Part shown: positions 1 through 64,000 of the stretch, in pieces | Numbering within the stretch: the first letter of the stretch is position 1 | Layout: the number at the start of each line of letters is the position of its first letter | IMG/VR virus record: IMGVR_UViG_3300044719_000028 | Location: 1-64,000 of that record | Strand: one strand, 5' to 3' | From: a virus | Taxonomy: Duplodnaviria > Caudoviricetes | DNA length: 64,000 bases | Made by a program: the position numbers and the translations under genes | The notes under the pieces: generated by a model | Database searches by the model: none | Told to the model about the DNA's origin: nothing | Seen by the model: only the letters and a program-made list of their open reading frames with translations

Positions 1-152
1 GCTGGCAATCGCTGTTTTCGCCGAAGCAACAGCAATGCTACAATATGCGACAAGCACAGGCCGACAAAGTGAGCTTGATTTAGCAATCACAAACAGGGAA
101 AGCAAGGGACGATGTTTATAGCATGCTTGATAGTTTATCGACGGAGGAATAA

Positions 153-377
153 ATGAAACAAATTGACGTAGAGCTTACAGCACAAGTGATTGACACAATG
201 AGTGAACGTGCACAATATCTCATGCGCGAACTTGATAGCATTGCAGATAAGATGCGCCAAACGAAAGACTTGTCATATGCCAGTGAAGCACAAAACGCAG
301 TAATCAGTTTTATTGTAAATGCCCGTCTTGATTTGCTCGTCACTCGTCCGATTCGTGAACTTATGAGGAAGGGGTAA
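153..377 (+). CDS. hypothetical protein (74 aa)
   Basis: ORF with GGAGG RBS in a packed small-gene run. Confidence 0.7.
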   Translation: MKQIDVELTAQVIDTMSERAQYLMRELDSIADKMRQTKDLSYASEAQNAVISFIVNARLDLLVTRPIRELMRKG

Positions 378-379
378 CT

Positions 380-532
380 ATGGCCGACATCTGCATGTGT
401 TCCGGCAAAGGTTGCCCAATGAAAGACAATTGCTATCGTCACACAGCACCAGTTAACGAATATCGGCAAGCGTACTTTGTGATTGTGCCGTACAATCCAG
501 AGAAACAAACTTGTGATTATTTTTTGGGATAA
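380..532 (+). CDS. small Cys-rich protein (50 aa)
   Basis: Hand-translated MADICMCSGKGCPMKDNCYRH...CDYFLG; fills the gap between neighbours. Confidence 0.65.
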   Translation: MADICMCSGKGCPMKDNCYRHTAPVNEYRQAYFVIVPYNPEKQTCDYFLG

Positions 533-547
533 TAAAGGGTATGTGAA

Positions 548-703
548 ATGAACAAACCAATCAAGCCTGTATATCAATCCGAACTCTACGCCGTGATTCG
601 CAAGGGAGCAACATGGGTTGTCGTCTTGTGCAGCAACTTTGAACGTGTGCAGTTTTCAGGAACGAAAACGTTTTGTATTGAATGGGCACAGGGGAATTCG
701 TGA
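548..703 (+). CDS. hypothetical protein (51 aa)
   Basis: Hand-translated MNKPIKPVYQSELYAVIRKG...; stop overlaps next start (TGATG). Confidence 0.6.
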   Translation: MNKPIKPVYQSELYAVIRKGATWVVVLCSNFERVQFSGTKTFCIEWAQGNS

Positions 704-999
704 TGACTAAAGAATATGCATTCTGGCCGTATGATCTTTTCCCGTATGTGCGCGGCGCCGCTGTAAGCGGAAAAGGTAACCTAAATAATGGTGATCCCAT
801 CGTATTTGCAGAGGGATTTGGCGCAATGAGGGCATCTCATCTATGCGATTTCTTCGAGGGATTTACACAGTATGACAAGATTAAAATTTTGGAACTAGAA
901 TATCAAAGAAAGCAAAGAGAATTGCTTTCCGAATACAAACAGAAGTTGGTCGACACTGCGCCATTTCTCTCTGAATTTCCAGCTTTTAAGGACAAATGA
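703..999 (+). CDS. hypothetical protein
   Basis: ORF 682..999, start trimmed to the coupled ATG at 703. Confidence 0.65.
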   Translation: MTKEYAFWPYDLFPYVRGAAVSGKGNLNNGDPIVFAEGFGAMRASHLCDFFEGFTQYDKIKILELEYQRKQRELLSEYKQKLVDTAPFLSEFPAFKDK

Positions 1000-1544
1000 T
1001 GAACCTAGCATATCAAGCAATGGTATTCGCACGAGAAGTGCATAAAGACCAGCGCAGAAAGTACACCAACGCACCCTATTTCGATCATCTTGCAGAGGTT
1101 GCCGGAATTGTGTCTAGCCTGTTGCCAGATATATCGGGCGGACGAAGTGATATCGAATATATCTTAGCAGTGGCATATCTGCATGACTGTGTAGAGGATC
1201 AGAATGTCAGCAAGGAGTTTCTGTTACAGAAGTTTGGCCCCATCGTAACGGAAGGTGTCATGCTCCTATCCGACCTAGAAGAAGGTAACAGAGCAACCCG
1301 CAAACGCTTGTCACGAGAACGTTTAGCCACTGCGCCGGGATGGGTGCAAACAATCAAATGTGCGGACTTGATTAGCAATACGTCAAGCATTGTGCAGCAT
1401 GATAAAGATTTTGCTAAAGTGTACTTGCAAGAAAAGCAAATGCTGTTAGGTGTGCTGACAAAAGCCGATCACAGATTGCGTGCAATCGCCTTCCAGCTTG
1501 CTAACGATGGATTGATTTCGCTTTCACGTCAGGAATGCTCCTAA
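996..1544 (+). CDS. HD-domain RelA/SpoT-type hydrolase (small alarmone hydrolase/Mesh1-like)
   Basis: Motifs HKDQRRKY..PYFDHL.EVA, LHDCVED and IKCADLISN match the SpoT hydrolase domain; no synthetase domain. Confidence 0.85.
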   Translation: MMNLAYQAMVFAREVHKDQRRKYTNAPYFDHLAEVAGIVSSLLPDISGGRSDIEYILAVAYLHDCVEDQNVSKEFLLQKFGPIVTEGVMLLSDLEEGNRATRKRLSRERLATAPGWVQTIKCADLISNTSSIVQHDKDFAKVYLQEKQMLLGVLTKADHRLRAIAFQLANDGLISLSRQECS

Positions 1545-1647
1545 AACGCATTTAACGGGCAGCTATGCCACGATCTGTGAAAAGATGTTGCGAACGTTGT
1601 ACATCGCTCTGCGCAGCGTGTAGCGCCTATAATCGAAAGGACAAACC

Positions 1648-1842
1648 ATGAAACAAATTACTTATCTAGGACAAACCTTTAACGCCCCTGACGAGTCTAA
1701 ATATGTTGCTGCGGATTCTGATGGGCGAGTATGGGCATATGTGGACATGCCGCGATGGTTTGATGGTTACTATGCCGCCACTACGTTAGGGTTTCTTCTT
1801 GGGCATCTTAACTCAGACTCTCTACCTGTTGTAGAGATTTAA
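1648..1842 (+). CDS. hypothetical protein (64 aa)
   Basis: ORF with RBS; YVAADSDGRVWAY motif typical of small phage proteins. Confidence 0.65.
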   Translation: MKQITYLGQTFNAPDESKYVAADSDGRVWAYVDMPRWFDGYYAATTLGFLLGHLNSDSLPVVEI

Positions 1843-1850
1843 AATAACGC

Positions 1851-1879
1851 TTGCGCAAGCACTCTAAGCGTGCTATTGT
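1851..1879 (+). promoter_or_regulatory. sigma70-like promoter
   Basis: TTGCGC-17-TATTGT preceded by GC. Confidence 0.5.
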
Positions 1880-1907
1880 GTGCTCCGTAATGACAACGGA
1901 GGAACAT

Positions 1908-2060
1908 ATGAGCATCATCAAAGCACTGATTAAGTACGTATTCAATGATCCTTGGACGTACAGTATGGATGGCTCCATTCGCGTGCACAAGGACACAGGC
2001 AAGACGGAATATCGTAATTGGGACGAATATGGCGCGTGGTATGACACGGAGCCGATGTAA
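1908..2060 (+). CDS. hypothetical protein (50 aa)
   Basis: GGAGG RBS, MSIIKALIKY... Confidence 0.6.
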   Translation: MSIIKALIKYVFNDPWTYSMDGSIRVHKDTGKTEYRNWDEYGAWYDTEPM

Positions 2061-2073
2061 AGGAGGATATGTC

Positions 2074-2250
2074 ATGAGCAAGAAAGTTGAAGCAATTCCG
2101 TTTATCACTGAAGATTACCTAGACAGTCTAGAATCTGTAAAGAATTTTCTCCAAGATTTTATTGATGACAGTAATCTGGCAGAAATGAAGGCAGCAATTG
2201 ATATTGCAGCGCGTGCTAAATGTTTTCGTGAAATGAGAGAGAACAAATGA
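2074..2250 (+). CDS. hypothetical protein (58 aa)
   Basis: AGGAGG RBS, MSKKVEAIPF... Confidence 0.65.
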   Translation: MSKKVEAIPFITEDYLDSLESVKNFLQDFIDDSNLAEMKAAIDIAARAKCFREMRENK

Positions 2251-2507
2251 ACATAAATTGGAAATCCCCAGCAATCAGAGAACGATTGCAAGAGGCTATA
2301 GCCACAATGACATGGCCTCATTTCCCGCACATCAGTATGATTAGCGAATGGCTAGATACTGACGAGGAAGGCTTACAACAATTCTGTTGCAAACATGCGC
2401 GCATCCAATGGACAACAGGGATTGGCACTATCGAAGCGGCCTATCTATTGATTGAAACAGCTTTTGAAAATGGGAATATTGACTCAGAGGGGAATGTGAG
2501 ATTATGA
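2247..2507 (+). CDS. hypothetical protein (86 aa)
   Basis: ATGA overlap with upstream gene. Confidence 0.65.
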   Translation: MNINWKSPAIRERLQEAIATMTWPHFPHISMISEWLDTDEEGLQQFCCKHARIQWTTGIGTIEAAYLLIETAFENGNIDSEGNVRL

Positions 2508-2689
2508 GCACAACAAAAGTTTACGACAAAGAAAACGTCTATCAATGCTGCGTCGTCAAGCATTCACAAGGGTATGAAGTTGTGTTTCCTCCAGAGGAGA
2601 CATTAAAAAGTCTGCACAAAAATACGATGTTAGAGGTGACAATATGGCTGGATCAAAATTTTGGTGTATTGGGATGGGTGCTGAAATGA
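2504..2689 (+). CDS. hypothetical protein (61 aa)
   Basis: ATGA overlaps on both sides. Confidence 0.6.
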   Translation: MSTTKVYDKENVYQCCVVKHSQGYEVVFPPEETLKSLHKNTMLEVTIWLDQNFGVLGWVLK

Positions 2690-2940
2690 AACTGTTCTTA
2701 ATCTCACAATCCCACAATAACGGCTATGACACATTCGATAGTGCCGTAGTTGCAGCAAAGGACGAAGACATGGCGAGAAAGATTCTGCCGGGATGGGGAA
2801 GGGGTGTAGATTTCACTCCTACGAGCCTAGACGGTGGTACATGGGCCGATCCAGAGCACGTCACAGCGGAATACATTGGTACAGCAAAGCCGGGAACGAA
2901 AGCCGGAACAGTGATTTGTGCATCATTTAATGCTGGATGA
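2686..2940 (+). CDS. hypothetical protein (84 aa)
   Basis: MKLFLISQ..GYDTFDSAVVAAKDE..AR, a common phage small-protein pattern. Confidence 0.7.
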   Translation: MKLFLISQSHNNGYDTFDSAVVAAKDEDMARKILPGWGRGVDFTPTSLDGGTWADPEHVTAEYIGTAKPGTKAGTVICASFNAG

Positions 2941-2946
2941 GGAGGA

Positions 2947-3135
2947 ATGAGCATGTTTCTTATTGTATATCGTGTCAAAGCAACTGGCAGGCTCAAACAA
3001 GCTTTTGTTAGTGCGGACACGAATAGGGAGGCAATAGACATTCTCAAGGGTGAATTCATGGCAGATGCGATTCAGATTGAACAGGTTACAAGTGTAAGCA
3101 AGGGCAGTGTGATTTATCCTGACGGGAGGTTTTAG
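2947..3135 (+). CDS. hypothetical protein (62 aa)
   Basis: GAGGAGG RBS. Confidence 0.65.
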   Translation: MSMFLIVYRVKATGRLKQAFVSADTNREAIDILKGEFMADAIQIEQVTSVSKGSVIYPDGRF

Positions 3136-3136
3136 G

Positions 3137-3475
3137 ATGAAAATCATCAAGTCACAAGATAAGGTGAAGGGCGCTATTGAATCCTTCCTTGCGAATTATC
3201 CGCAGTATAACACTCCGAATGCGCCATTCTACACAAAGGAGCGTTATAACAGAGTGATTGCGCTTGATCCTGACAAAGCTACACCGGAAGACATTAAAAG
3301 AGACATTAACTCTTCTTGGGTGATGTCTTTTTGTAGCGAGTGTGGTGGGGAGTTTGATACTGTGATTCAAGTTGGACAAGAGCCGGATTATGATAGCTGT
3401 ACAGCGTATCTGTGTAAAGACTGTCTGTATAAAGCATTTGATATGGTGGCTAAAGCGGAGTGTGAGAAATGTTAA
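3137..3475 (+). CDS. putative Zn-binding protein (112 aa)
   Basis: CSEC and CKDC pairs. Confidence 0.7.
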   Translation: MKIIKSQDKVKGAIESFLANYPQYNTPNAPFYTKERYNRVIALDPDKATPEDIKRDINSSWVMSFCSECGGEFDTVIQVGQEPDYDSCTAYLCKDCLYKAFDMVAKAECEKC

Positions 3476-3639
3476 TTGATATTGACCAGTTAATAGAGAT
3501 TGTACGAGACTCTACACAATGGAGAACTGTACTTGCACCACATCAGAACTGGAGTGATGAATACTCAGAGATTGATATAACGTATGTAGATGCAGACAAG
3601 TTGTTAGAAGGGTTGCACAATCTGAAGGATACAAAATAA
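3469..3639 (+). CDS. hypothetical protein (56 aa)
   Basis: Hand-translated MLIDIDQLIEIVRDS... Confidence 0.6.
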   Translation: MLIDIDQLIEIVRDSTQWRTVLAPHQNWSDEYSEIDITYVDADKLLEGLHNLKDTK

Positions 3640-3653
3640 TTTGCTTAACATGC

Positions 3654-3683
3654 TTGACAAGCCCCTCTTGCGTGGTCTACTAT
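3654..3683 (+). promoter_or_regulatory. sigma70-like early promoter
   Basis: gcTTGACA-18-TACTAT, then A/C-rich leader and GGAGAACATCATG. Confidence 0.65.
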
Positions 3684-3720
3684 ACACACATGGCAGGACA
3701 AACAACCACAGGAGAACATC

Positions 3721-3936
3721 ATGTTGAAAGCAAACCCGAAAGCCCCTACCGTCGCACATACACACTACCAGATTGGCACGTATCAAAGCGGGTTCCGTCT
3801 GTTCATGTTCACTAAGCCCGGTATCAATCTGTTGGACCAATACATTGCGGCAGTGTGCGAGGATATCGAACCGTTGCGCATGATTGCTGAAAAATTGCAG
3901 CTTGAGTATAGCGGCTGGCCGCATGCTAATTGCTAA
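3721..3936 (+). CDS. hypothetical protein (71 aa)
   Basis: AGGAG RBS behind its own promoter. Confidence 0.7.
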   Translation: MLKANPKAPTVAHTHYQIGTYQSGFRLFMFTKPGINLLDQYIAAVCEDIEPLRMIAEKLQLEYSGWPHANC

Positions 3937-3946
3937 AGGATTGGTA

Positions 3947-4174
3947 ATGTCTAATCCCAATCGTACGGCTTACATGGCACAAAAGCCTCGTAAACTGGTT
4001 GCGACAAACGAACAAATGTTTTCAACCCGCACGGAGGCTAACAGTGAAGCTGAAAAGCGGAAAGCACAAGGGGAGACAAACGTACGTGTAACTGCGCTCA
4101 CAACAGGGCCACGTACAAAGCCTGTAAGACGCTATATCGTGCGGACATATGTTTCTATAGGGGAGGTGAAATAA
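3947..4174 (+). CDS. basic hypothetical protein (75 aa)
   Basis: AAGGA RBS, MSNPNRTAYM... Confidence 0.6.
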   Translation: MSNPNRTAYMAQKPRKLVATNEQMFSTRTEANSEAEKRKAQGETNVRVTALTTGPRTKPVRRYIVRTYVSIGEVK

Positions 4175-4299
4175 TGACTAACGAAGCACTCCAAAAGGCA
4201 CAGAAAGCCATGCAGAGGGCGCTTAAGAAGTATGGTGCCAATTCTCCGCAATTTCAGGCTGCACAGCGTAAGTGGGTGGCGCTGAAGGAAAGAGCTTGA
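4174..4299 (+). CDS. small basic helical protein (41 aa)
   Basis: GGAGG RBS, MTNEALQKAQKAMQRALKKYG...; followed by a terminator. Confidence 0.6.
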   Translation: MTNEALQKAQKAMQRALKKYGANSPQFQAAQRKWVALKERA

Positions 4300-4330
4300 C
4301 AGCAATCGTCCGTCAGGACAATTCCAGACA

Positions 4331-4352
4331 AGGGCGCACAAGCGCCTTTTGT
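4331..4352 (+). terminator. intrinsic terminator
   Basis: AAGGGCGC-ACAA-GCGCCTTTT followed by T-rich run. Confidence 0.7.
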
Positions 4353-4367
4353 TGTGTGTTATGGTTG

Positions 4368-4764
4368 CACATCTGCTGGATGCAATCAATTGCCTCTCAG
4401 GGATGCATTTATGTTGTCTCTTGTATTCGCTTTGCTCTTGCACCAAACAAATTTAATCTTACTCGCATGCGCTCGCGCTTAAAGGCATTGCACCTAACAA
4501 TCATATGATGTACAATGATCTTATCTATTCGTTCCACTGCGCAGGCGAAGCCGTAGCAGAGGGACAGAGAGTAAGTAAGAATCTTAGTCTTTAAGAACGT
4601 TCTTCTATTAAAGTCTATTCTTTTATCTCTTCCTATATATCTATTAGTACGGTCTCACAGAGGCAATTAATTGCATCACTGAGAGGCATATCAACATCTG
4701 TGAGATGCATTTGTTGATCTAGAAGATGCATTTCATCCTGTGTATATTGCCTCTCACAGAGGCA
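4368..4764. repeat. iteron/operator-like array of 17-bp sites TGC(A/C)TC-N5-GA(T/G)GCA; putative replication origin
   Basis: Copies at 4368, 4390, 4649, 4672, 4693, 4714, 4748, flanking an AT-rich tract at about 4571-4648. Confidence 0.7.
4488..4516 (+). promoter_or_regulatory. sigma70-like promoter firing into the AT-rich tract (no ORF downstream)
   Basis: TTGCAC-17-TACAAT. Confidence 0.5.
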
Positions 4765-4771
4765 TTTAAAC

Positions 4772-4800
4772 TTGACAGTATCAGTTGCTCGTGGTACATT
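4772..4800 (+). promoter_or_regulatory. promoter of the CopG-like/Rep-like operon
   Basis: TTGACA-17-TACATT with TGn extension; 7 bp downstream of the last repeat. Confidence 0.7.
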
Positions 4801-4827
4801 ATAAGAGTAGCAACCAAAGGAATTATC

Positions 4828-5028
4828 ATGAAACTTGATCTTAACATTGATCTTATCCGATGGATCGATGCTAACAAAGCTGGCATGTCTAGACCGGCAT
4901 TCATCATCCAAAAGTTAAGAGAACTAATGCAAGACACGAAGCCGAACGGCGATATCCATACGAAAGGACAACAAAATGACGAAGTACATCTCCCCGATGG
5001 AGTTAACCACACTCCTAAACAGGTCTAA
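4828..5028 (+). CDS. ribbon-helix-helix (CopG/Arc-like) DNA-binding protein (66 aa)
   Basis: Beta strand MKLDLN, helix IDLIRWIDAN, turn AGMS, helix RPAFIIQKLRELM; start trimmed to the RBS-preceded ATG. Confidence 0.6.
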   Translation: MKLDLNIDLIRWIDANKAGMSRPAFIIQKLRELMQDTKPNGDIHTKGQQNDEVHLPDGVNHTPKQV

Positions 5029-5596
5029 AGATTCTGTTCTCAATCTCACAGTTTACGAATTCCGTTTTCTGTCGTTCCTACTGGCTCGCGTCAACAAGGA
5101 TAAGCTATCCACTCACGGATACCTTGCTTGGCCCGGTACAGACCAAATCATAGAATTTACAGGGTTATCCAAGCCAACAATCGAACGCTCGCGCAAGACT
5201 CTTGTTAGTGCGGGGTGGATGCAGTACACGCCGGGGCATGGTGCAGGTTCTAGCAATCATTACTATATCAATGCGTCTAAGATCATTAGTGCATACGTGG
5301 CATCAGGGTATGATGCACCAGATAAAGAGATTTATGCAACTGTTGTGCAAGAGAAAGCAAAGAAGCAACACAAACGCAACACTGATAATCTTGTGCAGAA
5401 CAAGAAAGCCAAACAAGAAGAGAAATCACCTGAGCCAGTGCAAGATGAGCCTAAAACCAATCCTGACGGTTCTCCCAAGTGGTTTAAGAACGGGACACGT
5501 CGATACACATGGGATGACGTTATGATGCCCCCTAAGCCCGTTAATGCGGCCCCAAGCGCATCGACATATTATGAAGACCTAGAAGCACCGTTCTAG
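4976..5596 (+). CDS. winged-HTH replication initiator-like protein (206 aa)
   Basis: AWPGTDQIIEFTGLSKPTIERSRKTLVSAGW...SSNHYYIN resembles HTH_36-type phage/plasmid initiators; acidic C-terminus EDLEAPF. Confidence 0.75.
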   Translation: MTKYISPMELTTLLNRSKDSVLNLTVYEFRFLSFLLARVNKDKLSTHGYLAWPGTDQIIEFTGLSKPTIERSRKTLVSAGWMQYTPGHGAGSSNHYYINASKIISAYVASGYDAPDKEIYATVVQEKAKKQHKRNTDNLVQNKKAKQEEKSPEPVQDEPKTNPDGSPKWFKNGTRRYTWDDVMMPPKPVNAAPSASTYYEDLEAPF

Positions 5597-5601
5597 CATA
5601 C

Positions 5602-5622
5602 GCCGCCTCCGGGCGGCTTTTC
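5602..5622 (+). terminator. intrinsic terminator
   Basis: GCCGCC-TCCG-GGCGGC-TTTTCT. Confidence 0.75.
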
Positions 5623-5665
5623 TATTTGTCGCCTAACAAACACAAAAATAAACAAGAATTCAAGC

Positions 5666-5694
5666 TTGACACTGACAGATAGCACAAGTAACAT
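5666..5694 (+). promoter_or_regulatory. sigma70-like early promoter
   Basis: gcTTGACA-17-TAACAT. Confidence 0.65.
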
Positions 5695-5730
5695 AAGCAC
5701 ATGTTCAACAAATCACTAACGGAGCCTACC

Positions 5731-5961
5731 ATGTACCAAACCATGCTCAAGAATCAACGTGTAACGTTCGTCTCTGATGTCATCCAAGCTATCAACCATA
5801 GCCCGTTCTATCACTGGTATAACGAAAAGAGCAATCGTTATGTAGTTAGCAACAAGGATAACAAAATGACTGTTGCCGCAGGACTCACCAAAGAAGAGGC
5901 GGAAGCTTGTGTAATGTTTAAAGCTAATCAGCATATCTACAACCGAGTGCAGAAAGGATAA
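5731..5961 (+). CDS. hypothetical protein (76 aa)
   Basis: GGAG RBS behind promoter. Confidence 0.65.
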   Translation: MYQTMLKNQRVTFVSDVIQAINHSPFYHWYNEKSNRYVVSNKDNKMTVAAGLTKEEAEACVMFKANQHIYNRVQKG

Positions 5962-5965
5962 CATC

Positions 5966-6064
5966 ATGTGCAACAAATGCTCTAAGTGTGGGAAAGTGTT
6001 GCCAATCTTACGGTATGAGGGATTGTGCGAAGGATTGCCGGAATATGTTGTAAATGGCTATTGA
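5966..6064 (+). CDS. tiny Cys-rich protein (32 aa)
   Basis: Hand-translated MCNKCSKCGKVLP...; AGGA-ACATCATG start context. Confidence 0.4.
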   Translation: MCNKCSKCGKVLPILRYEGLCEGLPEYVVNGY

Positions 6065-6082
6065 GAATTTTACTTAAAGTGC

Positions 6083-6111
6083 TTGCATTCTTAAACGAGT
6101 GCAGGCATACT
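6083..6111 (+). promoter_or_regulatory. sigma70-like early promoter
   Basis: gtgcTTGCAT-17-CATACT. Confidence 0.55.
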
Positions 6112-6147
6112 AAACACATCTGAACAACACATCTACAGGCTAACATC

Positions 6148-6294
6148 ATGAACATCAAAGACAAAATCATTCGCACTGTGCAAATCGTTGCTAGTGTTGT
6201 TGTAGTGGGGATTCCAGCCGATCTTATGATTCGTGGTGTTGATAGCTTCATGGGACAGTTTGTGATTAATGCAATGCTTGGTAAACTCTTCTGA
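6148..6294 (+). CDS. small membrane protein (48 aa)
   Basis: Hand-translated MNIKDKIIRTVQIVASVVVVGIPADL...; hydrophobic. Confidence 0.55.
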   Translation: MNIKDKIIRTVQIVASVVVVGIPADLMIRGVDSFMGQFVINAMLGKLF

Positions 6295-6303
6295 GGAAAC
6301 ATC

Positions 6304-6537
6304 ATGCTCATCACTCGTGCAATCCTCTCTTTCCTCCTTATGGCTGGCTTTGTAGGCTACATCGTCGTAGATCAACAGCAAACACAAGAACGTGTTGCAA
6401 AGCGTGAAGCTGAGCATGCTAAATATCGTGCTTATGAATTGTGCAAGATGTATTTCATCAATGCTGAAACGACGAAGCAATATGGCTTGGAAGTGGGGAT
6501 GGAAGCTAACAAGCATTGTGTGGATAGGCTGAACTAA
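6304..6537 (+). CDS. membrane-anchored protein (77 aa)
   Basis: N-terminal TM segment AILSFLLMAGFVGYIVV. Confidence 0.65.
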   Translation: MLITRAILSFLLMAGFVGYIVVDQQQTQERVAKREAEHAKYRAYELCKMYFINAETTKQYGLEVGMEANKHCVDRLN

Positions 6538-6544
6538 ATTGTGC

Positions 6545-6573
6545 TTGCAAAGCTTAAGAGTCTTAGATAGAAT
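6545..6573 (+). promoter_or_regulatory. sigma70-like early promoter
   Basis: gtgcTTGCAA-17-TAGAAT. Confidence 0.6.
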
Positions 6574-6607
6574 GTAGGCATTGGATAACAAACACGGAGC
6601 AACGAAC

Positions 6608-6775
6608 ATGACAATCATCCCTCTCTTCGTCATCTTCCTAATGTGCATCTTCGCAATGTTCCTTGTCATGAGTATTGTAGAAGACATGAAAAAGGATGAG
6701 CCTGTAGACATGTCTGTGTTTGAGCAACAAAGCTGGGAAGCTCGGCAGAAACGTTTTCAACAAATGGGGATTTAA
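6608..6775 (+). CDS. membrane-anchored protein (55 aa)
   Basis: TM segment IIPLFVIFLMCIFAMFLVMSIV. Confidence 0.6.
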   Translation: MTIIPLFVIFLMCIFAMFLVMSIVEDMKKDEPVDMSVFEQQSWEARQKRFQQMGI

Positions 6776-6777
6776 TC

Positions 6778-7023
6778 ATGAAACGTAAAAACTACATCAT
6801 CACTAGCAGTGTTGGTCATCGTGTTGTCAAGCATGCTTGGAATAGCTCCATTCGTGAGATTGAGAAGCTTGTACAAGAGATGGCACAACAAGAACATACT
6901 ACCTATACCCTAACAGGTACAAACAGTGTTAAAGAAGGTTTTAACCATGTGTCAGGCTATCGTGAGTGGCAGAGTAAAGCAACAGGCAAGTATGTGATGT
7001 TTGATGTAGAGTTGGAGAAATAA
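6778..7023 (+). CDS. hypothetical protein (81 aa)
   Basis: Packed ORF. Confidence 0.65.
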   Translation: MKRKNYIITSSVGHRVVKHAWNSSIREIEKLVQEMAQQEHTTYTLTGTNSVKEGFNHVSGYREWQSKATGKYVMFDVELEK

Positions 7024-7025
7024 AC

Positions 7026-7412
7026 ATGGCTAAGAACGACAGCATTTATACGTTAGAAAGAAAAATAAAACTCTTGACTGGTGCAAGAAAATTTATCAAA
7101 AATAAAGAGTGTGACTACATCTGTGTTGCCATTTCTAAAAGTGTAGATTATAGGTGGAATTACTACATAGAGAATCAAATATCTTGGGAGTTGAGAGATT
7201 ACATTTCAAAAGAACTGAGAAACGATCTGACGCTTAATTGTTGGATGAGTAGACGAAGGAAATACAATAGTTTTAAGCAAACACCAGAATCTATGAGGAA
7301 ATATCGCCTACAATGGATTGATTGGATGTTGTCATGTCTGCGGGAAGACCTCGCATCTAAGACAACCAGCACTCGAAGCAAAGCTTCTCAGCTGTTATTA
7401 CAAGAATCTTAA
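7026..7412 (+). CDS. hypothetical protein (128 aa)
   Basis: GGAG RBS; AT-rich ORF. Confidence 0.65.
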   Translation: MAKNDSIYTLERKIKLLTGARKFIKNKECDYICVAISKSVDYRWNYYIENQISWELRDYISKELRNDLTLNCWMSRRRKYNSFKQTPESMRKYRLQWIDWMLSCLREDLASKTTSTRSKASQLLLQES

Positions 7413-7438
7413 ATAGTTTCTTTTCTATCGAAAAGTGC

Positions 7439-7466
7439 TTGACTTGCTTTGTAGGAGTGCTATACT
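7439..7466 (+). promoter_or_regulatory. sigma70-like early promoter
   Basis: gtgcTTGACT-16-TATACT. Confidence 0.6.
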
Positions 7467-7509
7467 GTTCTACATGGGCAGCACGAATAACATTGTTAAG
7501 GAGAACATC

Positions 7510-7719
7510 ATGGCAACGAACCAGCAACAGGTAGAACAAGCAATCAAAGAGATTCGTGCAACTAAGCGTAAGGTGAATGGTGGTGTTAACAAGAATCTCG
7601 TGTTTATGATTCTGAAGCGGTATAAGGCTGCTAACTGGTGGAACACGTACGAGGATAACGAGTTCTCGAAAGCTATTTCCAATGCAGCTTGGGATTTTAT
7701 TGAGAGTGACGGTAAGTGA
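7510..7719 (+). CDS. hypothetical protein (69 aa)
   Basis: AAGGAGAACATCATG start. Confidence 0.7.
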   Translation: MATNQQQVEQAIKEIRATKRKVNGGVNKNLVFMILKRYKAANWWNTYEDNEFSKAISNAAWDFIESDGK

Positions 7720-7755
7720 TGCAATGCAGCGCCCTACGGGGCGCATAAATAGTGC

Positions 7756-7783
7756 TTGCAAATCTTTGCAAATGCTGTAGAAT
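7756..7783 (+). promoter_or_regulatory. sigma70-like early promoter
   Basis: gtgcTTGCAA-16-TAGAAT, downstream of hairpin GCGCCC-TACG-GGGCGC (7729-7744). Confidence 0.55.
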
Positions 7784-7818
7784 GTATTTTATTGGATAAC
7801 ACAACAAGGACAACAATC

Positions 7819-8034
7819 ATGAAAATCCCTAAAGCATTTACCAATCATCCCGGTGTAGCAAAAGTTGTAGCAGGAGGAGACCAAGGAAGTGATTCTAAGT
7901 ATTGGGTGTTCTTCAAGGATGGATATGGATTTTATGAGCATGGTCAACGTGACAATTATTGCTGGGTTTGTGGTGGCTGTGCTGTAGACAGTGTTGCAGA
8001 GTTCAAAGAACTAAACATTGAGAAGAAAGCATAA
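7819..8034 (+). CDS. hypothetical protein (71 aa)
   Basis: AAGGA RBS; weak similarity to 9721..9954. Confidence 0.65.
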   Translation: MKIPKAFTNHPGVAKVVAGGDQGSDSKYWVFFKDGYGFYEHGQRDNYCWVCGGCAVDSVAEFKELNIEKKA

Positions 8035-8035
8035 C

Positions 8036-8239
8036 ATGAACGCAATCAAAGATTACAAACTTGTGTGGTACAACTTCTCTGGCGATGTCTTCTTCGACAT
8101 GTACACGGAAGACGAAGCTTACACGCTTTACGACAACAAGAAAGTTACCAGTGTACAAGTTGAATTGATTCCTCCGTACGGTAACACTTGCCTTGTGTGG
8201 AATCGTAATTGCAATCGTGAATTTGAGTGCTGGAAATGA
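8036..8239 (+). CDS. hypothetical protein (67 aa)
   Basis: Packed ORF, ACATG start. Confidence 0.6.
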   Translation: MNAIKDYKLVWYNFSGDVFFDMYTEDEAYTLYDNKKVTSVQVELIPPYGNTCLVWNRNCNREFECWK

Positions 8240-8484
8240 AGACAGTAGACGAGATTGTTTCTTGTGTAAAAGTGGGAGAAATGCATAAATTGTCTTTCTC
8301 TTGCTTCTACGATGGCACGGTACACCAAGAATATAATGCAATTATTCATAGCATCACAAAGCATAACGAGTATTGCTATCAAGTGTTTTACCAAGTAGGT
8401 GAATGGGGAGCATATGGGTTGATTGTTCCTAGATGGTATGACAGAAATAGACAACGAATTGTTGATATTGAAAGCCTAACATGA
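8236..8484 (+). CDS. hypothetical protein (82 aa)
   Basis: ATGA overlap. Confidence 0.6.
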   Translation: MKTVDEIVSCVKVGEMHKLSFSCFYDGTVHQEYNAIIHSITKHNEYCYQVFYQVGEWGAYGLIVPRWYDRNRQRIVDIESLT

Positions 8485-8888
8485 ACTCCGGACTCCGCAT
8501 TGTCTCCCTCTCCATAGCATCCCTAGCCATGATGTACGCCAGTGTGCAAGCTAGTGAATCCTACGCACAAGAGCATCCTATGATGGGTATGCAACTTAAG
8601 ATGGAATATTGCATAGACGCTGTAAGGGAAGCTAACAAGCCCATGCAAGACATCGGATGCAAGGTAGGACATGGGTACGGTAAGGAAGGGGTTAAGAGGG
8701 ACATCATCAGGCAGCTTGTAGAAAGAATTAACAAGAATAAACAAAGCTACGAATATGTGCAGCTTGTCAGCATTGAGGGGTTACGGTTAGTATTCAGGGA
8801 TGACTCAGTAGGCTCAAAGGGAACCGTTATTGTGTGGCAGAATGCTGATACAGGACGGATGCGTATAAAGATGGAAAGGGAGGAATGA
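8481..8888 (+). CDS. putative exported protein (135 aa)
   Basis: Signal-peptide-like N-terminus MNSGLRIVSLSIASLAMMYASVQA. Confidence 0.65.
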   Translation: MNSGLRIVSLSIASLAMMYASVQASESYAQEHPMMGMQLKMEYCIDAVREANKPMQDIGCKVGHGYGKEGVKRDIIRQLVERINKNKQSYEYVQLVSIEGLRLVFRDDSVGSKGTVIVWQNADTGRMRIKMEREE

Positions 8889-8942
8889 AGCCTGTTGCTT
8901 CGCACAGTCTTCCTTTCTCGTTTACACTCGAAAGTGATTATT

Positions 8943-9173
8943 ATGTATATGCTATTTGGTGGACAATGTTATTACGCTAAAGGTGGATTGAATGATTTGT
9001 TGTTGTGCACAGAGTCAGCACAAGATGCTATCAGCTACGCTAGGATGCTGGAAGAGACAACAGGACATAAACAAGATGGGATAGAATGGTGGCATGTTGT
9101 GTTTGTTGATTCTGCAACACAGACAGCGGTTGTAGTTAAACGTAGTGAATGTACACCACATGGGGAGGAATAA
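8943..9173 (+). CDS. hypothetical protein (76 aa)
   Basis: MYMLFGGQCYYAKGG... common phage pattern. Confidence 0.6.
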   Translation: MYMLFGGQCYYAKGGLNDLLLCTESAQDAISYARMLEETTGHKQDGIEWWHVVFVDSATQTAVVVKRSECTPHGEE

Positions 9174-9175
9174 TC

Positions 9176-9373
9176 ATGAAAGTTAAAATCGAATTCGATA
9201 CGGACATCAATAACAGCTTTGATGAGATGGGTATGTATGATCGTGATGTTGTGGCAAATGTTCTAAGGCATCTTGCTAACAAAGTGGAAAGTGGGGTTGT
9301 GAACGATTACAACGTGATTGAGAAAGATGATCATTACCCAATCGGTATGTTTTCTCTGCTGAAGAGTAAATAA
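9176..9373 (+). CDS. hypothetical protein (65 aa)
   Basis: GAGGA RBS. Confidence 0.65.
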   Translation: MKVKIEFDTDINNSFDEMGMYDRDVVANVLRHLANKVESGVVNDYNVIEKDDHYPIGMFSLLKSK

Positions 9374-9414
9374 ATTTGCTTGAAGTCTTATCCAACTTTG
9401 TTGTCTAAATGTGC

Positions 9415-9442
9415 TTGACAGGGTGTGTGGACAGTGTAGAAT
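9415..9442 (+). promoter_or_regulatory. sigma70-like early promoter
   Basis: gtgcTTGACA-16-TAGAAT. Confidence 0.65.
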
Positions 9443-9478
9443 GAACTCATCGAAACAACACACCTAACGGAGAGCATC

Positions 9479-9718
9479 ATGGCAGCAGCTAAAAACACCT
9501 ACAAAATCATCCTGAGCAATGGCAAGGTTGAGACGACTAAGAGCGTCAAAGAATACACTCATGCTGTCTGCGGTATCTACAAAGAAGAAATGCCGGAACA
9601 AGTGTTTGCACTGTGCGGCAGTCTTGAACTGGCAGAAAAGCAACTTGCTAAATGGTCCGGTAGTGCAACCTTCATTGCCGCTAAAAAGGCATACATTGTT
9701 GCTGTGGAAAAGGTGTAA
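9479..9718 (+). CDS. hypothetical protein (79 aa)
   Basis: GGAG RBS behind own promoter; YTHA motif shared with 10041..10313. Confidence 0.7.
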   Translation: MAAAKNTYKIILSNGKVETTKSVKEYTHAVCGIYKEEMPEQVFALCGSLELAEKQLAKWSGSATFIAAKKAYIVAVEKV

Positions 9719-9720
9719 TC

Positions 9721-9954
9721 ATGAACGCTAACAAACTCCCTAAGACGGTTCAAAAGTACGCCAACAAAATCATGGAATGGGATGATGAAAGATGGGCAGG
9801 GAATAGTCTAATCATCACTCTGGAGTATGGCTGGTGCTTTGACGAGAAAGGGCTGCATTGCTTCGGTGTTGACACTGTAGCAGCAGCTAAGAAAGATTTG
9901 GCAACAGTGATGCCGTGTGATTGTGAGAGGTGTATTAGCAAGGTAGGTGGATAA
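9721..9954 (+). CDS. hypothetical protein (77 aa)
   Basis: Packed ORF with C-terminal CDCERC. Confidence 0.65.
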   Translation: MNANKLPKTVQKYANKIMEWDDERWAGNSLIITLEYGWCFDEKGLHCFGVDTVAAAKKDLATVMPCDCERCISKVGG

Positions 9955-9972
9955 ACTTTCTTCGAAATGTGC

Positions 9973-10001
9973 TTGTGTTGCTTCGTACATTGTGTAATAA
10001 T
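9973..10001 (+). promoter_or_regulatory. probable sigma70-like early promoter
   Basis: gtgcTTGTGT...TAATAAT with the same leader context as its neighbours. Confidence 0.45.
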
Positions 10002-10040
10002 CCTTACATCGATTGAACAACACAAACAAAGGAGAACATC

Positions 10041-10313
10041 ATGGCAACTATCAAAGCAACCACTAAAGCAGGGCAAACTGTTACGATTCAAGATAGCAAG
10101 GTTGCATACACACATGCTTGGTTTGTCACTACAGAGAATGGCACTCGTATTGTGGAGAAAGGCTTTACAGAAAAAGGAGAACAAGCCGCTAAGCGTGCTG
10201 GTGCAAGAGCTATGGCAAGTAACAAGGATTGTGGCTTTCGTAACGAGCAAGGCAAGTTTGTTTCTTGGAAAACTCTTGGCCTAGATTATGAAGTTGTAGC
10301 GGTTGAAAAATAA
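10041..10313 (+). CDS. hypothetical protein (90 aa)
   Basis: AAGGAGAACATCATG start. Confidence 0.7.
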   Translation: MATIKATTKAGQTVTIQDSKVAYTHAWFVTTENGTRIVEKGFTEKGEQAAKRAGARAMASNKDCGFRNEQGKFVSWKTLGLDYEVVAVEK

Positions 10314-10316
10314 TGC

Positions 10317-10345
10317 TTGACGTGCTTAGGTATAGTGCTTATACT
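10317..10345 (+). promoter_or_regulatory. sigma70-like early promoter
   Basis: gcTTGACG-17-TATACT. Confidence 0.65.
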
Positions 10346-10380
10346 GAACACATCTTAAATCATTTAGTAAGGAAAACATC

Positions 10381-10653
10381 ATGCAAACCACTACGATCAA
10401 GCTGACATTGAACAACGAAACCCGCGAAGTTGAGGCTTTCGTAGAAGAGTTGCCTTTCTACACCGAAGTGCGTGTAAGTGGTTTGAACATGACGACTACT
10501 AAGGGAAATCAACAGCACAAAGGCTGGGCATGTTTCGTACTGAAGAAAGATAGCAATGAATACAGCATCAAGGACGCAATCGATATCCGCTATGTAGGCA
10601 TGCGCGGTAATGGTCATGCAGCTAAAAGCCTGTTCCGCTATGTGGGGTTCTGA
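10381..10653 (+). CDS. hypothetical protein (90 aa)
   Basis: AAGGA RBS behind own promoter. Confidence 0.7.
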   Translation: MQTTTIKLTLNNETREVEAFVEELPFYTEVRVSGLNMTTTKGNQQHKGWACFVLKKDSNEYSIKDAIDIRYVGMRGNGHAAKSLFRYVGF

Positions 10654-10684
10654 GACAGACAAGGTAGGGAAAGCATCACAGAAC

Positions 10685-10711
10685 GGGCCTCTTCGGAGGC
10701 TCTTTTCTTTT
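10685..10711 (+). terminator. intrinsic terminator (copy 1 of a 33-bp repeat)
   Basis: GGGCCTC-TTCG-GAGGCTC-TTTTCTTTT. Confidence 0.8.
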
Positions 10712-10853
10712 GTGCGATAGCTTTTCGTGATGCTGTATAGCTGTGCAATATAGTGGATTTGCAGGTTCATTATAATGGACAGGGTTATTATAACGTGTTG
10801 TGAGTAATACGGAAATTACAGAGGAAGTATTCTAAAGATTCTTAAGAAAGTGC

Positions 10854-10882
10854 TTGCATTGCTTAGAGGGCTTTGCTATAGT
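10854..10882 (+). promoter_or_regulatory. sigma70-like early promoter
   Basis: gtgcTTGCAT-17-TATAGT. Confidence 0.6.
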
Positions 10883-10937
10883 TACTACATCGACGCAGCA
10901 AACAACCCAAAACGACACTTTCTCAGGAGCAACTATC

Positions 10938-11180
10938 ATGGAACACAAAGTCATCGAGCAAACCATCGGCCAGTTCATCATCCGTGCAGTGTTCGCACCA
11001 GAAGAACTCCACGATGGCATCACCGTGTTTGTCAAGCACCCGGAAGGTGACATGGTATGCTGTGATCACTTCGGACATGACATGCATAAAGCTAAGGAGT
11101 TCGTAAAGCGCAATAGCAAAGGTAAGATGAAGTTTATTTGGAATGACATGATTGGTAGCTACGAATTGATCGCCAAGTGA
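10938..11180 (+). CDS. hypothetical protein (80 aa)
   Basis: AGGAG RBS behind own promoter. Confidence 0.7.
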   Translation: MEHKVIEQTIGQFIIRAVFAPEELHDGITVFVKHPEGDMVCCDHFGHDMHKAKEFVKRNSKGKMKFIWNDMIGSYELIAK

Positions 11181-11188
11181 TACAGAAT

Positions 11189-11214
11189 GGGCCTCTGCGG
11201 AGGCTCTTTTCTTT
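11189..11214 (+). terminator. intrinsic terminator (copy 2 of a 33-bp repeat)
   Basis: GGGCCTC-TGCG-GAGGCTC-TTTTCTTT. Confidence 0.8.
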
Positions 11215-11870
11215 GCTCTAATGAGTGTGTACACACAGGTTGACAAGATGCGTAGATCGGTAATTGGGGACATAGTGCTATGTAGGTCTATTATTTAGAC
11301 CGTTATTGATTTAGCAAAACTTCATTCCTGTTCGGTAATCGCACAACCTTGGGCATCAACGAGGGGTATATCAAGCTACCTGATATCAGTTTACCTTACA
11401 TTGATTCATAACCAAATGGTTATCTATTGCAGCATGCCTGCACAACACGGCGTGATAGCGTGACGAGACAGCGCCTACCAGCAGCAGGGCAGCAGCTAAC
11501 GAGGCGCTAGGGCTGTGAGAGGACAATCAGCGTAGGTAGACGTAGGACGAGCGAATAGAGGGCCGCAGAGGGGCGCTATGAGGCTCAGAGAGGGGATTGT
11601 GTGGGTGGAGCTAGGCAGGGATGGGCAAGCGTGCGCTGATGGGAGGGTGCGAGGAGTAGGCTAGAGGAGGGCAAATTGAGGAATGTATATGCCCGTTTAG
11701 GTTTGTAGATGACCCGGCTCGGATATTTTGCAGGGCAGAGAGGGGCGTTTTTCCGTGCTGGCTGGCCCTATTAAGCAACGAAACCGCCTCAGCAAATATT
11801 TACGACCTACCCCTGCCAAAGTGATCGCACAAGATGCCACTTGCCAAAAAATTTTCATACCAAAAATGCC
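11215..11870. other. non-coding convergence region (candidate genome terminus/packaging or recombination region)
   Basis: No credible ORF; several palindromes, G-rich + strand tract, repeated TGCCAAAA. Confidence 0.45.
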
Positions 11871-11900
11871 AAAAAGGAGGTATGCCCGAAAGCACCCTCC
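11871..11900 (-). terminator. intrinsic terminator after the recombinase genes
   Basis: On - strand GGAGGGTGC-TTTCGG-GCATACCTCC-TTTTT. Confidence 0.65.
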
Positions 11901-11976
11901 TTCTGCACAGATATTTTCTGTAGATATTTCTTTAGAATCAACCCACTAGATGTGTTTCCTAAAGTAAATTTTTAAA

Positions 11977-12642
11977 TTAATTCCACCTAGAAATCACCCT
12001 GCAAATGCTTGCTGCACTCCAATCGCCACCTCGTGCAGTAGGAATGTTCAGAGCATTCATTTCTTTAGCGATTTCCCCATACGTCATCCCACAATTCTTC
12101 ATGCGCTCGATTGGTGGACGCACATGAGCGGCAAACCTGTCAGCTTTCTCTTTGATGACAGCCGTTGCCTTCTCACGGGCTTCATTCAGGTTCGTCCGAT
12201 TGCCAAGAATGACACCACGAGCCTTAGCAGCAGCCAACCCTGCTTTGGTTCGCATCCCAATCATCTTGCGCTCTTTCTCAGCAAGCCCTGCAAAGATTGT
12301 CCCAACAAACTCGTCGTGCTCTTGTCCAAGATCGATTGCAACAACCAGCTTCTTTTTCTGGATCAGTTCACGCGAGATGTCGAAGTCACGGCTGCAACGA
12401 TCACTCTTCGTCACAACCACTTGAGCCTTCATTTTCTTCGCCATAGTCAGCGCCATAGACATGACAGGGCGATCTTTCAAAGGAGTGCTGCCAGAGATAA
12501 CCTCGTCCATCACAGTGATGAGATTGTAGTTGTTCCGCTGCGCCCACAGTTCGATTTCTGCACGCTGAGATTCAAGGCCGTTCTTCGACTGACCTTGTTC
12601 GCGGGTAGAGACCCGGCACACTCCAATGAAAGACTTTTTCAT
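11977..12642 (-). CDS. serine recombinase (resolvase/invertase family, 221 aa)
   Basis: RVST nucleophile motif, DRCSR motif, helix AEKERKMIGMRTKAGLAAAKARG, C-terminal EIAKEMNALNIPTARGGDWS DNA-binding domain. Confidence 0.92.
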   Translation of the reverse strand: MKKSFIGVCRVSTREQGQSKNGLESQRAEIELWAQRNNYNLITVMDEVISGSTPLKDRPVMSMALTMAKKMKAQVVVTKSDRCSRDFDISRELIQKKKLVVAIDLGQEHDEFVGTIFAGLAEKERKMIGMRTKAGLAAAKARGVILGNRTNLNEAREKATAVIKEKADRFAAHVRPPIERMKNCGMTYGEIAKEMNALNIPTARGGDWSAASICRVISRWN

Positions 12643-12720
12643 GATTGCTCCTTGAGACGTTTAGATGAAACACCTGATGGCGTTTAGATTGCTCAATAAT
12701 AGGTAAATAAAACCAAGTTG

Positions 12721-13341
12721 TCAACCTATTTTCAGAATATTTTCAATTACATCAACAGACCAGAAGCCATCTAGAGTTTCCATACGAATGTTTTCCATGT
12801 TGGTGACTACTTCCTCCATAGTGAGCCCATATTTCAGAAGGTTCTCAATCATAGGCTTTTTGTTTTGAGCAAATCTTTTTCTTCCCTCTTCACTCACCCT
12901 AACAACGTCTATTCCTTCGAATTCGCACCGCACACGATTGTTCTCTTGAGCTAGGATAGCAGACATACTGACGTGTAAATGATCTGCTCTCATGCCGTGC
13001 TTTGCGGAAATGAATCGTATTGTTTTGTCGGTATTCAACTCGTACACCAAAGCTGCGTACTCTGTTAATCTGTCTACATCTGACACTAACAATACACATC
13101 TTTTCTGGTTCTTACAATCTTGGAGTGCTTGCTGTAGAACAGGTCTGCTGTAAGGTTCTAGCGACCCGGCCGCAGTCTCTCTTGCTGCACCTATAACAGA
13201 TAGTCCGTTCATATCTGCGAATGCGAACATCCTTTCTTCTTGAACTTCAAAGCTCAACTCGTCCTGCCAGTAAGGCGAAACCCTGCTGTACATGATTACA
13301 TTCTTAATTTTAGATATTTGTTTCTCAAGAGGATGTTCCAT
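12721..13341 (-). CDS. divergent serine recombinase paralogue, probably inactive (206 aa)
   Basis: YSRVS and SRPVLQQAL present; DRLxR replaced by DRLTE; helix E shortened. Confidence 0.75.
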   Translation of the reverse strand: MEHPLEKQISKIKNVIMYSRVSPYWQDELSFEVQEERMFAFADMNGLSVIGAARETAAGSLEPYSRPVLQQALQDCKNQKRCVLLVSDVDRLTEYAALVYELNTDKTIRFISAKHGMRADHLHVSMSAILAQENNRVRCEFEGIDVVRVSEEGRKRFAQNKKPMIENLLKYGLTMEEVVTNMENIRMETLDGFWSVDVIENILKIG

Positions 13342-13369
13342 ATGTTGCTCCTGTTAGTTATGTGTTTGT

Positions 13370-13398
13370 AGAGTACACATTTTGCTCGCGCATGTCAA
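13370..13398 (-). promoter_or_regulatory. sigma70-like promoter for the recombinase pair
   Basis: TTGACA-17-TACTCT on - strand, followed by AGGAGCAACATATG. Confidence 0.65.
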
Positions 13399-13407
13399 CC
13401 CACAACA

Positions 13408-13431
13408 ACAAAAACCCGGCACAAGGCCGGG
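13408..13431 (-). terminator. intrinsic terminator
   Basis: CCCGGC-CTTGT-GCCGGG-TTTTTG on - strand. Confidence 0.7.
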
Positions 13432-13487
13432 CATGAGCAACGCGAATACGTCCCCGCCAACATTCGTCAGCGAGCCTGCGAGCGACA

Positions 13488-13691
13488 CTAAATTGTCACC
13501 ATCCCTCCAAACACAACAGGAATACACCAACTATCACGCATAAGCTTCTTCACTTTCTCATTGTGCTTGTTCTCAGCAGCGTCTAGTTTCTTCTTGGACA
13601 AAGGCTGTTTGTAATCTAGCCCAAAATCCTCGTTAGATTTGTATACCTTTGTCTTATGCTTCACGCTTACAGGTAAGTCGGACATTTTCAT
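13488..13691 (-). CDS. hypothetical protein (67 aa)
   Basis: GGAG RBS, ATGA overlap. Confidence 0.6.
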   Translation of the reverse strand: MKMSDLPVSVKHKTKVYKSNEDFGLDYKQPLSKKKLDAAENKHNEKVKKLMRDSWCIPVVFGGMVTI

Positions 13692-13909
13692 TTATCCTCT
13701 CCAAAAGCCTCAATACGTTCGCCAAGAATCTCGCTGTATTCGTACATTACATCATACTGCCTGCATAAACGTCTTTTCTCTCTGTCACTCAGTTTTGTGT
13801 ACATAGGAGATTTGCTGATAAACTCATCAAGCTTACCAATCTTACCATCCAGTTCCAATTTCTCATCCACAACACGTTGTTGGTGTGGCAGCATATCTTC
13901 GTATTTCAT
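13688..13909 (-). CDS. crAss001_48/T4 rIIB.1-like small helical protein (73 aa)
   Basis: HQQRVVDEKLELDGKIGKLDEFI...QYDVMYEYSEILGERIEAF matches the recalled family pattern. Confidence 0.7.
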   Translation of the reverse strand: MKYEDMLPHQQRVVDEKLELDGKIGKLDEFISKSPMYTKLSDREKRRLCRQYDVMYEYSEILGERIEAFGEDK

Positions 13910-14163
13910 TCTTCCTCTCCAAGCAGTTCCCTCATCTTAGCCACAAACCTCACACCACGCTCAAGAGCAATCTTGTGTGCAATCTCCTTCTTCAACGCCT
14001 TCTGAATTTTGACAAGCTTTTTTAGATCACGCTTGAATAAATTAACGTACACCGAACCCTGATGCCTGTTTTGCTCGGACGACCAATATTCCAAATAACT
14101 TTCTGTCTCAGCTATCTGGTTACTCGTGCGATCAATCAAGCTCTGCAATACGGAAATTTCCAT
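13906..14163 (-). CDS. coiled-coil hypothetical protein (85 aa)
   Basis: GAGGG RBS, start trimmed to MEISVLQ. Confidence 0.6.
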   Translation of the reverse strand: MEISVLQSLIDRTSNQIAETESYLEYWSSEQNRHQGSVYVNLFKRDLKKLVKIQKALKKEIAHKIALERGVRFVAKMRELLGEEE

Positions 14164-14239
14164 ACTTCCCCTCAACAATAAATTTCAATAAGAATCACAC
14201 CAAACATATACCCCATGATAAGGCCTATTGTGTAGATAT

Positions 14240-14584
14240 TCATAAATATTCCTTCCATTCTTCCGGCAAGTGACAGTTTGCAGGAGCATTCTTAAACATG
14301 GGTGCAATCTGCCAGTCCTTGTACCCCGCCAGTCCGCAGCCAATTCGAGTCACTTCAAACTCAAGCTCAGGAGAATTCTCAGCGTAGAACAGGAAGTCTT
14401 CCACGTACGTCTTGATAGTTTCCAGAGGTAGTGTGCGAATACGTTCATCCTTGGTTGGAATGGCGTAGCTATTGCCTTGTGGCCCTGCACCTTGCCCGTA
14501 AATTGCACCATGATTCTGTCGTGCGAACAGAGCAGCACCTTTGCCATGTCGTCCAGCGAGATTACTTCCAAATACAAAAATCAT
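14240..14584 (-). CDS. A1S_2505-like phage protein, probable macrodomain-type fold (114 aa)
   Basis: IFVFGSNLAGRHGKGAA, SYAIPTK and VTRIGCGLAG motifs. Confidence 0.7.
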   Translation of the reverse strand: MIFVFGSNLAGRHGKGAALFARQNHGAIYGQGAGPQGNSYAIPTKDERIRTLPLETIKTYVEDFLFYAENSPELEFEVTRIGCGLAGYKDWQIAPMFKNAPANCHLPEEWKEYL

Positions 14585-14679
14585 AAGTCCGCCATATCCT
14601 CAATAATGCCGATAGCCACGGCGAGCATGATGACGACAAGGATAACACCATAAAACAAGTCTTGCAAGAATGTTTTCAT
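14581..14679 (-). CDS. small membrane peptide (32 aa)
   Basis: Hand-translated MKTFLQDLFYGVILVVIMLAVAIGIIEDMADL; coupled on both sides. Confidence 0.5.
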   Translation of the reverse strand: MKTFLQDLFYGVILVVIMLAVAIGIIEDMADL

Positions 14680-15197
14680 TTCGTAAGCTCCTCAAAACGT
14701 TTAAGAAAGTTGATGTAACACGTACGGCTGTCCCAAGCAATAATTTTGTTGGGGAGTGGAACAATATCTTTGTACTTCTCGTCCAGCACAACATCAGGTT
14801 GTAGGTCACGCCTTTCTGTAACAAATGCTCGATTGTCTGCATCTTTGATGCACGGATGAAGAGGGTATGCAATGTTGTATTTCTTGAAGATAGTCTTCAA
14901 CGTACGCTCCTGCAACGCTTTGTAGTCTGGTAGCAATGACTTCAATTGTGGCGGCAAATCTTTCAATACAAACTCGTCTGCATCGTGCATGAGTGCTGCC
15001 AATGCAAATTCTTCAGGTACAAGCTTGCTGACGATGACACTGTGCTGCCCTACGAAGTAGCCTCTATCTGATTGTCCTGTGAAACGTGATTCGTGCGACA
15101 AGCCAAGCGAGATGTCCTTGATGTTGAAGTCGCTGGTTTCCGGACTGGCGTAGTCGAAAAAGCCGCCCTTGTACATACTGATAGTTGTGTTGTTCAC
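14676..15197 (-). CDS. HD-domain deoxynucleotide phosphohydrolase (YfbR/YfdR-like, 173 aa)
   Basis: LSHESRFTGQ, VGQHS and LMHDADE motifs. Confidence 0.85.
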   Translation of the reverse strand: MNNTTISMYKGGFFDYASPETSDFNIKDISLGLSHESRFTGQSDRGYFVGQHSVIVSKLVPEEFALAALMHDADEFVLKDLPPQLKSLLPDYKALQERTLKTIFKKYNIAYPLHPCIKDADNRAFVTERRDLQPDVVLDEKYKDIVPLPNKIIAWDSRTCYINFLKRFEELTK

Positions 15198-15228
15198 AAC
15201 CCCCTCCTAAATTTGTTTTGACAGACAC

Positions 15229-15257
15229 ATAGTATCTCAACATTCATAACAATGCAA
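15229..15257 (-). promoter_or_regulatory. sigma70-like promoter
   Basis: gcTTGCAT-17-TACTAT on - strand. Confidence 0.6.
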
Positions 15258-15271
15258 GCGTTTTCTACAAA

Positions 15272-15297
15272 TAAAAATGCCCCGCACTAGGCGAGGC
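15272..15297 (-). terminator. intrinsic terminator
   Basis: GCCTCGC-CTAGT-GCGGGGC followed by ATTTTTATTT on - strand. Confidence 0.6.
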
Positions 15298-15304
15298 GAA
15301 AATA

Positions 15305-15979
15305 TTACATTTGAATGAGTTCTTCTTGCGGAACCGGCTTGGCTTCTACAACCTTTGTGCGAATCTTACGAGGCTTCTTAGCAGGCTTGTTAGCATCAGC
15401 AATCGCCTTCATGCGCTTCTCAGTGCGTGCTTCAAAGCGGTCCATCACTTCATCGGCATCCATGTAAAGTTCCAAGCCATCTTCCAGACGGGCAATCTCG
15501 TTCGGCGTAAGTAGATCGCTGTACAGGTCACGGATGAGTTTCTTACTAGACGCAGTGATGTGGCTAACTTGCGCATCTACGTTACCACCATGCCCACCAA
15601 CGCCATATTGCACATTATGGTACATCGTAGTTGCGTACTCATTGACGTACAGGCTGTGTGCAAGTGCCATGATCATCGTACCTGCTGACGAAGTATCAGA
15701 CTCAACATGCACATGAATAAACGCTTCAGTGTGCTTCATAGAATTGATAAGAGGGATAATCGCATGCAGTGCACCACCAACAGTAGAGAGTCGGATTTGC
15801 ACAACATCCCCTTCTTGAGCACTGTCGAGTACGTCTACAAGCTGCGAAAATTGAGAGACTTCTCGAAATTCGTCGTCAATTGTAACTCGATGTACTTGAT
15901 TGATAGGCGCAGAGTAAACCGCAAAAGGCTCCCGCTCTTGCTGGAAAAGCTTAAAAATGTCTTTGTTCATTTGTTTCAT
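15305..15979 (-). CDS. ClpP-like serine protease (224 aa)
   Basis: IRLSTVGG, TSSAGTMI (Ser), MYHN (His) and LYMDADE motifs. Confidence 0.8.
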   Translation of the reverse strand: MKQMNKDIFKLFQQEREPFAVYSAPINQVHRVTIDDEFREVSQFSQLVDVLDSAQEGDVVQIRLSTVGGALHAIIPLINSMKHTEAFIHVHVESDTSSAGTMIMALAHSLYVNEYATTMYHNVQYGVGGHGGNVDAQVSHITASSKKLIRDLYSDLLTPNEIARLEDGLELYMDADEVMDRFEARTEKRMKAIADANKPAKKPRKIRTKVVEAKPVPQEELIQM

Positions 15980-15988
15980 ACATCCTCC

Positions 15989-16768
15989 TTAATTATGGTA
16001 GTACATTTTTACGAATGCACGGCACAGTCCAGAGCGCACAACATCTTCCGGTGTGAACGTAACAACACCAATGTTCTGTTCCATGCAGTGCAAGTCTTCG
16101 TCACTGAGGTAATCTGGCAGCTTATCAAGAGAGTTTTCGATAAGATCAATAGTATCCATCAATCCGCTCTTGCCTTTCAGGTCGTTCTGTTTTTGGTCGC
16201 CTGTAAGTACAAGTTGGCATCCGTCTCCAATACGGGTAAGAATGGCTTCAAGCTCATCTTTCGTAAGATTCTGTGATTCCTCAACAATCACAAGAGCGTT
16301 TTCAATGCTCATGCCCCGGATGTGCTCCACACTCAGCATTTCCACTTTCTTGCTCGTCAGGCAGTAGCCAAGAAAGCCTTTGCCCATAAATTTGCTAAGA
16401 TGCTCAAGAGTTTGTTTGAAGAACGGAAGCAGCTTTTCTTCCAGTGTACCGGGCAGCGCACCATTACTCTTGCCAGTGGAGACGTTTGCACGAACGAGAA
16501 AAATCTTGTCAATCTTCTTGTTGCGGAGGAGTTCAGAGCCGTGGTAGGCAGCTAGGAAACTTTTCCCTGTCCCGGCTGATCCAATTGCAAACACCACTTG
16601 ACGACCTTCTTGCAGGAATTGCAGAAGTTGTTTCTGCCGAGGATTAGCAGGTTTAACTGTGAGCTGCTTTTGTTGTGTTGGAATTACAACATCGCCAGCT
16701 ACGATTTCAACCACAGGGGCTTCGCCTGTCTTCTGCTTACGTGTAAGACGTTTAGCATTGTTGGACAT
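15989..16768 (-). CDS. phoH: PhoH-like ATPase
   Basis: GSAGTGKS Walker A, HIRGMS, IVEESQN and LTGDQKQNDL. Confidence 0.92.
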   Translation of the reverse strand: MSNNAKRLTRKQKTGEAPVVEIVAGDVVIPTQQKQLTVKPANPRQKQLLQFLQEGRQVVFAIGSAGTGKSFLAAYHGSELLRNKKIDKIFLVRANVSTGKSNGALPGTLEEKLLPFFKQTLEHLSKFMGKGFLGYCLTSKKVEMLSVEHIRGMSIENALVIVEESQNLTKDELEAILTRIGDGCQLVLTGDQKQNDLKGKSGLMDTIDLIENSLDKLPDYLSDEDLHCMEQNIGVVTFTPEDVVRSGLCRAFVKMYYHN

Positions 16769-16828
16769 CAATTATCCTCTTGTAAAAAGTTAATGGGAAT
16801 GCCCAACGATGAAGCTAGACATTCCCAT

Positions 16829-16857
16829 AATTTACACCACACAACCTTATCTGTCAA
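16829..16857 (-). promoter_or_regulatory. sigma70-like promoter for phoH-clpP
   Basis: TTGACA-17-TAAATT on - strand. Confidence 0.6.
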
Positions 16858-17069
16858 ATAGGCCAAGTAAGCTCTGAAGTAAGTTTTACGTAATCTCCCC
16901 AAGCATCTGAAACAACTAGTTTGACAGTTTTACTGTCTTCAGTCACGCAACGAACACTTTTTACGTGGAATACATCTGGAATAGTGTCTTTCCGGTTGTA
17001 TTCAAGTACAACAGCACCTTTACGAAGCTCCCGCACATCTACATTAGCATTAGCAAACTTAACCTTCAT
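16854..17069 (-). CDS. hypothetical protein (71 aa)
   Basis: GGAGG RBS, start trimmed to MKVKFAN. Confidence 0.6.
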   Translation of the reverse strand: MKVKFANANVDVRELRKGAVVLEYNRKDTIPDVFHVKSVRCVTEDSKTVKLVVSDAWGDYVKLTSELTWPI

Positions 17070-17406
17070 TCTTAGCCTCCGCAGCTTTCTTCTTCTCCAG
17101 ATTAGCCATACGGGTTTCACGAGCCTTGTTCATGTTCTCAACTTTCTTATCCTTCGTCCAGACGCCTTTGCCCTCTACAGCAGCTTGTACACGCTCTGCT
17201 GCAAGGTTGATCGTCTTAGCATTCTTATAGAAATTAACTTCGTATAAGCCCATGATATTAGCAAAAGGATAAGCTTCTTGAGACACCGCCCATCCGTTGT
17301 TGACGTGCTTTTCAATCTCAAACACGATTTCCAAGAAGTTTGGAGTGGTGATTTGTTTGTACTCCGTCGTGCCTTGTTGAGTGCTGGTTTCTCGAATGTC
17401 AGACAT
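17059..17406 (-). CDS. hypothetical protein (115 aa)
   Basis: AAGGA RBS. Confidence 0.7.
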   Translation of the reverse strand: MSDIRETSTQQGTTEYKQITTPNFLEIVFEIEKHVNNGWAVSQEAYPFANIMGLYEVNFYKNAKTINLAAERVQAAVEGKGVWTKDKKVENMNKARETRMANLEKKKAAEAKNEG

Positions 17407-17569
17407 AATCCTTCTCCTTTTTCATCTTACGTTGTTTACGTTTGGTTTCAGCTTTGCGGGCAACACGTTCGTCTTCTAGATAGATGTCTCCGAAGCGGGA
17501 GTCTTCAAAGTCGATAAGATTTTGTTCGTGTTGCTCGTATTCGTCAATCATGTGTTCAAACTTAGTCAT
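17399..17569 (-). CDS. hypothetical protein (56 aa)
   Basis: Hand-translated MTKFEHMIDEYEQHEQ...; acidic N-half, basic C-half. Confidence 0.55.
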   Translation of the reverse strand: MTKFEHMIDEYEQHEQNLIDFEDSRFGDIYLEDERVARKAETKRKQRKMKKEKDYV

Positions 17570-17922
17570 TTGTTGGTCCTCTTGAACAACTGAGGGTATT
17601 TCTCGTTTAGTTCTTCCTTGATAATTTCTAGGTTGTCTTTGTAACTATAGGTATAGCACTCACCATACAGATAAAACCAAGTTACCCAACACTCTGTATA
17701 GTCTCCGTCACGGTTACTCCAACCGTGTGAAACCTTTTCAGATCGGAGTTCTACTTTGGTGTCGTATTCTTTTTCAGCTTCGGGGATCAAAGCCACCATC
17801 TTTGCGATATCTTCAGCACAGCTTTTAAAATCACTTCGCGCGCCGTAAATCGTCTTACCTCCTATATCTTGAATACGGAACCAACTTGTCCCTGTGGGTG
17901 TATATTTAGGATGTGGTTTCAT
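17566..17922 (-). CDS. hypothetical protein (118 aa)
   Basis: ATGA overlaps. Confidence 0.65.
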   Translation of the reverse strand: MKPHPKYTPTGTSWFRIQDIGGKTIYGARSDFKSCAEDIAKMVALIPEAEKEYDTKVELRSEKVSHGWSNRDGDYTECWVTWFYLYGECYTYSYKDNLEIIKEELNEKYPQLFKRTNK

Positions 17923-18089
17923 TTGTTTACAAGGGCCATCACAGGTTGTTTGATTTCAAACCAGTCTTCCTCTAGCAATACTCGTTCACGGATTTGCCAG
18001 ATGGCTTCGGTATGGTCGATTGCGTAGTCTACATCGATACAGACCAGTTTACCGTTGTCACGGAAGTAGCATCTTACGTCTCGTAGCAT
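17919..18089 (-). CDS. hypothetical protein (56 aa)
   Basis: Hand-translated MLRDVRCYFRDNGK...; AAGGAG RBS. Confidence 0.6.
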   Translation of the reverse strand: MLRDVRCYFRDNGKLVCIDVDYAIDHTEAIWQIRERVLLEEDWFEIKQPVMALVNK

Positions 18090-18098
18090 GTTTTCTCC

Positions 18099-18296
18099 TT
18101 AGATTTGAACTTCCCGAACTTCGTAACGCATCCCTGTGTGCGCAAAACTCTGTTCCATACTGTCGCGTTGTGCAACAGCTTCCACATAGTTGTAGTGAAC
18201 TTCAGAGCGCCAAGAGTCTTCTTCAAAATGTTCATAGTGCCCACACAGCGCTTTACCGCCTTCTGGTGTGATCGACACAACCAAGTAAATCTTCAT
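18099..18296 (-). CDS. hypothetical protein (65 aa)
   Basis: AAGGAG RBS, MKIYLVV... Confidence 0.65.
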   Translation of the reverse strand: MKIYLVVSITPEGGKALCGHYEHFEEDSWRSEVHYNYVEAVAQRDSMEQSFAHTGMRYEVREVQI

Positions 18297-18343
18297 AATT
18301 TCTCCTTTGTTTGTTTCAGGCAACGTTTGCGCTGATGGGATGA

Positions 18344-18372
18344 ATCTTAACCTGAGGAACCTCGGCTGTCAA
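18344..18372 (-). promoter_or_regulatory. leftward promoter of a divergent pair
   Basis: TTGACA-17-TAAGAT on - strand. Confidence 0.65.
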
Positions 18373-18387
18373 CAAGAATCTTCAAAA

Positions 18388-18416
18388 TTGACAAGAATCG
18401 TACTCGCTGTTACAAT
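18388..18416 (+). promoter_or_regulatory. rightward promoter of a divergent pair
   Basis: TTGACA-17-TACAAT with TGn. Confidence 0.7.
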
Positions 18417-18450
18417 TTGCTCAGTTAAGAATATTAAGGAGGTGTTCACT

Positions 18451-18822
18451 ATGGGTGAACTTGTCACAACGAAGGAGCAGCCAGTCTTTAAGAAGGTACA
18501 CGAGCTAACTAAGTTTCTTAAGGATTTGAAGAAGATTAGCAAAAAAGCTATCGAGACGCTAGAGCGCGGACTTGACAGCGAAGACGAACGTGTGCGAATG
18601 ATTGCAGCAGAGAAACTTCTTAAGTTTTATACTGATACGGCTAACGAGGTGAATGCAGACGAGTTGAAGCGCCTGCTGCTAGAGGTGAAGCTTAAAGGTC
18701 TTACAGGGGCAGGTTCCACTGCTGACGATGACAGTACTCCGGCACTTGACTTCGATAATATCAACCCTGAGTTCGCAAGTGACGTTCCTGTGATCGATAT
18801 GGGCACAGTGAACAAGATTTGA
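18451..18822 (+). CDS. putative terminase small subunit (123 aa)
   Basis: First gene of the late arm; helical AIETLERGL...RMIAAEKLL pattern; AGGAGG RBS; assignment mostly positional. Confidence 0.5.
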   Translation: MGELVTTKEQPVFKKVHELTKFLKDLKKISKKAIETLERGLDSEDERVRMIAAEKLLKFYTDTANEVNADELKRLLLEVKLKGLTGAGSTADDDSTPALDFDNINPEFASDVPVIDMGTVNKI

Positions 18823-18830
18823 CAAAGTAG

Positions 18831-18859
18831 TTGACAAGATTGGTAAGATGATTTATAAT
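18831..18859 (+). promoter_or_regulatory. consensus sigma70 promoter for the tRNA/ncRNA locus
   Basis: TTGACA-17-TATAAT. Confidence 0.8.
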
Positions 18860-18865
18860 TTGTTT

Positions 18866-19155
18866 TGTTGAGTGAGTCGATCTGAAAGTGTGATCCGGTT
18901 AGCACTGAAGCGCTTCAACATTGTTATGGAAATCTTGCAGCGGCCTACGACTTAACCGCGTGCGGGTTGATAACGAAAAACAGGTGAACCACTACCTTTA
19001 AGTGTGGACTTGAAATTTCTCCTACCAGTATGCCCTTGACTGGACCCAAGACGGGCTGTAGAGGCTTTGTAATAGGCCATCTACAAAGCCATTCTCTGAT
19101 AGCAACCGTTGCCCCTCCTCCTCGGCCTATTGGATTGAGTGGCTCTGTAGATTAA
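18866..19155 (+). ncRNA. candidate structured leader RNA
   Basis: No ORF; multiple stems and a possible pseudoknot (AATAGGCC/GGCCTATT). Confidence 0.35.
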
Positions 19156-19159
19156 ATTT

Positions 19160-19235
<76 letters not shown>

Positions 19236-19242
19236 GTACAAT

Positions 19243-19315
19243 AGCGGGGTAGTGTAACGGTAGCACGTTAGGCTCATAACCTATCAGTCCAGTTCGACTC
19301 TGGCGACCGCAACCA
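19243..19315 (+). tRNA. trnM: tRNA-Met(CAT), initiator-like, degenerate or possibly pseudo
   Basis: Loop CT-CAT-AA, TTCGACT, CCA; 1:72 mismatch plus mismatches at 6:67, 7:66 and 49:65. Confidence 0.65.
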
Positions 19316-19321
19316 ATCATA

Positions 19322-19397
19322 GCGGGATTAGCTCAATCGGCAGAGCGCTTTCCTTCCAAGTAAGAGGTAGTCGGATCGTAACCGACATCCCGCTCCA
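19322..19397 (+). tRNA. trnG: tRNA-Gly(TCC)
   Basis: Perfect acceptor stem GCGGGAT/ATCCCGC, loop CT-TCC-AA, CCA; unusual T-loop ATCGTAA. Confidence 0.9.
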
Positions 19398-19399
19398 GA

Positions 19400-19625
19400 A
19401 TCCTACTACCTTGGGATTGTTAGCCTTACGGCTGACGAGGCTTCTACGAGAAGCTAATGAGCACGGCGGAATTCCGTGCCACAAGAACACAAAGGCCACT
19501 ACGAATAGCGGCCCTCTGAACTTTCCTCATACGGCAGAGGTTTTATCGAACAGCACCCCTTCCAGTGCAAATGTTGAAGGGAACCTAACGAAGCCAAACT
19601 CATTAGGCAAGTTCTGCGAATATGA
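19400..19625 (+). ncRNA. candidate structured RNA (three-hairpin cloverleaf plus further stems)
   Basis: TAGCC/GGCTG, GCTTCT/AGAAGC, GCACGG/CCGTGC, CCTCTG/CAGAGG, CCCTTC/GAAGGG. Confidence 0.35.
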
Positions 19626-19653
19626 TAGCACGGAAAAGTCACAAGGAGAACGT

Positions 19654-19890
19654 ATGTCAGAAGAAAATAAAACTTATCATTGGGACAGCGGCAAGGGAAG
19701 TCGTCCACGTTCGTATAGTGTCTCTCAAGAAGAGTTTGGTAAGAATTGGGATGCTATATTTGGTAAGAAGGATAACACTTGTATTAAATGCCCTCGCGAT
19801 GTAGAGATGAGGTGCAACTACTGTGGGCTGAAACAGTCTGACGGTAGCGTGAATAATCCGGTTGCAGCATTATCGTCGGAAGGTCAATAA
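19654..19890 (+). CDS. conserved small phage protein (78 aa)
   Basis: AAGGAG RBS; GKGSRPRS..SQEEFGKNWDAIFGKK motif common in phages. Confidence 0.65.
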   Translation: MSEENKTYHWDSGKGSRPRSYSVSQEEFGKNWDAIFGKKDNTCIKCPRDVEMRCNYCGLKQSDGSVNNPVAALSSEGQ

Positions 19891-19920
19891 GCCATCGTGG
19901 GCTGACGCTAATACACGTAC

Positions 19921-20150
19921 TAAATTTGCTCAAGGGACTAGCTCCGACGAGCATATCCGCGAAAGCGGGCACATGGCGAGGGTGGCTGTAGGTCACTGAA
20001 GAGGACGGGCAGGTTGGCTGGCGCCGTTCCACCAATACGAGCGTGGATTAGACGAGCGCTCATTAAAGATAGGTCGTCCCGCGTATGCACCCGTCGTGGT
20101 CTGCTCGTAAAGAGCGCGTAGCGGCAGTCTAGGCAGCGGCTAGACAATAT
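19921..20150 (+). ncRNA. candidate large structured ncRNA
   Basis: GC-rich, no RBS-led ORF, at least 7 stems including CCGC-GAAA-GCGG; ends at a terminator. Confidence 0.5.
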
Positions 20151-20158
20151 TCTTAGGA

Positions 20159-20192
20159 GGCTGCACGGCAGGGATGCTGTGTGGCTTTTTGT
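20159..20192 (+). terminator. intrinsic terminator
   Basis: GCTGCACGGCA-GGGA-TGCTGTGTGGC-TTTTT. Confidence 0.7.
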
Positions 20193-20205
20193 TGTTTCAA
20201 GTTTT

Positions 20206-20282
20206 GTGGCGAACGGACTAGCTATCCTTCTGACGCTCTACCGTCAGATAGTCACTCTTATTAACTCGTAGAGGAGATAAAA
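20206..20282 (+). promoter_or_regulatory. structured translational leader of the HNH gene
   Basis: GTGGC/GTCAC junction with two hairpins; loop CTCTAC complementary to GTAGAG overlapping the RBS. Confidence 0.5.
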
Positions 20283-21017
20283 ATGTTTTGTAAAAACGAA
20301 GATTTATCTGGTATGAAGTTTGGACGTTGGACCGCTACAACGCTTGCTCAAGCAGGAACAACAAGGTTGTGGAACTGCATTTGCGAATGTGGGACAAAGA
20401 GGCCTGTTAACGCCCAGCGTTTGAAGAATGGTACGTCTAAAAGTTGTGGGTGTCTTCAGAAAGAACTAGTTGCTGCTAGGAGCAAGACACACGGGCACTC
20501 AAGGAAAGACGGTTATAGTAACTGGATGGAAATGAAAGATCGTTGTTACAACGAAGATAGTCCTTGCTACAAATATTATGGTGCAGTAGGAGTGTACGTC
20601 GCAGATGACGTTATGGATTATGAGGATTTCATCAAAGCAATTGGGCCAAAACCGAGTAAAGATCATAGCGTAGGCAGATTAGATAACTCAAAACCTTATT
20701 GTGCAGATAACATTCGTTGGGAAACAAAAGCACAACAGGCTCGTAATCGTACGATGATTAGCTCTAATACGTCTGGAATAACAGGCGTCTATCTTGACAA
20801 AAATGTTGTCGATGGAGTTGTCTACGGGCGTTGGGTGGCAAAATACACCGACCTTACGGGTAAGCAAGTTAAGAAAAGTTTTAGCGTTCTGAAGTACGGT
20901 TACGAGGAAGCTTTCGCTCTAGCTGTGGATTTCCGAAACAATGGGATTCGACTCCTTCAAGAGTTAGGGGCAGATTATGGGGCGAAGCACGGAATGAAGA
21001 GGGAGAAAATTGAATAA
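20283..21017 (+). CDS. HNH/AP2-type free-standing homing endonuclease (244 aa)
   Basis: CICECG..L..G.SKSCGC, RLDN..Y..DNIRW.T..QQ.RN, C-terminal AP2 (SGITGV...WVA...KKSFS...A...R). Confidence 0.85.
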   Translation: MFCKNEDLSGMKFGRWTATTLAQAGTTRLWNCICECGTKRPVNAQRLKNGTSKSCGCLQKELVAARSKTHGHSRKDGYSNWMEMKDRCYNEDSPCYKYYGAVGVYVADDVMDYEDFIKAIGPKPSKDHSVGRLDNSKPYCADNIRWETKAQQARNRTMISSNTSGITGVYLDKNVVDGVVYGRWVAKYTDLTGKQVKKSFSVLKYGYEEAFALAVDFRNNGIRLLQELGADYGAKHGMKREKIE

Positions 21018-22443
21018 GAAGAAAGAAAAAATCAAGCTCGGGCCGGATTCGGTCACTCATAAACGCTTCCTAGACTGCACAAGTGACTACGTGATCTTTG
21101 GTGGCGGCGCAGGTTGCGGTAAATCCCACCAAGCCCTTCTTAAAGTCCTTAAATATAAGGACGATCCAAATTTCCGTGGAATTTTTATACGTGAAACTTC
21201 GGTCCAGCTTTCTCAAGCCGGTGGCCTGTACCAAGAGGCAGAAAAGATGTGGTCACAATTCGGTGCAAAGTTTAAAACGCACCCGACCATGACTGCGACG
21301 TTTCCTAGCGGAGCGCAGGTACAGTTTAAAGTCTGCGGGGCGGACCGTGACATCACCAACTTCGACGGTGGTCAGTTTTCTCTGGTTGTATTCGACGAGG
21401 CACAAAACCACACGGATGTTCAAATCCGCTATCTAGAGTCTCGTATCCGCTCACAGGCGAAAGGCCCACATCAACTCATATGTACTTGTAATCCCCGCAG
21501 GGATAGTCATTTAATGCCTTTTGTCTCGTGGTATTTAGATCAGGAGACAGGTATTCCAATTCCTGAACGATCAGGTGTTGAGCGTTATTATGCATCGTAT
21601 TGTGGCTCTATGGTTTTTGGAGATACTAAAGAAGAACTCCTTGAAAAATACCCGGGAGTATCTCCGCAGACCTACGTTTTTATCAGTGCCACAATTAAGG
21701 ACAACCCTAGGATGAAAGTCCTCAACCCCGGCTACGTTGCGCGACTAGAAAACCTTAAACGTGTCGAGAGGGAAAGGCTACTCTTAGGGTCGTGGTTCGC
21801 CAAACAGGAGTCGCAGGGGCTGTTCCGAAGGTCGTGGTGCGAGATTGTTGATTGCGTTCCAGCTAAAGTAACATCACGCCACCGGGGGATGGATTTGGCA
21901 AGCACACTTGCATCTGAAAGTAATCCAAACCCCGACTGGACGGCATCTGTAAGAATCTCAAAATCTGAAGGTTATTACTATGTAGAGCACGTCGAGAGAT
22001 ACCGAGAGCTTACTCATAGTGTTTTAGAGCATATTGCGGAAACCTCCAAGAAGGATTATCACGAGCTTGGAGTTAAAGTCCCTGTGACAATCCCGAAAGA
22101 CCCCGGCGCAGCAGCAGCTGCTGCTAATATGTTCTTTGTTAAAACCCTTGTGGAAAATGGTGTAGATGTAAGATCAGAAGGTGTTAGCGGGCACACAGGT
22201 AAACTTGCCCGTATGCAACCTTTCTTATCTCTTGCCGAGGCGGGGTGGGTGAGGGTGGTTAAGGGTGATTGGAATGAAATGTGGTTCAATGAGCTAGAAG
22301 ACTACATCGACGGCAACAGAAATCAGAAGGATGACATGTGGGATGCGACAGCCTCCGCAGCGAAAGCAGTTATGAAAAACAACACGATGCCGTCGTTCGC
22401 CATTCCTCTAAACACCCAACCCTCACCAATCCCCTCCCTATAA
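21010..22443 (+). CDS. terL: terminase large subunit
   Basis: GGGAGCGKS Walker A, VVFDEAQ Walker B, LICTCNP, nuclease GMDLA...DDMWDA; TTG start. Confidence 0.95.
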   Translation: MNKKKEKIKLGPDSVTHKRFLDCTSDYVIFGGGAGCGKSHQALLKVLKYKDDPNFRGIFIRETSVQLSQAGGLYQEAEKMWSQFGAKFKTHPTMTATFPSGAQVQFKVCGADRDITNFDGGQFSLVVFDEAQNHTDVQIRYLESRIRSQAKGPHQLICTCNPRRDSHLMPFVSWYLDQETGIPIPERSGVERYYASYCGSMVFGDTKEELLEKYPGVSPQTYVFISATIKDNPRMKVLNPGYVARLENLKRVERERLLLGSWFAKQESQGLFRRSWCEIVDCVPAKVTSRHRGMDLASTLASESNPNPDWTASVRISKSEGYYYVEHVERYRELTHSVLEHIAETSKKDYHELGVKVPVTIPKDPGAAAAAANMFFVKTLVENGVDVRSEGVSGHTGKLARMQPFLSLAEAGWVRVVKGDWNEMWFNELEDYIDGNRNQKDDMWDATASAAKAVMKNNTMPSFAIPLNTQPSPIPSL

Positions 22444-22474
22444 TATCACAATAAAACGGATAGTGGCACAATAA

Positions 22475-22503
22475 TTGACAAGATTGTTACCTCATGTTAT
22501 TAT
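22475..22503 (+). promoter_or_regulatory. promoter for the head genes
   Basis: TTGACA-17-TATTAT with TGn. Confidence 0.65.
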
Positions 22504-22531
22504 CCGTTTCAGTAAATAAAAAGGAGCACTA

Positions 22532-24016
22532 ATGGCAGCTAAAAAGCCAAAAGACAATTCGGCTGCTGCTCTAGCGGCTGATGAAGGCCAAGCCGTTCCT
22601 CGCATTTCTCTAGGAGAGACAGGCTTTACGGGCCTGCGCACGATCTGGGGGAAAGTTGTAGACGATCCGCAAAGAGCCTTTAGGTGGCCGACCTTCTACA
22701 CTACCGTCCGTGAGATGATGAACGACGCAGTTATTGCGTCCGCCTTCAATACCTACCGCATGCTTCTCTCCCGCGTGAAATGGGACGTGGAAGCCCCTGT
22801 AGACGCCACAGAACAAGAAAAAGAACGTGCTAAGTTTGTCAAGTCCTGTATGGACGATATGGAGCATAGCTGGGCAGAATTCCTTTCTGACGTTATCACA
22901 TACCTGCCGTACGGCTTCTCTGTGCAAGAGAAAGTATATCGTCGGCGCCTCACCAAGAACGGCTCCCGCTTCAACGATGGTTTGGTAGGTCTGAAACGCA
23001 TCTCCCCTCGTGGGCAAGACACTATCGTTCGCTGGACATTCTCTGAAGATGGTCGTGAACTGCTCGGCTGCGAACAATCAATTGCCAATCTTGAGCATGG
23101 TGCGATGTTCATGGATCAGGCTAACGAGCATGGCCTGATCCCCATTAAGCGTGAAAAATTCCTGCTGTTCCGTGCAGACCCTACAAAGGGCGATCCCACA
23201 GGCAATTCAATCCTGAAGGGGGCGTATAAGGCGTGGAAGCAGATGGACATGCTTCGCGACCAAGAACTGCTTGGCGTTGCTAAAGAATCTAACGGCCTTC
23301 CTGTTATCAAGCTTCCTCCCGAATACATGGCAGCAGACGCCCCTGATGATATGAAAGCCGTTTATGCTGCTTGTCAGAAGCTTCTCGATACGATTCAAGC
23401 TGGTACTAATAAAGGCATCATCTTCCCTCGTCGTATTGACGAAACAAGCAAGGCCGATCTTTTTGACTTAAGTTTACTTGAAAAGAAGGGCATCAACGGA
23501 GCCAACATTGACGCTGTTATCAAACGATACCACAGCGAAATCTACTCTGCACTTGGCGTTGACATCCTTAAAGAAGTTACTGAACTTGGCTCTTTCAGCC
23601 TTGCTGACTCGGATACCAATCTTGTGTCGCTTATGATGAGCCACCGTCTGAACGAGATTGCTGACGTATTGAATAATGATCTTATCCCGCAGCTTTTCAG
23701 CTTGAATGGTTGGTCTTTGGAACGTCTGCCTAAATTCGTTCACGGCGATATCTCTGAAATGTCTGCTGACGAACTCGGCAAGCTCCTGCAACGTACTGGC
23801 TCGATTGGTTTGATTGCTAAGGATATTGCCACGGTTAATCGTCTGCGTAAAGCCTACGGCGTTACTGAACTTCCTGATGACACGAATGTTGATGACATTG
23901 AGTTCACGATGGAATCTAGTAACTCAGGCGAGGGCATGCAGACGCCTTACGATGGGACCGCGAAGAAGCCTACTAAGAAGGACTCATCGACGGGCAATAA
24001 CGAAAACGCCGCATAG
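22532..24016 (+). CDS. portal protein (494 aa)
   Basis: Follows TerL; YGFSVQEKVY and GNSILKGAYKAW portal-like motifs. Confidence 0.88.
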   Translation: MAAKKPKDNSAAALAADEGQAVPRISLGETGFTGLRTIWGKVVDDPQRAFRWPTFYTTVREMMNDAVIASAFNTYRMLLSRVKWDVEAPVDATEQEKERAKFVKSCMDDMEHSWAEFLSDVITYLPYGFSVQEKVYRRRLTKNGSRFNDGLVGLKRISPRGQDTIVRWTFSEDGRELLGCEQSIANLEHGAMFMDQANEHGLIPIKREKFLLFRADPTKGDPTGNSILKGAYKAWKQMDMLRDQELLGVAKESNGLPVIKLPPEYMAADAPDDMKAVYAACQKLLDTIQAGTNKGIIFPRRIDETSKADLFDLSLLEKKGINGANIDAVIKRYHSEIYSALGVDILKEVTELGSFSLADSDTNLVSLMMSHRLNEIADVLNNDLIPQLFSLNGWSLERLPKFVHGDISEMSADELGKLLQRTGSIGLIAKDIATVNRLRKAYGVTELPDDTNVDDIEFTMESSNSGEGMQTPYDGTAKKPTKKDSSTGNNENAA

Positions 24017-24023
24017 GAGCACA

Positions 24024-24863
24024 ATGGCACATTCCCTCTTTAGGTTCACGGAGAGCCTTTATAACACTCCGCACTTGATTCGGGCCGAAGCTGCTCAATC
24101 AATTCTTGAATACCTTAGTCATCGTAATTCTGTTGAGTTCTCCAAGATTGTAGAAGGTTCTAAGGAGCCTGTCAAGCCAAAGCAGATGAACAAAATTGGT
24201 GAGATTGCCATTGACGGTGCACTCTCTTACAAGCCCATTGTAGGTGCTTGCGGAGAGGTGCAAGGGTGCTCGTACCAAGGCATTCTTGAGCAAGCACAAA
24301 TGCTTATTGATGATGGTGTTACAACTCTTATCACCGTGCACTCTAGCCCCGGAGGTCAAGCATCTCATGTGTTTAGCACTGCTAACGATCTTCGCGCGAT
24401 GTGTGATGAAGCAGGCGTTCAATGGTTTGCTTACATCGACACCATGTCGGCTTCTGCATCTCTTGCACTCAACGTTGCTGCTGATGAAGTGATTATCCAT
24501 CCTGACGCTGAGACAGGTTCTGTCGGTTGCGTTGTTGCTCTGATGGATAAATCTAAGGCTTATGAAATGGCGGGATTGAAGCCAATCTACATCGCAAGCA
24601 CTCCCGGTAAAACGCCTTTTGCAGAAGATGGAAGCTTCTCTAAAGAATTTCTGGCTGAGATGCAAGACGAAGTAAGTCGACTTGGTCAACTGTTTGCTGA
24701 GCATGTAAATAAGTACACAGGTATTCCGACTGCGGACATCCTGTCTTGGGATGCAAAGATGTTCCACGCTACTGATGCACTCAATCTCGGTTTGGTGAAT
24801 CAGGTTATGGATCACAAACAATTCTCGGCCTATGTGGCTGACAAGCATAAAGGAAAAGCGTAA
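24024..24863 (+). CDS. prohead protease, S49/SppA family (279 aa)
   Basis: HSSPGGQ, SASASLAL and TGSVGCV; start set at the AGGAG-preceded ATG. Confidence 0.88.
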   Translation: MAHSLFRFTESLYNTPHLIRAEAAQSILEYLSHRNSVEFSKIVEGSKEPVKPKQMNKIGEIAIDGALSYKPIVGACGEVQGCSYQGILEQAQMLIDDGVTTLITVHSSPGGQASHVFSTANDLRAMCDEAGVQWFAYIDTMSASASLALNVAADEVIIHPDAETGSVGCVVALMDKSKAYEMAGLKPIYIASTPGKTPFAEDGSFSKEFLAEMQDEVSRLGQLFAEHVNKYTGIPTADILSWDAKMFHATDALNLGLVNQVMDHKQFSAYVADKHKGKA

Positions 24864-25363
24864 TGCTGAATCATCTTAAAAAGTTTTTTAACCAAGAAGA
24901 GGAAAAAGTCGAGATGACGACCGAAACCGTTGAAGCTTCTGCTGGCGATAAACCTGCAATCGAAGCTGTGATGGCAGAACTCTCTGAAATGAAAGCAAGT
25001 TTTGCTCTGGTTTCGGAAGAACTGACTGCCGCTAAGGCTGAGCTTGAAAAAGCACAAGCTGCTCTCAATGCTGCTGCTGAAGAAAAGGCTAAGGCCGAAG
25101 CTGATGCTCTGGCTGCAAAAATGAATGCACGCAAAGAAAAAGCTGTCGCTGCTATGGGCACTGAAAAAGCTGATGCGTTTATGGCGGCTACTGAACAAAT
25201 GGACGAAACGCAGTTTGAATCGTTCCTTGCAATTTTCAACACTAATGCTACTGCCGAGGCAAAGAGTGAGATGTTCCAAGAAGTCGGCGTTGAGACTAAG
25301 GCAGACGCTAAAGAGGAGCCTAAAGTTACTCATTTCAAACAATTTATCAAAGGAAATAAATAA
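24863..25363 (+). CDS. scaffold protein (166 aa)
   Basis: Ala/Glu/Lys coiled coil between protease and capsid genes. Confidence 0.7.
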   Translation: MLNHLKKFFNQEEEKVEMTTETVEASAGDKPAIEAVMAELSEMKASFALVSEELTAAKAELEKAQAALNAAAEEKAKAEADALAAKMNARKEKAVAAMGTEKADAFMAATEQMDETQFESFLAIFNTNATAEAKSEMFQEVGVETKADAKEEPKVTHFKQFIKGNK

Positions 25364-25365
25364 TT

Positions 25366-25761
25366 ATGGCAAAGCTTGCTTCGCGTAGTAATAAGCTGTC
25401 TGGTGTTTTGGCATTTGAAGAAATGCCGGAATACGGCGTCTGCCGCCGTGCTGTAACTGTCACGGTTGCTGCTGGCATGGACGTTGGTGCAGTTCTGCAA
25501 TTTGACGGTACGAGCAAATACAAATGGGTTGCTAACGCTGACGTTGCAACTCTGAACGCTGATGTTGTTGTGCTGATTGAAGCTGGGCTGGATGTCCCTT
25601 CGCTGGCTCCGGGCGACTACACGCTGACGGTTCTGCGCACTGGTCACGCTGGTGTTGTGGATCAAGGTCTGCTGTTCAAGGATGCTGTCACGGCTGGTAA
25701 CAAAACGACCGTCTATAACGCTCTGCGCGCTAAAAACATCCACGTCCGTACGGGCGTATAA
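25366..25761 (+). CDS. head decoration protein (131 aa)
   Basis: Position before MCP; CRRAVTV...GAVL beta pattern. Confidence 0.7.
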   Translation: MAKLASRSNKLSGVLAFEEMPEYGVCRRAVTVTVAAGMDVGAVLQFDGTSKYKWVANADVATLNADVVVLIEAGLDVPSLAPGDYTLTVLRTGHAGVVDQGLLFKDAVTAGNKTTVYNALRAKNIHVRTGV

Positions 25762-25797
25762 GCCAAACTGGCGTTTAATAAATAAAGGAACACTCCA

Positions 25798-26850
25798 ATG
25801 AGCATGACTATTCGCGACTATTTCAATAGTTTCAAAAATGCCGACTTCGTTGACGGTATTACCCAAACTCCGCTGCAATATGGCTACATCAACAGCCAAA
25901 ATCTGTTCAACACCAAATCGACTAATCAGACTGCGATTATCTTCGATAAGGACTACCAAACTGTTACGCTGCTGCCGCAAGTGAATCGTGGTGCTAAGGC
26001 TGCTACGCAAGGTCACGAGCGCAAAGTGGATACGTTCTCGATTCCGCTGGCGTACTTCAAGCACGCAGACCGAATCACCAATGAGGACATCCAAGGTTGG
26101 CGCGCTCCGGGTTCGACCGATAACGAAACGTATGGCCGTGTCACCGCAGAAAAGATGGCGGATCTGCGCCTTGCTTGGGACCAGACCGTTGAATACATGC
26201 GTCTGCAAGCCCTGAAAGGTGTTACCAAGTCGCCTGATGGCGTTGTGATGGCAGACATGTTTGCTCAGTTCAGCATCGTCCAAAGCCAAGTTGATTTCGA
26301 TCTTGGTACGACGAGCACCAACGTTGATCAGAAAATCCGTACGCTGAAAACTGGTATCGCTAAGAGTGTTATGAATGGTGGCGCAATCGCTGGCGTTAAA
26401 GTGCTGGTTGACCCGGTGTTCTACGACAAGCTGATTTCGCATCCGAACATCAAGAATGCTTACCAATTCTTCATGGCTAACGGTGCTGGCAACCAAGCTC
26501 TGCGTGACGATAACACCGAGTACATGAAGTGGGGCATCATGGATCACTTCACGCACCGTGGCATCACGTTCGTGTCGTACGACGCAACGTTTAACCTGCC
26601 GAACGGCACTACGGAAGCTGCTTTCGCTGATTCGACGGGTATTGCTTACGCTGACGGTGTTAAAGACCTGTTCAAAGCTTTCAATGGCCCTTCGGCTAAA
26701 CTGTCGGAAGCTAATCAGCCGGGCCAAGAACTGTTCGTTCGTACGTACGTCGATCCGCGTGACGAGTATGTCGAATTTGAACTGGAAGCTGCCCCGCTGA
26801 TGTTCTGCACTCGTCCTGCATCGCTGTTCAAAGTTATCTCGTCCACTTAA
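25798..26850 (+). CDS. major capsid protein (350 aa, lambda gpE-like family)
   Basis: Strong codon bias; EYMRLQALKG and C-terminal APLMFCTRP. Confidence 0.9.
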   Translation: MSMTIRDYFNSFKNADFVDGITQTPLQYGYINSQNLFNTKSTNQTAIIFDKDYQTVTLLPQVNRGAKAATQGHERKVDTFSIPLAYFKHADRITNEDIQGWRAPGSTDNETYGRVTAEKMADLRLAWDQTVEYMRLQALKGVTKSPDGVVMADMFAQFSIVQSQVDFDLGTTSTNVDQKIRTLKTGIAKSVMNGGAIAGVKVLVDPVFYDKLISHPNIKNAYQFFMANGAGNQALRDDNTEYMKWGIMDHFTHRGITFVSYDATFNLPNGTTEAAFADSTGIAYADGVKDLFKAFNGPSAKLSEANQPGQELFVRTYVDPRDEYVEFELEAAPLMFCTRPASLFKVISST

Positions 26851-26865
26851 TTAGTTGACTTGCTG

Positions 26866-26890
26866 AAGTGCCTCTTGCTGGGGCACTTTG
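26866..26890 (+). terminator. terminator after MCP
   Basis: AAGTGCCTC-TTGCT-GGGGCACTT-TGT. Confidence 0.7.
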
Positions 26891-26911
26891 TCAATTCTAC
26901 TAGGAGAAAAG

Positions 26912-27373
26912 ATGCCCCTTATCGATCTTACCTCCCCTGTCGGTAAGCTGCGCTACCGTCTTGGTGATTATCTTGATATCCCACGTCTTCCTGACGAAGT
27001 GTATGAAAGCGCACTCACGGATACCAACAACAATCTTCGCGCAGCAACGATCTTGTGTGGGCAGTATATTCTTGCGGGCCTAGCGTTTGATACGCAGCAA
27101 AAAATGGGCATCGTTGAAGTATATGGTCAACAAGCATTTGCACAATATCTTCAGTATATCAAGCTTGTTATTAAAGAGCCTGCACTGAATCAGACTTGCC
27201 CTATTCCGTACGTTGCTGGTGCAGACGAAGTTCATCCTATTCTTCAATTCAAGGAAGACTTCATTAACGCTCAGAACCGCCCCACTTCGGACGAACGCTT
27301 GCATCAGATTGCTATTGGGCCATTTGACCCGTACAGCGGCCCTGTCGCTAACGGTGGCGTGGAGCCACAATAA
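26912..27373 (+). CDS. putative head-tail adaptor (153 aa)
   Basis: Position after MCP; LRYRLGD motif; AGGAG RBS. Confidence 0.6.
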   Translation: MPLIDLTSPVGKLRYRLGDYLDIPRLPDEVYESALTDTNNNLRAATILCGQYILAGLAFDTQQKMGIVEVYGQQAFAQYLQYIKLVIKEPALNQTCPIPYVAGADEVHPILQFKEDFINAQNRPTSDERLHQIAIGPFDPYSGPVANGGVEPQ

Positions 27374-27768
27374 TGAACAGTCTTGACCGCACAGTTGCAT
27401 CCATGATGTCCAAATTCGGTACGACAGCGTATATAACTGTCGCAATCTCCGAAGAATACGATCCTTCCACGTCAGAGAATGTCGTCACTTACCAAGACTA
27501 TCTTGTGAACATTATGGTGTTTGACTACGTACGCAAGAATGAAGGCGAAGGCACACAGAATAACACTCTCATCAAAACTGGCGATAAGCAAGTGTATGTG
27601 CAGCCTCCACAAAAGACTGAAGCTGGTATTCCTCTGCCACACCTTTCTGCCAACAGAGACTTCCTCAAGATTGGTGATAAGACATACAAGATTGTGACAG
27701 TGAAGCAACTTAACCCTTCGCTTGCCCAAGAAAATTGCATTCTCTACGAATTGTATATTCGTGAATAA
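27373..27768 (+). CDS. putative head closure protein (131 aa)
   Basis: SEEYDPST...LIKTGDKQVYV pattern typical of head-tail connectors. Confidence 0.65.
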   Translation: MNSLDRTVASMMSKFGTTAYITVAISEEYDPSTSENVVTYQDYLVNIMVFDYVRKNEGEGTQNNTLIKTGDKQVYVQPPQKTEAGIPLPHLSANRDFLKIGDKTYKIVTVKQLNPSLAQENCILYELYIRE

Positions 27769-27794
27769 ACACAACAAACATAAAGGAAATTGAA

Positions 27795-28238
27795 ATGGCG
27801 GCTCTCAGCGACTATTTGGAAAATAAGCTTGTTGACTTCGTATTCCGTGGTCAACCCTTCACGCCTCCCACAACTCTGTATGTGGCCCTTTTCACGACTG
27901 CGGATAACGATGCTGGTAGTCAGCGCGTGGAAGTAAGTGGTGGTTCGTATGCCCGCGTTGCTGTTGCTTCGTCGCTCGCTAATTGGGCTGGTACGCAAGG
28001 TGCAGGTACAACCGTGGCATCCACAGGTACGTCTGGTACAACGTCGAATAACAACTCCATTACGTTCCCTGCTCCGACTGCTGGTTGGGGTACTGTTGTA
28101 GGTATTGGCATTTTTGACGCTGCTACAGGTGGCAATGAGCTTGTCTACGGTGCTCTTGCAACTTCTAAAACTATCAATAGCGGCGACGCTGCACCTCTGT
28201 TCTCGGCTGCCGCCCTGTCGCTGCAACTTGATAACTGA
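27795..28238 (+). CDS. virion fibre/appendage structural protein (147 aa)
   Basis: MAALSDYLENKLVD...LYVALFT...EVSGGSYARVAV, a widespread phage fibre-associated family. Confidence 0.7.
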   Translation: MAALSDYLENKLVDFVFRGQPFTPPTTLYVALFTTADNDAGSQRVEVSGGSYARVAVASSLANWAGTQGAGTTVASTGTSGTTSNNNSITFPAPTAGWGTVVGIGIFDAATGGNELVYGALATSKTINSGDAAPLFSAAALSLQLDN

Positions 28239-28249
28239 TAGGTGATGCA

Positions 28250-29770
28250 ATGAAATTTGCAACACGACTTAAACAAACCGCGAGCGCTCTTAGCTCCACT
28301 ACTCTTTCCGTTGGTGCTGTCGTTACGCTTGGGGCGGCAGCTACTAATTGCCGCACGCTTGCACAAGCTATTAGTGATGGCGCTGCTGCGAGCGATACAA
28401 CTGCAATTCAGGTTAACGATACGAACGTGCCATTTGTCTTTGACGACGGCACAAACTGGATGGAAGCCTATTGCACCATTACGAGCACTACGCAGATTAC
28501 GATTGGTCAGATTGTTTCTGGCTCTAACGGCACAAATGCTGTGACATTCTCTGGTGCGCTGCCTACGGTGTTCAATGTTATTCCCGGTAAGTGGCTTCGT
28601 CAAGTTGTTATTAGCACTGACGGTGTAGCTCCAAGCGGCCTTTCCGCAGCAGGTACGTTGTCCAACACGGACACTGTTCTAATCTCGCAAGACGGTAATA
28701 ATATCGTCACGACGACGCTTGCAAGTATCAAGACTTTTGTTGGTGCTATTGTAGACACTACCGCACCCACTACTCCTACAGGTCTCGCGTCGTCTGGTGT
28801 GACTGCAACAGCGGCAACGCTGTCGTGGACCGCATCTACTGACAACAGTGGGGCTACTCCGACGTATGAAGTGTCAAATAATGGATCGTCGTGGACAGCA
28901 GTCTCGGCAACAACGTATAACTTCACGGGTCTTACAGCATCCACTTTGTACACCTTGCAGGTTCGTGCCATAGACGGTTCCGGTAACAAGTCGGCAGCAG
29001 CTTCATTGCAAGTTACAACAAGCGCAGCATCCGACACACAAGCACCTGTTATGTCAGGGAGTGTTACGAGTAGTAACATCACGTCCAGCGGACTTACGAT
29101 GTCCTACAGCGCAGGTACAGATAACGTAGGAATTACACGATACGATGTTAGCGTTGATACTGGTACAGCAAACTGGATCGCAAACGGTACAAACCTATCG
29201 TATAACGCCACGGGCCTATCTGCTTCTACAGGGTACACTCTACGTGTTCGTGCAGTGGATGCAGCAGGTAACATCTCCAACGTGCTGACCGCGAGCGCAA
29301 CGACGAGTGCAGCAGGTACTCCACAATACATTCTGACTGGCCCTCCGGCTAACTCGGCAAGCTTCAACCAAGGTCCGACTGCGATGACCACACAATCAGG
29401 GGCTGACTCGTACTCGTCGCAATCTGCGGCAATTTACGTCAAGACAGCGGCAGGAGTTGCTGCACCCAAACCAGTCAAGTTTGCATGGGGTAAGTCGCCC
29501 ACCACTCCGCCGCTGCACTACAACGACACCGCGCTGCCTATCGGCGTCAACGGCAACACGACCGGACACACAGGCAACGCCTCGGGATCGTCGAGCGGCC
29601 TCGGCGGCTGGACCACGTCGGCGGACGCGCTCTACGGCCTGTTCTCGGCAGGTAGCGCGTACGCATGGGGTACGCCGGGTACTTATTACCTGTGGGTGCT
29701 CACTTCGGACGGCTTTGAGAAAGCTTACGACAACAACACAGGCACGGCAATTGGTTGGGTGCTGACATGA
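28250..29770 (+). CDS. fibronectin type III repeat virion protein (506 aa)
   Basis: Two FN3 units DTTAPTTPTGL...LSWTASTDN...Y and DTQAP...GITRYDV...YTLRVRAVDAAGN. Confidence 0.85.
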   Translation: MKFATRLKQTASALSSTTLSVGAVVTLGAAATNCRTLAQAISDGAAASDTTAIQVNDTNVPFVFDDGTNWMEAYCTITSTTQITIGQIVSGSNGTNAVTFSGALPTVFNVIPGKWLRQVVISTDGVAPSGLSAAGTLSNTDTVLISQDGNNIVTTTLASIKTFVGAIVDTTAPTTPTGLASSGVTATAATLSWTASTDNSGATPTYEVSNNGSSWTAVSATTYNFTGLTASTLYTLQVRAIDGSGNKSAAASLQVTTSAASDTQAPVMSGSVTSSNITSSGLTMSYSAGTDNVGITRYDVSVDTGTANWIANGTNLSYNATGLSASTGYTLRVRAVDAAGNISNVLTASATTSAAGTPQYILTGPPANSASFNQGPTAMTTQSGADSYSSQSAAIYVKTAAGVAAPKPVKFAWGKSPTTPPLHYNDTALPIGVNGNTTGHTGNASGSSSGLGGWTTSADALYGLFSAGSAYAWGTPGTYYLWVLTSDGFEKAYDNNTGTAIGWVLT

Positions 29771-31506
29771 CGGGGTTTATCCTCGGTAAGAATGGTCGTC
29801 TGCTGTTGGCTGGTGGGCGCCCTCTCATTGCAGGAGGTGCTGTTCAATCGAGTGGTGGTAACTCTACTTTGAGTGCGTTAACAGCATTCTATTTAGGGAA
29901 TACCGCTGCTCGCTTCAATATTCAGCCTAATGCTGCAAGTGGTAACACATTAGCCGATGTACCATTCTTGTTCACATATACAGGTTCGGTTCCTGTGAAC
30001 GTGAAGGCACGAGTCATTGACCAGAACGGAGTGGCTGTTCCCGGCGCAGATTGGGCTACGCTGCAAACTGTAACGTACGACGATACTACTAAGGTTATGC
30101 TTGGCTATTTGACGGGTGTACGTGTGGGGGCGCAGTACCGGCGTGAGATTCGGCTTGGTACTGACGACACTACAAAACTTACCGACACTAAGATTTTCGG
30201 CGTCGGTCCCAATATCGTGCTGTCGGGTCAGTCGAATATGCAAGGAACCCTTAGCACAAACATCAGCGTTTCGTCTACTGTTCCGGGGGTCACGCCAACG
30301 ATCAACGAGGGAGACTTCTGGAAGAACAACGGCACGACGATGTATTTCGGCTGCAACGGCTGCATTGCGCCATTGGGCGCTGGCGGCCAGAACAACGGCA
30401 GCAGCAGTATCGGTGGTGGGTCGAATTTGTCGATGGAGTCCGGTGGCCTTCTGGCGTTGAGCAGAATTGTCGGCGACCGACTCGCAGCCAAATACGGGCG
30501 TAAGGTCGGCGTTGGTATCGTGCCGTGGACAGTCGGTGGAACATCCATGTCGCACTTTCTGCCGGGCGGAGACTTCACGTCGATCTACACGAACACAGGC
30601 TACACGGCTGGGACGATTGGCATGGCTTCACCACGCAACACGTCTGCACCCGCTATCGTGTGGGCTGGGGATTACCAGATTGTAGCGTGGCACCAAGGCG
30701 AGACGGGATCGAACCTGACGCGTGCGCAACGATTTGCCGACCTCAAGACGTACTGCCAGATGCACATCAATAACGTGGCGCCATATGGCCGCACTGCCGA
30801 CAAGTTGACGTTCCTGTTTGCCATGATGGGGCCTTATGGCGTCTCACCAAGTACGCAAGTTCCCACAGTACCGTACGCGGAAGTGCTGCGAGGTGCTGTG
30901 CTTGATTTGGTTGCCTACGGTGCTACACAAACACCTCCGTGGGATGTGCGAGTCGGCTGGACGTGTATTGATCTTGACGCAGGGCTGAATACTGCAGATG
31001 GGTTACATATGCTCGCCCCTCAAGCACAGCTAAGTTGCTTCCGCTTGATTCAAGCGATTAATCACGTAATTGACCCTACGAACGTCCCGTTTGGCGGTGA
31101 AGGTCCTAAGTTGACAGGAGCATACACGAGGTCGGGAGATGACATCACGCTTACGGTTGCGCACAACGGCGGATCGGGGCTAGCAGCAAAGACACCCGGT
31201 TCACCGATTACTGGTTGGTACGCAAACACTGCCGCAGATGCAACCGGAAGTTTTACAGGCTCTGACCTTACGATTTCCAACGTTACCATTGTGGATTCAA
31301 CGCATATCAAGATTACCGTCACAGGAGCGCCCACAACGTTCTTCGTCAAGCATTGCGGTGGCACGACGAACGCCGTAAATAGCTACCGACCGGACGTGTC
31401 GAACCTCATCTACGACAATGTTGTGTATCCTACAGGGGCAAATTCAGGTGAGCAGTACACTGGGATGCCATTGCAGCCTACACCAACACCAATCCAGATT
31501 GGATAA
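29767..31506 (+). CDS. SGNH carbohydrate O-acetylesterase (SASA/CE6-like) virion protein (579 aa)
   Basis: Blocks LSGQSNMQG, VGGTS, WHQGET and DGLH; ATGA-coupled start. Confidence 0.85.
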   Translation: MTGFILGKNGRLLLAGGRPLIAGGAVQSSGGNSTLSALTAFYLGNTAARFNIQPNAASGNTLADVPFLFTYTGSVPVNVKARVIDQNGVAVPGADWATLQTVTYDDTTKVMLGYLTGVRVGAQYRREIRLGTDDTTKLTDTKIFGVGPNIVLSGQSNMQGTLSTNISVSSTVPGVTPTINEGDFWKNNGTTMYFGCNGCIAPLGAGGQNNGSSSIGGGSNLSMESGGLLALSRIVGDRLAAKYGRKVGVGIVPWTVGGTSMSHFLPGGDFTSIYTNTGYTAGTIGMASPRNTSAPAIVWAGDYQIVAWHQGETGSNLTRAQRFADLKTYCQMHINNVAPYGRTADKLTFLFAMMGPYGVSPSTQVPTVPYAEVLRGAVLDLVAYGATQTPPWDVRVGWTCIDLDAGLNTADGLHMLAPQAQLSCFRLIQAINHVIDPTNVPFGGEGPKLTGAYTRSGDDITLTVAHNGGSGLAAKTPGSPITGWYANTAADATGSFTGSDLTISNVTIVDSTHIKITVTGAPTTFFVKHCGGTTNAVNSYRPDVSNLIYDNVVYPTGANSGEQYTGMPLQPTPTPIQIG

Positions 31507-31515
31507 GAGGAAAGC

Positions 31516-32268
31516 ATGATAGGAAATAACGCGATTGGCTCGGATGCAGTGGGCACAAGCGGGGCAAACCCTGCTGCTAATTTGTCGTGTACGTTATCGG
31601 CATCCTCTACTGCAACCGCGTCCTTAACCACTAAAATTTCAATGGTTGCTGCATTAACTACAGCGGCAACATTGAGTGCAAGTTTTGTCTCTGGACAGGC
31701 TCTGTTATCGGCAAGTCTTTCTTCGGCTTCGTCAATTACAGCTAGCCTGAACACAGCGATTAGTCTGCAAACAAGCCTTGCATCAGTAAGTAGTTTGACT
31801 GCTAGTTTAACATCTTCTGCTGGTGCACGTTTGCAAGCAATTTTAGCAACGTCTAGCGGTTTGTCTGCTGACTTGACAATACAACAGGTAATTCCAATGT
31901 TTACTCCAAGCGCAGCAAGAACTATTAACGTCCAAGCCACATCTCCTGTTTTCACTGGTGGTAAGTGGTGGACTATGACGGACCCCAAGAAGCCACGAGG
32001 CCTTAAAGACCCTGATGCTACGATTGACATCACATTCGACTGGTCTAACTGGCTGGACGATATCGGCTCTGTTCAGATTTCAGACGTAACGTTCACACTT
32101 AATGGATTGAACAGTGTTGGTAGTTTCTCTGACGGTACAAAAGTAACGGTGTTTGTCTCTGGGGGCACGGCTAGCAGCAGCGCTACTATTGCTTGCAAGA
32201 TCAAAACTCTAACAGTCCCTGCACGAACAGACGAGAGAACTGTTTATATTGACATTGCGGATGAATGA
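31516..32268 (+). CDS. virion structural protein with A/S/L/T-rich stalk (250 aa)
   Basis: Repetitive LTASL-type stalk; C-terminal KDPDATIDITFDWSNWL domain. Confidence 0.65.
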   Translation: MIGNNAIGSDAVGTSGANPAANLSCTLSASSTATASLTTKISMVAALTTAATLSASFVSGQALLSASLSSASSITASLNTAISLQTSLASVSSLTASLTSSAGARLQAILATSSGLSADLTIQQVIPMFTPSAARTINVQATSPVFTGGKWWTMTDPKKPRGLKDPDATIDITFDWSNWLDDIGSVQISDVTFTLNGLNSVGSFSDGTKVTVFVSGGTASSSATIACKIKTLTVPARTDERTVYIDIADE

Positions 32269-32669
32269 TGAACTCTTGCACAGTGATTATTATAAACGAG
32301 TCATTAGCACGAGATGATGTGAGATTTGCTGCCAAACCTACAGTGGAACTTCGTGCTGTTCCATTTGGCGCGATGAAGAAGCAGATCATCAAAAATGCAG
32401 CACTCTTTGAGCAAGATGTATTTTCTGTTTTTGATGCTGCGACGAACCTTCCTGCTGACATTGCAGGAATGGCCATCTTTCTCACATTGTCTAATTCAGA
32501 TGGGGAGGTTGTGCAAGTTAAGGGTAAAGTTGATTCTGATATCAAAGGAATGATTTCTTTCTCTTACAAACCTCCTTCCGTTGGCTTTTACAACTACGAC
32601 ATTTCTGTGAAAGCTGCTAACGAATATTCGCAAAGTCTACTGTCTGGTTCGTATGTTGTGCAGTCGTAG
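32265..32669 (+). CDS. putative Ig-like/BppU-like structural protein (134 aa)
   Basis: GMISFSY...GFYNYDISV...LLSGSYVV beta pattern. Confidence 0.5.
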   Translation: MMNSCTVIIINESLARDDVRFAAKPTVELRAVPFGAMKKQIIKNAALFEQDVFSVFDAATNLPADIAGMAIFLTLSNSDGEVVQVKGKVDSDIKGMISFSYKPPSVGFYNYDISVKAANEYSQSLLSGSYVVQS

Positions 32670-32671
32670 AA

Positions 32672-32700
32672 TTGACAAGAATGTTAGCCGGTGCTATAAT
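32672..32700 (+). promoter_or_regulatory. promoter for the tail genes
   Basis: TTGACA-17-TATAAT. Confidence 0.8.
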
Positions 32701-32720
32701 TCTGATCTATAGGGAGACGT

Positions 32721-33164
32721 ATGGGAAGTTTCACTGATTCTCTCAAATCAAACATCAATCGCGTGCAGCAAGAAGTTAACACTAAGATTAATTTTGTCGC
32801 TTACACGCTGTTCTACAAGATCGTCAATAATTCTCCTCACGTTGGTGACGGACCGTATGTTGCGGGTCATTTCGTTGCTAACTGGTTCCCTGCTGTTAAT
32901 TCTTACGACAGGTCGATTACGAACGCTACAAGCAATGGTAGTGACAGCCTAGCCAGAATCGATATGATTGTAAAGGAGTCTAACGCATTCTTCCAAAAGG
33001 ATGGATTTGTTACGCTCTCTAACAATCTAACATATGCAATGCGTGTGGAAATCCTCGCTTGGCCTGCTGGTAAAGACCCTATTAGCGGTTGGACTTGGAC
33101 AGGTTTGCGCAGGTATTACGCTCCGGTGGCAGTTTCTATGAATGCGATGAAAGGCTCTGTTTAA
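32721..33164 (+). CDS. HK97 gp10-like tail completion protein (147 aa)
   Basis: IVNNSP...GHFVANW...TLSNNLTYAMRVE pattern. Confidence 0.65.
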   Translation: MGSFTDSLKSNINRVQQEVNTKINFVAYTLFYKIVNNSPHVGDGPYVAGHFVANWFPAVNSYDRSITNATSNGSDSLARIDMIVKESNAFFQKDGFVTLSNNLTYAMRVEILAWPAGKDPISGWTWTGLRRYYAPVAVSMNAMKGSV

Positions 33165-33556
33165 TGAACATTCGACAAGAAGTTGAAACTGCACTACGTG
33201 TGTATGCCACCAGCAAGAACATCCCTGTTGCAGTTGAGGGGGTTCCCTTCAACAAACCTTCTACTGGCAACTGGCTGGAACTTGTATTCCTTGCTTCAGA
33301 TACGACCAATCCGACAGTAGATGGTACAAGGGTGCGTAAGACAGGTGTTTTCCAGATCAACTGTTATACACCCACGGGCAAGGGCATGAAAGCTCTCGAC
33401 ATCATGTCTGAGGAGGTTGTTGCCTTGTTCCCCTTCGATCAAAAAGAAGTATACCAAACTTTCTCTGTAGAGCAAACTCCAAATGCCAGTCAAGCTATGC
33501 AAGATGCAGCGTTCTTGATGTGTGCTGTTAGAGTTAAATACAGGCAAGAATTCTAG
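33164..33556 (+). CDS. tail terminator protein (130 aa)
   Basis: VEGVPFNKP...RKTGVFQINCYTPTGKG pattern (DUF4128-like). Confidence 0.7.
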   Translation: MNIRQEVETALRVYATSKNIPVAVEGVPFNKPSTGNWLELVFLASDTTNPTVDGTRVRKTGVFQINCYTPTGKGMKALDIMSEEVVALFPFDQKEVYQTFSVEQTPNASQAMQDAAFLMCAVRVKYRQEF

Positions 33557-33637
33557 AGCTTCTAGCTCACAAAAAGAATACGGCTAGAAGTCGTATAACA
33601 AGCATCTTTGCAAAGATAACTATTTAAAGGAAATAAA

Positions 33638-34087
33638 ATGACTGTAATGACATCTGCCACCACTACCCTGTACGCTTCGGCAACTCTGCCGACTACGTAC
33701 GATAAAACGGGTTACGAGGCTCTGACTTGGACGAAGATTTCGGAAGTGAATAACGTTGGTGCTATCGGTGGTACTAACTCGATGCAGAAGCATATGCCGA
33801 TTGACACTGGCACTGTTGTCAAGATTCCGGGTTCGCGTGACGAAGGTAGTGCAGAAATCACGATGGCGAAGCACCAAGGAAGTGACACCACTCTTCTGCA
33901 AACAGCTTTTGACGCACGCACTCCGATTGCTCTGAAGATTGTGTACCCCACTGCACTTGGTGTGACTGCTTACACCACTGGCTACGTTGCCACCAATGTT
34001 ACCACGATTGGTACGTCGGATACGATTCTTGAACTGAAAACCACGGTCGATCTGGCTACTAAGATTCTCGAAATCACTGCGTCGTAA
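33638..34087 (+). CDS. major tail tube protein (149 aa)
   Basis: YEALTWTKISEV...KIPGSRDEG siphovirus tube pattern; followed by a terminator. Confidence 0.85.
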   Translation: MTVMTSATTTLYASATLPTTYDKTGYEALTWTKISEVNNVGAIGGTNSMQKHMPIDTGTVVKIPGSRDEGSAEITMAKHQGSDTTLLQTAFDARTPIALKIVYPTALGVTAYTTGYVATNVTTIGTSDTILELKTTVDLATKILEITAS

Positions 34088-34092
34088 TACAG

Positions 34093-34118
34093 AGAGGGCT
34101 ACGGCCCTCTATTCTTCT
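34093..34118 (+). terminator. terminator after tail tube gene
   Basis: AGAGGGC-TACG-GCCCTCT-ATTCTTCT. Confidence 0.65.
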
Positions 34119-34226
34119 AAGTATTCTAACACAGATTAGAGTCTTTAGAAGAATCAATAAAAGGCAGCATAGCCTTCTTTCAACGCTCTCATGAGCAAAC
34201 TATAACATAACCAAAGGAACTCTACC

Positions 34227-34643
34227 ATGACTTTTGAACTGAACACCCTTGCTATCGCTGACGAAGGCGTCCTGCATCTGACTCACCCTGTCACTGGCGT
34301 CCCGCTGTATGCCCCTGTTAAGAAAGGGGAGGATGCTGAATCGAAGCCGGTGCAGATCGTGCTGAAGAGTACGGCATCGCAATCTTACCGTAGGGCAGTT
34401 GATGCAATGATGAAGAAAGCAGCTAAACGCGGTAAGCGCGAAGCAACCCCGGAAGAAATGCGGGAACAGAGTGTTGAATTTCTGGTTGCTCTGTCCGTGC
34501 GTGCGGACAATCTTACGCTGAATGGTGAAACTCTGGACAACGCAGAGGCATTCCGTAAGCTGTATTCCAACGATAGTTTCGGATGGATTAAAGAGCAAGT
34601 CAATACGTTTGTTGGATCGGTTGACGGTTTTTTGTCGGCATAA
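34227..34643 (+). CDS. tail assembly chaperone (lambda gpG analogue, 138 aa)
   Basis: Between tail tube and tape measure; ends in a slippery site. Confidence 0.8.
   Translation: MTFELNTLAIADEGVLHLTHPVTGVPLYAPVKKGEDAESKPVQIVLKSTASQSYRRAVDAMMKKAAKRGKREATPEEMREQSVEFLVALSVRADNLTLNGETLDNAEAFRKLYSNDSFGWIKEQVNTFVGSVDGFLSA
34628..34634 (+). other. -1 programmed ribosomal frameshift site T TTT TTG
   Basis: X XXY YYZ heptamer; the -1 frame is open (FFVGISNSLLLYCSQLAWLGATPDKAR) into ORF 34709..35119. Confidence 0.8.
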
Positions 34644-35119
34644 GTAATTCTCTACTCTTATATTGTTCCCAGCTAGCATGGCTAGGGGCCACACCGGATA
34701 AGGCTCGTATGAGTCGATGGGAGCAAATTAAGAGTAATGCCCCGAGAGAACGGGGAGACAACGAAGAAGGTGACGTTCCACCGGCCCCACAAGAGATTCA
34801 TTTGCCCGAAATTCCGGCGCCTTATGATGCTCTGGTGGGGCTTTTCCATTTGTCAGGACAAGCTCTGCAAACTGGTTGGGGGCTTTGTCCGTTGACATGG
34901 GTGGAGATAGACGCTTTCGTTAGGGTCAACGATCTCGACCTTACTCTTTGGGAAAGAGAATTACTTAAAAAAATGTCCGAAGCTTATTGTGCAGAATATT
35001 CGCGTGCTTCCGATCCGAAACGACCGGCACCATATCAACCAGAACAAACAGAAGAAGTAGATCAAATAGCAAAAGCTATGAGGATCATGGATTCACTATC
35101 GGCCTTTAGGAAGACATAA
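34634..35119 (+). CDS. tail assembly chaperone gpT part (expressed as a G-T fusion from 34227)
   Basis: GWGLCPLTWVEIDAF...ERELLKKMSEAY pattern. Confidence 0.75.
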   Translation, partial: VGISNSLLLYCSQLAWLGATPDKARMSRWEQIKSNAPRERGDNEEGDVPPAPQEIHLPEIPAPYDALVGLFHLSGQALQTGWGLCPLTWVEIDAFVRVNDLDLTLWERELLKKMSEAYCAEYSRASDPKRPAPYQPEQTEEVDQIAKAMRIMDSLSAFRKT

Positions 35120-35120
35120 T

Positions 35121-38100
35121 ATGGCACTAGAAGCAAGCGTCCTTACCGTTCGTGTACAGAGCGAAGGGGTAGAGAGCACAACTAAAGCTCTTAACGATCT
35201 TGCCAAAGCTGGCGAGAATGCTGAGAAAAAGACATCTAACATTGGCAGCGGAGCCAAACAATCCGCGAAAGCTCAGGTGGACGCTGCTCAACAGGCAGCA
35301 TCTGCTTACAATGCTATCATCGATATGATGACTGAGAAGGCAAATGAATTCTACGCCAACAAAGTAAGGAAAGCATTTTTGGCTTCTCAGCAAGAAATCT
35401 TTGAAGGTATGGCCCTTGCAGATAAACTCTCTGCGATTATTCAGCAAGGTCAAGCTGACCGCCAAGCCATGCGCGAGAAAGAGAGCGCTGATATCCGTGC
35501 CAAGCAACAAGAGCAAATGAATGCTGCTCAGGAATGGTATGCGAAGCAGCAAGACTTGGCTAACAAGATGAATGCTGTGTACGACAAGAAGCAGGCGACT
35601 AAGCTTGACAACGACCATGAAGCAGCAATTTTGGAAGATAAACGGCGCGCATGGAAGGCTCTTGGCGAAGCTCAGGCTGAAGCATTAAGGATTAACGCAC
35701 AAATTGACGCTGCCAATAAGCGTCTTGAAAACGATCACGCTGCTGCAATTCTCGAAGATAAAAAACGAGCATGGAAGGCTTTGGGACAAGCCCAATCGGA
35801 AGCAATGGCGATGAATGCTAAGATGACTCGTGATTCGCAGCAAGCACGCACAGATGCTGATGAGTTTGTAAAAGCGTTGAAACGTCAAGCCGATACGGTT
35901 GGTATGACAACAAAAGAGCTTCGCGAATACAATGCAGAACAACTAAGAACTAAGGCCGCTCAATTAGGTGTCTCTCAGCAGGTTGAAGGATACATTAACA
36001 CTTTGCGCAACGCCAAAGGTCCACACGAGAGCTTCAATCTTTTGACGGCAGGTTCTGCGCGAGAGCTCATGGTATTGGGCCACGAACTTAGTCAGGGTCA
36101 GTTTAACAGGTTCTACGGCTCGTTGATTGTGCTCGCTGAACGTATTAACTTCCTACCGAGCCTTCTTGAGAAAGCCAGCGTAGCTGCAACGTCTATGGGG
36201 ATGAGCCTTGGTGTACTGGTTACGGCAGTTCTTACAACTGCTGCTGCAATTGGCATGGCGATTTATACGTTTAATAAAAGTTCGTCCGCTCTGCACGATA
36301 TGCGAAACGCTGTTGTGCTAACTGGTGATTCTATCGGAACTACAGGCGACCAACTGTACAGCATGGCTAACAAAATTGGAGACTCGTTCGGCAGTTTTGG
36401 CAAAGCTCGCACCGCTGTTATTGAGCTTGCTAACACAGGACGATTTACGGCAGAACAGATCAACGTAATTGCAGAGGCTGCTGTTGGTCTTGAGAAGTAT
36501 GGTGGTGTTGCTATTGATAAGACGATTAAGCAATTTGAACGTCTTGCCGCAGAACCGCTGAAAGCAGCCGATAAAAGCTTTAAGGGTGTGTCCAATGCGG
36601 CAATGGAGTTGAATACACAACTTCACTTCCTTGAACCTGCTGTGCTTGCTCAGATTATGCATCTGGAGCGTACAGGGGATGTTGCGGGCGCAAGTAAGAT
36701 TGCAATCGCCGCTCTTGCGGAAGAAGAGAAGAAGCGTATCGAAGAGTTGAAGGGCAATCTCACTGAACTCGGTAAAATTATGTCAGGTGTTGGGACTTTT
36801 GCATCTCGGATGTGGAATAACATTTTCCATAAAGAGTCTGACGAAGATGAACTGGAACGTGTTGTTGATCGGATTAATGATGCATTGAAACGCATTGGCA
36901 AGACAGGCGGAAGCTCCACGCAGACAGAACAACTTAATGTTTGGTTGCAACAGAGTAATGAGATTCAAGAGCGTATTAACAAGAAGCAAAGTAAAGCTCA
37001 AGCTGAGCAAGCCAAACAAAAGCTCAACGATGAAGCGAATCTCGCGTTGGTTCAATTACGCAATATTCAAGAGAAGGCTAAAGGCGAAGAAAATCTGGCG
37101 GCTGCAAAGGCGCGATATGAGAAAACCCTGAATGCTGCTCGTGAACGTGCTAAGACAGACTCTGCATTTGCTGCTAATGCTGCCGACTTTATTTCGCCAG
37201 AGGCAGAAAAAGAGGCGTTGGCGTATATTGAACGGACGCATAACCTACGCCAGAAACAGCCTAAACAAGACGGCCTTGCTGGGCTGAACTCCAAGCTTTC
37301 CGAAGTCAATGCTCAATACGAGATTGATAAACGCTATTACGATAATCAAGTCAAATTCATCGATGACCTGCAGAAGAAGAAGCTTATTTCTGACTCTGCT
37401 GCTGAGCACGCTAAGAAAGAGTTTCTTGACAATCAAGCAGCGATGGAAGAGAAGTCTCTGAACGACCAGCTTGCACTGATTGACGCCTTCCATTCTAAAG
37501 ATAATAAGCTGATGGAACAAGCAGCCACAAAGCGTCATGAGATTGAAAAGAGGATTGAGAAGAATCAAGCTGACAACGCAGCAAAGAAAAACATCCTTGC
37601 AACTGACGCTGCTGCTCGCGAACAGAAAGCGCAAGAAGATGCTGACAAAGCTTCCAATCAGATCATTTCTCAAGTGGCATCGCAGACGCAAGCTATCCAA
37701 GCAAAGATTGAGGCATACAATGCTCTGCCTGAAGCTGTAAAGCAAGCTGGTCTGACAGAGAAGCAGATGCAAGACGAAATCACTCAGGCCGAAATTCGCG
37801 CACTGGACGAGCGGATCGCTGCAATCAAAGATTTTAACTCGGAAGCAGCTTCCCAAGAGATGGTTCGTTTGAAAGCACAAAAGAAAGCTCTTGAGGATCG
37901 TGCCAAAGCACAGAAGCAATGGGAAGAAATTCAAGAGAAAAACCAGTCTAATCTTGGCCGATCTGCTGCACTCACCAAAGTCGCCACAGAGCAAATCCGT
38001 ATGTGGAAAGACGTTGGAAGCGAGATTGAAAAGTCTCTGAAAAAGTCTTTCGGTGCTGCCGGTGATGCTGCGGGTAAGATGTTTAAAGCTTTCGCTGAAG

Positions 38101-40907
38101 GGCAGGCAGATCAAATCAGTCTGATGAATCAAGCTCGTGTGATTAGCGAGAATAAATCCCTGAGCGAGACTGAGAAGGAAAAACAGCTTAACGAAATTCG
38201 TGTTCAGTCTGCACAGAACCAAGTTGGTATGTACGGTGATATGGCGAGTGCTGCGTCGCTGTTCTTTGAAAAAGGTTCCACAGGCTATCAGGCAATGGCT
38301 AAAGCTGCAATGATTTTGCACACTGCCGAAGTTGCACTGAGCGTCATTAAAGGCGTCAACGCTATTCTTCATCAGGCAGAAGGCGGTGATCAATACTCGG
38401 CGTTCGCACGCATGGCCGCAATGGCTGCTGTCGTCGCTGGATTGGGTGTTGCTATCTCTGGCTCGTTTGGAAGCAAAGGTGGTTTCTCTTCTGCGGATCA
38501 ACAGAAGATTCAGGGTACTGGTACAGTGCTTGGTTCCCCAACAATCACTGATGGATTCAACGTAAAGCTCGTAGGCGCTAAGAGCGATTCTATTGACAAC
38601 TCGTTGAAAATTCTTGAGAAGAATTCTGGTCTTGGATTGGTTGTGCAGAATGATATGCTGACAGCCATGACGACGCTGAGCAACAACATCACGTCTCTCG
38701 CTAAGAGTATTGTTCAGAATGGTAATCTGACAGGAAATATTACAGACAACAATCTGAGCGGTGGCTTTATCAGCAAGATGTTCAGTTCGATTGGTAATGC
38801 CATCTTTGGCGGCAAAACCACTGTGGATGACACTGGCCTTAAAGTGAATGCTGCTTCTCTGGCTCAGATTGCTGCCCAAGGCATTGTGGCGAACCAGTAC
38901 ACCAACACAACCAAGAGTGGCGGTTGGTTCCGTTCGGATAAACACAACACGAGCCTCTCAGCGCTCGATGCAAACACAACAGACCAGTTTACCAAAGTTA
39001 TCCTGAGCATGTCGGACACTCTGAAAACTGCTTCTACGTCCCTTGGCGTCAGTGGTGATGCGTTTAACCAGAAGCTGCAAAGCTTTGTTGTTGATATTGG
39101 AAATGTCAGCCTGAAAGGAATGAATTCCGATCAAATTCAGAAGACTCTTGAAAACATCTTCTCCAAAGTCAGCGATCAAATGGCAACATTTATGTTTGCA
39201 GACTTGAAGCAATATCAGAAGATTGGCGAAGGCCTGATGGAAACAGTGTCTCGTGTCGCTAACGATCTGATGCAAGTGAATGATGTGTTTGCTGTGCTCG
39301 GTAAAACTGTACAACAGGGTGCGCAAGCTATTGCGACATCTGAGCAGCTTATCAGTGAATTCGGCTCTGTGGACAATTTGACGAAAGGTGTTAAGGCGTA
39401 CATCGATGCGATTTATTCGGATGACGAGAAGCTTGCCCCAGTGGTTAAATCTGTCAATGATGCTTTTGCAAAGCTGAATCTCACAGGGATTAAGACGAAA
39501 GAAGATTTCAAGAAAGTTGTAGACAGCATTGACCTCACCACAAGTGCTGGACAAGATTTGTTTGCGGCAATGATGAATATTGCCCCAGCATTTGGTAAAG
39601 TGGTAGATGCTGCAGATGACGCTGCAAAGAAAGCAGCAGAAGCCGCTGCTGAAGTAGCTAAGACGGTTTCTGATGGTCTTCTATCAGATGTTGACACGGC
39701 ATTCAACGCTCTGTCTAAAAACATCTCCAAACAGAAAGACGAAATTTCTAAAGCCGCTGATGCTGCAAAAGAGGCTGCACAGAAACAACTGACTGCTGCA
39801 CAAAGCACACAATCTGCACTCCAAACTGTTTTTGATAGCATCACAAGCGCTTTGAAAAACACTGTGGCTGACTCTATTGCAGTGACAAAAGCAAAACGGC
39901 AGGAAGCTCAAGCGTATATTGCTGTCGCTACAGCATCGGTTGCTGCTGGAAATGATGTGTCGAAGATGAGTGGGTTGCAGGACGCTCTTGATACGCTGTC
40001 CAATCCTTCCAAGGACATGTATGGCTCTTATCAAGAATATGCGTTTGATCAAGCTAAAACAAACGTAAGTTTGACCAAGCTTCAATCGGCCACCAAGGGT
40101 CAACTTGATTATGCTAAATTGACAGTAGACAAGCTGAATGATACAATTACAGCAATTGAAGACCAGAAGAACGCTCAAACAGAAGCTCTTGATAATGTGC
40201 TGAATAAAGCGCAAGATCAAATTGATGTTCTCAAAGGTCAATCTTATTCGCTGCTTAGTATCGATCAAGGCATTGCCGCTCTCAATGTTGCTATTCAAAA
40301 GGCTTACGGTAATACAGCCATTGCAGGCAATTCCGCTGTCAACACTGTGTACCAGAATGCTCTTGGTCGAACCGCAGACACAGCAGGGCTGAAATACTGG
40401 AATGATCAAATTGCAAAAGGGACGCCAATCTCTGACGTTACCAAGGCAATTGCGACATCGGCAGAAGCGCAGGCTGCTATCGAGAATCTGTATCAGACGG
40501 TTCTCCGTAGGCACTCTGATGAAGGTGGTATGCAGTTCTTCATGGATGCTCTTGCTCGTGGCAGCAATCTGAATGATATCTCCTCTGCTATGAAAAATAG
40601 CGATGAGTACAAGAAGCTTCCTTCGTTTGCTGTTGGTACAAACAATCTTCCAGAAGATATGATTGCCCAACTCCATCGGGGTGAACGCATCATTCCGGCA
40701 GCAGATAATGCAGCGTTGCAACGTAAGCTTGATAAGGCAGACGAAAACTCTGCAACGTCGGCTGAAGTATCTGCAAAGCTTGACCAACTTATCAGTATTG
40801 TGAGTGCTGGAGATGTTTCTAACGTCAACATGACTCGTGAGCTTGTTAAGATTATCAAGCGTTGGGATACCGAAGGTCAGCCAGAGACACGTGATGTGAC
40901 GGCATAA
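35121..40907 (+). CDS. tape measure protein (1928 aa) with C-terminal DUF4214-like repeats
   Basis: Long Ala-rich helical protein after the chaperones; C-terminal LPSFAVGTNNLPEDMIAQLHRGERIIPA. Confidence 0.93.
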   Translation: MALEASVLTVRVQSEGVESTTKALNDLAKAGENAEKKTSNIGSGAKQSAKAQVDAAQQAASAYNAIIDMMTEKANEFYANKVRKAFLASQQEIFEGMALADKLSAIIQQGQADRQAMREKESADIRAKQQEQMNAAQEWYAKQQDLANKMNAVYDKKQATKLDNDHEAAILEDKRRAWKALGEAQAEALRINAQIDAANKRLENDHAAAILEDKKRAWKALGQAQSEAMAMNAKMTRDSQQARTDADEFVKALKRQADTVGMTTKELREYNAEQLRTKAAQLGVSQQVEGYINTLRNAKGPHESFNLLTAGSARELMVLGHELSQGQFNRFYGSLIVLAERINFLPSLLEKASVAATSMGMSLGVLVTAVLTTAAAIGMAIYTFNKSSSALHDMRNAVVLTGDSIGTTGDQLYSMANKIGDSFGSFGKARTAVIELANTGRFTAEQINVIAEAAVGLEKYGGVAIDKTIKQFERLAAEPLKAADKSFKGVSNAAMELNTQLHFLEPAVLAQIMHLERTGDVAGASKIAIAALAEEEKKRIEELKGNLTELGKIMSGVGTFASRMWNNIFHKESDEDELERVVDRINDALKRIGKTGGSSTQTEQLNVWLQQSNEIQERINKKQSKAQAEQAKQKLNDEANLALVQLRNIQEKAKGEENLAAAKARYEKTLNAARERAKTDSAFAANAADFISPEAEKEALAYIERTHNLRQKQPKQDGLAGLNSKLSEVNAQYEIDKRYYDNQVKFIDDLQKKKLISDSAAEHAKKEFLDNQAAMEEKSLNDQLALIDAFHSKDNKLMEQAATKRHEIEKRIEKNQADNAAKKNILATDAAAREQKAQEDADKASNQIISQVASQTQAIQAKIEAYNALPEAVKQAGLTEKQMQDEITQAEIRALDERIAAIKDFNSEAASQEMVRLKAQKKALEDRAKAQKQWEEIQEKNQSNLGRSAALTKVATEQIRMWKDVGSEIEKSLKKSFGAAGDAAGKMFKAFAEGQADQISLMNQARVISENKSLSETEKEKQLNEIRVQSAQNQVGMYGDMASAASLFFEKGSTGYQAMAKAAMILHTAEVALSVIKGVNAILHQAEGGDQYSAFARMAAMAAVVAGLGVAISGSFGSKGGFSSADQQKIQGTGTVLGSPTITDGFNVKLVGAKSDSIDNSLKILEKNSGLGLVVQNDMLTAMTTLSNNITSLAKSIVQNGNLTGNITDNNLSGGFISKMFSSIGNAIFGGKTTVDDTGLKVNAASLAQIAAQGIVANQYTNTTKSGGWFRSDKHNTSLSALDANTTDQFTKVILSMSDTLKTASTSLGVSGDAFNQKLQSFVVDIGNVSLKGMNSDQIQKTLENIFSKVSDQMATFMFADLKQYQKIGEGLMETVSRVANDLMQVNDVFAVLGKTVQQGAQAIATSEQLISEFGSVDNLTKGVKAYIDAIYSDDEKLAPVVKSVNDAFAKLNLTGIKTKEDFKKVVDSIDLTTSAGQDLFAAMMNIAPAFGKVVDAADDAAKKAAEAAAEVAKTVSDGLLSDVDTAFNALSKNISKQKDEISKAADAAKEAAQKQLTAAQSTQSALQTVFDSITSALKNTVADSIAVTKAKRQEAQAYIAVATASVAAGNDVSKMSGLQDALDTLSNPSKDMYGSYQEYAFDQAKTNVSLTKLQSATKGQLDYAKLTVDKLNDTITAIEDQKNAQTEALDNVLNKAQDQIDVLKGQSYSLLSIDQGIAALNVAIQKAYGNTAIAGNSAVNTVYQNALGRTADTAGLKYWNDQIAKGTPISDVTKAIATSAEAQAAIENLYQTVLRRHSDEGGMQFFMDALARGSNLNDISSAMKNSDEYKKLPSFAVGTNNLPEDMIAQLHRGERIIPAADNAALQRKLDKADENSATSAEVSAKLDQLISIVSAGDVSNVNMTRELVKIIKRWDTEGQPETRDVTA

Positions 40908-40909
40908 CT

Positions 40910-40938
40910 GAAGGGGCTTTAAGCCCCTTCTTTTCTTT
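40910..40938 (+). terminator. terminator after TMP
   Basis: GAAGGGGCTT-T-AAGCCCCTTC-TTTTCTTT. Confidence 0.75.
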
Positions 40939-40950
40939 GTAAGGATTATT

Positions 40951-42117
40951 ATGAAAATTGTTAAGCCGTTTGTCGTTCAGAGTGGTAACTTGGTTAGCAC
41001 CACAGTTGCAGAGAACGACGCACCTGCTTACTCTTCTTCCACGACGTACACGCTAGGCCAGAAAGTCATGGTAGCAAGTGTGCACAAAGTATATCAGTCG
41101 CTACGTGGTGGGTCTAGTACTGTCATGATTACATATGCGAGTCCTGCTGTGATTGGCTGGACTAAGCATGGTTTGGCTGATGGTACAGCGGTTACATTTA
41201 GTTCTACAGGTACATTACCCGGAGGGTTGTCATCTAGCACAACATACTACGTCGTAAATGCTAGCCAAGATACTTTTAACGTTTCAGCCACTCTTGGTGG
41301 CACTGCAATAAATACAACCAACACAGGCAGTGGAACATTCACTTGTTACGATACACCTAACATTGGGAATGACCCTACGACAAGCCCTACATGGTGGCTT
41401 GATTGTGGAAGCACAAACGCATGGCGTCCATTTGACTCTCTCGTGCAAACACAGCTTACGGCAGATGTTTCTGCTAACTTTGTTGTCAATGTTCCGCAAA
41501 GGATCGACACTGTAGCGTTGCTTAACCTGACGCCCGGCACTACGCAGGTTTTTGTGTCAGCAGTTTATCTTGCAGATGGTTCCACTGTGTACAACGAAAC
41601 TGTCACGCTTTACACAGACGAAACTCCAGTAACAGATTGGTATGAATATTATTTCACAGATTTTAGGCAGAGGCAAGACATCATCCTTAATGATCTTCCT
41701 CCTTACTTGAATGTGAACGTGAGTGTAACACTACAAGGGTCGGCAGGTTCCACTGTAGGTGTTGGTGCGGTTATTTATGGCAAGTCCAAAGACATCTCAA
41801 GTGCAAAGGCTGGTGTAGAGCAAGGGGCAAAGGTAAGTATTACTGATTACTCTGTTAAGACGACGGATGAATTCGGTAACTACACTATCACACCAAGATC
41901 ATTTGCTAAACGTGCGAATTGGGATGTTTGGATTGATAATTCTGACCTAGACTTCGTGTACAACTTCCTGTCCTCTATTCGCACAACACCAATTCTGTTC
42001 GTCGGAAGTGGCAAGTACGCTTCTATGTCTATTTACGGCTTTTATAAGTCGTGGGAAGTGGCAGTCGCTTATCCAGATGTCAGTGTTTGCACAATGGAAA
42101 TTGACGGCCTCACATAA
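40951..42117 (+). CDS. distal tail/baseplate protein with inserted beta domain (388 aa)
   Basis: After TMP; IDTVALLNL, DWYEYYF and DYSVKTTDEFGN motifs; insertion at about aa 52-136. Confidence 0.7.
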   Translation: MKIVKPFVVQSGNLVSTTVAENDAPAYSSSTTYTLGQKVMVASVHKVYQSLRGGSSTVMITYASPAVIGWTKHGLADGTAVTFSSTGTLPGGLSSSTTYYVVNASQDTFNVSATLGGTAINTTNTGSGTFTCYDTPNIGNDPTTSPTWWLDCGSTNAWRPFDSLVQTQLTADVSANFVVNVPQRIDTVALLNLTPGTTQVFVSAVYLADGSTVYNETVTLYTDETPVTDWYEYYFTDFRQRQDIILNDLPPYLNVNVSVTLQGSAGSTVGVGAVIYGKSKDISSAKAGVEQGAKVSITDYSVKTTDEFGNYTITPRSFAKRANWDVWIDNSDLDFVYNFLSSIRTTPILFVGSGKYASMSIYGFYKSWEVAVAYPDVSVCTMEIDGLT

Positions 42118-42136
42118 GAAATATTAAGGAAACAAA

Positions 42137-44143
42137 ATGGCAATTACACCTCTACCAACTCCACCGTCAAGGCAAGACCCTGCAAATTTTTCTTCTAGGG
42201 CTGATGCTTTTTTTGATGCGCTCGCAACATTTTCTACTGAGATTAGTGATTTGCCGAATCAAGTTATCTCAGCAGGCTTGGCTGTTGAAAGTAACAACCC
42301 TCCTAGTAACCCTATCGACGGTCAAGAATGGCTTGACGCTACAAGTGGTCGGAGGTACACGTATGATGCAAATAGCTCCTGTTGGGCTGAGACTTACGCC
42401 ACCCTGTCTGTTGATAATCCGGCTTTGGTGCAGCAACTACGTGCTGAGATAGGTGTTGTAGGTGTTACCAAATTCGGTACAGTTGGTGATGGAGTGACAG
42501 ATGACAGTGCTGCTATTATCGCAGGACTTTCGACATTGACGGGGCGAAATCAACTCACATTTCCTTTGGGGGATTATTTACTTGGGAATAACGTCTCTGT
42601 CAATGGTAACGTTTTGTTGGAATTTAAAGCAGGTGCTCGTGTCGTCATTCCAGACGGTGTTACGCTGACGTTGAATGATTGTGAAATCCGGGCAGGTAGG
42701 CAGCAAATTTTCAAATGCATAGGTACAGGTAAAGTAGTTGGTACTGTCCGAAACGATCTGATTCTCCCCGAGTGGTGGGGCGCGATCGCCGACGGCCTGC
42801 ACCCGAACGTCGGCACCGACTTCTCGGACCGAGCAGCAGCGGCCGCGCGCAACGCGCCCCCACTCCAGGCGGCGCTTACCTTCGCAGGCAACCAGTACTC
42901 GTTCAACGGCAACACGGGCACCGTGTCGCTCACGTACGGATACTATGTCTACGATACGACGCTGTCGATTCCGCTCAGCGTCAACGTCGTCGGCTATGGC
43001 ATCGGCAGCGCACTGTTCTTCTATTCGGCAACCGGCAATGCAGTCGAATGCATCAATACGAATAATTCGATGCTCAAGGACTTCTTCATCGCACCGCTCG
43101 CCGGGCCAACGTGGAATGTGAGCACGGGGTATGGCCTGTATATGAAGAACGTCAGCACGCCGATTGTTGATAATGTGTGGTCATCCGGGTTCGGCAACGG
43201 CGTGAGCGGTGGTGGTACGTTCTATTTTGAAAGTGTTATCGAAGGACGCATTAGGGGCTTGATATCAGACAACTCTAACGGGACTGCCTATACGATTCGT
43301 GGAGTCGGTCAAGCTACAGTGTTTTACGGTTGTCTAAATGCTGGTACAAAACACGGCGCCGCCTTTGATATTCAAAACGGATATGACTGGACATTAATTG
43401 GCTGCACAGGTAAAGGTGGCTACACAGGTTTCACAAATGGCTTTTATCTGAACTCGTGCGAAGATATCAATTTAATTGGGTGCAGTACCTTCCGCGTCAA
43501 CCGTGAAGGTCTTCTAATGACCGCATCGGCTCTAAACTGCAACATCGCTAACATGACAGTTAACGATGCCAGCTCGGACAGTCCGGGAACATATGCGGGC
43601 ATGAACATCTCTGGAACGAGAATCACGCTAACTGCCCCTAAGGTGACATCTAATACTCCACAATATAGCTATGGTATTGCCCTGATGGGAGGTGCCACTG
43701 ACATAACTGTACAAAATCCAAACGTCACACCGGGAATACAGGGTTCGATTCTTGACGCACAACCTATTGGGTCGAACACATTCCCTGTACGTAAAGTGAC
43801 GACGACAACAGCCACTCCTACTACGATCTGGCAGAAAGCGTTGAATAACAACTGCTGCTGCTCCCTAGAGGCGACAGTAAATATGAAGCAACGAGGTGCC
43901 ACGGGGGAAAGCGCCACATTCAAGATTCGGGCACGTGCTGTTACAGGCACGAGTGGAACAACGTTGTCCTCGGGGGTTATTTACACGGATAAATCAAACA
44001 GTTCGTCAACTGTAAATGCTTCGTTTGTACTTTCTAATAGTGCAGCAAACAACGGTATGGTGGATTTGCAAATTACAGGACTTGGTAGTGGCCTTTCAAT
44101 TGATTGGGAAGCTACCATTAATGTAATTTCTGTTACTGGATAG
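42137..44143 (+). CDS. tailspike/depolymerase 1 (beta-helix, 668 aa)
   Basis: Anchor MAITPLPTPPSR.DP.NF..RADAF; FGTVGDGVTDDSAAI pectate-lyase-like start; Asn/Gly-rich helix. Confidence 0.85.
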   Translation: MAITPLPTPPSRQDPANFSSRADAFFDALATFSTEISDLPNQVISAGLAVESNNPPSNPIDGQEWLDATSGRRYTYDANSSCWAETYATLSVDNPALVQQLRAEIGVVGVTKFGTVGDGVTDDSAAIIAGLSTLTGRNQLTFPLGDYLLGNNVSVNGNVLLEFKAGARVVIPDGVTLTLNDCEIRAGRQQIFKCIGTGKVVGTVRNDLILPEWWGAIADGLHPNVGTDFSDRAAAAARNAPPLQAALTFAGNQYSFNGNTGTVSLTYGYYVYDTTLSIPLSVNVVGYGIGSALFFYSATGNAVECINTNNSMLKDFFIAPLAGPTWNVSTGYGLYMKNVSTPIVDNVWSSGFGNGVSGGGTFYFESVIEGRIRGLISDNSNGTAYTIRGVGQATVFYGCLNAGTKHGAAFDIQNGYDWTLIGCTGKGGYTGFTNGFYLNSCEDINLIGCSTFRVNREGLLMTASALNCNIANMTVNDASSDSPGTYAGMNISGTRITLTAPKVTSNTPQYSYGIALMGGATDITVQNPNVTPGIQGSILDAQPIGSNTFPVRKVTTTTATPTTIWQKALNNNCCCSLEATVNMKQRGATGESATFKIRARAVTGTSGTTLSSGVIYTDKSNSSSTVNASFVLSNSAANNGMVDLQITGLGSGLSIDWEATINVISVTG

Positions 44144-44157
44144 TAAAGAAAGAGAAT

Positions 44158-46017
44158 ATGATTAACTTCCCCTCAAACCCTACTTTAAATCAAGTGTACA
44201 CATTTGGTGTAAAAACTTGGAAATGGAATGGTCGCGCTTGGGATTTGCAGACTATCAGTGATGTACAAGTGCAGCGTGCTGAGACTGCTGCCACAAACGC
44301 ACAAGCATCTGCAAATGCTCTCCGGGTAGCTGATTACGCAGCGCTACGTTCACTTACAGCAAATGTGCCCGTCGTTTACGTTAGCGGGTATGCAACAACA
44401 ACATCCCCATCGGGCATTGCGGGAACGTTTGTTAGGGACGACGCGGACACCACAAGTCTTGACAATGCTGCGACTGTTATTGTCGATAGTAGTGGCAGGA
44501 GGTGGAAACGGCAGTACAGTGGTGCCGTGTTGCCACAATGGTTTGGTGCCAGAGGCGACGGTGTAACCGACGATACAGCAGCGATACAAGCAGCACTGGA
44601 TGCCTCCTACGCCGTGTTTCTTCCAAATGGCAGATACAAGATCACCTCCCCTTTGATTTTCGATACAAGTGTTACTCTTACTGCTAACAAGCGAGGCGCA
44701 ACAATCGTAGCTGGCAGCGGTTTTGCTGCTGGTAATATCTCCCGTACATATGTTGACAGTAACTCTGTTACGCAAACCTTGACGTGGAATGACAAGGCGG
44801 CAATGTATCTTGTCTGTCCTAATAATAGTTACTTAACAGATGTTACCATTGACGGCGTGAGCTTTGATCTGCCTTCTGATGGCAGTATCGGTGCCATCAA
44901 TGGTAAGCGCATCTGCTATTCCAATTTCTCCAATCTTTTCTGTAACTATTCTGCCTATTTCGCTAAAGGTTACGACATGTGGGAGATTGGTTGGGAAAAT
45001 ATTCGTTCTCGTTTCAGTAAAGATCACTTCAACCTTGACACCGGCACGAGTAACACATTTACGAACGTTGCATGCGATACGAAGAATAGCAGTGGTGGCA
45101 CAGGGTTTACGTTCAAGAATCTGAATTACTCGTTTATGTCAGGTTGTGCAGCAGACAGTCTTGATCGTTGCTACTATTTCGATAATTCCAATTTCGTTGT
45201 ATCTGGTTGTGGTGCCGAGTCATTCAGCCGTATTGCGCAAGCAGTTAACGGTGCCCAAGTGACGTTCATCGGGGGTGCACTGGAGATTTGGAAGATTTCC
45301 AGCTTCACAGGAACTGCAACCCCCTATGATTTTAGTGGAGCTAACACAAAGATCAAATTCTTCGGCACTTGGCTTGGTATTAGGAATCCCGCTTCTGCTG
45401 GCGGAAACTACGACAAGATGGCTATCACGGGTGGCGCAGATGTTGTCATGGACGGACGTGGACCGACTGAAATTGCATCTAAATGGTGGTACATCGCAGG
45501 CACTGACTCTGCATTGACAGTGAAGGATTCGTCAACTGGTGTCACCTATTACAACCAATATGGTGCAAGTCGTAGAAGCGCAACTTCAAGCATGAAGGCG
45601 TTTGAAACCACGAAGACGATTGCTGCGGGTTCTGCGCAAGGCATCTTCCGTATTAACAATGCGTCAGATGGGAGTTCTTACGGTGCAAACTGTTTTGGAG
45701 AAATTAAAGTTATGCTCCTCAACAGCTACAACCCTGATATTGGTTTTGTAGGCGCCCAGACATATCAGTTCGCATGCTACAGGGAGACCACAACAGCACA
45801 GAATCTGGTTAAAGTTGGTGACGCAACAGCGGTGACCAACACAGGAGGTGCCCCTCTTGGCACCATTACTGGTGTGCTTGTACGGAATGCCGATAACACG
45901 ATTGATTTCCAGATTACGATTCCTTCGTCATACGGTACGACCACTGTCACCGTTTTTGTGGAGTATATGAATAACGTTGGTGGAAATCCTGCATCTGAAG
46001 TAATTACGAGTCTGTAA
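44158..46017 (+). CDS. tailspike/depolymerase 2 (beta-helix, 619 aa)
   Basis: N-terminal MINFPSNPTLNQVYTFG..TWKWNGRAW; WFGARGDGVTDDTAAIQAAL. Confidence 0.85.
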   Translation: MINFPSNPTLNQVYTFGVKTWKWNGRAWDLQTISDVQVQRAETAATNAQASANALRVADYAALRSLTANVPVVYVSGYATTTSPSGIAGTFVRDDADTTSLDNAATVIVDSSGRRWKRQYSGAVLPQWFGARGDGVTDDTAAIQAALDASYAVFLPNGRYKITSPLIFDTSVTLTANKRGATIVAGSGFAAGNISRTYVDSNSVTQTLTWNDKAAMYLVCPNNSYLTDVTIDGVSFDLPSDGSIGAINGKRICYSNFSNLFCNYSAYFAKGYDMWEIGWENIRSRFSKDHFNLDTGTSNTFTNVACDTKNSSGGTGFTFKNLNYSFMSGCAADSLDRCYYFDNSNFVVSGCGAESFSRIAQAVNGAQVTFIGGALEIWKISSFTGTATPYDFSGANTKIKFFGTWLGIRNPASAGGNYDKMAITGGADVVMDGRGPTEIASKWWYIAGTDSALTVKDSSTGVTYYNQYGASRRSATSSMKAFETTKTIAAGSAQGIFRINNASDGSSYGANCFGEIKVMLLNSYNPDIGFVGAQTYQFACYRETTTAQNLVKVGDATAVTNTGGAPLGTITGVLVRNADNTIDFQITIPSSYGTTTVTVFVEYMNNVGGNPASEVITSL

Positions 46018-46067
46018 TACCTGCACGTTGGGTCCAACAAGACTAATGAAGATTGATAGGAAATATA

Positions 46068-47090
46068 ATGGCAATTACACCTCTACCAACTCCTCCTAAT
46101 AGGAGCGACCCCAATAACTTCGCTGTTAGGGCTGATGCGTTCATGGCGGCACTCCCTACGTTTGCCTCTGAAGCGAATGCCTTAGCGTCCACAATGACCA
46201 GCATTGCATCAGGCGGTGCAATATCTATCCCTTACAAGTTTGATACGGCAACAACGAACGCCGATCCGGGCGCTGGTAAGCTTAGGTTGTCTAGTGGCAC
46301 GCAGAACACAGCAACGGCAATTTACCTTGATTTGCTCGGTTCAGATAACACAGACTACAGTGCTGTCACTAATACATTCGATGCATCCACTAGTGCAACC
46401 AAGGGATACATCATGCTGCGCAAAGCCGGAGACGTTTCTAAATGGCTTCTGTTCAGCGTTACAGGCAGGGCTGTTGTGTCGGGCTACAGGGCATTCAACG
46501 TGACTTATGTTGCAGGTACATCGGCCAGTCCTTTCGCACTGAATGATAATATCACATTGCAATATACACCTAACGGCGATAAGGGGGATATCGGGGCAAC
46601 ACCAACACAGTATTTTACACTGCTTCAGAGTGCAACGATTCCTTCCGGTGTGGCTTATGTAGATTTCTTAACCGTGTTTTCATCTGGCTACGACCACTAC
46701 ATGATTGACTTAGCGGGTGTTAACGTTTCTAATGCAACGTCGTTAAACTTTTATTTTGTTACTGGTGGAAGTGTCGTGGATTCTTCCAACAATTACTATC
46801 TTGGCGCGGACGGTGCGTCATCTATAACTCCTGCTACATCTTTCTCATTTGGTATTCTTTCAGCGAGCAATCCTTCTACACTAACTGCCACACTCGAAGT
46901 GAAGAATGCGAATTCTGCGAGCATCCCGAAAAGCTTTTCTGTCAGAGGAAATAGTAATCTTGCGATATTTGTCAAAGAGGGAGTTTGGTACGTAACCAAT
47001 GCTGCACCGACAGGCTTCCGTATTATGCCCGGTAACTCTTTTACTTTCACTGGCGGCACTATCAAAGTGTACGGCATTAAAAATAGCTGA
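46068..47090 (+). CDS. tail fibre protein (340 aa)
   Basis: Same anchor as 42137 (MAITPLPTPPNRSDP.NF..RADAF); no beta-helix. Confidence 0.8.
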   Translation: MAITPLPTPPNRSDPNNFAVRADAFMAALPTFASEANALASTMTSIASGGAISIPYKFDTATTNADPGAGKLRLSSGTQNTATAIYLDLLGSDNTDYSAVTNTFDASTSATKGYIMLRKAGDVSKWLLFSVTGRAVVSGYRAFNVTYVAGTSASPFALNDNITLQYTPNGDKGDIGATPTQYFTLLQSATIPSGVAYVDFLTVFSSGYDHYMIDLAGVNVSNATSLNFYFVTGGSVVDSSNNYYLGADGASSITPATSFSFGILSASNPSTLTATLEVKNANSASIPKSFSVRGNSNLAIFVKEGVWYVTNAAPTGFRIMPGNSFTFTGGTIKVYGIKNS

Positions 47091-47100
47091 TGGAGGCTTT

Positions 47101-47436
47101 ATGACGTTTCAAGTATTGGTAGATGGTGAGTTACGGGACGCCACTCCAGAAGAGATTGCGGAATTGGAAGCATTACGTGCATCCGAGAGGCAGATTGTAC
47201 CAGCACAAGTGACAATGAGGCAAGCCCGTCTTGCCTTGTTTAACGCTGGGAAGCTCGCTAATGTAGACGCAGCAATTAACTCCCTCCCAAGCCCTCAGAA
47301 AGAGGTGGCTCAGATTGAGTGGGAGTTCTCCAGCACTGTAGAGCGAGGCAGGGATATTACGACAAGTATTGCAACTGCCCTTGGTATGAGTGAACAGGAT
47401 TTGGACAACTTGTTTATCGAAGCTTCTAAACTATAA
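47101..47436 (+). CDS. tail fibre assembly-like protein (111 aa)
   Basis: VTMRQARLAL...IEWEFSSTVER...LDNLFIEA pattern; GGAGG RBS. Confidence 0.7.
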   Translation: MTFQVLVDGELRDATPEEIAELEALRASERQIVPAQVTMRQARLALFNAGKLANVDAAINSLPSPQKEVAQIEWEFSSTVERGRDITTSIATALGMSEQDLDNLFIEASKL

Positions 47437-47444
47437 GGACATGC

Positions 47445-47954
47445 ATGAAATACTCTGAATTTAAGAAAGTATGCCAGAGCGGGGATTTAATAGCAGTGAG
47501 CCACCAAGAGTGGGAGAGCATTTCTGATATAGAGTCGCAGATTGTCCGCATGGCTACTGAATCAGAGTATAGCCATGTGTGCGTACTTGTCAAAGATAAT
47601 GATGGAAAGCCTTGCGTCCTAGAAGCTGTAGTTCCTGAAGTGACTGTTAGCCCGCTTACGAAGTATTTGAATAGTGGCTTCTACCATATTGCCACACCAG
47701 ACAAACCAATGAGCAAGGAAGAAGAAGCTTACGGGATGTCTAAAGTAGGTCAGAGCTATTCCAAGCTAGAAGCAGTTGCTGGATATCTTGACTTGCTTCC
47801 TATTGGTGGGGATGAGCTTTGGCAATGCAGCGAGCTTACGATTGCTATGCGTAAGCTTTCAGGATTGGACCTTGGGCCACATGCTACACCGGCAGCAGTA
47901 GTAAAACAAGCCCTTTTGCGGGGATATGAACTCAAACTGATTGAAAGGGATTGA
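47445..47954 (+). CDS. permuted papain-like amidase (YiiX/YaeF family, 169 aa)
   Basis: GDLI, YSHV (His) preceding CSEL (Cys). Confidence 0.8.
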   Translation: MKYSEFKKVCQSGDLIAVSHQEWESISDIESQIVRMATESEYSHVCVLVKDNDGKPCVLEAVVPEVTVSPLTKYLNSGFYHIATPDKPMSKEEEAYGMSKVGQSYSKLEAVAGYLDLLPIGGDELWQCSELTIAMRKLSGLDLGPHATPAAVVKQALLRGYELKLIERD

Positions 47955-47957
47955 TAT

Positions 47958-48239
47958 ATGGACTACTCGTTGTTTCTCGGACCTGTACAGGCATTGTTGG
48001 GTGCTCTCTGCGCAGTGCTGTGGGCGAGTTTGACAGAGACGAAGAAGAAGGCTGAGAAGGTGGAAGCAGACCTTGCGCAGTTCAAGGTGGACGCAGCAAC
48101 GAATTTCACCACTAAACATGAGATGCGTGCAGCTATTGAGTCTCTTAGCAAAGTTATCGAAGCGCAAGGCAACCGCATCGAAAGCCGTTTCGATAAAATT
48201 GAAGATCGTCTGAGCAAGATGTTGGAGCACAAGGACTGA
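47958..48239 (+). CDS. holin-like/membrane coiled-coil protein (93 aa)
   Basis: One N-terminal TM plus coiled coil, directly before the endolysin. Confidence 0.55.
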   Translation: MDYSLFLGPVQALLGALCAVLWASLTETKKKAEKVEADLAQFKVDAATNFTTKHEMRAAIESLSKVIEAQGNRIESRFDKIEDRLSKMLEHKD

Positions 48240-48240
48240 C

Positions 48241-48774
48241 ATGGACATCACGCTTGAACAGTTGGTAGCCATTTCTCCTTACACCAAATCTCGTGCAAGC
48301 GTATTCCTGCCTTACCTCAACGCTGCTATGAGGGAGTTTGACATTACAACTCCACTGCGTCAAGCAGCGTTTCTTGGGCAGATATTACACGAGAGCGGGA
48401 GTTTGGTGTACACGGAAGAGATTGCATCTGGCAAGGCATACAATGGGAGAGTTGATCTTGGTAACACTCAACCGGGAGATGGAGAACGCTTTAAAGGCAG
48501 ATCGCTAATTCAGATCACAGGGCGTGTAAATTACGTCAAGGTGATGCTTGCCCTTGGAATCGATTGTCTTGTTCATCCAGAGATGTTGGCACAGCCTGAA
48601 AACGCTTGTAGGGCATCGGCATGGTGGTGGCACGATCATAAGTTAAATGAGATTGCAGACCTAGGCACACAAGACGCTTATCGAAAAATAACCAGAACTA
48701 TTAATGGCGGCTACAACGGATGGGAGGATCGTCTTGCCATCTATAACCTAGCAAGAGAGGTGTTGGGATGTTAG
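48241..48774 (+). CDS. glycoside hydrolase family 19 endolysin (177 aa)
   Basis: QILHESGSL, FKGRSLIQITGRVNY and TRTINGGYNG. Confidence 0.92.
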   Translation: MDITLEQLVAISPYTKSRASVFLPYLNAAMREFDITTPLRQAAFLGQILHESGSLVYTEEIASGKAYNGRVDLGNTQPGDGERFKGRSLIQITGRVNYVKVMLALGIDCLVHPEMLAQPENACRASAWWWHDHKLNEIADLGTQDAYRKITRTINGGYNGWEDRLAIYNLAREVLGC

Positions 48775-49226
48775 AGAAGATGAAGGCTCTGATGAGCCTG
48801 TTTAAACAGGGGTCGGCTGTTGCTGATCCTGCAAAATGGAAGAACCGGCAGATTAGCGCGACGATGCTTGCTGGCTTAATTATTGCTATTGTACAACTTG
48901 CACGAGCATTTGGGTATGAGATTCCGATTGACACTGACACGGCTACAGCTATTGCAGGCGGGTTTATTGCTGTTTTTAACACTGTCTTCACAGTGGTCAC
49001 AAGCAAGCACGTCGGACTGCCCACGAGCACCGTACGAGAAACCAAACAGGCTTTGCCAAGCGATGAACAGCCTGCCGAAGAAGAGTCCGCCACAGTGCAA
49101 GTTGAAGCCACATCTAATGATGGACGAGGAGTTATTAATACATCAGTTGATGACGACGTACGTGCTCGTGCCATTGAATGGTCAAGACAACACACATCAA
49201 CAAACGTATTCACAAATGATGCTTAA
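48768..49226 (+). CDS. putative holin (152 aa, 2 TM)
   Basis: Hydrophobic segments MLAGLIIAIVQLA and AIAGGFIAVFNTVFTVV after the endolysin. Confidence 0.55.
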   Translation: MLEKMKALMSLFKQGSAVADPAKWKNRQISATMLAGLIIAIVQLARAFGYEIPIDTDTATAIAGGFIAVFNTVFTVVTSKHVGLPTSTVRETKQALPSDEQPAEEESATVQVEATSNDGRGVINTSVDDDVRARAIEWSRQHTSTNVFTNDA

Positions 49227-49339
49227 CTCCGTCAAGGGAGTTGACATCACGTTGAAATGTCGATTATGATTAAAAGCGTGAGATAGCACTAACTGGCCCT
49301 CACGCTTTCCCTTAAGCGTCTTTGGTAGAGACTGCTTTA

Positions 49340-49371
49340 GCCCCTTCACCGTGAGGTGTTGGGGCATTTTT
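49340..49371 (+). terminator. terminator at the junction of late and replication arms
   Basis: GCCCCTTCACC-GTGA-GGTGTTGGGGC-ATTTTT. Confidence 0.65.
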
Positions 49372-49375
49372 ATTA

Positions 49376-49648
49376 TCAGGCTGCTTGTTGTTGTGCGCCT
49401 TTTGCAAACGCCTTGATATCATTGTAGAAAGTCACGAACGCAGCGATAACTTCGGTGATGTGGCTCAGCAGAGCATCGAACGGCATCGGGGGGCTAGAAG
49501 CTTCGTAGATCGATTTGATAATTGCAACTGCAAGGTCTTTCTTCTTGGCGCCATTGCCTGCACCGACAGCAGCTTCAACGTTCTTAACAGTGTCGCTGAT
49601 GACTGGCAGCAGAGGGGCGACAACTTTACCAACAGTGATGATGTTCAT
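49376..49648 (-). CDS. amphipathic holin-like protein (90 aa)
   Basis: VEAAVGAGNGAKKKDLAV resembles LL-H-type holins; own promoter and AAGGA RBS. Confidence 0.5.
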   Translation of the reverse strand: MNIITVGKVVAPLLPVISDTVKNVEAAVGAGNGAKKKDLAVAIIKSIYEASSPPMPFDALLSHITEVIAAFVTFYNDIKAFAKGAQQQAA

Positions 49649-49763
49649 TTGATCTTTTCCTTAATTTAACTTGGTAGAGGTTAGTGTTTGTGCTTCGTGG
49701 CCGTTCGGCTCTTGTTCTGTCTGTTTCCTAGGGAAATCCTTGTTCTGAATCAACCCTGAAGTA

Positions 49764-49792
49764 AGGATATCCTCAGGAAACATTACTGTCAA
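49764..49792 (-). promoter_or_regulatory. sigma70-like promoter
   Basis: TTGACA-17-TATCCT on - strand. Confidence 0.55.
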
Positions 49793-49900
49793 TCCATATT
49801 TGAGATAAATCACGCTCTATAGCAACAGCATATACATGATCTTGTGTAAATGTTGCGTGAATTGTCACAGTGACTGTCAGTTAGTCATCTCAAGATGACT

Positions 49901-50164
49901 TTATTCATCGACCGCTTTACTCAGAGCATCAAGAGTTTCCGCTTCGGCAACGATGTCCTTGGTGGTGGCTTTGTAGCGAGCCGTGATGAACTTACGAACG
50001 ATCTTTTTGTCAAGCTTCATCTTGTCCGATGCCTCTTGAACAAGGGTCTTGAAGTCTTCTGCGAGAGCTTCTTTCTCAGCCAGCACGTTGATGCCACGGC
50101 GCAGGAAGTTGGTCAGTTCGTCTGCATTCACAGTTGCGTTATCGATGGTGATCGTCTTAGTCAT
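49901..50164 (-). CDS. T4 DsbA/GapR-like dsDNA-binding protein (87 aa)
   Basis: KEALAEDFKTLVQEASDKMKLDKKIVRKFITARY pattern. Confidence 0.6.
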   Translation of the reverse strand: MTKTITIDNATVNADELTNFLRRGINVLAEKEALAEDFKTLVQEASDKMKLDKKIVRKFITARYKATTKDIVAEAETLDALSKAVDE

Positions 50165-50174
50165 TGTTGATCCT

Positions 50175-50765
50175 TTAATCGTCAATATTTACAGTAAAAT
50201 TTTTAAGTGCTTCGTATGCTCGTGGATCGATTTTGTCTTTCCACTTTTCGGCAAGAAGTTTAGCTATTTCTTCCTTGCGATTCTTATATGCGAGGAATGC
50301 TTCTTCTGGAGTTTCAAAGTAACCAATTTTCCGGTATAACCCTGTTCCGGATGAAGCACATTCTGCACAAAACTTGTGTCTCCGATCTTGGCAATAAGAA
50401 ACACCAATAGGATATTTACCTCTGGCCCGTTTAGATTTTGTAAGAAACTGGTTGATTGCCTTGGGGAGAAATACGCAAGTCTCCGAAGAATAAACTTTTC
50501 CAAAACTTGACAACAAATCTTTATCTAACTGGAAGTTTTCTTCGCAGTATCCTACTTGAGTTTGACACCAATCCGCAAACTCTTGAAAGTCTTTAAAGGA
50601 CACTTCAACACCTTTGTATGTTGGATTTCGCTCCAACATCTTTCCAGATGTTCTACTTTGGATCGCCCACCAAAGCATTCCTGCCTTTGTATATACCCTG
50701 CCTTTCCCAGTCCCTACATACCAAACCCAACCTCCGTCGGAATGCTTAAAGTCCGGTATCTTCAT
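50175..50765 (-). CDS. HNH-family homing endonuclease with AP2-like tail (196 aa)
   Basis: FQLDKDLL...YSSETCVFLP..IN, YPIGVS, GYFETPEEAFLAY. Confidence 0.8.
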   Translation of the reverse strand: MKIPDFKHSDGGWVWYVGTGKGRVYTKAGMLWWAIQSRTSGKMLERNPTYKGVEVSFKDFQEFADWCQTQVGYCEENFQLDKDLLSSFGKVYSSETCVFLPKAINQFLTKSKRARGKYPIGVSYCQDRRHKFCAECASSGTGLYRKIGYFETPEEAFLAYKNRKEEIAKLLAEKWKDKIDPRAYEALKNFTVNIDD

Positions 50766-50965
50766 TTCACTTTTTGCTCACGGCGCTCGCGCTTTTCCCA
50801 ATTTATCCAAGTACCTTGCTCAGCACTGTTATGAAACAACTTGCCACGTTTAAGAGCCTTCACAACCCCGTTGGCTGCTGCACGGCGACTACGGTAAGCC
50901 TCGAAAGATTCGCCTTCACCTCGTACCAGAGTGTTGTAAGCGGTTTGAGTAGTTTGTTTAGTCAT
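50762..50965 (-). CDS. hypothetical protein (67 aa)
   Basis: ATGA overlaps. Confidence 0.65.
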   Translation of the reverse strand: MTKQTTQTAYNTLVRGEGESFEAYRSRRAAANGVVKALKRGKLFHNSAEQGTWINWEKRERREQKVK

Positions 50966-51264
50966 TCAAATTCTCCGTCATATTTGTATTCACTAGAATT
51001 GTTGATCGCCCAAGGGTAGTCATCAATCCACACATCAATAAGAACACCGTTCTTCTCGGTGTACTCTTTCTTAGCTTGCAGGTCAGTGGCGAAGAATCCG
51101 TGCACTTTCCCGTCAAGCTTTTCATACACTTCAGGCATCATTCCTTCGTTACGCCAAGTCACCAAATAAATCTTATGACCCGCTTTGCGGAAGATGTCTA
51201 GCACTTTGTCCCATGTTGCAGGGTCACGAGTGTATGTGTCATCGAAGTCGATCCCTATGTTCAT
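50962..51264 (-). CDS. HAD-like phosphatase (100 aa)
   Basis: IGIDFDDT, LVTWR and WIDD motifs. Confidence 0.75.
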   Translation of the reverse strand: MNIGIDFDDTYTRDPATWDKVLDIFRKAGHKIYLVTWRNEGMMPEVYEKLDGKVHGFFATDLQAKKEYTEKNGVLIDVWIDDYPWAINNSSEYKYDGEFE

Positions 51265-51437
51265 CAAGCTTCTTCTACACTAAAGTACGAAACAAAGTTT
51301 TTATTAAAGCCGACTCGTGGGCTGTATTTAGAATCCCCTCGGTAAAGATAAAGAAAGTCTCCCTCTTCACCTACAGCCACGACATCCTCTACGACATTCG
51401 TGCAATCATTTCTAGTTGTTACGGTCACGGTGTACAT
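51264..51437 (-). CDS. hypothetical protein (57 aa)
   Basis: Hand-translated MYTVTVTTRNDCTNVVEDVV...; TGATG coupling. Confidence 0.5.
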   Translation of the reverse strand: MYTVTVTTRNDCTNVVEDVVAVGEEGDFLYLYRGDSKYSPRVGFNKNFVSYFSVEEA

Positions 51438-51465
51438 GATAGCCTTTTACGCAAATACCTCGCCG

Positions 51466-51648
51466 TTAGGCGAAAACCTGCACACGTTGCTTGCCACTCT
51501 CGTCCGTAAAGCTCGCCCACAGTTTACCTTTACCGACATACGCACAAGCGTGAAACTCAGCATTGATGTGACGTGCAACCTGTTCTTTCGACACGCCAGT
51601 ACGCAGGATGGCGTTAACTCGGGTAGCAATCTGTTCGATCATGTTCAT
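51466..51648 (-). CDS. hypothetical protein (60 aa)
   Basis: AAGGAG RBS behind an early-type promoter. Confidence 0.65.
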   Translation of the reverse strand: MNMIEQIATRVNAILRTGVSKEQVARHINAEFHACAYVGKGKLWASFTDESGKQRVQVFA

Positions 51649-51693
51649 GTGTTTCTCCTTAAAATGTTTGTGTCGTTTGCTGCGACAGGAAGA

Positions 51694-51722
51694 ACTATAC
51701 TCTTAACAATCCTTCCCGTCAA
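51694..51722 (-). promoter_or_regulatory. sigma70-like promoter
   Basis: TTGACG-17-TATAGT on - strand. Confidence 0.6.
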
Positions 51723-51735
51723 CAACAATTTTAAA

Positions 51736-51990
51736 TTATTTTAATGCTTCAAACTGTTCGTCGGTAAGCGACTTAAATTTGTTGTAGTCGCCCATGTGCA
51801 CAACAGTGTTGCCATCTTCCAAGAACACTTGCGGGACACTACGAAGGCCGCACTCTCGCATAACATTCATAGCCTCGTTGTCTTCGTAAATATCTACCTT
51901 CTTGTACGACACACCCTTGCGATCCAGCAGGTCAGCGAGTTGCCCGCAAGCCACACAGCTTGGCATAGAGTAAATCAGAATAGTTTTCAA
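51736..51990 (-). CDS. glutaredoxin/NrdH-like redoxin
   Basis: PSCVAC active site and RSVPQVF; TTG start coupled to the nrdB stop. Confidence 0.88.
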   Translation of the reverse strand: MKTILIYSMPSCVACGQLADLLDRKGVSYKKVDIYEDNEAMNVMRECGLRSVPQVFLEDGNTVVHMGDYNKFKSLTDEQFEALK

Positions 51991-52991
51991 AATGTATCCC
52001 ACCCTTCCACAGCAGTAGACTGCGAATACTCAGTTACGTTGGTTTCAAAGAAGTTCTCCTTCTTTGCTTGATCCAAATATGCATAAGGGTCAGTGTTGAA
52101 ACCTTTGTACAGAGTGCCTAATCCAACAACCTTTGCACGTTGGTTCGCCAAATGCTTCACCTTGGCTTCAGTAGAAGCTTTAGAAATACCAAGAATGTTA
52201 TCTCCGTAAATAGCATGCCCCCAAGCGATTTCTTGCTGCACAGCCGTATCAATCACTGCACGAAGCATCTGCTTGTCATCTTCATCGAACAACTCTTTGA
52301 TGAGATAGTTCATGAATGACACATGAGTCACTTCATCGTTCTCGATATATTTAATTACCTTAGCCACGCCGACAGCTTTATTACGAGAAGCAAGCTGATA
52401 AAAATAATTGAAGCCGATGTAGAAGTAAATCCCCTCAAGAACGAAGTCAGCAGCAAGCGCCTTCTTAAAGTTCTTCTCAGTGCGATCCTTCACAAACTCT
52501 TCATACATGTTAGCAATCAGTTTGTTGCGTTCAAGCAACAGTGGATTCGTACGCCAGTAGTTGTAAATCTCTTCCCTGTCAAGATTCGGGAACAACTCTT
52601 GCAAGATGTACTGATAACTCTGGCTATGTACAAGTTCCTGATACGCCTGCACGGTGAATAGACCTGATACTTCCGGTGCAGTGATGTAGTCGGATAGAAT
52701 TGGAAGATTCGCCACTTGCATACTATCCAACGCAATCAGAAACGAAAGCGTGTTCTTGAACGCTTCCATCTCGTCAGAGGTAAGCTCCTTGATTGTAACC
52801 TTGTCTTCAACCAGACTGACCTTCTGTGGAAGCCAGAAGTTGTTCTGCATGATGTTGACAAGGTTACTTGCCCATTTATACTTAACAGAGTTCAGATTCA
52901 TAATGCCGGTGGAGTTACCACCGACAATCTGTTTGTCTGCAATGTCATCCGAGCCAAACTCGTTAAAAACCTTTTTTTGCTCTAGTTGCAT
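51987..52991 (-). CDS. nrdB: ribonucleotide reductase class Ia beta subunit
   Basis: Di-iron ligands LDSMQ, ELVHSQSY (Tyr radical), LEGIYFY and NDEVTH. Confidence 0.95.
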   Translation of the reverse strand: MQLEQKKVFNEFGSDDIADKQIVGGNSTGIMNLNSVKYKWASNLVNIMQNNFWLPQKVSLVEDKVTIKELTSDEMEAFKNTLSFLIALDSMQVANLPILSDYITAPEVSGLFTVQAYQELVHSQSYQYILQELFPNLDREEIYNYWRTNPLLLERNKLIANMYEEFVKDRTEKNFKKALAADFVLEGIYFYIGFNYFYQLASRNKAVGVAKVIKYIENDEVTHVSFMNYLIKELFDEDDKQMLRAVIDTAVQQEIAWGHAIYGDNILGISKASTEAKVKHLANQRAKVVGLGTLYKGFNTDPYAYLDQAKKENFFETNVTEYSQSTAVEGWDTF

Positions 52992-52999
52992 ATCTCTCC

Positions 53000-55201
53000 T
53001 TACGAAGCGCAGGCTACACAAGCTTCTTCCCGTGGAGCAAGCGTAGCATTTTTCTTAATAGTCCTCACATAGTAGATAGTCTTGATCTTCTTCTCATGAG
53101 CGTAGTGGATGGCATCATACAAGTCCTTCGCACTAAATCCCTCGCGATTCTGGTCAAGAATCCACTCCATGCTAATCCCGGTATCAGTGAACGTTTGTGC
53201 AGCAGATACAGCGTCAATAATTTCAAACACTGTGTGCTTAGCAAAAGTTTTCCCGTAGCCAATAGGATTATCCTTCAAAAACTTCGCGCTGACAAGCAGA
53301 CTTCCGTTTTTATTGTCTTCGCTGAAGAATGCGGAATAGACAGGCAGCACAGTCGCAGATGCGTCTTGATAGATACTTGTGCTCGTCGTAGGTGCTGGCG
53401 AAGTTAGTTGCGAGTTCAGAATGCCAAATGTATCAATCCTCCACTGCAAGGCGTCCCAATCCCACTTACCGTTACTGTTCTCCTTAAAGCGCTTAACCAT
53501 GTTGCCATTAGCCCACTCGCTGTGAGGGAATGCTTCAAACGTGTATCCAAGTTCTTCAGCCATCACTGTGCTTTCCCAAGCAGCATTGAACTCGATACAC
53601 TCAGCTAACTCCTTGATGACATCAACGTTCTTAAACGTCATCCAGTTCTTAGCAAGGTAGTCATGCAAGCCCATCTGCCCGATGCCGATAGTGCGATAAC
53701 GCTTGTTATGAGCAGCCGTGATGGGGTCGGGATTGTTCGTCAGTTCAATACCATAGTTCAGCAAACGTGTTGCAACACGGGCAACATACGCAAGCTCATC
53801 CATATCGACAATATTACCTTCGTTGATCGATGCGAGATTGCAGACGTGTCCATATTTATCAGGCACAACATTAGAGTAAGACTCAACACAAAGGTTTGCG
53901 CACAGAATGCCATATGCCTCAGGATCGCCCTTATTAGGGTTGACTTCATTGATCGTATCGATATTAGTCATATACGGCAAGCCAGTATCGAACTGCGAAC
54001 GCATAATCAACTTCATCAGATCACGAGCATTCTCAATCTTGCGAGCAACCTTCAACTTACCTTCTTCAAAAGCTTTCTCAATCTCTGAATAGATAGCTTT
54101 AAACTCTTTACCGTACTTGCCACGAACGTCAATACCCAACTTCTGCTTAACTTCGTATGGGCAGAACGTAACCCACGGCTGCTGGCTCTTATCTCGTTCG
54201 TAGAACAGGTCCGGTATGGTAACTTGCGGGAACACGTCGTAAGACTTCAAACGAAGATCACCATGCTCTGTCTGCATATCCAAAAAATCTTGAATGTCAT
54301 TGTGCCACACAGGAAGCGCAGGGGTGATTGCGCCTGCACGCTTACCCCCCTGATTCACTGCCACCGCAACGTCATTGATGATCTTGACCCACTGCGTCAC
54401 AGGGCCAGCAGCGTTCTCATATCCACCGACCATTGAACCTTCGGCACGCAGGAATCCGAGGAACACACCAATACCCCCGCCACTCTTACTAATTTTTGCC
54501 ATACGTTTGACGTTATCAAAAATGCTTTCAAGATCGTCTTCGATAGCTAGAATGAAGCAAGATGCTACGTTGCCACCTTTGCGCAGATTACTCATGAACG
54601 GGGTTGCCAGAGACAGCTTCCGCTTGCTAAGAATGTCGTAAAACTCTTTAGCACGAGCTACACGGTTAGACGCCTTCTCAAGCTGAGCAAAACGCATTGC
54701 ACTCACCATGTGCATATGTTGGTTCAGTTCATACTTACCAAGATACTTCTTTTGCACTGTGACAAGAGACGAGTGGGAATGGTCCAAGTCACGGTCCATG
54801 TCAACGTATTTGCCAAGCTCCGCAAAGTCATCTTCCGAGTAGAACTCCAGCAAATCTTTCGTGTACTCATTCTTGCGAATGTTGTAATGCAGAACTTCTG
54901 AAAAAGTCTTACCCCGCAGCTTGAAGTTTGCCCACATATCTGCCGCCATCGCGCGCCCTGCAACATTCAGCCACTCAGGTTCTTGCGGTGTTGCAAGTTG
55001 TTTGGCATGCTGGATAACATTCTTCTGAATATCAGATGTCTTAATTCCGTTGCGAAGGAACTGATCAATACGTGCCTCAAGGGCAAGTGCGTTAGCTCCA
55101 GTGCCTTCTACAGCATGCGCAATGGACTGCTTCAGCTTCGATACATCATACGGAACTTTGCTACCGTCCCGCTTCACAACCATAATTTGCTTCTCAGACA
55201 T
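53000..55201 (-). CDS. nrdA: ribonucleotide reductase class Ia alpha subunit with ATP cone
   Basis: VVKRDG ATP cone, ASCF, GGGIG, NLCVE, YYVR and C-terminal CVACAS. Confidence 0.95.
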   Translation of the reverse strand: MSEKQIMVVKRDGSKVPYDVSKLKQSIAHAVEGTGANALALEARIDQFLRNGIKTSDIQKNVIQHAKQLATPQEPEWLNVAGRAMAADMWANFKLRGKTFSEVLHYNIRKNEYTKDLLEFYSEDDFAELGKYVDMDRDLDHSHSSLVTVQKKYLGKYELNQHMHMVSAMRFAQLEKASNRVARAKEFYDILSKRKLSLATPFMSNLRKGGNVASCFILAIEDDLESIFDNVKRMAKISKSGGGIGVFLGFLRAEGSMVGGYENAAGPVTQWVKIINDVAVAVNQGGKRAGAITPALPVWHNDIQDFLDMQTEHGDLRLKSYDVFPQVTIPDLFYERDKSQQPWVTFCPYEVKQKLGIDVRGKYGKEFKAIYSEIEKAFEEGKLKVARKIENARDLMKLIMRSQFDTGLPYMTNIDTINEVNPNKGDPEAYGILCANLCVESYSNVVPDKYGHVCNLASINEGNIVDMDELAYVARVATRLLNYGIELTNNPDPITAAHNKRYRTIGIGQMGLHDYLAKNWMTFKNVDVIKELAECIEFNAAWESTVMAEELGYTFEAFPHSEWANGNMVKRFKENSNGKWDWDALQWRIDTFGILNSQLTSPAPTTSTSIYQDASATVLPVYSAFFSEDNKNGSLLVSAKFLKDNPIGYGKTFAKHTVFEIIDAVSAAQTFTDTGISMEWILDQNREGFSAKDLYDAIHYAHEKKIKTIYYVRTIKKNATLAPREEACVACAS

Positions 55202-55778
55202 CAACACTCCCTTCTTTACTCTTACGTTTCTTATATTTTTTCCTAAGCTTTTCAGCAGGCTTCGGATTGCTATACTCTTCCAAGGTTTTCACCGAACCAT
55301 CGGCATTAAACTGACTTCCTCGGATATGGAAGAGAATCCCCTCAAGCTGTTCAATCTGTTCAACAATCTTACGTTCTTCGTCTCGATACTCTTCAGCCTC
55401 CTTGGTAGGAATGTTATCGTCAAGTGCGTGACTCCCTCCGTAAGCTGGAACAGTGTGCCCCATCGAATGTAACTCTTCAAACAACGATTTGTCTTGAAGA
55501 CTCGCTGCGATAAGAACGTCTTCAGGTTGCGAGTACTTGCCTTTCAGGTGATGACGCTTCAACGACAACTCACCAGCAAACAAGTAACCAATTTTAACAT
55601 CACCTGCAAGAGTTCGGTGTTGTGCGGCATAAATATGCACAGGTTTAGCCACATCCATGCCCAAAGTTTCTAGAACGTCATACACAATTTCAGCGTTGTC
55701 AAGATGCACAAGATCGAAGATGTTCATGTGCTTCAGAGGGTCGGCAAGCAAGATGTCGTAGCAGGAAATTACCTTCAC
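55194..55778 (-). CDS. conserved hypothetical protein (194 aa)
   Basis: Long ORF in operon, overlaps neighbours. Confidence 0.75.
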   Translation of the reverse strand: MKVISCYDILLADPLKHMNIFDLVHLDNAEIVYDVLETLGMDVAKPVHIYAAQHRTLAGDVKIGYLFAGELSLKRHHLKGKYSQPEDVLIAASLQDKSLFEELHSMGHTVPAYGGSHALDDNIPTKEAEEYRDEERKIVEQIEQLEGILFHIRGSQFNADGSVKTLEEYSNPKPAEKLRKKYKKRKSKEGSVDV

Positions 55779-56242
55779 GCTTCACCTCCAAAGAAACCTT
55801 CTGGCACAAGATCGGCAATCTCTACAGATTTGAAACCAATAGGTTTACGAATCTTGTGATTCTTATCTTTCAGAATATGGCACCAGTATTTGTGATTGTA
55901 TCCAATAGACCACCCTTGTTGTTTATAGTACACCTCATCTGCTAGAGCAATTTCACTAGGGAACTTCTCAAGATTGTTAGCATTCACCCGATCAATTGCC
56001 TCACTCACATCAAACCCTGCCACGTTCATCTTCTGAATCAAACCCATCAACGTGACAAAACCATCGCACACGCCATCCAGCAGCCCTACAGCATCCTTGT
56101 TGTAGAAGGCGTCTTTGAGTTCGCTGATTTCCTCTACAACCACTTTAATTTGTGCTTCGATAGCAGCAACGTCAACGTTGTCAAAATTGCCAGCGATATC
56201 ATTAAACTTTTCAACCGACTCATATTGTCGCAGAATATCCAT
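55775..56242 (-). CDS. MazG-like nucleoside triphosphate pyrophosphohydrolase (155 aa)
   Basis: VVEEISEL, LLDGVCDGFV, VNANNLEK and KIRKP motifs. Confidence 0.8.
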   Translation of the reverse strand: MDILRQYESVEKFNDIAGNFDNVDVAAIEAQIKVVVEEISELKDAFYNKDAVGLLDGVCDGFVTLMGLIQKMNVAGFDVSEAIDRVNANNLEKFPSEIALADEVYYKQQGWSIGYNHKYWCHILKDKNHKIRKPIGFKSVEIADLVPEGFFGGEA

Positions 56243-57219
56243 TAATTACCTCCAAATTCTTTCTCAAGCCATTCCATGCTAACAAACAACGGGTCGTAGC
56301 TACCATCTCGCACATTATGCTTCAGCACGATTCCCCTCCAGTGTTTGTTCCCCTGTACACCCTTGTAATGTTCCTCATGCACGTAAGCAGCCCCACAGAT
56401 CATCCCCCATTGCTGCTTACCACTCGACGGGAGAAACCTTGTAGTGACATCCAGAGTCTGCCTATGGCCCATCGTGAAGCTCTCACCAATGGTCTTCAGC
56501 ATGTTTTGTGCAGTGCCAGTAAGAGGCTTACCAGACATAACATTTGGGAAGTAGTGGCAGTAATTTACACCGTCAATTGTAATCGGCGTAAGAAACGGAA
56601 CAACTTCCCAACCCATCTCCTTGTACTTCAAGTCATCAATACTCAGAAATCCGTGAAGCTCTGCGTTAGCGTCTACGTGCCGAGAGATTCTATCCTCATG
56701 ATTGCCTAGAGTCAAGACCAGTCGTGGGTTGTAAACTTCTTCTCCGTTTTCTCGCTGTTGCTTTTGCAAATCTCGTAGAGGCTTCAACAGCGTTTCCATA
56801 CCTTCGATAGCAGCTTTAATATCTTCCGTAACACGTTTACCTTCCGCTGTGCGCCTGCCTTTATCATATGTGCTGAGACTTTCCATGTCTGCGTGATCGC
56901 CAATTTGCACAACGACATCCGGTTTTTTACGAACGATGTATTCGCCAATCCACCGAAGATAGTCCAGAGAAATCCCCGGCCTCACTTGTGTGTCAGGAAT
57001 TACAAGATGAGTTTTGCTTGGTTGCTCTGGCTCGTTAAAAGCTTCATCAAGTTGCTCAACACTCTCATCAACCTGCTTTTGCATTGCACAGTAATTACGT
57101 AAGTGGTCACTCACAGTACTCTTCGCCACACCCAGCAGCTTCGCAATATCGCGCCAAGACATAGTATTCGTGTTATGCAATGCTACAGCCTGCACTTTCC
57201 AATCTTCTTGCTCGATCAT
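56242..57219 (-). CDS. HTH plus metallophosphoesterase (325 aa)
   Basis: N-terminal SWRDIAKLLGVAKSTVSDHL; IPDTQ, IGDHADM, LGNHE and GHRQ. Confidence 0.88.
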   Translation of the reverse strand: MIEQEDWKVQAVALHNTNTMSWRDIAKLLGVAKSTVSDHLRNYCAMQKQVDESVEQLDEAFNEPEQPSKTHLVIPDTQVRPGISLDYLRWIGEYIVRKKPDVVVQIGDHADMESLSTYDKGRRTAEGKRVTEDIKAAIEGMETLLKPLRDLQKQQRENGEEVYNPRLVLTLGNHEDRISRHVDANAELHGFLSIDDLKYKEMGWEVVPFLTPITIDGVNYCHYFPNVMSGKPLTGTAQNMLKTIGESFTMGHRQTLDVTTRFLPSSGKQQWGMICGAAYVHEEHYKGVQGNKHWRGIVLKHNVRDGSYDPLFVSMEWLEKEFGGN

Positions 57220-57365
57220 TTAATCTCCTTCTTCCACAGTGTAATTGCATCACTTTGAATATGCGCCTGCCCAACAATATTGCCATTAATCTTTTTAAGT
57301 AGTTTTAATATGTCTCGCAAATAAAAGGAGATAGACAGCAACAGACAAAACAGAGCACAAAACAT
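57216..57365 (-). CDS. small membrane protein (49 aa)
   Basis: Hand-translated MFCALFCLLLSISFYLRDIL...; ATGA coupling downstream. Confidence 0.4.
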   Translation of the reverse strand: MFCALFCLLLSISFYLRDILKLLKKINGNIVGQAHIQSDAITLWKKEIK

Positions 57366-57373
57366 CAATGCAG

Positions 57374-57946
57374 TCACACGCCCTCCATCTCTTCAATCTT
57401 CTTACGCAAATCATCTTGACGGCTCTTATAATTCGCCACAAGCCTGTTGTGATGCTCAATCGTCTGTTCCTGAATACGGATGCTATTGTCAAGCTGGAAA
57501 ATCTGCTCTTTGAACTCTTTCAGTTGACGCTGTTGTTCGGCTGTGAGAACGGGCTTGGGGAGGATTTTCCAAGAATGCTTGAGGGAACACTTTACCTGTT
57601 CTTCGGTAACACTAAGTGATCGTCCACCCTCTTGACACGTAAGTGTCCAATAAAGCTTCCCGCGTACGGCCTTAAAACGCTCATCCAAACTGTTGGTGAA
57701 GTAAAACTCATCCGGCAATTTATCTTTCTGCTTTGGGTTGTCGTCCACCAACAACCAAAGCCCATCTTCCACCAGCCAATTCACCTCGTTGCTATCAAAC
57801 ACAACATGCGGCACAAAACCAACAACATTTGCCCACCCTCGTGCCCATTTCACTTCGTAGTCACCGTAGCGGTTGAGCTGTGCAGTGTGAGTGTAGTTGG
57901 TGTAGTCTGCGTGTCGAAACTGGAATACGTCTGGAATTTCTTTCAT
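57374..57946 (-). CDS. hypothetical protein (190 aa)
   Basis: AGGAG RBS; C-terminal coiled coil. Confidence 0.7.
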   Translation of the reverse strand: MKEIPDVFQFRHADYTNYTHTAQLNRYGDYEVKWARGWANVVGFVPHVVFDSNEVNWLVEDGLWLLVDDNPKQKDKLPDEFYFTNSLDERFKAVRGKLYWTLTCQEGGRSLSVTEEQVKCSLKHSWKILPKPVLTAEQQRQLKEFKEQIFQLDNSIRIQEQTIEHHNRLVANYKSRQDDLRKKIEEMEGV

Positions 57947-58143
57947 GCTTTCTCCTTGTGTTGTTGAATCGCACATCCTTTGACGTGCTCGTAAGCTTGT
58001 TGCAGGGCGTTGATGAGTTGAGGAATATCCGATGGATTGAACGCTGTTGTGTACCAGTAAGTGTCTCTCACAACAATTTCACCGTGCACATCTTTGACGA
58101 TAACGTATTCACCGTCATGTCCTTTAAATTCAATATTCATCAC
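57943..58143 (-). CDS. hypothetical protein (66 aa)
   Basis: GGAGG RBS. Confidence 0.65.
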   Translation of the reverse strand: MMNIEFKGHDGEYVIVKDVHGEIVVRDTYWYTTAFNPSDIPQLINALQQAYEHVKGCAIQQHKEKA

Positions 58144-58673
58144 ACCTCCTTTAAGATGTTTGTTAATGCTTCTCTACGTTGAACATCATTTCTACAATCA
58201 TACCCGTTTTGCGTGAGGAGTGCAACCATTTCTGCCCTGTTCTCTTTACGCAACAGACGGATAACTTCTTTCTGTATCTTAGCTTCTTCAAAAGTGATGC
58301 CCAGAGTCTCTGCCAACGTATGTGTAGAGTGACAAGGTTCCTTGCACAGCACTCGCAAATTATCAACTTCGCAGTACAGGTTGTTAGCGAAATTGCCAAT
58401 GTCCTCTACAGATAAGATTGACCCTGCTGCGATTGGAAAATGGTCAACACAAACTTCTTTAAGTTTTTTCCATTCCCGACATATAGCACAGACGTACTCC
58501 CACTTCTGCTGCTTGTTAGGACCACTGTACGGGCGACGAGCAAGTTCCAAGGCTTTGTTGCGAGGAGGCCAGCGGAGGCTCTTAGACCTGAGCGCCGAAC
58601 GAATCCATGCAAGGTATGCTGCCTCCGTCATTGTACCACCGCAGCGGGTAAGTTTGTTATCTTTCTCAGCCAA
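58140..58673 (-). CDS. HNH endonuclease (177 aa)
   Basis: WIRSALRS...CAIC...VDH...NLRVLCKEPCHSTHT. Confidence 0.85.
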   Translation of the reverse strand: MAEKDNKLTRCGGTMTEAAYLAWIRSALRSKSLRWPPRNKALELARRPYSGPNKQQKWEYVCAICREWKKLKEVCVDHFPIAAGSILSVEDIGNFANNLYCEVDNLRVLCKEPCHSTHTLAETLGITFEEAKIQKEVIRLLRKENRAEMVALLTQNGYDCRNDVQRREALTNILKEV

Positions 58674-59538
58674 GTTGCACCCCGATCTTTTGGCACATAC
58701 GGCTAATTTGGCTACAATCGATATTCAATAACTTACCGATAGAAATCGTGGTTTCGCCCTCTAACCTTAACCAAGCCATCAAACGGATTTGAGCATCAGT
58801 TAGTGACCCATTGTAAGGCGTCTCTTCACCACTCAACTTAAGAATTTTACGACCTTCTCGCTTACCAGCAACTGCCTCTTCTACGGTCCAACCGCGTAGC
58901 AACCTGTATTGCAACGTGTTTGACTTTACTTTTAGCAGATCGCCCAATTCTGCGTAGGTGTAGAATTTTCCTTCGTACTCAACATTGCCGACATGATCGA
59001 GACGCCTAATAAAGTCTTTTCTCGGCTCCCACATACAATTGTCAGGACCGTAGGAACCTGCTAAGTCTTTTCTGGTAAGGTTATATCCTTTCGGGCAATC
59101 CCCCATATCTTTGTAGAATTGTGCCAAACCACCCTCTCCACACCACACATCATCAACAGTAGTGTTGTTTGCCTTGGCACGAGTGAACATGTTATAGTAG
59201 ATAGGTTTGATTGGGTGTTTAGTAAGACCGTGTTTCAGCAGCCCACCATCCCCGCCAATGGCCCTATTCCACCCGATGTTCTTCTTGGGGCGAAGGTGTT
59301 TTTCAGCAGACAACACTTCATTTCTGGTTCCTGTAATCAGTGTCTCCACCATTGTGTAGGAAGACGTTAGTAATGCACTTGAAAAAGCATCTGAATAATT
59401 TCCACACTTTGCTGCGCTCAAATGCTGTTCGTATCGCTGTATCACACCAATACCTGTAACTCCTACGTACCCTTGGGAATAGACATCTGAATGCCTAATG
59501 TCGTGAATCCAATAAAGATAATGAAGACGATCACTCAT
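58666..59538 (-). CDS. GIY-YIG plus degenerate HNH homing endonuclease (290 aa)
   Basis: YLYWI..GYVGVT...RYEQH...E...GWN then HGLTKHP...NCMW...LQYRLLRGWTVEEA. Confidence 0.75.
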   Translation of the reverse strand: MSDRLHYLYWIHDIRHSDVYSQGYVGVTGIGVIQRYEQHLSAAKCGNYSDAFSSALLTSSYTMVETLITGTRNEVLSAEKHLRPKKNIGWNRAIGGDGGLLKHGLTKHPIKPIYYNMFTRAKANNTTVDDVWCGEGGLAQFYKDMGDCPKGYNLTRKDLAGSYGPDNCMWEPRKDFIRRLDHVGNVEYEGKFYTYAELGDLLKVKSNTLQYRLLRGWTVEEAVAGKREGRKILKLSGEETPYNGSLTDAQIRLMAWLRLEGETTISIGKLLNIDCSQISRMCQKIGVQLG

Positions 59539-60491
59539 ATCAACCCCCACTCCTCACTAAACTTATACCTCTGCTCAACACTATCGAGCATCTTAAGAAG
59601 CATAACATTCTCATCCATCACTTCAACCCAAGACAAGATTGTCCCATCTTCCAGCTTGTGCCCATCCTTGAACGTCTCTTGATACACCCAAGCAACGCGC
59701 TTGGCAAGTTCCTCTTGTGTCTCGCACCCGACAAGACATTTCGTAGCAGCAACCTCACCGAACCCCTTGCCCTTGCGAATACCGAACTTCTCTCGCACAG
59801 AGTCTACAGCAGTAGGAATGCCAAGAATATTATCGATTGTATCTCCTCGGAGGCTTTGCCAGCAGAGTTGATAGAAGCCGTCAAACTCGTTCGTGTACGT
59901 CGCAGCGTCATCCCACCTCGTAGCGTCAGTGTGCCAGCCCACACACATCTTCAAGTCTTTGTCAGGGCTGCTAATTGCCCTGTCAGAATCTTCGCCAAGA
60001 TGCTTGTGCTCAGCAAGCCAGATAGAGCAAACATCATCACTCTCGATGTTCGTCTGCGGCTGCACTATATAATCTGAAATACGAGCAATCAGCTTTTCCT
60101 TTATAGCGTTGAACAGCAACGGTTTAGCAGGGCGCTGACCCTTGTAGGGCTGAATTCTAGCAATCTTATCACGGAAGTTGCCATGTTTCCCGCCTAGAAC
60201 AAACTTGACACTCTTAACAGGGTTGCTCTCACTGATCTGATACATCCTGCCAAGCAACCCTTCTACAGCGTTGTTAACACTGCCAACAATAGTAGCATTG
60301 TCTTCAATTTCAAACTGCTCAGCTTTCCACTTCGGATTCTCTTTCAGCCAATTCTTAAAGGCTGTACGATTCTCGTATTCTTTCTTGCGACCTGACGCAA
60401 TGTGACGAGCAAAGATTGTGTTCTTTTGTTGTGCAGCAGCAGCAGAAACTAGCGGAGTGTCGAAGTCACAGTATAGATGATACTTTCTCAT
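59535..60491 (-). CDS. 5'-3' exonuclease (T7 gp6-like, 318 aa)
   Basis: CDFD, NFRDKIA..YKGQR, IESDDV, SPDKDL and GDTIDNILG. Confidence 0.88.
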   Translation of the reverse strand: MRKYHLYCDFDTPLVSAAAAQQKNTIFARHIASGRKKEYENRTAFKNWLKENPKWKAEQFEIEDNATIVGSVNNAVEGLLGRMYQISESNPVKSVKFVLGGKHGNFRDKIARIQPYKGQRPAKPLLFNAIKEKLIARISDYIVQPQTNIESDDVCSIWLAEHKHLGEDSDRAISSPDKDLKMCVGWHTDATRWDDAATYTNEFDGFYQLCWQSLRGDTIDNILGIPTAVDSVREKFGIRKGKGFGEVAATKCLVGCETQEELAKRVAWVYQETFKDGHKLEDGTILSWVEVMDENVMLLKMLDSVEQRYKFSEEWGLI

Positions 60492-60507
60492 AAGCCTCCA
60501 AAAGTTA

Positions 60508-60535
60508 AGCCCCACACCCTTACGGATGCAGGGCA
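60508..60535 (-). terminator. hairpin/terminator after SSB
   Basis: GCCCTGCATCC-GTAA-GGGTGTGGGGC followed by TTAACTTTT on - strand. Confidence 0.6.
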
Positions 60536-60561
60536 GATGTTACTCTACAATGTTGTCAATC

Positions 60562-61194
60562 TTAAAATGGGGCTTGTTCATCGTCTTCCATTTCCGGCTC
60601 AGGCTTCTTAGCGGCAGAGCGTGCTGCACGACCTTGCGTCACTTCTTCACGAGCCGCTTCTGCTTTAACCGGCTTAGCATCGCCGAATTCCGATCCTGCT
60701 ACACCACCGCCAGAGGACTTGTACTCAATAAAACCGTCTTCGTCCATAAGAATGTTATTCAGTTGAGCGAACGTACCAAACGAATTCTCAGTGATGCGGT
60801 ACGACACTTTAGCCTTGCTGCCGTTGCTGATGAGTCGACTGGTAGTAATTTCCACACGCTCACCGTCTTTGGTGTCCAGCAGCACGCGAGGGCGGTACTT
60901 CTCATCGTACATCTCGCCATCTTTGGATGCAGGCTTGCGCATTTTAATCACATAAACTTCCTCACCGCCAAACGGAGGTTCCATCTTGAACTTCTGCTGA
61001 AACTCTTCTGCATCGAATTCCTTTGCCTTTTGTTTAGCAAATTGCTTATTAAAAGCTTTGGCAGTAGCCTTATCAACGATACAGTCAACTTCGTACACGA
61101 GGTCTTCAGATTGAAACTTTTTTACCGGCTCCCCAATCTTCGCGTAAGCCAGCACAACATTGTTCAGAACACCGTATTGATTTTTGTCAGCCAT
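60562..61194 (-). CDS. single-stranded DNA-binding protein (T7 gp2.5-like, 210 aa)
   Basis: ISNGSKAKV OB-fold pattern; acidic tail EMEDDEQAPF. Confidence 0.8.
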   Translation of the reverse strand: MADKNQYGVLNNVVLAYAKIGEPVKKFQSEDLVYEVDCIVDKATAKAFNKQFAKQKAKEFDAEEFQQKFKMEPPFGGEEVYVIKMRKPASKDGEMYDEKYRPRVLLDTKDGERVEITTSRLISNGSKAKVSYRITENSFGTFAQLNNILMDEDGFIEYKSSGGGVAGSEFGDAKPVKAEAAREEVTQGRAARSAAKKPEPEMEDDEQAPF

Positions 61195-61300
61195 TATTTA
61201 TTTCCTTCTCTTGAATAAAATTACAACATTTGTGGAATGCCTCTTGGCGCTTCCTCCTTATAGGCTCTCTGAGAACGCACAGAGCAGACGTACAGCAATC

Positions 61301-61600
61301 TTACATCATCAGGTGCAACAGGAAGCCGCAAAGCAGTGCCAGAGCCGATACCATGATAATTTCAAGCGACGCTTCCCAACCTTCTTTCTCTTGCACATGT
61401 GTGGTGTAAGGATTAAACAGGAATGTGTTCACCAATAGTTCAAGGCCAAACACAGCCACAACAGAAATTGCAGGCAAACCGAACACTGCTACAGCAAACC
61501 AACCCCACAGCATAGTGATAGTCCAAGCGTTAAAGCCTGTGGCAAACAGACCGAGAACAAATTTACCAATCAGTACACCAATACTATTTTCTTTCTTCAT
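61301..61600 (-). CDS. integral membrane protein (99 aa)
   Basis: Three hydrophobic segments. Confidence 0.7.
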   Translation of the reverse strand: MKKENSIGVLIGKFVLGLFATGFNAWTITMLWGWFAVAVFGLPAISVVAVFGLELLVNTFLFNPYTTHVQEKEGWEASLEIIMVSALALLCGFLLHLMM

Positions 61601-61845
61601 ACATCTCCTCCTTCATAATAAAGCTTCCAAAGTTCCTTCTCAACATCCTCAATCGACTTGGTGCCAAACAAGCAGGATACCTCGTAATCGTCAATCCAAA
61701 TCGATTCAATCTCGATTTCGCCATCGAAGCCGGGTTCATCCCTTGTGGTATCGTATGGAGCATAGAACCAAAAGTACACCGTCATCTCTATATTATTCAG
61801 CTTAATATCCCGACAAATCACTTTCGGAACGTCTTCATCGCGCAT
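61597..61845 (-). CDS. acidic hypothetical protein (82 aa)
   Basis: AAGGAG RBS. Confidence 0.65.
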   Translation of the reverse strand: MRDEDVPKVICRDIKLNNIEMTVYFWFYAPYDTTRDEPGFDGEIEIESIWIDDYEVSCLFGTKSIEDVEKELWKLYYEGGDV

Positions 61846-61921
61846 TCATATTTCTCCTTCATTTCATCCCATAATAGCAAGAAGCCTATTCGGTAAATCA
61901 TTATCCAGTATGTTAGGGCAT

Positions 61922-62065
61922 TCACTCTGCCTCCAACTCAATCATCTTATAGAGCATCTTGTACAGCTTATCCACTTCCTGCTGCATCATACGGTTCTCT
62001 TCTTCGTTAGCATCCATCTCGTCGCACAGAAGATCAATTCGAGATTCGATTTCTTCCTTTGTCAT
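61922..62065 (-). CDS. acidic coiled-coil mini-protein (47 aa)
   Basis: Hand-translated MTKEEIESRIDLLCDEMDANEEE...; GGAG RBS. Confidence 0.55.
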   Translation of the reverse strand: MTKEEIESRIDLLCDEMDANEEENRMMQQEVDKLYKMLYKMIELEAE

Positions 62066-62499
62066 TCTCCCTCCTTAATTTCAAGGTTAGCATTATACAG
62101 ATTCAGTTTCTCGCTGTCAAGAACATTTTTATGATTCTTAAGAATCTCGTCTTCAGGATTAAGAATCATGCGGTCAATCTCACCCCAAAGGTTGTTCACC
62201 GTGCGCATACTTTTAACAGTGCCCTTTGCATCAGCAGCAAGATACCCGTGTGCGTGCAACCAATCAGCAGCTTTGAACGCTTTTACTTTGTACCAATTAA
62301 AGTGAGCGTCACGTTTAATGCAGATGCCCTTGGGCCAATCGTCAGCAAAGACAATGAAGTAAGGAACCTTGATAACAACATCTCGACACTTGTTAGCAAT
62401 TGCTGAGACTACGTGTGCAGCAAGCTTTTGGTAGTCTTCTTCGATTGCTGGGTGAGTTGCTGCCCTAGCTTCGTTGGTCGGCTTGACACGTTTATGCAT
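62062..62499 (-). CDS. hypothetical protein (145 aa)
   Basis: Start trimmed to MHKRVK; contains an internal promoter. Confidence 0.65.
   Translation of the reverse strand: MHKRVKPTNEARAATHPAIEEDYQKLAAHVVSAIANKCRDVVIKVPYFIVFADDWPKGICIKRDAHFNWYKVKAFKAADWLHAHGYLAADAKGTVKSMRTVNNLWGEIDRMILNPEDEILKNHKNVLDSEKLNLYNANLEIKEGE
62092..62120 (-). promoter_or_regulatory. consensus sigma70 promoter (internal) for the SSB/exonuclease block
   Basis: TTGACA-17-TATAAT on - strand; perfect palindrome GATTCTTAAGAATC at 62133-62146 upstream. Confidence 0.75.
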
Positions 62500-62677
62500 C
62501 CCATACCTGCTCGTAATGCTGCTCAATCGCGTCTAGTGCACATTGCATGGAATTTCCGTGATATAGCTTCAGGTTGTCCTCTGCTGGCAAATACCAAACA
62601 CGAATTCCTTGCGGGCAGAACACGATTTGATATCCAAGTTCACCGTAGCGAACTAGATTTTCGCTGAAGATTTCCAT
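62492..62677 (-). CDS. hypothetical protein (61 aa)
   Basis: GAGG RBS. Confidence 0.6.
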   Translation of the reverse strand: MEIFSENLVRYGELGYQIVFCPQGIRVWYLPAEDNLKLYHGNSMQCALDAIEQHYEQVWDA

Positions 62678-62684
62678 AACACCC

Positions 62685-62897
62685 TCACAGCATCACAGCA
62701 GTTACAGTGTAGCCAATATCTTCAGCCTCAAACCCATCTTGTGTCCACTCGTCCCATAAACAATGGTTGGTGCTGTCCGCGTACACGTACTTAGGTTCAG
62801 ACACCTTCTCAGGACTTTGCCCATGATCGCAATAGCCGTACACTTCAAGATTGCCGTCGAATTTCTTCAGTGCTTCGATAAGCTCTTTAACCTTCAT
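62685..62897 (-). CDS. hypothetical protein (70 aa)
   Basis: MKVKELIEALKKFDGNLEV, a common phage N-terminus. Confidence 0.65.
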   Translation of the reverse strand: MKVKELIEALKKFDGNLEVYGYCDHGQSPEKVSEPKYVYADSTNHCLWDEWTQDGFEAEDIGYTVTAVML

Positions 62898-63040
62898 TCG
62901 TAATCCTCCTCATTTGGATAGAAATCGTCTACAAGGTCCAGATATGCACGTCGAAACTGATCTTTTGTGATATCGCCATTTTCAAGGTCTTCTTCAAGAT
63001 ATGCAACTTCCTTATCAAAGCGTTCATCAATAGTCATCAT
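62894..63040 (-). CDS. very acidic mini-protein (48 aa)
   Basis: Hand-translated MMTIDERFDKEVAYLEEDLENGDITKDQFRRAYLDLVDDFYPNEEDYE. Confidence 0.55.
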   Translation of the reverse strand: MMTIDERFDKEVAYLEEDLENGDITKDQFRRAYLDLVDDFYPNEEDYE

Positions 63041-63189
63041 TCAATCTCCATTCCAGTAATACTCGCTTCAAGTCCCTCTGCAATTTCTCGCAGCTTGTCT
63101 TCGATAAAACCCTTCGTGTAGACGTATTGGTCGTCTGTGAGGTAGCCCGAGTCGATGTTATCTAGGGTTAGGGTGATTTTAAGTTCCAT
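63037..63189 (-). CDS. acidic mini-protein (50 aa)
   Basis: Hand-translated MELKITLTLDNIDSGYLTDDQY... Confidence 0.5.
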   Translation of the reverse strand: MELKITLTLDNIDSGYLTDDQYVYTKGFIEDKLREIAEGLEASITGMEIE

Positions 63190-63194
63190 TGTAA

Positions 63195-64000
63195 TTAGTG
63201 GCATGTTGCCCAGTTAGTTCCAATCATATATCCGGCAGTAAGCTCAACGTTAAGTTTGTAGTATTCACCAGACATTTTAACCGCTTGTACAGCAAGCTCT
63301 CCTGCTCTGTTGTACGCTCTGAACCAACCTTTGTCATTGTGAATTACATCGCTCCAGCGTTTACCTTCAGGGTCAACAAAATTCTTAGCTTCTTCTTCAG
63401 TTTCAAACTTCTTAAACTTCACTGCGCTACGCCGAACTTCGTACTGTGCTTCGTCGTGATAGGCAATTAATTGTTGGCAAAAGTCTTTATTCCTCCAATC
63501 ATCTTTGAAAAAATCAACGCTCAGCCCTTCTTTCTCCAGCATCTTATCATGAATCACCATCGCACGCTTAGCACAGATAACGCCTGCCGACTGAAGATAA
63601 CTGTTAATCACGTTGCCTTTAGAACGAATAGGAAGCTTGCGTTTGTCAATAGCAGGGATAAACTTCTTCTGCCCCGGTCCTTCCCAATACTTCTGCATAG
63701 CCTCTTTCAGCAATTTCAAAGGCGCCGCTTGAGTCCAGAAAGCATCGAAAATAACTTGCCCGTCTTCTAAGCTACAACCCACGGTCTTAGCAACTCGTTT
63801 CGGTTGTGCGTTGTAGCTGCACCCATACTTCACAGGCTTTGCGGACTGGCGCGGAAAGCTTCGTCCTAATAGTTCGGTAATCGAACGAGCCAACACAGAG
63901 TGGCAGTCATTTGGTTTCTCTGCCGTCAAGCTGTAGCCATACTCCGGACCACCGGGATACTTCCAAACTGCGTGAGTCTCCATTTTTGCCTCCAGACTGT
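63195..64000 (-). CDS. polA: DNA polymerase family A, 3' part (5' end beyond window)
   Basis: Frame open to the window edge (SLEAKM, motif A); motif B RQSAKPVKYGCSYN; SYLQSAG; motif C YHDEAQ. Confidence 0.93.
   Translation of the reverse strand, partial: SLEAKMETHAVWKYPGGPEYGYSLTAEKPNDCHSVLARSITELLGRSFPRQSAKPVKYGCSYNAQPKRVAKTVGCSLEDGQVIFDAFWTQAAPLKLLKEAMQKYWEGPGQKKFIPAIDKRKLPIRSKGNVINSYLQSAGVICAKRAMVIHDKMLEKEGLSVDFFKDDWRNKDFCQQLIAYHDEAQYEVRRSAVKFKKFETEEEAKNFVDPEGKRWSDVIHNDKGWFRAYNRAGELAVQAVKMSGEYYKLNVELTAGYMIGTNWATCH

Follow-up and report, generated by a model that had tools for sequence, protein, structure and literature searches.

Why does a phage with a replication machinery of its own carry, among its early genes, a segment that looks like the replication region of a plasmid? 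The phage is uncultivated, with a genome of 88,744 bp (~89 kb), and belongs to a clade of 80- to 94-kb phages. All coordinates given here refer to the first 64,000 nucleotides of its record (the window). Its replisome is T7-like, with PolA, a gp4-like primase-helicase, and a gp2.5-like protein that binds single-stranded DNA (SSB), and the genome also encodes RNR, thymidylate synthase, and many HNH endonucleases. Little is known of the replication origins used by virulent phages whose replisome is of the T7 type. The initial annotation of the window had described a complete plasmid-style iteron replicon and had offered two uses for it, an origin-binding module devoted to lytic replication or the maintenance of a low-copy plasmid state. 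Our analysis favors the first of these. Positions 4368 to 5617 probably form the phage's own replication-origin cassette, built in the manner of ori-lambda but from unrelated proteins.

The cassette consists of iterons flanking an AT-rich tract, followed by a sigma-70 promoter, a 66-aa ribbon-helix-helix (RHH)-like ORF, and a 206-aa winged-helix ORF (Rep) that overlaps it. It is located among early genes, and its promoter is strong and of the constitutive type. No other initiator-family gene was seen among the replication-region ORFs scanned. Features below lie on the plus strand unless stated otherwise, and the dyads and the candidate unwinding element are given without strand.

The array between 4368 and 4764 is made of a 17-bp dyad, TGCMTC-N5-GAKGCA. 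Three copies are perfect: left iteron 2 (4391 to 4407, a 6-5-6 dyad; the left dyad is also found in relatives), right iteron 2 (4672 to 4688), and right iteron 5 (4748 to 4764). Three copies have two mismatches, namely, left iteron 1 (4368 to 4384, CACATC-N5-GATGCA) and right iterons 3 (4693 to 4709) and 4 (4714 to 4730), both of which hold the two mismatches in the left half. Right iteron 1 (4649 to 4665) retains only its right half, GAGGCA at 4660 to 4665. The array of seven copies reported earlier is real, but it contains only three perfect dyads and one half-only copy, and the site placed at 4390 starts at 4391. The five right iterons follow each other with a start-to-start spacing of 23, 21, 21, and 34 bp, which reproduces the 23, 21, and 21 bp noted for the central copies and adds the next step; two further sites lie upstream. 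The right half-site had been called almost invariant, and this holds for its 3' WTT flank as well, so all iterons share one orientation.

The exact motif occurs three times in the whole 88,744-bp genome, each time inside 4368 to 4764, against a calculated chance expectation of ~0.02. Half-sites reach a density of 9 per 400 bp from position 4351 (genome mean, 0.48), the top cluster of the genome. When two mismatches are allowed, the 64-kb window contains 14 matches, which is not above the number in shuffled sequences (9.7 +/- 3.2); 6 of these 14 fall within 4368 to 4764. GC skew follows gene orientation and gives no independent origin signal.

An AT-rich tract adjoins the repeats, as had been noticed, although its limits are better placed at ~4585 to 4650 than at ~4571 to 4648. 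The tract is 72% AT, its plus strand is 65% pyrimidine, and a 60-bp segment within it lies at the 99.99th percentile for AT content. No other 50-bp duplex of the genome is as unstable as positions 4599 to 4648 (−52.3 kcal/mol, against −54.8 for the next and a mean of −68.5), and the same place is the least stable one in 11 of 14 related loci. We consider this pyrimidine-rich stretch with its TCTATT repeats a candidate DNA-unwinding element. Its boundary with the iterons is marked by a TTAGTACGG block (4644 to 4652), which occurs nowhere else in the genome and is kept across lineages. The motif TTGCAC(C)NAACAA is present twice, at 4438 and 4488 (50 bp apart), and together with a TCTTACTCG block occupies 4438 to 4500; this combination is also unique in the genome and is kept in all lineages, whatever their iteron class, and we regard it as a candidate site for a factor, of host or phage origin, that is itself conserved. 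DnaA boxes (TTWTNCACA) are absent from 4300 to 4850.

The conserved central part also contains elements that could act in transcription or as RNA. A predicted promoter-like element, TTGCAC-17-TACAAT (4489 to 4517), is directed into the AT tract. It was spotted by eye and is absent from the list of the promoter scan; its −10 hexamer is TATAAT in L014, and the element is weak or lacking in L004, L005, and L007 and therefore does not belong to all lineages. Downstream of it lie a conserved stem-loop (4531 to 4561) with a GGC-GAA-GCC mini-hairpin at 4544 to 4552 and an AT-rich hairpin followed by a T-run (4585 to 4617). A GC mini-hairpin with a G..A loop occurs in 15 of 16 loci, and its stem comes in five variants. 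The AT-rich hairpin is conserved in position, with a lineage-specific sequence, and is possibly the terminator of a transcript of ~100 nt that would start near 4524. Single-sequence folds (z = −3.0) and hairpins that keep their position while differing in sequence are compatible with a small structured RNA but do not establish it; RNAalifold found a weak consensus in the conserved central block (−2.6 kcal/mol), and an Rfam scan of 3500 to 6500 gave no match.

The unit is bounded by intrinsic terminators, as had been proposed. The one at 4330 to 4349, with an 8-pair stem and a T-rich tail, ends the upstream early unit and forms the left boundary, and the one at 5602 to 5617 forms the right boundary. 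The TTGACA-17-TACATT promoter described after the last perfect copy was found at 4772 to 4800; it matches the sigma-70 consensus at 10 of 12 positions, has a TG before the −10 hexamer, and serves the two-gene operon. Its −35 hexamer begins 7 bp downstream of right iteron 5, which is a candidate autoregulatory operator. The two ORFs (4828 to 5028 and 4976 to 5596) overlap by 53 nt, corresponding to the last 17 codons of the first. A programmed frameshift that would fuse the two frames was ruled out, each ORF having its own ATG and ribosome-binding site. The 76-aa ORF downstream of Rep matched no family in Pfam or PHROG.

The first ORF had been called CopG-like, which is plausible but weakly shown. 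Repressors of the RHH type (CopG, Arc, and MetJ) have an N-terminal strand and then two helices with a G-x-S/T-R type turn between them. In the predicted structure, residues 1 to 36 of the 66-aa protein are folded (residues 1 to 6 extended, helices at 7 to 16 and 22 to 36; pLDDT, 84 to 92), and the tail is disordered. S21 and R22 are invariant across the family. Six of the eight Foldseek rows of this strand-helix-helix model are RHH proteins, including CopG (1ea4), all with E values above 1. No match was obtained in Pfam, PHROG, or NCBIfam, and a profile search of PDB sequences returned a chance match only. P22 Mnt is an example of an RHH tetramer with a 17-bp operator. By eye, we saw no separate RHH operator in the form of a second, lineage-variable dyad near the promoter, but only a GTAGCAA leader motif that is conserved in all lineages.

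The designation of the second ORF as an initiator-like winged-helix protein was supported. Gene callers choose Met8 (4997) as the start of Rep, whereas the ATG at 4976 carries an AAGGA ribosome-binding site. From this ATG the protein has 206 residues, with a winged helix at ~1 to 115, the conserved linker motif HKRNTSGL, a small C-terminal motif, and an acidic end, ...APF. Rep matches Pfam HTH_36 (PF13730) with 32.7 bits (cutoff, 25; E value, 6.4e−8), and 18 of 21 members of its family do so, with a best E value of 5e−15. Its eight PHROG matches are all families of replication proteins (initiator, O-like, or DnaD-like loader families, with a single helicase loader among them); those named replication initiation or O-like are phrog_270, 678, 391, 428, 1032, and 8102 (E values of 3e−8 to 2e−4, residues 24 to 162, a span longer than the HTH alone). 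phrog_270 is matched by 20 of 21 family members, and of the 15 PHROG families matched across the Rep family, 13 have replication or primosomal names and 2 are unnamed. These names are annotations, not tested functions. Rep has no Pfam match to Rep_3 or Phage_rep_O, and a profile search of PDB sequences identified no solved relative. We found no characterized homologue.

The AlphaFold2 model shows a confident single winged helix (residues 1 to 115) and a disordered C-terminal half. Its Foldseek/VIA neighbors include the N-domain of staphylococcal plasmid RepA and DnaD-N, and also MarR, ArsR, and TubR. The model thus suggests a generic winged-helix fold in which initiators and regulators are tied, and the fold does not decide the function of Rep.

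The disordered half of Rep ends in an acidic tail, YYEDLEAPF (5570 to 5596), that resembles the C-terminal tail of SSBs. P205 and F206 do not vary among 21 Rep proteins, the tail is modeled at low confidence (pLDDT, ~46 to 57), and an acidic ...PF end is present in ~50 of the 65 closest Rep cluster representatives. The genome's only other ORF with such a tail encodes the gp2.5-like SSB (60562 to 61194, minus strand), which ends in EMEDDEQAPF. Each of four complete genomes has exactly two ORFs with an acidic ...PF tail, Rep and one other, the latter being a gp2.5-like SSB in three genomes and a 350-aa protein without an assigned function in the fourth. The similar ends of the initiator and the phage SSB suggest how the initiator might recruit the replication machinery. 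We found no description in the literature of an SSB-type tail on a sequence-specific origin-binding protein.

Could the locus be a transcriptional control region only, with the RHH and winged-helix proteins acting as MarR-like repressors or activators and having no part in replication? Much in its appearance would fit. Phage operators share the format of 17-base dyads 21 to 24 bp apart, the last dyad lies beside a −35 hexamer, RHH proteins are typically repressors, MarR and ArsR are among the best structure matches of Rep, and JGI labels some Rep homologues as MarR-family regulators. However, none of the other promoters in the 88.7 kb carries a copy of the site, so only the operon itself could be regulated, and seven sites flanking the most meltable DNA of the genome exceed what autoregulation needs. 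All named PHROG families matched are replication or primosomal families, with no regulator among them, and a conserved disordered C-terminus with an SSB-type tail would have no role in a plain repressor. We therefore consider a purely regulatory locus unlikely, although it is the strongest of the competing explanations.

Among known replication systems, ori-lambda is the closest to the cassette. Both have 17-bp 6-5-6 dyad iterons in a single orientation, 20 to 24 bp apart (20, 24, and 23 bp in lambda, as read from the record), that adjoin a strand-asymmetric AT-rich tract, and the dyads themselves are alike in form (TCCCTC-N5-GAGGGA in lambda, TGCCTC-N5-GAGGCA in the window). In both systems, iteron specificity differs between related phages. 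Lambda O binds the iterons as dimers via its N-terminal domain, its C-terminal part recruits the helicase, and nearby transcription aids the origin (PMC7466680). The lambda origin lies within the initiator gene, whereas that of the window would lie upstream of the operon, with a second iteron cluster beyond the AT tract, an RHH-like gene ahead of the initiator gene, and, unlike in lambda O, an SSB-type tail at the end of the initiator. Lambda has a gene for a P-type helicase loader downstream of that for the initiator and uses the host replisome; the window has no such loader but a gp4-like primase-helicase and a T7-like replisome. No homology between Rep and lambda O was detected (hhalign with the Rep family profile; probability, 0.14).

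Other systems share single parts of the cassette. In pMV158 copG-repB and pRN1 orf56-orf904, a small RHH gene lies directly upstream of, and is coupled to, a replication gene, with one promoter and a dyad beside the −35 hexamer, an arrangement that the window shares with its candidate RHH-like gene. In both plasmids, the gene of a small RHH repressor is cotranscribed with that of the replication protein (for pRN1, PMC4234260). However, RepB is a nuclease of the rolling-circle type and ORF904 is a primase-polymerase/helicase, whereas the second gene of the window is predicted to encode a winged-helix binder only, and the RHH-like protein of the window matches no Pfam RHH family. The N-domains of staphylococcal RepA_N proteins (PDB 4pql, 4pt7, 4pta, and 5kbj) and of DnaD have a similar extended winged helix (Z, 7.0 to 7.7), but these scores are no better than those of MarR and ArsR, and there is no sequence match to Rep. 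The RepA_N N-domain binds iterons as a dimer. With T7, the phage shares the T7-type replisome and, with the T7 primary origin, a promoter or promoter-like element directed into an AT-rich tract. The acidic tails of T7 gp2.5 and gp4 end in Phe and dock replisome partners; in the window, such a tail sits on a predicted origin-binding protein, and we know of no origin-binding initiator in T7. In E. coli SSB, the C-terminal peptide DDDIPF is the docking peptide (PMC5872125).

The likeness to iteron plasmids (pPS10, F, P1, R6K, and RK2) is the one that gave the locus its first description, and it raises the possibility of a maintenance replicon by which the phage persists as a low-copy plasmid or in a carrier state. 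The plasmid repeats are also spaced by about two helical turns beside an AT-rich element, the rep genes of these plasmids are autoregulated, as we propose here, and the full dyads and half-only sites of the window recall plasmid Rep proteins, which act as dimers at operators and as monomers at iterons. Two serine recombinase genes (11977 to 13341) lie ~7 kb from the cassette, and a distant homologue, in L053, sits between recombinase genes. Yet the plasmid replicons have initiators with two winged helices (Rep_3) and DnaA boxes, whereas the window has one winged helix, no Rep_3 match, and no DnaA box. A tblastn search of 72,556 plasmids gave no homologue (one marginal 52-residue HTH match), and none was found in 185,579 reference genomes, one per species (one spurious 15-residue match). 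In searches for the AAA_31 family of ParA, tubulin/TubZ, and tyrosine integrase, the genome showed no such gene. The genome looks virulent, with its T7-type replisome, RNR, thymidylate synthase, and HNH endonucleases, and the position of the cassette in the early region, under a strong promoter of the constitutive type, likewise speaks against maintenance. The plasmid-style reading and the low-copy state proposed earlier are thus not upheld, and persistence as a plasmid appears improbable. It is more improbable still that the locus is a centromere, partition, or other DNA-organizing site (e.g., for packaging) bound by an RHH or TubR-like protein, since the TubR match among the top Foldseek rows and the binding of repeat arrays by the RHH proteins ParG, omega, and ParR are countered by the absence, in these searches, of a partner NTPase (ParA or TubZ) and by PHROG matches to replication families, neither an unwinding element rich in AT nor a tail of the SSB type being a feature of centromeres.

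How would the origin cassette work? The promoter at 4772 would drive coproduction of the winged-helix protein and the small RHH protein. We hypothesize that the winged-helix protein, probably in dimeric form, binds the same-face iterons, five of them right of the AT tract and two ~240 bp left of it, and that the nucleoprotein complex so formed strains the adjoining pyrimidine-rich tract at 4599 to 4648 and opens it. The disordered ...PF C-terminus of the initiator could then bring partners of SSB tails to the opened DNA, the candidates being the phage PolA, its gp4-like primase-helicase, or proteins of the host with affinity for such tails. Not all cassette-bearing phages have kept PolA and the primase-helicase, and the partner of the Rep tail hence cannot simply be the PolA of the window. 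The RHH protein, an initiator dimer, or both may occupy the dyad at 4748 to 4764 and autoregulate the operon, and the promoter-like element at 4489 to 4517 might supply transcriptional activation, or else a primer, in the manner of the T7 primary origin.

Relatives of the cassette provide the best view of which parts belong together. Searches with the cassette DNA and proteins against 50,697 isolated phages returned nothing. Among viral contigs, a single-protein query also found nothing, while an alignment-based query found 5 loci, and a metagenome search added 3. The 15 related metagenomic loci whose upstream sequence is complete all have the same layout and spacing: a left dyad comes first, followed by the conserved block, hairpin, pyrimidine/AT tract, TTAGTACGG, array, promoter, RHH-like gene, and Rep gene. 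In the window and the four relatives closest to it, the array is spaced 23-21/22-21-34 bp; the remaining loci have ~22 bp.

On this constant geometry, the half-site differs by lineage, with at least seven classes (GAKGCA, CGGGCA, GATGGT, GATGGC, AGCGGGG, CGGTA, and GGGGGATAG), and each lineage's motif is enriched in its own locus only. The class-specific residues map to the recognition helix and wing of Rep and to the strand of the RHH-like protein. The initial annotation had suggested asking whether related phages conserve the repeats and vary them together with Rep; in every relative examined, the unit is kept and repeats and proteins change together. Both proteins change with the iteron class, so that either Rep or the RHH-like protein may read the dyads. 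L006 and L019 equal L023 in iteron class and RHH strand and differ from it in the Rep helix, a pattern that fits the RHH-like protein as reader slightly better than Rep.

In six of the seven relatives compared, DNA similarity to the window is almost confined to 4370 to 5385, beginning in L013 and L014 at 4370 and 4379, respectively. One relative has a PolA that is 96% identical to that of the window, with a Rep that is only 46% identical and a different iteron class. The confined similarity and the contrast between PolA and Rep indicate that the cassette moves as a unit.

A bolder reading, which we put forward tentatively and with more doubt than confidence, is that Rep represents a new family of phage origin-binding initiators, made of an HTH_36 winged helix, a disordered linker, and an acidic ...PF end, that pose as SSB, load SSB-docking proteins without a helicase loader, and belong to a cassette that is swapped as a unit among phages nearly identical elsewhere and has had its specificity re-set at least seven times. 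On the iterons, such an initiator would hold out an SSB-like docking peptide next to the unwinding element and thereby load the polymerase, the primase-helicase, or host factors. If true, re-set specificity on a fixed geometry could give coinfecting relatives private origins. For an uncultivated clade of 80- to 94-kb phages, the cassette offers a compact, bounded, and testable candidate origin of ~1.25 kb, and the SSB-type tail on its initiator provides a concrete hypothesis for replisome recruitment without a helicase loader. The at least seven matched sets of repeat, RHH-like protein, and winged-helix protein, all on one geometry, should be useful for deriving rules of DNA recognition and for constructing orthogonal replicons. 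Members of the family that are now named "MarR regulator" or "hypothetical" would be better labeled as candidate replication initiators.

The cassette at window positions 4368-5617 most likely combines a lytic-type origin with its initiator, is lambda-like in design, and is not a plasmid replicon; the interpretation given in the initial annotation is partly supported. The source record (IMG/VR) of 88,744 bp, the first 64 kb of which are covered by the window, is complete by CheckV. The cassette is bounded by terminators on the left (4330-4349) and on the right (5602-5617), between which 470 bp without a convincing ORF precede two overlapping genes. The repeats described in the initial annotation are real: TGCMTC-N5-GAKGCA is present in three perfect copies (starts 4391, 4672, and 4748), three copies with two mismatches (4368, 4693, and 4714), and one site with the right half only (4649). 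The exact motif is unique to the cassette in the whole 88,744-bp genome, with a calculated chance expectation of ~0.02 copies, and the half-site density is 9 per 400 bp from 4351 versus a genome mean of 0.48. Because the right half and its WTT flank are near-invariant, in contrast to a frequently degenerate left half, the repeats are directional with internal dyad symmetry. The spacing within the right array (23, 21, 21, and 34 bp) puts all sites on the same face of the helix.

The second gene (4976-5596) encodes Rep (206 amino acids), which scores above the Pfam HTH_36 threshold and matches 8 PHROG families, each of which is annotated as a replication initiator, an O-like initiator, or a loader resembling DnaD. 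HTH_36 is matched by 18 of 21 family members and phrog_270 by 20, with no regulator family among the profile matches of the 21. In the AlphaFold model residues 1 to 115 form a confident winged helix (pLDDT > 90) and the C-terminal half is mostly disordered. Fold searches retrieved winged-helix proteins in general, with tied scores for the N-domains of plasmid RepA and of DnaD on the one hand and for MarR and ArsR regulators on the other; hence, the fold leaves the function of Rep undecided. The iterons and the initiator-like gene had also been interpreted as a plasmid-style replicon. This part of the interpretation fails, as there is a single winged helix, no Rep_3 match, no DnaA box, no plasmid homologue, and no gene for ParA, TubZ, or an integrase; the probable role in lytic-type replication is what we retain.

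The closer parallel is ori-lambda, whose record shows iterons (TCCCTC-N5-GAGGGA) at start-to-start distances of 20, 24, and 23 bp and, after them, an AT tract rich in purines. The geometry is equal, in mirror orientation, and the half-site is similar too. In lambda, O dimers bind the iterons, with origin-proximal transcription as an aid (PMC7466680). However, homology of Rep to lambda O is not detectable, the origin lies upstream of the initiator gene and not inside it as in lambda, and no gene for a P-type loader follows downstream. We hypothesize that dimers of the initiator cover the phased dyads flanking the AT tract and open it, and that the tail of Rep would recruit the partners that usually dock on the SSB tail. 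Autoregulation could be mediated by the perfect dyad next to the promoter, probably together with the RHH protein.

This RHH protein (66 amino acids; 4828-5028) found no family match in profile searches. Its model has an extended N terminus and two helices joined by a turn with an invariant S-R. The few structure matches are weak, and ribbon-helix-helix proteins, including CopG, make up most of them. The designation CopG-like is thus plausible from model and matches but, given their weakness and the missing family match, not proven. The 53-nt overlap of the RHH and Rep frames (4976-5028) is retained in all loci examined. Selection on the folded N terminus of Rep (MELTTLL) probably explains, as a side effect, the conservation of the C-terminal residues of RHH (NGANHAPEQ-like).

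Rep ends in YYEDLEAPF and SSB in EMEDDEQAPF, and no other ORF in the genome has an acidic tail that ends in Phe. Across 21 Reps, P205 and F206 do not vary, and among the first 65 representatives (E-values down to ~1e-13), ~50 have an acidic ...PF end. Each of three further complete genomes has exactly two tail-bearing ORFs, Rep and SSB in G001 and G004. In G005 the tail is on Rep and on a 350-amino-acid protein of unknown function, a phrog_2544 member (75998-77050; L051:498-1550, minus strand) with a Lys/Pro-rich linker and the end DLGDDDAPF. Complete genome G005 has no match to a gp2.5-like SSB, and this protein, its sole tail-bearing ORF besides Rep, is therefore a candidate new SSB-like protein. 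The tail resembles those of T7 gp2.5 and gp4. It also resembles DDDIPF, the C-terminal peptide of E. coli SSB on which many partners dock (PMC5872125). No description of an initiator with an SSB-type tail was found in the literature searched, and its family-wide conservation is new here. Together with the switching of specificity described below, the tail is a reason for follow-up.

The Rep family is small, as 56 of 1.84 billion cluster representatives reach E ≤ 1e-10, and no homologues were found in isolated phages, in plasmids, or in 185,579 species represented by a single genome each. The comparison covered 15 related loci whose upstream sequence is complete, plus two of greater distance. 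All 15 share the order of parts: one left dyad or two, a conserved block in which TTGCAC(C)NAACAA occurs twice, a small GC hairpin, an AT-rich hairpin specific to the lineage, the pyrimidine/AT tract, TTAGTACGG, the repeat array, the promoter, and the RHH and Rep genes. Within the array, the window and the four relatives closest to it have spacings of 23-21/22-21-34 bp, and the remaining loci ~22 bp. The half-site differs by lineage (GAKGCA, CGGGCA, GATGGT, GATGGC, AGCGGGG, CGGTA, or GGGGGATAG), each motif being enriched in its own locus only, so that the table of motifs by loci is block-diagonal. The covariation of repeats and proteins, suggested earlier as a check, is seen: with the iteron class, Rep changes in its wing and where its recognition helix begins, and RHH changes at strand residues 2 to 4. 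This pattern would fit either Rep or RHH as the reader of the dyad and does not tell which. Every Rep homologue examined has repeats, including the distant L052 (four 22-bp direct repeats at the equivalent position) and L053 (a GCGCT-N3-AGCGC dyad array downstream of the gene). DNA similarity to the window is almost confined to 4370-5385 in six of seven compared relatives, and in G002 PolA is 96% identical but Rep only 46%, with a different iteron class; judged from these alignments, the cassette behaves as a unit.

The AT tract is best placed at 4585-4650 (72% AT, plus strand pyrimidine-rich). It contains the least stable 50 bp of the whole genome (4599-4648; −52.3 kcal/mol, versus −54.8 for the next and a mean of −68.5), and in 11 of 14 loci no window is less stable than the AT tract. 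Two copies of TTGCAC(C)NAACAA 50 bp apart, TCTTACTCG, and TTAGTACGG lie at 4438-4500 and 4644-4652 and are unique in the genome. Their retention in all lineages, whatever the iteron class, suggests that a conserved factor, from host or phage, may act at them. A GC mini-hairpin with a G..A loop (GGC-GAA-GCC; 4531-4561) has counterparts at the equivalent position in loci L005 to L052. Its distance upstream of the AT tract is 80 to 150 bp in 14 of 16 loci and 194 bp in one more, L009, with stems differing by lineage (GCC/GGC, GGCC/GGCC, CTGC/GCAG, or GTGC/GCAC) and an estimated chance occurrence of ~0.05 per locus. It could be a priming or loading signal in single-stranded DNA or act in RNA. On the plus strand, 4489-4632 holds TTGCAC-17-TACAAT, two stem-loops, and a T-run within the AT tract, a possible transcript of roughly 100 nt. 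The promoter-like element (4489-4517) and the two hairpins may yield a short RNA whose end would fall within this tract. This step is favored by single-sequence folds (z = −3.0) and by hairpins kept in position among relatives, the second of them not in sequence, whereas the promoter, strong in L014, is weak or absent in several other relatives and the alignment-based fold of the region is weak.

Judged by its genes, the phage replisome is T7-like, with PolA (genome 63195-65600, minus strand; positions 1195-3600 of L015, a piece of the same genome), a gp4-like primase-helicase (67825-69585), and a gp2.5-like SSB (60562-61194). Three other cassette carriers have no PolA match and one has no primase-helicase match, so that these genes do not fix the partner of the tail; the replication modules are strongly mosaic. 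The SSB, exonuclease, and PolA genes are interspersed with three genes for HNH endonucleases (window 58140-59550 and L015:3584-4342, both minus strand), one of which includes an AP2 domain; such a scatter is typical of homing endonucleases. Two adjacent serine-recombinase-like genes, for which no support for a link to a plasmid state was found, lie at 11977-13341 (minus strand), their weak NCBIfam matches being far below the cut-offs.

Follow-up and report, generated by a model that had tools for sequence, protein, structure and literature searches.

A phage genome of about 89 kb contains two neighboring genes of the serine recombinase family. Gene A looks like an active enzyme and belongs to the core, single-copy recombinases of a group of related phages. 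Gene B lies directly upstream, keeps the catalytic fold and very probably is non-catalytic. A glutamate stands at the position of one active-site arginine, helix E lacks its C-terminal half, and neither the arm nor the DNA-contact residues near the C-terminus remain. These losses are shared by a small clade of B-like proteins. B sits in a hypervariable slot, where several sister phages carry the opposite construction, an HNH N-terminus joined to the recombinase C-terminal half. We lean towards a reading in which A is a working enzyme and B is a non-catalytic, facultative accessory of this slot, most likely modulating A or the DNA sites of A.

The two-gene locus

The window analyzed here covers 64,000 nucleotides (positions 1 to 64,000) of the IMG/VR record IMGVR_UViG_3300044719_000028, which is the complete 88.7-kb genome of an uncultivated phage. 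The genome encodes the large terminase, portal and major head protein, a class Ia ribonucleotide reductase and an exonuclease, and no tyrosine integrase was found in its 88.7 kb. This set of structural and replication genes agrees with the virulent-looking phage described in the initial annotation of the same DNA. Gene A (positions 11977–12642, minus strand) is intact and encodes a small serine recombinase of 221 aa. Gene B (positions 12721–13341, minus strand) encodes a putative pseudo-recombinase of 206 aa. B is transcribed first and A second, head to tail with 78 nt between them, and the two co-oriented resolvase-family ORFs lie exactly where they had been annotated. They are the only resolvase-domain genes in the 88.7-kb record. 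Both match the Pfam Resolvase family (PF00239, cut-off 23.3 bits), A over the whole profile with 85.3 bits and B over profile positions 1–123 of 145 with 43.5 bits. PHROGs assigns the pair to DNA-invertase and serine-integrase families. The two proteins are 24% identical in sequence, and one block of about 23–24 residues is absent from B. The GC content is 41.7% for B, 50.0% for A and 46% for the window. A megablast search of the locus against GenBank phages gave no match. B was also considered as a recent duplicate of A, and this origin was rejected on the 24% identity and on a tree that groups B with a B-like clade and not with A.

Gene A is a conserved, active-looking recombinase

In A a catalytic domain is joined through a full helix E and an arm to a short C-terminal DNA-binding domain that resembles a recombinase domain and gives a short partial match to PF07508 ('Recombinase'). 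The catalytic domain carries R-V-S and the D-R-x-x-R motif (as DRCSR). Residues Arg10, Ser12, Asp81, Arg82 and Arg85 are invariant in an alignment with 22 relatives, which also shows little or no variation in TARGG-x-W, a motif of the C-terminal domain. Across the A family the LN and T-A-R-G-G motifs are near-invariant. In the AlphaFold2 model (pLDDT 88.4, pTM 0.58) helix E is 31 residues long (111–141) and is followed by an arm of 10 residues and a C-terminal domain of three helices. The pTM value is what is expected for two flexibly linked domains. Motifs and model agree with the RVS, DRCSR and full helix E reported earlier for this gene. A therefore has the whole catalytic set, comprising the nucleophilic serine and the equivalents of Arg8, Arg68 and Arg71, together with a full helix E and arm.

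More than 1300 homologues of A were identified, many of them 60–92% identical and encoded on contigs of 80–98 kb. When 20 related phage records of about 90 kb were searched whole (13 of them complete genomes), A was the single resolvase-domain gene in every one. Within this group of ~90-kb phages, the small serine recombinase A looks active and is encoded by a single-copy core gene. Near A, no long inverted or direct repeat pairs, no invertible segment and no pair of res-, hix- or gix-like sites were found; the only candidate sites are the short ATCTAAACG copies described below.

Gene B keeps the catalytic fold and has lost catalytic and DNA-binding features

B carries R-V-S but has DRLTE in place of D-R-x-x-R. 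The equivalents of Tyr6, Arg8, Ser10, Asp36 (as Glu), Arg45, Asp67 and Arg68 are retained, and among the residues tabulated only the equivalents of Arg71, which is Glu, and of Ser39 are changed. The residues that B lacks relative to A form, in A, the arm and the second (C-terminal) half of helix E. AlphaFold2 models a helix E of 22 residues for B, against 31 for A, and no arm for B. The RVS, the DRLTE and the truncated helix E had all been noted before, and the models bear this out. The predicted structure of B is very confident (pLDDT 93.6, pTM 0.84) and compact rather than two-lobed. A Foldseek search with this model returned the catalytic domains of TP901-1, Sin and gamma-delta.

The C-terminal domain of B has a three-helix frame, which aligns helix for helix with that of A and with the HNH chimeras described below. 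It lacks the LN and TARGG residues, and it matches neither Pfam nor the chimera profile. The initial annotation had described a retained DNA-binding motif here. The fold of such a domain is indeed present, and the hallmark LN and T-A-R-G-G residues are not. B has no HNH match, so the N-terminal HNH (His-Me finger) feature of the chimeras is absent from it.

With Glu at the Arg71 position, B lacks the complete catalytic set, and it lacks the full helix E and arm. Olorunniji and Stark reported that mutants of Tn3 resolvase at Tyr6, Arg8, Ser10, Asp36, Arg68 or Arg71 are greatly reduced in cleavage and recombination (PMC2794168). B is very probably non-catalytic. The case is made by the Arg71 position, by the deletion and by the behavior of the whole clade to which B belongs, and it supports the earlier description of B as a dead paralogue. 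Since the nucleophilic serine and five of the six crucial residues are kept, some residual chemistry would be possible on sequence alone.

Promoters, terminators and repeats

The promoter of A (positions 12696–12724, minus strand) consists of TTGACA, a 17-nt spacer and TATTAT. It agrees with the consensus in 11 of 12 positions and is the best sigma70 match in the region. This promoter is conserved upstream of A in every relative examined, at the same position in L009–L018, whatever gene precedes. The stop codon of B (TGA, 12723 to 12721) falls within the −35 hexamer of this promoter, and in sister phages the upstream gene likewise stops in or at the −35 box of A. B has a promoter-like site of its own (positions 13370–13398, minus strand), read from the sequence as TTGACA, a 17-nt spacer and TACTCT. 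This site is under the scan threshold because its −10 hexamer is weak. The leader of B is A/C-rich and has an AGGAG ribosome-binding site ahead of the ATG, which is the usual early-gene format of this phage. Immediately before the promoter-like site, a terminator-like hairpin (positions 13414–13432, minus strand; −14 kcal/mol, followed by a U-run) ends the upstream transcription unit. The intrinsic terminator of A (positions 11860–11905, minus strand) is a stronger hairpin (−22.3 kcal/mol, z = −3.2), also followed by a U-run and kept in relatives. The terminator placed behind A in the initial annotation is thus well founded. The single promoter proposed for both genes is not, since A and B each have their own promoter-like site and the best match sits between them. 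There is no terminator between B and A, so A may also be read from the B promoter.

The leader of A contains two direct copies of ATCTAAACG (positions 12658–12689, minus strand, at 12658–12666 and 12681–12689), which are 23 nt apart and represent a candidate operator or binding site. Three exact copies occur in the window, compared with 0.39 expected. Two of them are in the A leader of this phage, and the leaders of the sister phages examined have one conserved copy. In L009, L010 and L018 a related copy also lies 270–390 nt past the stop codon of A. This downstream copy has the same orientation and is found at about +940 to +1047 from the start of A in these three loci. The direct repeats flanking A could be operator or recombination sites.

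Between A and the convergent early genes on the plus strand there is an ORF-free zone of about 650 nt (window positions 11215–11870). It is G-rich on the plus strand and 68–83% identical in sister phages, with invariant blocks. A search of this conserved non-coding zone downstream of A against Rfam gave no match. Candidate explanations for the zone are a non-coding RNA and a DNA element that acts in cis and may include the target of A. A 33-nt direct repeat at 10678–10710 and 11182–11214 (94% identical) contains a GC hairpin and a T-run. The two copies look like duplicated terminators that end successive early plus-strand cassettes. Elsewhere in the window, Rfam places a third tRNA at 19244–19311 (plus strand, 40.1 bits) between tRNA-Thr and tRNA-Gly, where ARAGORN reports none.

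The variable slot upstream of A

The slot upstream of A is hypervariable among relatives and ends exactly at the −35 box of A. In six sister phages (L009–L012, L014 and L015) the slot gene encodes a chimera of 150–190 aa with an HNH N-terminus and the C-terminal half of a recombinase. These genes are on the plus strand of their loci, at L009:3481-3945, L010:3475-3945, L011:3475-3939, L012:3388-3948, L014:3484-3939 and L015:3452-3952. The recombinase part of the chimeras runs from the second half of helix E through the arm to a DNA-binding domain of the A type, and it is 34–45% identical to residues 132–219 of A. Similar chimeras are found beside A-like genes in the more distant contigs L030 (4245-4811, minus strand), L043/L044 (L043:4624-5142) and L059/L060 (L059:4525-5073 and L060:1314-1745). 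Taken together, the chimeras are 140–190 aa long, adjoin A-like genes and sometimes occur as tandem pairs. They fit homing-type selfish nucleases located at the promoter and operator of the recombinase gene. The slot of other relatives holds an unrelated protein of about 400 aa with a C-terminal HNH, or small unrelated genes. The ~400-aa protein is encoded at L017:2751-3950, and homologous ORFs take the same slot in L018, L019, L025 and L028. The chimeras and these larger proteins together suggest that HNH nucleases of two unrelated architectures target one junction. On L030, a 16-kb IMG/VR contig, the A-like gene is inverted with respect to an upstream block that is otherwise syntenic (c3, c102, c27, c55 and the HNH chimera), which shows at least one rearrangement of the recombinase gene by itself.

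The phage studied here has no HNH chimera, and the chimera profile matches only the C-terminal half of A. The chimera of the sister phages takes the same slot as B, directly upstream of the A promoter, has a C-terminal domain homologous to that of A, and is variable among relatives. Their make-up is reversed. In the chimera an HNH domain replaces the catalytic domain, and TARGG, the arm and the second half of helix E are kept. B keeps the catalytic fold, whereas the arm, half of helix E and the DNA-contact residues are gone. As aligned, B and the chimera are complementary fragments of one recombinase scaffold.

The clade of B-like proteins

B is a singleton in a word-based search of 5.8 billion proteins. 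With HMMER, 1.84 billion representative proteins yielded only six relatives that match over the full length (P0122 to P0127), with 30–35% identity, and the matches below these are ordinary recombinases that match the catalytic domain alone. The B clade comprises seven clusters with one or two members each. The seven proteins are monophyletic in a maximum-likelihood tree (100/100 support) with terminal branches of 0.6–2.0 substitutions per site, and A falls in a separate, tight clade of that tree. In the alignment all seven share a common N-terminal extension and an identical 24-residue gap. The Arg71 position is occupied by E, E, E, I, K, K and K and never by Arg (0/7). The nucleophilic serine is lost in four or five of the seven and is clear only in B; by the A1 alignment the position reads D, D, D, H and H in five members, one of these being ambiguous. 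Ser39 is lost in six of the seven, and the TARGG motif of the C-terminal domain is gone in all seven. The seven proteins all agree at eleven residues, among them Y-x-R of strand 1 and S-R-P-V, which contains the Arg45 equivalent. No close relatives of B were found in IMG/VR with B, P0122, P0123, P0124 or the clade alignment as queries, nor in the JGI metagenomes with P0124.

The inactivating changes are common to the clade and hence should be old, preceding more than one substitution per site of divergence. Every member is nevertheless a full-length ORF of 206–221 aa despite more than 65% sequence divergence. From these alignments and the tree, the B clade is a group of rare, previously undescribed, old and fast-evolving degenerate recombinases. 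A search of the full-text literature found no description of a maintained, catalytically dead serine-recombinase paralogue.

The top match to B among GenBank phages is an unannotated small serine recombinase of 251 aa in Vibrio phage ICP1 (L008:3989-4744; 2017 DRC isolates, MW794148). It lies in a variable region, in a gene block that is without the 'previously called GP' labels of its neighbors. This tblastn match was tried as a B-like protein and rejected, as it has intact R-x-S and D-R-x-x-R motifs.

The history of the clade bears on the possibility that B is functionless, an inactive remnant of a selfish serine-recombinase cassette that was inserted upstream of A and is heading to loss. 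B is lineage-specific, its clade is very divergent and rare, and its slot is hypervariable and otherwise home to homing-type HNH genes. The low GC content of B points the same way, yet a selfish passenger acquired recently and a useful accessory gene would account for it equally well. Against such decay, B is an intact ORF of 206 codons with a promoter-like site and a ribosome-binding site, and its fold is predicted with very high confidence. The inactivating changes are clade-wide, and the retention of full-length ORFs and 11 invariant residues through saturating divergence argues for purifying selection on a non-catalytic function. We consider a functionless remnant rather unlikely. The initial annotation had named a lineage-specific, decaying duplicate as the outcome that would overturn its proposal. 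The absence of B from sister phages fits the first half of this, and the decaying duplicate is contradicted by the clade and its full-length ORFs.

B beside A in other phages

Among 159 A-like loci from IMG/VR and JGI metagenomes, none has a B-like neighbor. Together with the 20 related records, all of which have A only, this indicates that A works without B. Some co-occurrence is suggested by three pairs of contigs that have the same size and come from the same source. The B-like P0241 and the A-like P0002 (92% identical to A) are on contigs of identical size in Logan (1989 bp), the B-like P0126 and the A-like P0042 likewise (1795 bp, Logan), and the B-like P0124 and the A-like P0040 are on contigs of 84,824 bp in JGI. 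These pairs suggest that B-like genes, where present, adjoin A-like genes. They also suggest that, in a phage with an A that is 92% identical, the identity between the B-like gene and B is only about 34%, which would fit cassette exchange or very fast evolution.

The initial annotation had seen in the two genes a dedicated heteromeric recombination system, with B as a non-catalytic architectural or directionality subunit at accessory sites. The two genes are adjacent and co-oriented, the proteins have a common fold and a homologous C-terminal domain, and the three contig pairs may be further cases of a shared contig. However, a search for recurrence of the pair across phages gave the opposite picture, with A alone in 20 of 20 records and no B-like neighbor at any of the 159 loci. 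B is also poorly equipped for such a role. Canonical site binding uses the arm, the second half of helix E and TARGG, which would also be needed at accessory sites. B has none of these, and its model is compact rather than DNA-clamping. The two genes also have separate promoters. A fixed heteromeric system is thus improbable, and the architectural subunit proposed for B is not supported.

Possible role of B

It is very improbable that B is a still active recombinase with an unusual active site, giving the phage two independent recombination systems: the equivalents of Tyr6, Arg8, Ser10, Asp36 (as Glu), Arg45, Asp67 and Arg68 are retained, but the Arg71 equivalent is Glu, a position at which Tn3 resolvase mutants are severely defective (PMC2794168), B is without the arm and half of helix E, and the closest relatives have Asp or His for the nucleophilic serine.

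The reading that we favor, with some reserve, remains that of B as a non-catalytic accessory to a working A. A function for B is proposed on the basis of its confident compact fold, its own promoter-like site and ribosome-binding site, and the clade-wide retention of the ORF. A would be expressed from its own conserved host-type promoter as a working recombinase. B would be a structurally intact protein, expressed early and descended from the same kind of recombinase. The change of its Arg71 equivalent to Glu would have abolished catalysis, helix E has lost its C-terminal half, the minor-groove arm is missing, and the C-terminal domain is without its conserved DNA-contact residues. Such a protein would not recombine DNA and most likely would modulate A or its DNA sites. 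Two routes can be envisaged. The catalytic core and the N-terminal part of helix E, both retained, may let B associate non-productively with A, or B may occupy the duplicated ATCTAAACG sites in the A leader.

The fast divergence of B points away from housekeeping and towards a part in conflicts among co-infecting phages or selfish genes. In a more specific and quite speculative form, which we regard as improbable, B-like proteins would be pseudo-recombinases engaged in conflict over recombinase loci. They could be immunity or occupancy factors of the hot-spot, shielding the A promoter and operator from the nucleases of co-infecting sister phages, in which HNH is joined to a recombinase DNA-binding domain. 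Or they could be trans-dominant inhibitors acting on the serine recombinases of competing elements. Either role, if true, would make B the first functional 'dead' serine recombinase.

Much work has been done on serine recombinases, both as enzymes and as tools for genome engineering. At this locus one recombinase scaffold appears to have been dismantled in two complementary ways, with both products at the same promoter junction. If B modulates A or guards its site, it would be a natural inhibitor or regulator of a serine recombinase and would open a view onto gene-level conflict in virulent phages. Even with a functionless B, the locus would clearly illustrate a homing hot-spot. The anatomy is clear and unusual, the clade is tiny, and B is dispensable in relatives.

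Comparison with known systems

A viral inactive paralogue that acts as a modulator is known from vaccinia virus, in which the B12 pseudokinase stands beside the B1 kinase (PMC6395007). The likeness to gene B is one of concept only, as the enzyme class is unrelated.

The closest structural comparison is with the resolvase/invertase group. The catalytic fold is shared with Tn3/gamma-delta resolvase, Sin and Gin/Hin (Sin and gamma-delta, together with TP901-1, being the Foldseek matches), and profile matches include Gin, gamma-delta and Tn3. A has the full residue set, the long helix E and the arm of these enzymes. Its C-terminal domain corresponds to a short stretch of the 'Recombinase' domain known from large serine recombinases and not to the HTH_7 domain found in the resolvase/invertase group. 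B is unlike this group in that it is without Arg71, half of helix E and the arm.

A similar architecture is found in genes annotated as 'resolvase / DNA invertase' in virulent phages (phrog_125), the products of which are about 220 aa long and 32–38% identical to A. Examples are in phAPEC8-like phages of the genus Phapecoctavirus and in Vibrio phage 1.170.O, which are phages without lysogeny genes. No dead paralogue is recorded alongside these genes. To our knowledge, genes of this type are known by annotation only, and we know of no demonstrated function for them.

Two adjacent paralogous serine recombinase genes on one element are also present in SCCmec, as CcrA and CcrB. Both of these are large and catalytically competent. 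Unlike CcrA/CcrB, the pair described here has one degenerate partner, which is dispensable in relatives.

Follow-up and report, generated by a model that had tools for sequence, protein, structure and literature searches.

We have identified a structured RNA of about 340 nt on the + strand of a phage genome, at 19857-20197 of the window (the whole 64,000-nt stretch that was analysed, itself part of an 88,744-base IMG/VR virus record). The RNA is built around a 65-nt core, which is the universal part of the element, and it ends in a predicted intrinsic terminator in front of the structural genes. Its fold, strand, modular build, absence from Rfam, fixed position and predicted flanking signals were established here, and we infer that the element is transcribed as drawn and controls read-through. 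In our best explanation, to which we give a probability of roughly 45%, it would be a cis-acting leader RNA governing read-through of the terminator at the early/late boundary, similar to the put RNA of phage HK022 in what it does but unrelated to it.

Upstream of the locus, genes are on the minus strand until approximately 18330, after which a + strand unit follows. Throughout, promoters and terminators are consensus matches and not mapped ends. The features of the locus are:

18388-18416, + strand: predicted sigma70-like promoter, 11/12 consensus match
18831-18859, + strand: predicted sigma70-type promoter TTGACA-17-TATAAT, 12/12 consensus match
19160-19397, + strand: three tRNA genes (Thr-UGU, a tRNA with a CAU anticodon, Gly-UCC), upstream in the same unit as the RNA
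19654-19890, + strand: small Cys-rich ORF between the tRNAs and the RNA element
19857-20197, + strand: whole element, consisting of a 5' pseudoknot domain, three hairpins, the core of ~65 nt, an optional 3' module and the terminator
20198-20282, + strand: structured 5' leader of the inserted homing-endonuclease gene, outside the RNA element
20283-21017, + strand: HNH/AP2 homing endonuclease (Pfam AP2, 1.7e-10; PHROG HNH endonuclease, 3.6e-47)
21010-22443, + strand: terminase large subunit, TerL (Pfam Terminase_6N, 4e-20; Terminase_6C, 1.4e-10)

The promoter at 18831-18859, predicted from its consensus, most likely drives the tRNA-RNA unit, in which the middle tRNA was detected by Rfam only (40.1 bits). 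TerL is the first gene of the structural operon behind the terminator, and the endonuclease gene is an optional insert between the two, absent at 9 of 27 loci. In the leader of this gene, the Shine-Dalgarno sequence is overlapped by GUAGAG (20268-20273), the complement of the hairpin loop CUCUAC (20236-20241), and both sites covary in relatives. For this DNA, the listed sequencing runs are all of metagenomic DNA, from soil and rhizosphere.

Homologues were collected from TerL-related contigs and by three DNA-pattern scans of IMG/VR, giving 62 loci that collapse to 25 distinct copies; with L011 and L012 added, 27 distinct sequences were available. Within the element the following parts were recognised:

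19857-19882, + strand: conserved 5' segment CYGGUUGCAG...GUCG, no pairing partner found
19890-19921, + strand: hairpin Pa (19890-19893/19900-19903) and pseudoknot PK-a (loop 19895-19899 pairing with 19914-19918)
19927-19953, + strand: helix P1 (UGCUC/GAGCA) enclosing hairpin P1b (GGA/UCC), with covariation
19956-19969, + strand: hairpin P2 with a GAAA tetraloop, with covariation
19972-20038, + strand: core, comprising the purine junction GGNGAGGG, P3, the junction CUGAAG, P4 and the tail CACCAAU
19981-19997, + strand: hairpin P3, 100% paired in alignment A2
20003-20029, + strand: hairpin P4 with a bulged G and a loop of ~11 nt, 98.1% paired in A2, six of six pairs covarying
20039-20145, + strand: optional 3' module, present in 7 of 27 homologues
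20039-20061, + strand: hairpin of the 3' module, whose loop 20051-20055 pairs with 20074-20078 (second pseudoknot)
20080-20089, + strand: mini-hairpin of the 3' module
20091-20097/20121-20127, + strand: helix of the 3' module, enclosing the GUAAA-loop hairpin 20103-20115
20128-20144, + strand: last hairpin of the 3' module
20154-20197, + strand: predicted intrinsic terminator, with a long G-U-containing stem, a GGGA loop and UUUUUGUUGUUU (stem 20154-20191 plus U-tract)

The 5' part and the core (window 19857-20038) were aligned across the 27 distinct sequences by mafft L-INS-i, giving alignment A2 with 37 proposed pairs, and the pairing was compared with slid controls, in which the pairing partners were displaced by 1-3 columns. 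Standard pairs occupied 90.9% of the cells, compared with 27.0-44.3% in the slid controls; 18 pairs had changed on both sides, compared with 5-9, and the covariation score was 0.388, compared with at most 0.076. None of 500 shuffles reached any of the observed measures, but the sequences are akin to one another, so significance is inflated in the shuffle controls; more weight rests on the slid controls and on the independent stems across five lineages. The ratio of G-U to A-C cells was 89:11 in A2 and 90:3 in the core alignment, and as G-U is far above A-C, selection acts on the + strand RNA. The folding energy by itself is weak evidence, with a z-score of -1.58 for the + strand (7 of 100 shuffles folded equally well) and -0.15 for the minus strand.

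Rfam 15 (4227 models, including the tRNA and group I intron families) was searched over the window at gathering thresholds and over 19100-20400 at E<=10; the three tRNAs were the only matches in either search, and at E<=1 nothing was returned for the element in three relatives. Group I introns in the TerL genes of relatives were found by the same style of search, so its sensitivity was adequate. There was no match to the element by blastn against 50,697 phage records, nor by an exact 33-nt search in IMG/VR. Pattern scans of metagenomes and genome collections gave one true match, L072, which is identical to L067, together with three chance matches in the metagenomes and one in the genomes. Chance matches also accounted for 3 of 23 stretches found with a looser loop pattern, these lying within coding sequence, and for 2 of 4 new contigs in the last pattern scan. 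The alignment and two covariance models, R1 and R2, define a family absent from Rfam 15, its novelty standing relative to Rfam 15 and not to the 10,006 candidate viral RNAs of PMC10690425. The first-pass annotation had proposed a novel structured ncRNA class, to be checked against Rfam and by homologues and covariation; homologues were found, covariation is strong, selection is strand-specific and no known family was returned, all of which upholds the proposal.

The core was aligned separately in 32 sequences, of which 30 are distinct (alignment A4, with L121 and L122 left out). Here 97.0% of the cells were paired (27.8-45.6% in slid controls), 14 of 16 pairs had changed on both sides and the covariation score reached 0.745, compared with at most 0.082 in controls. 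A blind scan revealed a loop-loop contact between the penultimate base of the P3 loop and the W of GGUWG in the P4 loop, which is UA in 18 and AU in 8 sequences of A4, and an extension of P4 by two pairs over the bulged G is backed by GC:24 and AU:4. Model R2 found one strong copy in each of five genomes, with a single extra match at E 0.28. Scanning and inspection for a helix closing the core between the purine junction and the tail yielded nothing credible. On inspection, a boxA-like reading of CUCGUAACAAA, a leader peptide starting from the AUG in some P3 loops, a reading as CsrA-type GGA loops and antiterminator pairings with the terminator each failed in part of the alignment.

In the 5' segment, G4 G5 U6 U7 G8 and U20 C21 G22 are invariant among the 27 sequences, and a de novo covariation scan of all column pairs offered it no credible partner. 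The segment overlaps the last 34 nt of the ORF 19654-19890, but in relatives the same nucleotides lie in another frame, follow another ORF or come a few bases downstream of a tRNA, therefore their conservation is not protein-coding. The Pa helix is 97.2% paired across 27 homologues. PK-a, formed by the Pa loop and the downstream CUCGU/CACGU, is 94.1% paired, with one pair that is AU in 16 and UA in 11 sequences and unpaired in none; the blind scan added a further pair, 19894-19921 (columns 38-65), which is GC in 19 and AU in 8, so that all 27 are paired. P1 and P1b are each 92.6% paired, three P1 pairs having changed on both sides, and the P2 stem has been swapped for other complementary sequences in L004, L006 and L009. 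An outer GUC/GAC helix around Pa was rejected, as it was only 47.5% paired. The 3' module is 98.3% paired in its six distinct sequences (20.7-44.3% in slid controls), with 11 pairs changed on both sides compared with at most one, and the second pseudoknot is formed by GACGA/UCGUC, UGUGC/GCACA or GGUGC/GCACC, depending on the phage.

The element had previously been noted as a multi-stem RNA at 19921..20150. The structured RNA is real, but it is larger than noted, and the observation is therefore partly confirmed: the conserved element starts 64 nt further upstream and includes the terminator, and its 5' pseudoknot domain had been missed. The words and positions on which the first reading relied are correct (ACGAGC at 19947, 20037 and 20052, GCTCGT at 20103, GTGGC at 19982, GTCAC at 19992, GACGGG at 20004, CCCGTC at 20090, GTCTAG at 20127 and CTAGAC at 20140). 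The segment is also GC-rich as described, with GC of 0.575 and 0.565 compared with 0.41-0.47 in the flanks, and it does end at a strong intrinsic terminator, predicted at 20154-20191 plus the U-tract. It is not strictly free of ORFs, since mechanical minus-strand ORFs of 69 and 83 aa are present, but these are not conserved in homologues, and mechanical ORFs across the element differ from homologue to homologue. Six of the stems proposed at that stage are backed by compensatory changes: TGCTC/GAGCA and the inner GGA/TCC, CCGC-GAAA-GCGG, GTGGC/GTCAC, GCTC-GTAAA-GAGC and GTCTAG/CTAGAC. GAGCG/CGCTC is paired in all sequences without variation, and the columns of TTGG/CCAA, a candidate pseudoknot from the P4 loop to the tail, are invariant. 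A long-range GACGGG/CCCGTC helix has to be abandoned, as GACGG pairs locally with CCGTTC in P4, all six pairs covarying, and CCCGTC sits in a helix of the optional module, a region absent from 20 of 27 homologues. Nothing points to switching among the ACGAGC copies, as every copy is inside a supported, covarying helix. Pseudoknots had been anticipated and two exist; both, however, are pairings of a loop with a downstream sequence and not those suggested.

The core was kept in five lineages: the window clade (27 distinct sequences), L009, L121, L122 and a group of phages of approximately 12.5 kb. L009, whose TerL is 64% identical, carries a full-length diverged copy (R1, 61.4 bits) that begins 7 nt behind a tRNA, and a different terminator comes after it. 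In L121 the order is tRNA-Gly, approximately 185 nt, the core, approximately 100 nt of other structure, the terminator, 20 nt and TerL, and in L122 it is tRNA-Tyr, 6 nt, the core, the terminator and TerL. L067/L072 matched R1 at 52.9 bits with only the last ~65 nt well aligned. Its record (G001), 12,506 bases long and bounded by direct terminal repeats, is a complete genome that encodes TerL, portal, major head protein, tail fibre and lysin. By tblastn at E<1e-3, the only proteins in common with the window genome are TerL (30-34%), portal (29%) and head protein (25%). A portal-based search expanded this group to 14 loci, and R1 at E<=10 matched 12 of them, always ~1 kb upstream of the portal gene. 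A variant core was detected by pattern in L112; the L115 locus extends only ~800 nt ahead of the portal gene, and no motif was found in it. The small phages lack both the 5' domain and the 3' module and have no tRNA at the locus, and their core lies approximately 4 kb from TerL, ahead of the portal operon.

The order in the lineages is a near-consensus sigma70-like promoter, the core, an intrinsic terminator and then structural genes, the signals being predicted. The distance from promoter to core varies from 13 nt to approximately 1.1 kb and that from core to terminator from 8 to approximately 125 nt. Promoter scores were 12/12 in the window, L009 and L114, and 11/12 in L005, L103 and L109, the L103 promoter lying only ~13 nt ahead of the core; no promoter was scored in L121 in the consensus scan. 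The terminators of L103 and L121 were read by eye, as the scan gave neither a score. The 26-nt core of the window terminator is exact in 27 stretches of related contigs, and in lineages further removed another terminator stands in its place. We compared 27 distinct terminator flanks within the window clade. In nine, the TerL start codon follows the U-tract by 15-18 nt, leaving no room for a promoter before TerL; 15 have a common leader of ~85 nt and then one of at least 11 different endonuclease ORFs, and three encode a further endonuclease that has a promoter of its own. Scanning three small-phage loci revealed no sigma70-like promoter on the + strand between the terminator and the first late ORF. 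With no room or no promoter after the terminator, the late genes appear to rely on read-through. A late promoter of another type downstream of the terminator is possible at loci with an intervening homing-endonuclease gene.

Under the proposed cis-acting role, host RNA polymerase would start at the consensus sigma70 promoter, transcribe the tRNAs, the small ORF and then the structured RNA, and would meet the strong intrinsic terminator directly ahead of the structural operon (TerL, portal etc.). The core, with its two hairpins and loop-loop contact, could act in cis on the elongating polymerase, or it could sense a host factor or small ligand, and thereby set the extent of terminator read-through into the late genes. 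Accessory roles specific to particular lineages would fall to the 5' pseudoknot domain and the optional 3' module. This role is favoured because the position of the core is invariant in otherwise unrelated phages and because of the apparent dependence of the late genes on read-through. The core loops and junctions are nearly identical between big and small phages despite protein identities of 25-34%, and no protein of the Q-type antiterminator family was found in any of the four genomes searched. An RNA conserved beyond the proteins, with no shared regulator and no Q-type antiterminator, points to a conserved host partner, for example RNA polymerase.

The closest parallel is the put RNA, described as ~70 nt with two stem-loops, located downstream of early promoters, needing no phage protein and acting on the polymerase (PMC9378689). 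Like putL and putR of HK022, the core has two stem-loops (P3 and P4) in 65-69 nt, lies downstream of a strong sigma70 promoter (predicted in our phages) and upstream of terminators parting earlier from later genes, and has no evident phage protein partner. Homology to put was not found, as R2 run with filters off on the whole HK022 genome (NC_002166) gave a best E of 1.3. The core also differs in its covarying loop-loop contact, in its occurrence in non-lambdoid soil phages and in the pseudoknot domains added in the big phages. The put RNA binds the beta' zinc-binding domain of RNA polymerase and suppresses termination in cis; for the core, an effect on read-through is a prediction by analogy. 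In the pR'-tR' ('6S') region of phage lambda, transcription from a constitutive promoter yields a short leader that is terminated, beyond which lie the late genes, terminase among them, and Q is loaded through DNA and a paused polymerase and not via a conserved RNA fold. Our loci share with it the sequence of promoter, terminated leader and late genes, but differ in that no Q-family protein was found in 4/4 genomes.

The arrangement can also be compared with a transcriptional riboswitch, since a terminator and then genes follow an aptamer-like fold that is conserved and covarying and has invariant bases in its junctions and loops. It would differ from one in the spacing of 8 to ~125 nt, and neither a conserved antiterminator pairing nor a match to an Rfam class was found. 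No conserved alternative pairing between core and terminator was found, the terminator of the window clade does not vary whereas P3 and P4 covary, and inspection showed partial strand mimicry only in L009 and L103. The variable spacing between core and terminator means that an effect on the polymerase would fit better than a strand-exchange riboswitch.

The nearest cultured relative is the Pseudomonas phage PAK_P3 (Nankokuvirus), with a TerL that is 40% identical. Its annotation places tRNA-Tyr, sRNA2, tRNA-Gln, a terminator and TerL in the corresponding slot, the strong terminator being ~25 nt before TerL. There, sRNA2/ncRNA2 is an abundant processed RNA of ~120 nt between two tRNAs, without its own transcription start, seen by Northern blot (10.1101/2023.10.13.562163). 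It resembles our element in occupying the same slot near tRNAs, a few hundred nt upstream of the terminator that precedes TerL, but it was observed in a cultured host, whereas the window RNA is predicted. Neither R1 nor R2, run with filters off, matched anything in PAK_P3, including the sRNA2 coordinates, and sRNA2 contains a tRNA T-arm-like stretch. The presence of the terminator layout in PAK_P3 without either model indicates that the layout is older than, and independent of, this RNA. That layout without this RNA, and an abundant processed ncRNA at the same locus, both count against a cis role, and the latter favours a role in trans. By the same source, terminators in phage 5' UTRs commonly yield an abundant short RNA alongside a read-through mRNA, both kinds of transcript being reported at 34 of 42 of them (10.1101/2023.10.13.562163).

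The RNA could instead be a stable trans-acting ncRNA, co-transcribed with the tRNAs and freed by tRNA-processing nucleases, with its target, in host or phage, elsewhere and the terminator hairpin protecting or forming its 3' end; we consider this the main rival and a real possibility. The element sits at the 3' end of the tRNA unit, directly behind a tRNA in L009 (7 nt) and L122 (6 nt), the promoter-RNA-terminator arrangement in L103 is the usual shape of an sRNA gene, and domains are gained or lost while the core stays. The Northern-confirmed RNA of ~120 nt in the syntenic slot of PAK_P3 (10.1101/2023.10.13.562163) adds to this, but our element has no homology to it. A trans-acting gene would not need to be fixed ahead of the structural operon, as the core is in phages sharing almost nothing else; moreover, the small phages have no tRNA at the locus, and neither a target nor a partner is evident. 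Stable non-tRNA RNAs in or trailing tRNA units are known, such as species 1 and 2 (RNA C and RNA D) of T4 and the 3'ETS-leuZ of E. coli. They are similar to our element in this location and in ending at the terminator of the unit, but there is no known sequence relation, and our element is fixed before late genes, also where there are no tRNAs. Cis and trans roles are not mutually exclusive. A passive function, in which the RNA, as a folded 3' trailer lacking a specific ligand or regulatory role, would stabilise the tRNA transcript, direct its processing or strengthen an insulating terminator, seems improbable: the element is always beside a terminator that ends a heavily transcribed non-coding unit, but the conserved unpaired loop and junction bases and the covarying loop-loop contact go beyond the needs of a stabilising hairpin, and the small phages keep the core without any tRNA.

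The remaining readings are disfavoured. A DNA-level signal, such as a pac/cos packaging site recognised by terminase, or a cruciform, might be suspected from the position next to the terminase gene in the big phages, but it is very improbable, as each G-U is an A-C mismatch on the other strand or in a cruciform and G-U cells outnumber A-C by 89:11 and 90:3, the minus strand has no excess folding (z -0.15), and the core of the small phages is ~4 kb from TerL. Least credible of all is the suggestion in the first-pass annotation of a guide or scaffold RNA that partners the adjacent HNH nuclease in an OMEGA-like manner. It drew on the adjacency in the window and on the 9-mer GGACTAGCT, which does occur both in the RNA (19935) and in the nuclease leader (20215), together with a shared stem word; in relatives, however, neither GGACTAGCT nor the GTGGC/GTCAC words co-vary between RNA and leader. 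A nuclease gene is lacking at 9/27 loci, at least 11 distinct endonuclease ORFs follow a common leader at 15/27, and small phages that have the core are without this gene. The protein is an HNH/AP2 homing endonuclease and not of the IscB, IsrB or TnpB type, and Rfam scans of the window returned no guide-RNA family. GOLLD, ROOL and HEARO/OMEGA RNAs are likewise structured phage RNAs near tRNAs or nucleases, but our element differs in having no Rfam match, a length of ~340 nt with a 65-nt core, and no obligate nuclease neighbour.

To our knowledge, the timing of late-gene expression is not known in most non-model lytic phages. In the phages described here, conservation of a compact RNA fold exceeds that of the proteins they encode. 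Should the core need no partner, it would be an RNA-only antiterminator without relation to put; we know of no RNA-only antiterminators described other than put and the Bacillus EAR element. In a bolder and rather doubtful extension, the core would belong to a new RNA class, acting on the host's RNA polymerase or sensing a host metabolite, and would override the boundary terminator to turn on structural genes in several unrelated tailed phages. If the core controls read-through, it would be a directly testable, protein-free timing switch and perhaps a portable genetic part. If it is trans-acting instead, phages would have a new ncRNA family, with two pseudoknots and an alignment clear enough for designing experiments. 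Under either reading, the alignment and the two covariance models describe a family that is absent from Rfam.

Two further non-coding stretches lie upstream of the structured RNA. Approximately 300 nt, from a perfect promoter to the first tRNA (window 18860-19159), contains no credible ORF, and window 18937-19016 shares 82.5% identity with positions 1-79 of the homologous locus L003. The other stretch is as follows.

Window 19398-19653: second conserved non-coding stretch, between tRNA-Gly and a small ORF

It carries three or four hairpins, in one of which, compared with the homologous locus L021, the stem was swapped and the loop kept (GCACGG-CGGAAUU-CCGUGC versus GGCUG-UGGAAUU-CAGCC), and 19403-19495 is conserved even as far as the large phage L009 (77% identity). 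A third tRNA with a CAU anticodon (window 19244-19311), missed by ARAGORN, was matched by Rfam at 40.1 bits. The covariance model of the two-hairpin core of the structured RNA (R2) gave a weak second match in the window at 8456-8516 on the minus strand (13.2 bits, E 0.28), which is probably noise.

In the nearest cultured relative, Pseudomonas phage PAK_P3, the corresponding locus (L118) is:

PAK_P3 86216-86720: sRNA2 locus, with sRNA2 flanked by tRNA-Tyr and tRNA-Gln

This sRNA2 includes a stretch resembling a tRNA T-arm (GGUUCGAUUCC), and TerL starts approximately 25 nt downstream of a strong terminator. L102 (G001, 1-12506) is a complete genome of 12.5 kb bearing terminal repeats; its genes include those for TerL, portal, major head protein, tail fibre and lysin. 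It is a tailed phage of unusually small size, and its relatives (11.5-14.4 kb, or fragments) number at least 13.

The TerL gene is uninterrupted in the window (21010-22443), whereas in two relatives it bears group I introns:

L005, 4049-4266: Rfam 85.7 bits
L009, 4078-4310: Rfam 51.8 bits

Within the terminator of the structured RNA, a 26-nt core (window 20160-20185) recurs without a single change in 27 stretches from related contigs, in which its flanks have 70-85% identity. This core may be kept uniform via homing-associated co-conversion, or may be the target of the endonucleases.

Next to the terminator lies the leader of the homing endonuclease gene.

Window 20198-20282: structured endonuclease leader, a hairpin with loop/pre-Shine-Dalgarno complementarity

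Its hairpin (20231-20246) exposes the loop CUCUAC, complementary to GUAGAG (20268-20273), which overlaps the Shine-Dalgarno sequence GAGGAG. Both partners covary among relatives (CUACAC/GUGUAG, CCGUAAU/AUUACGG and CUGUAC/GUACAG), and it looks as if endonuclease translation is masked by the pairing. This same leader, approximately 85 nt long and inserted at one and the same point between the terminator and TerL, is followed across related loci by no fewer than 11 different endonuclease ORFs (for example in L086, L088, L090, L093 and L099). The leader behaves as an expression cassette common to different homing endonucleases.
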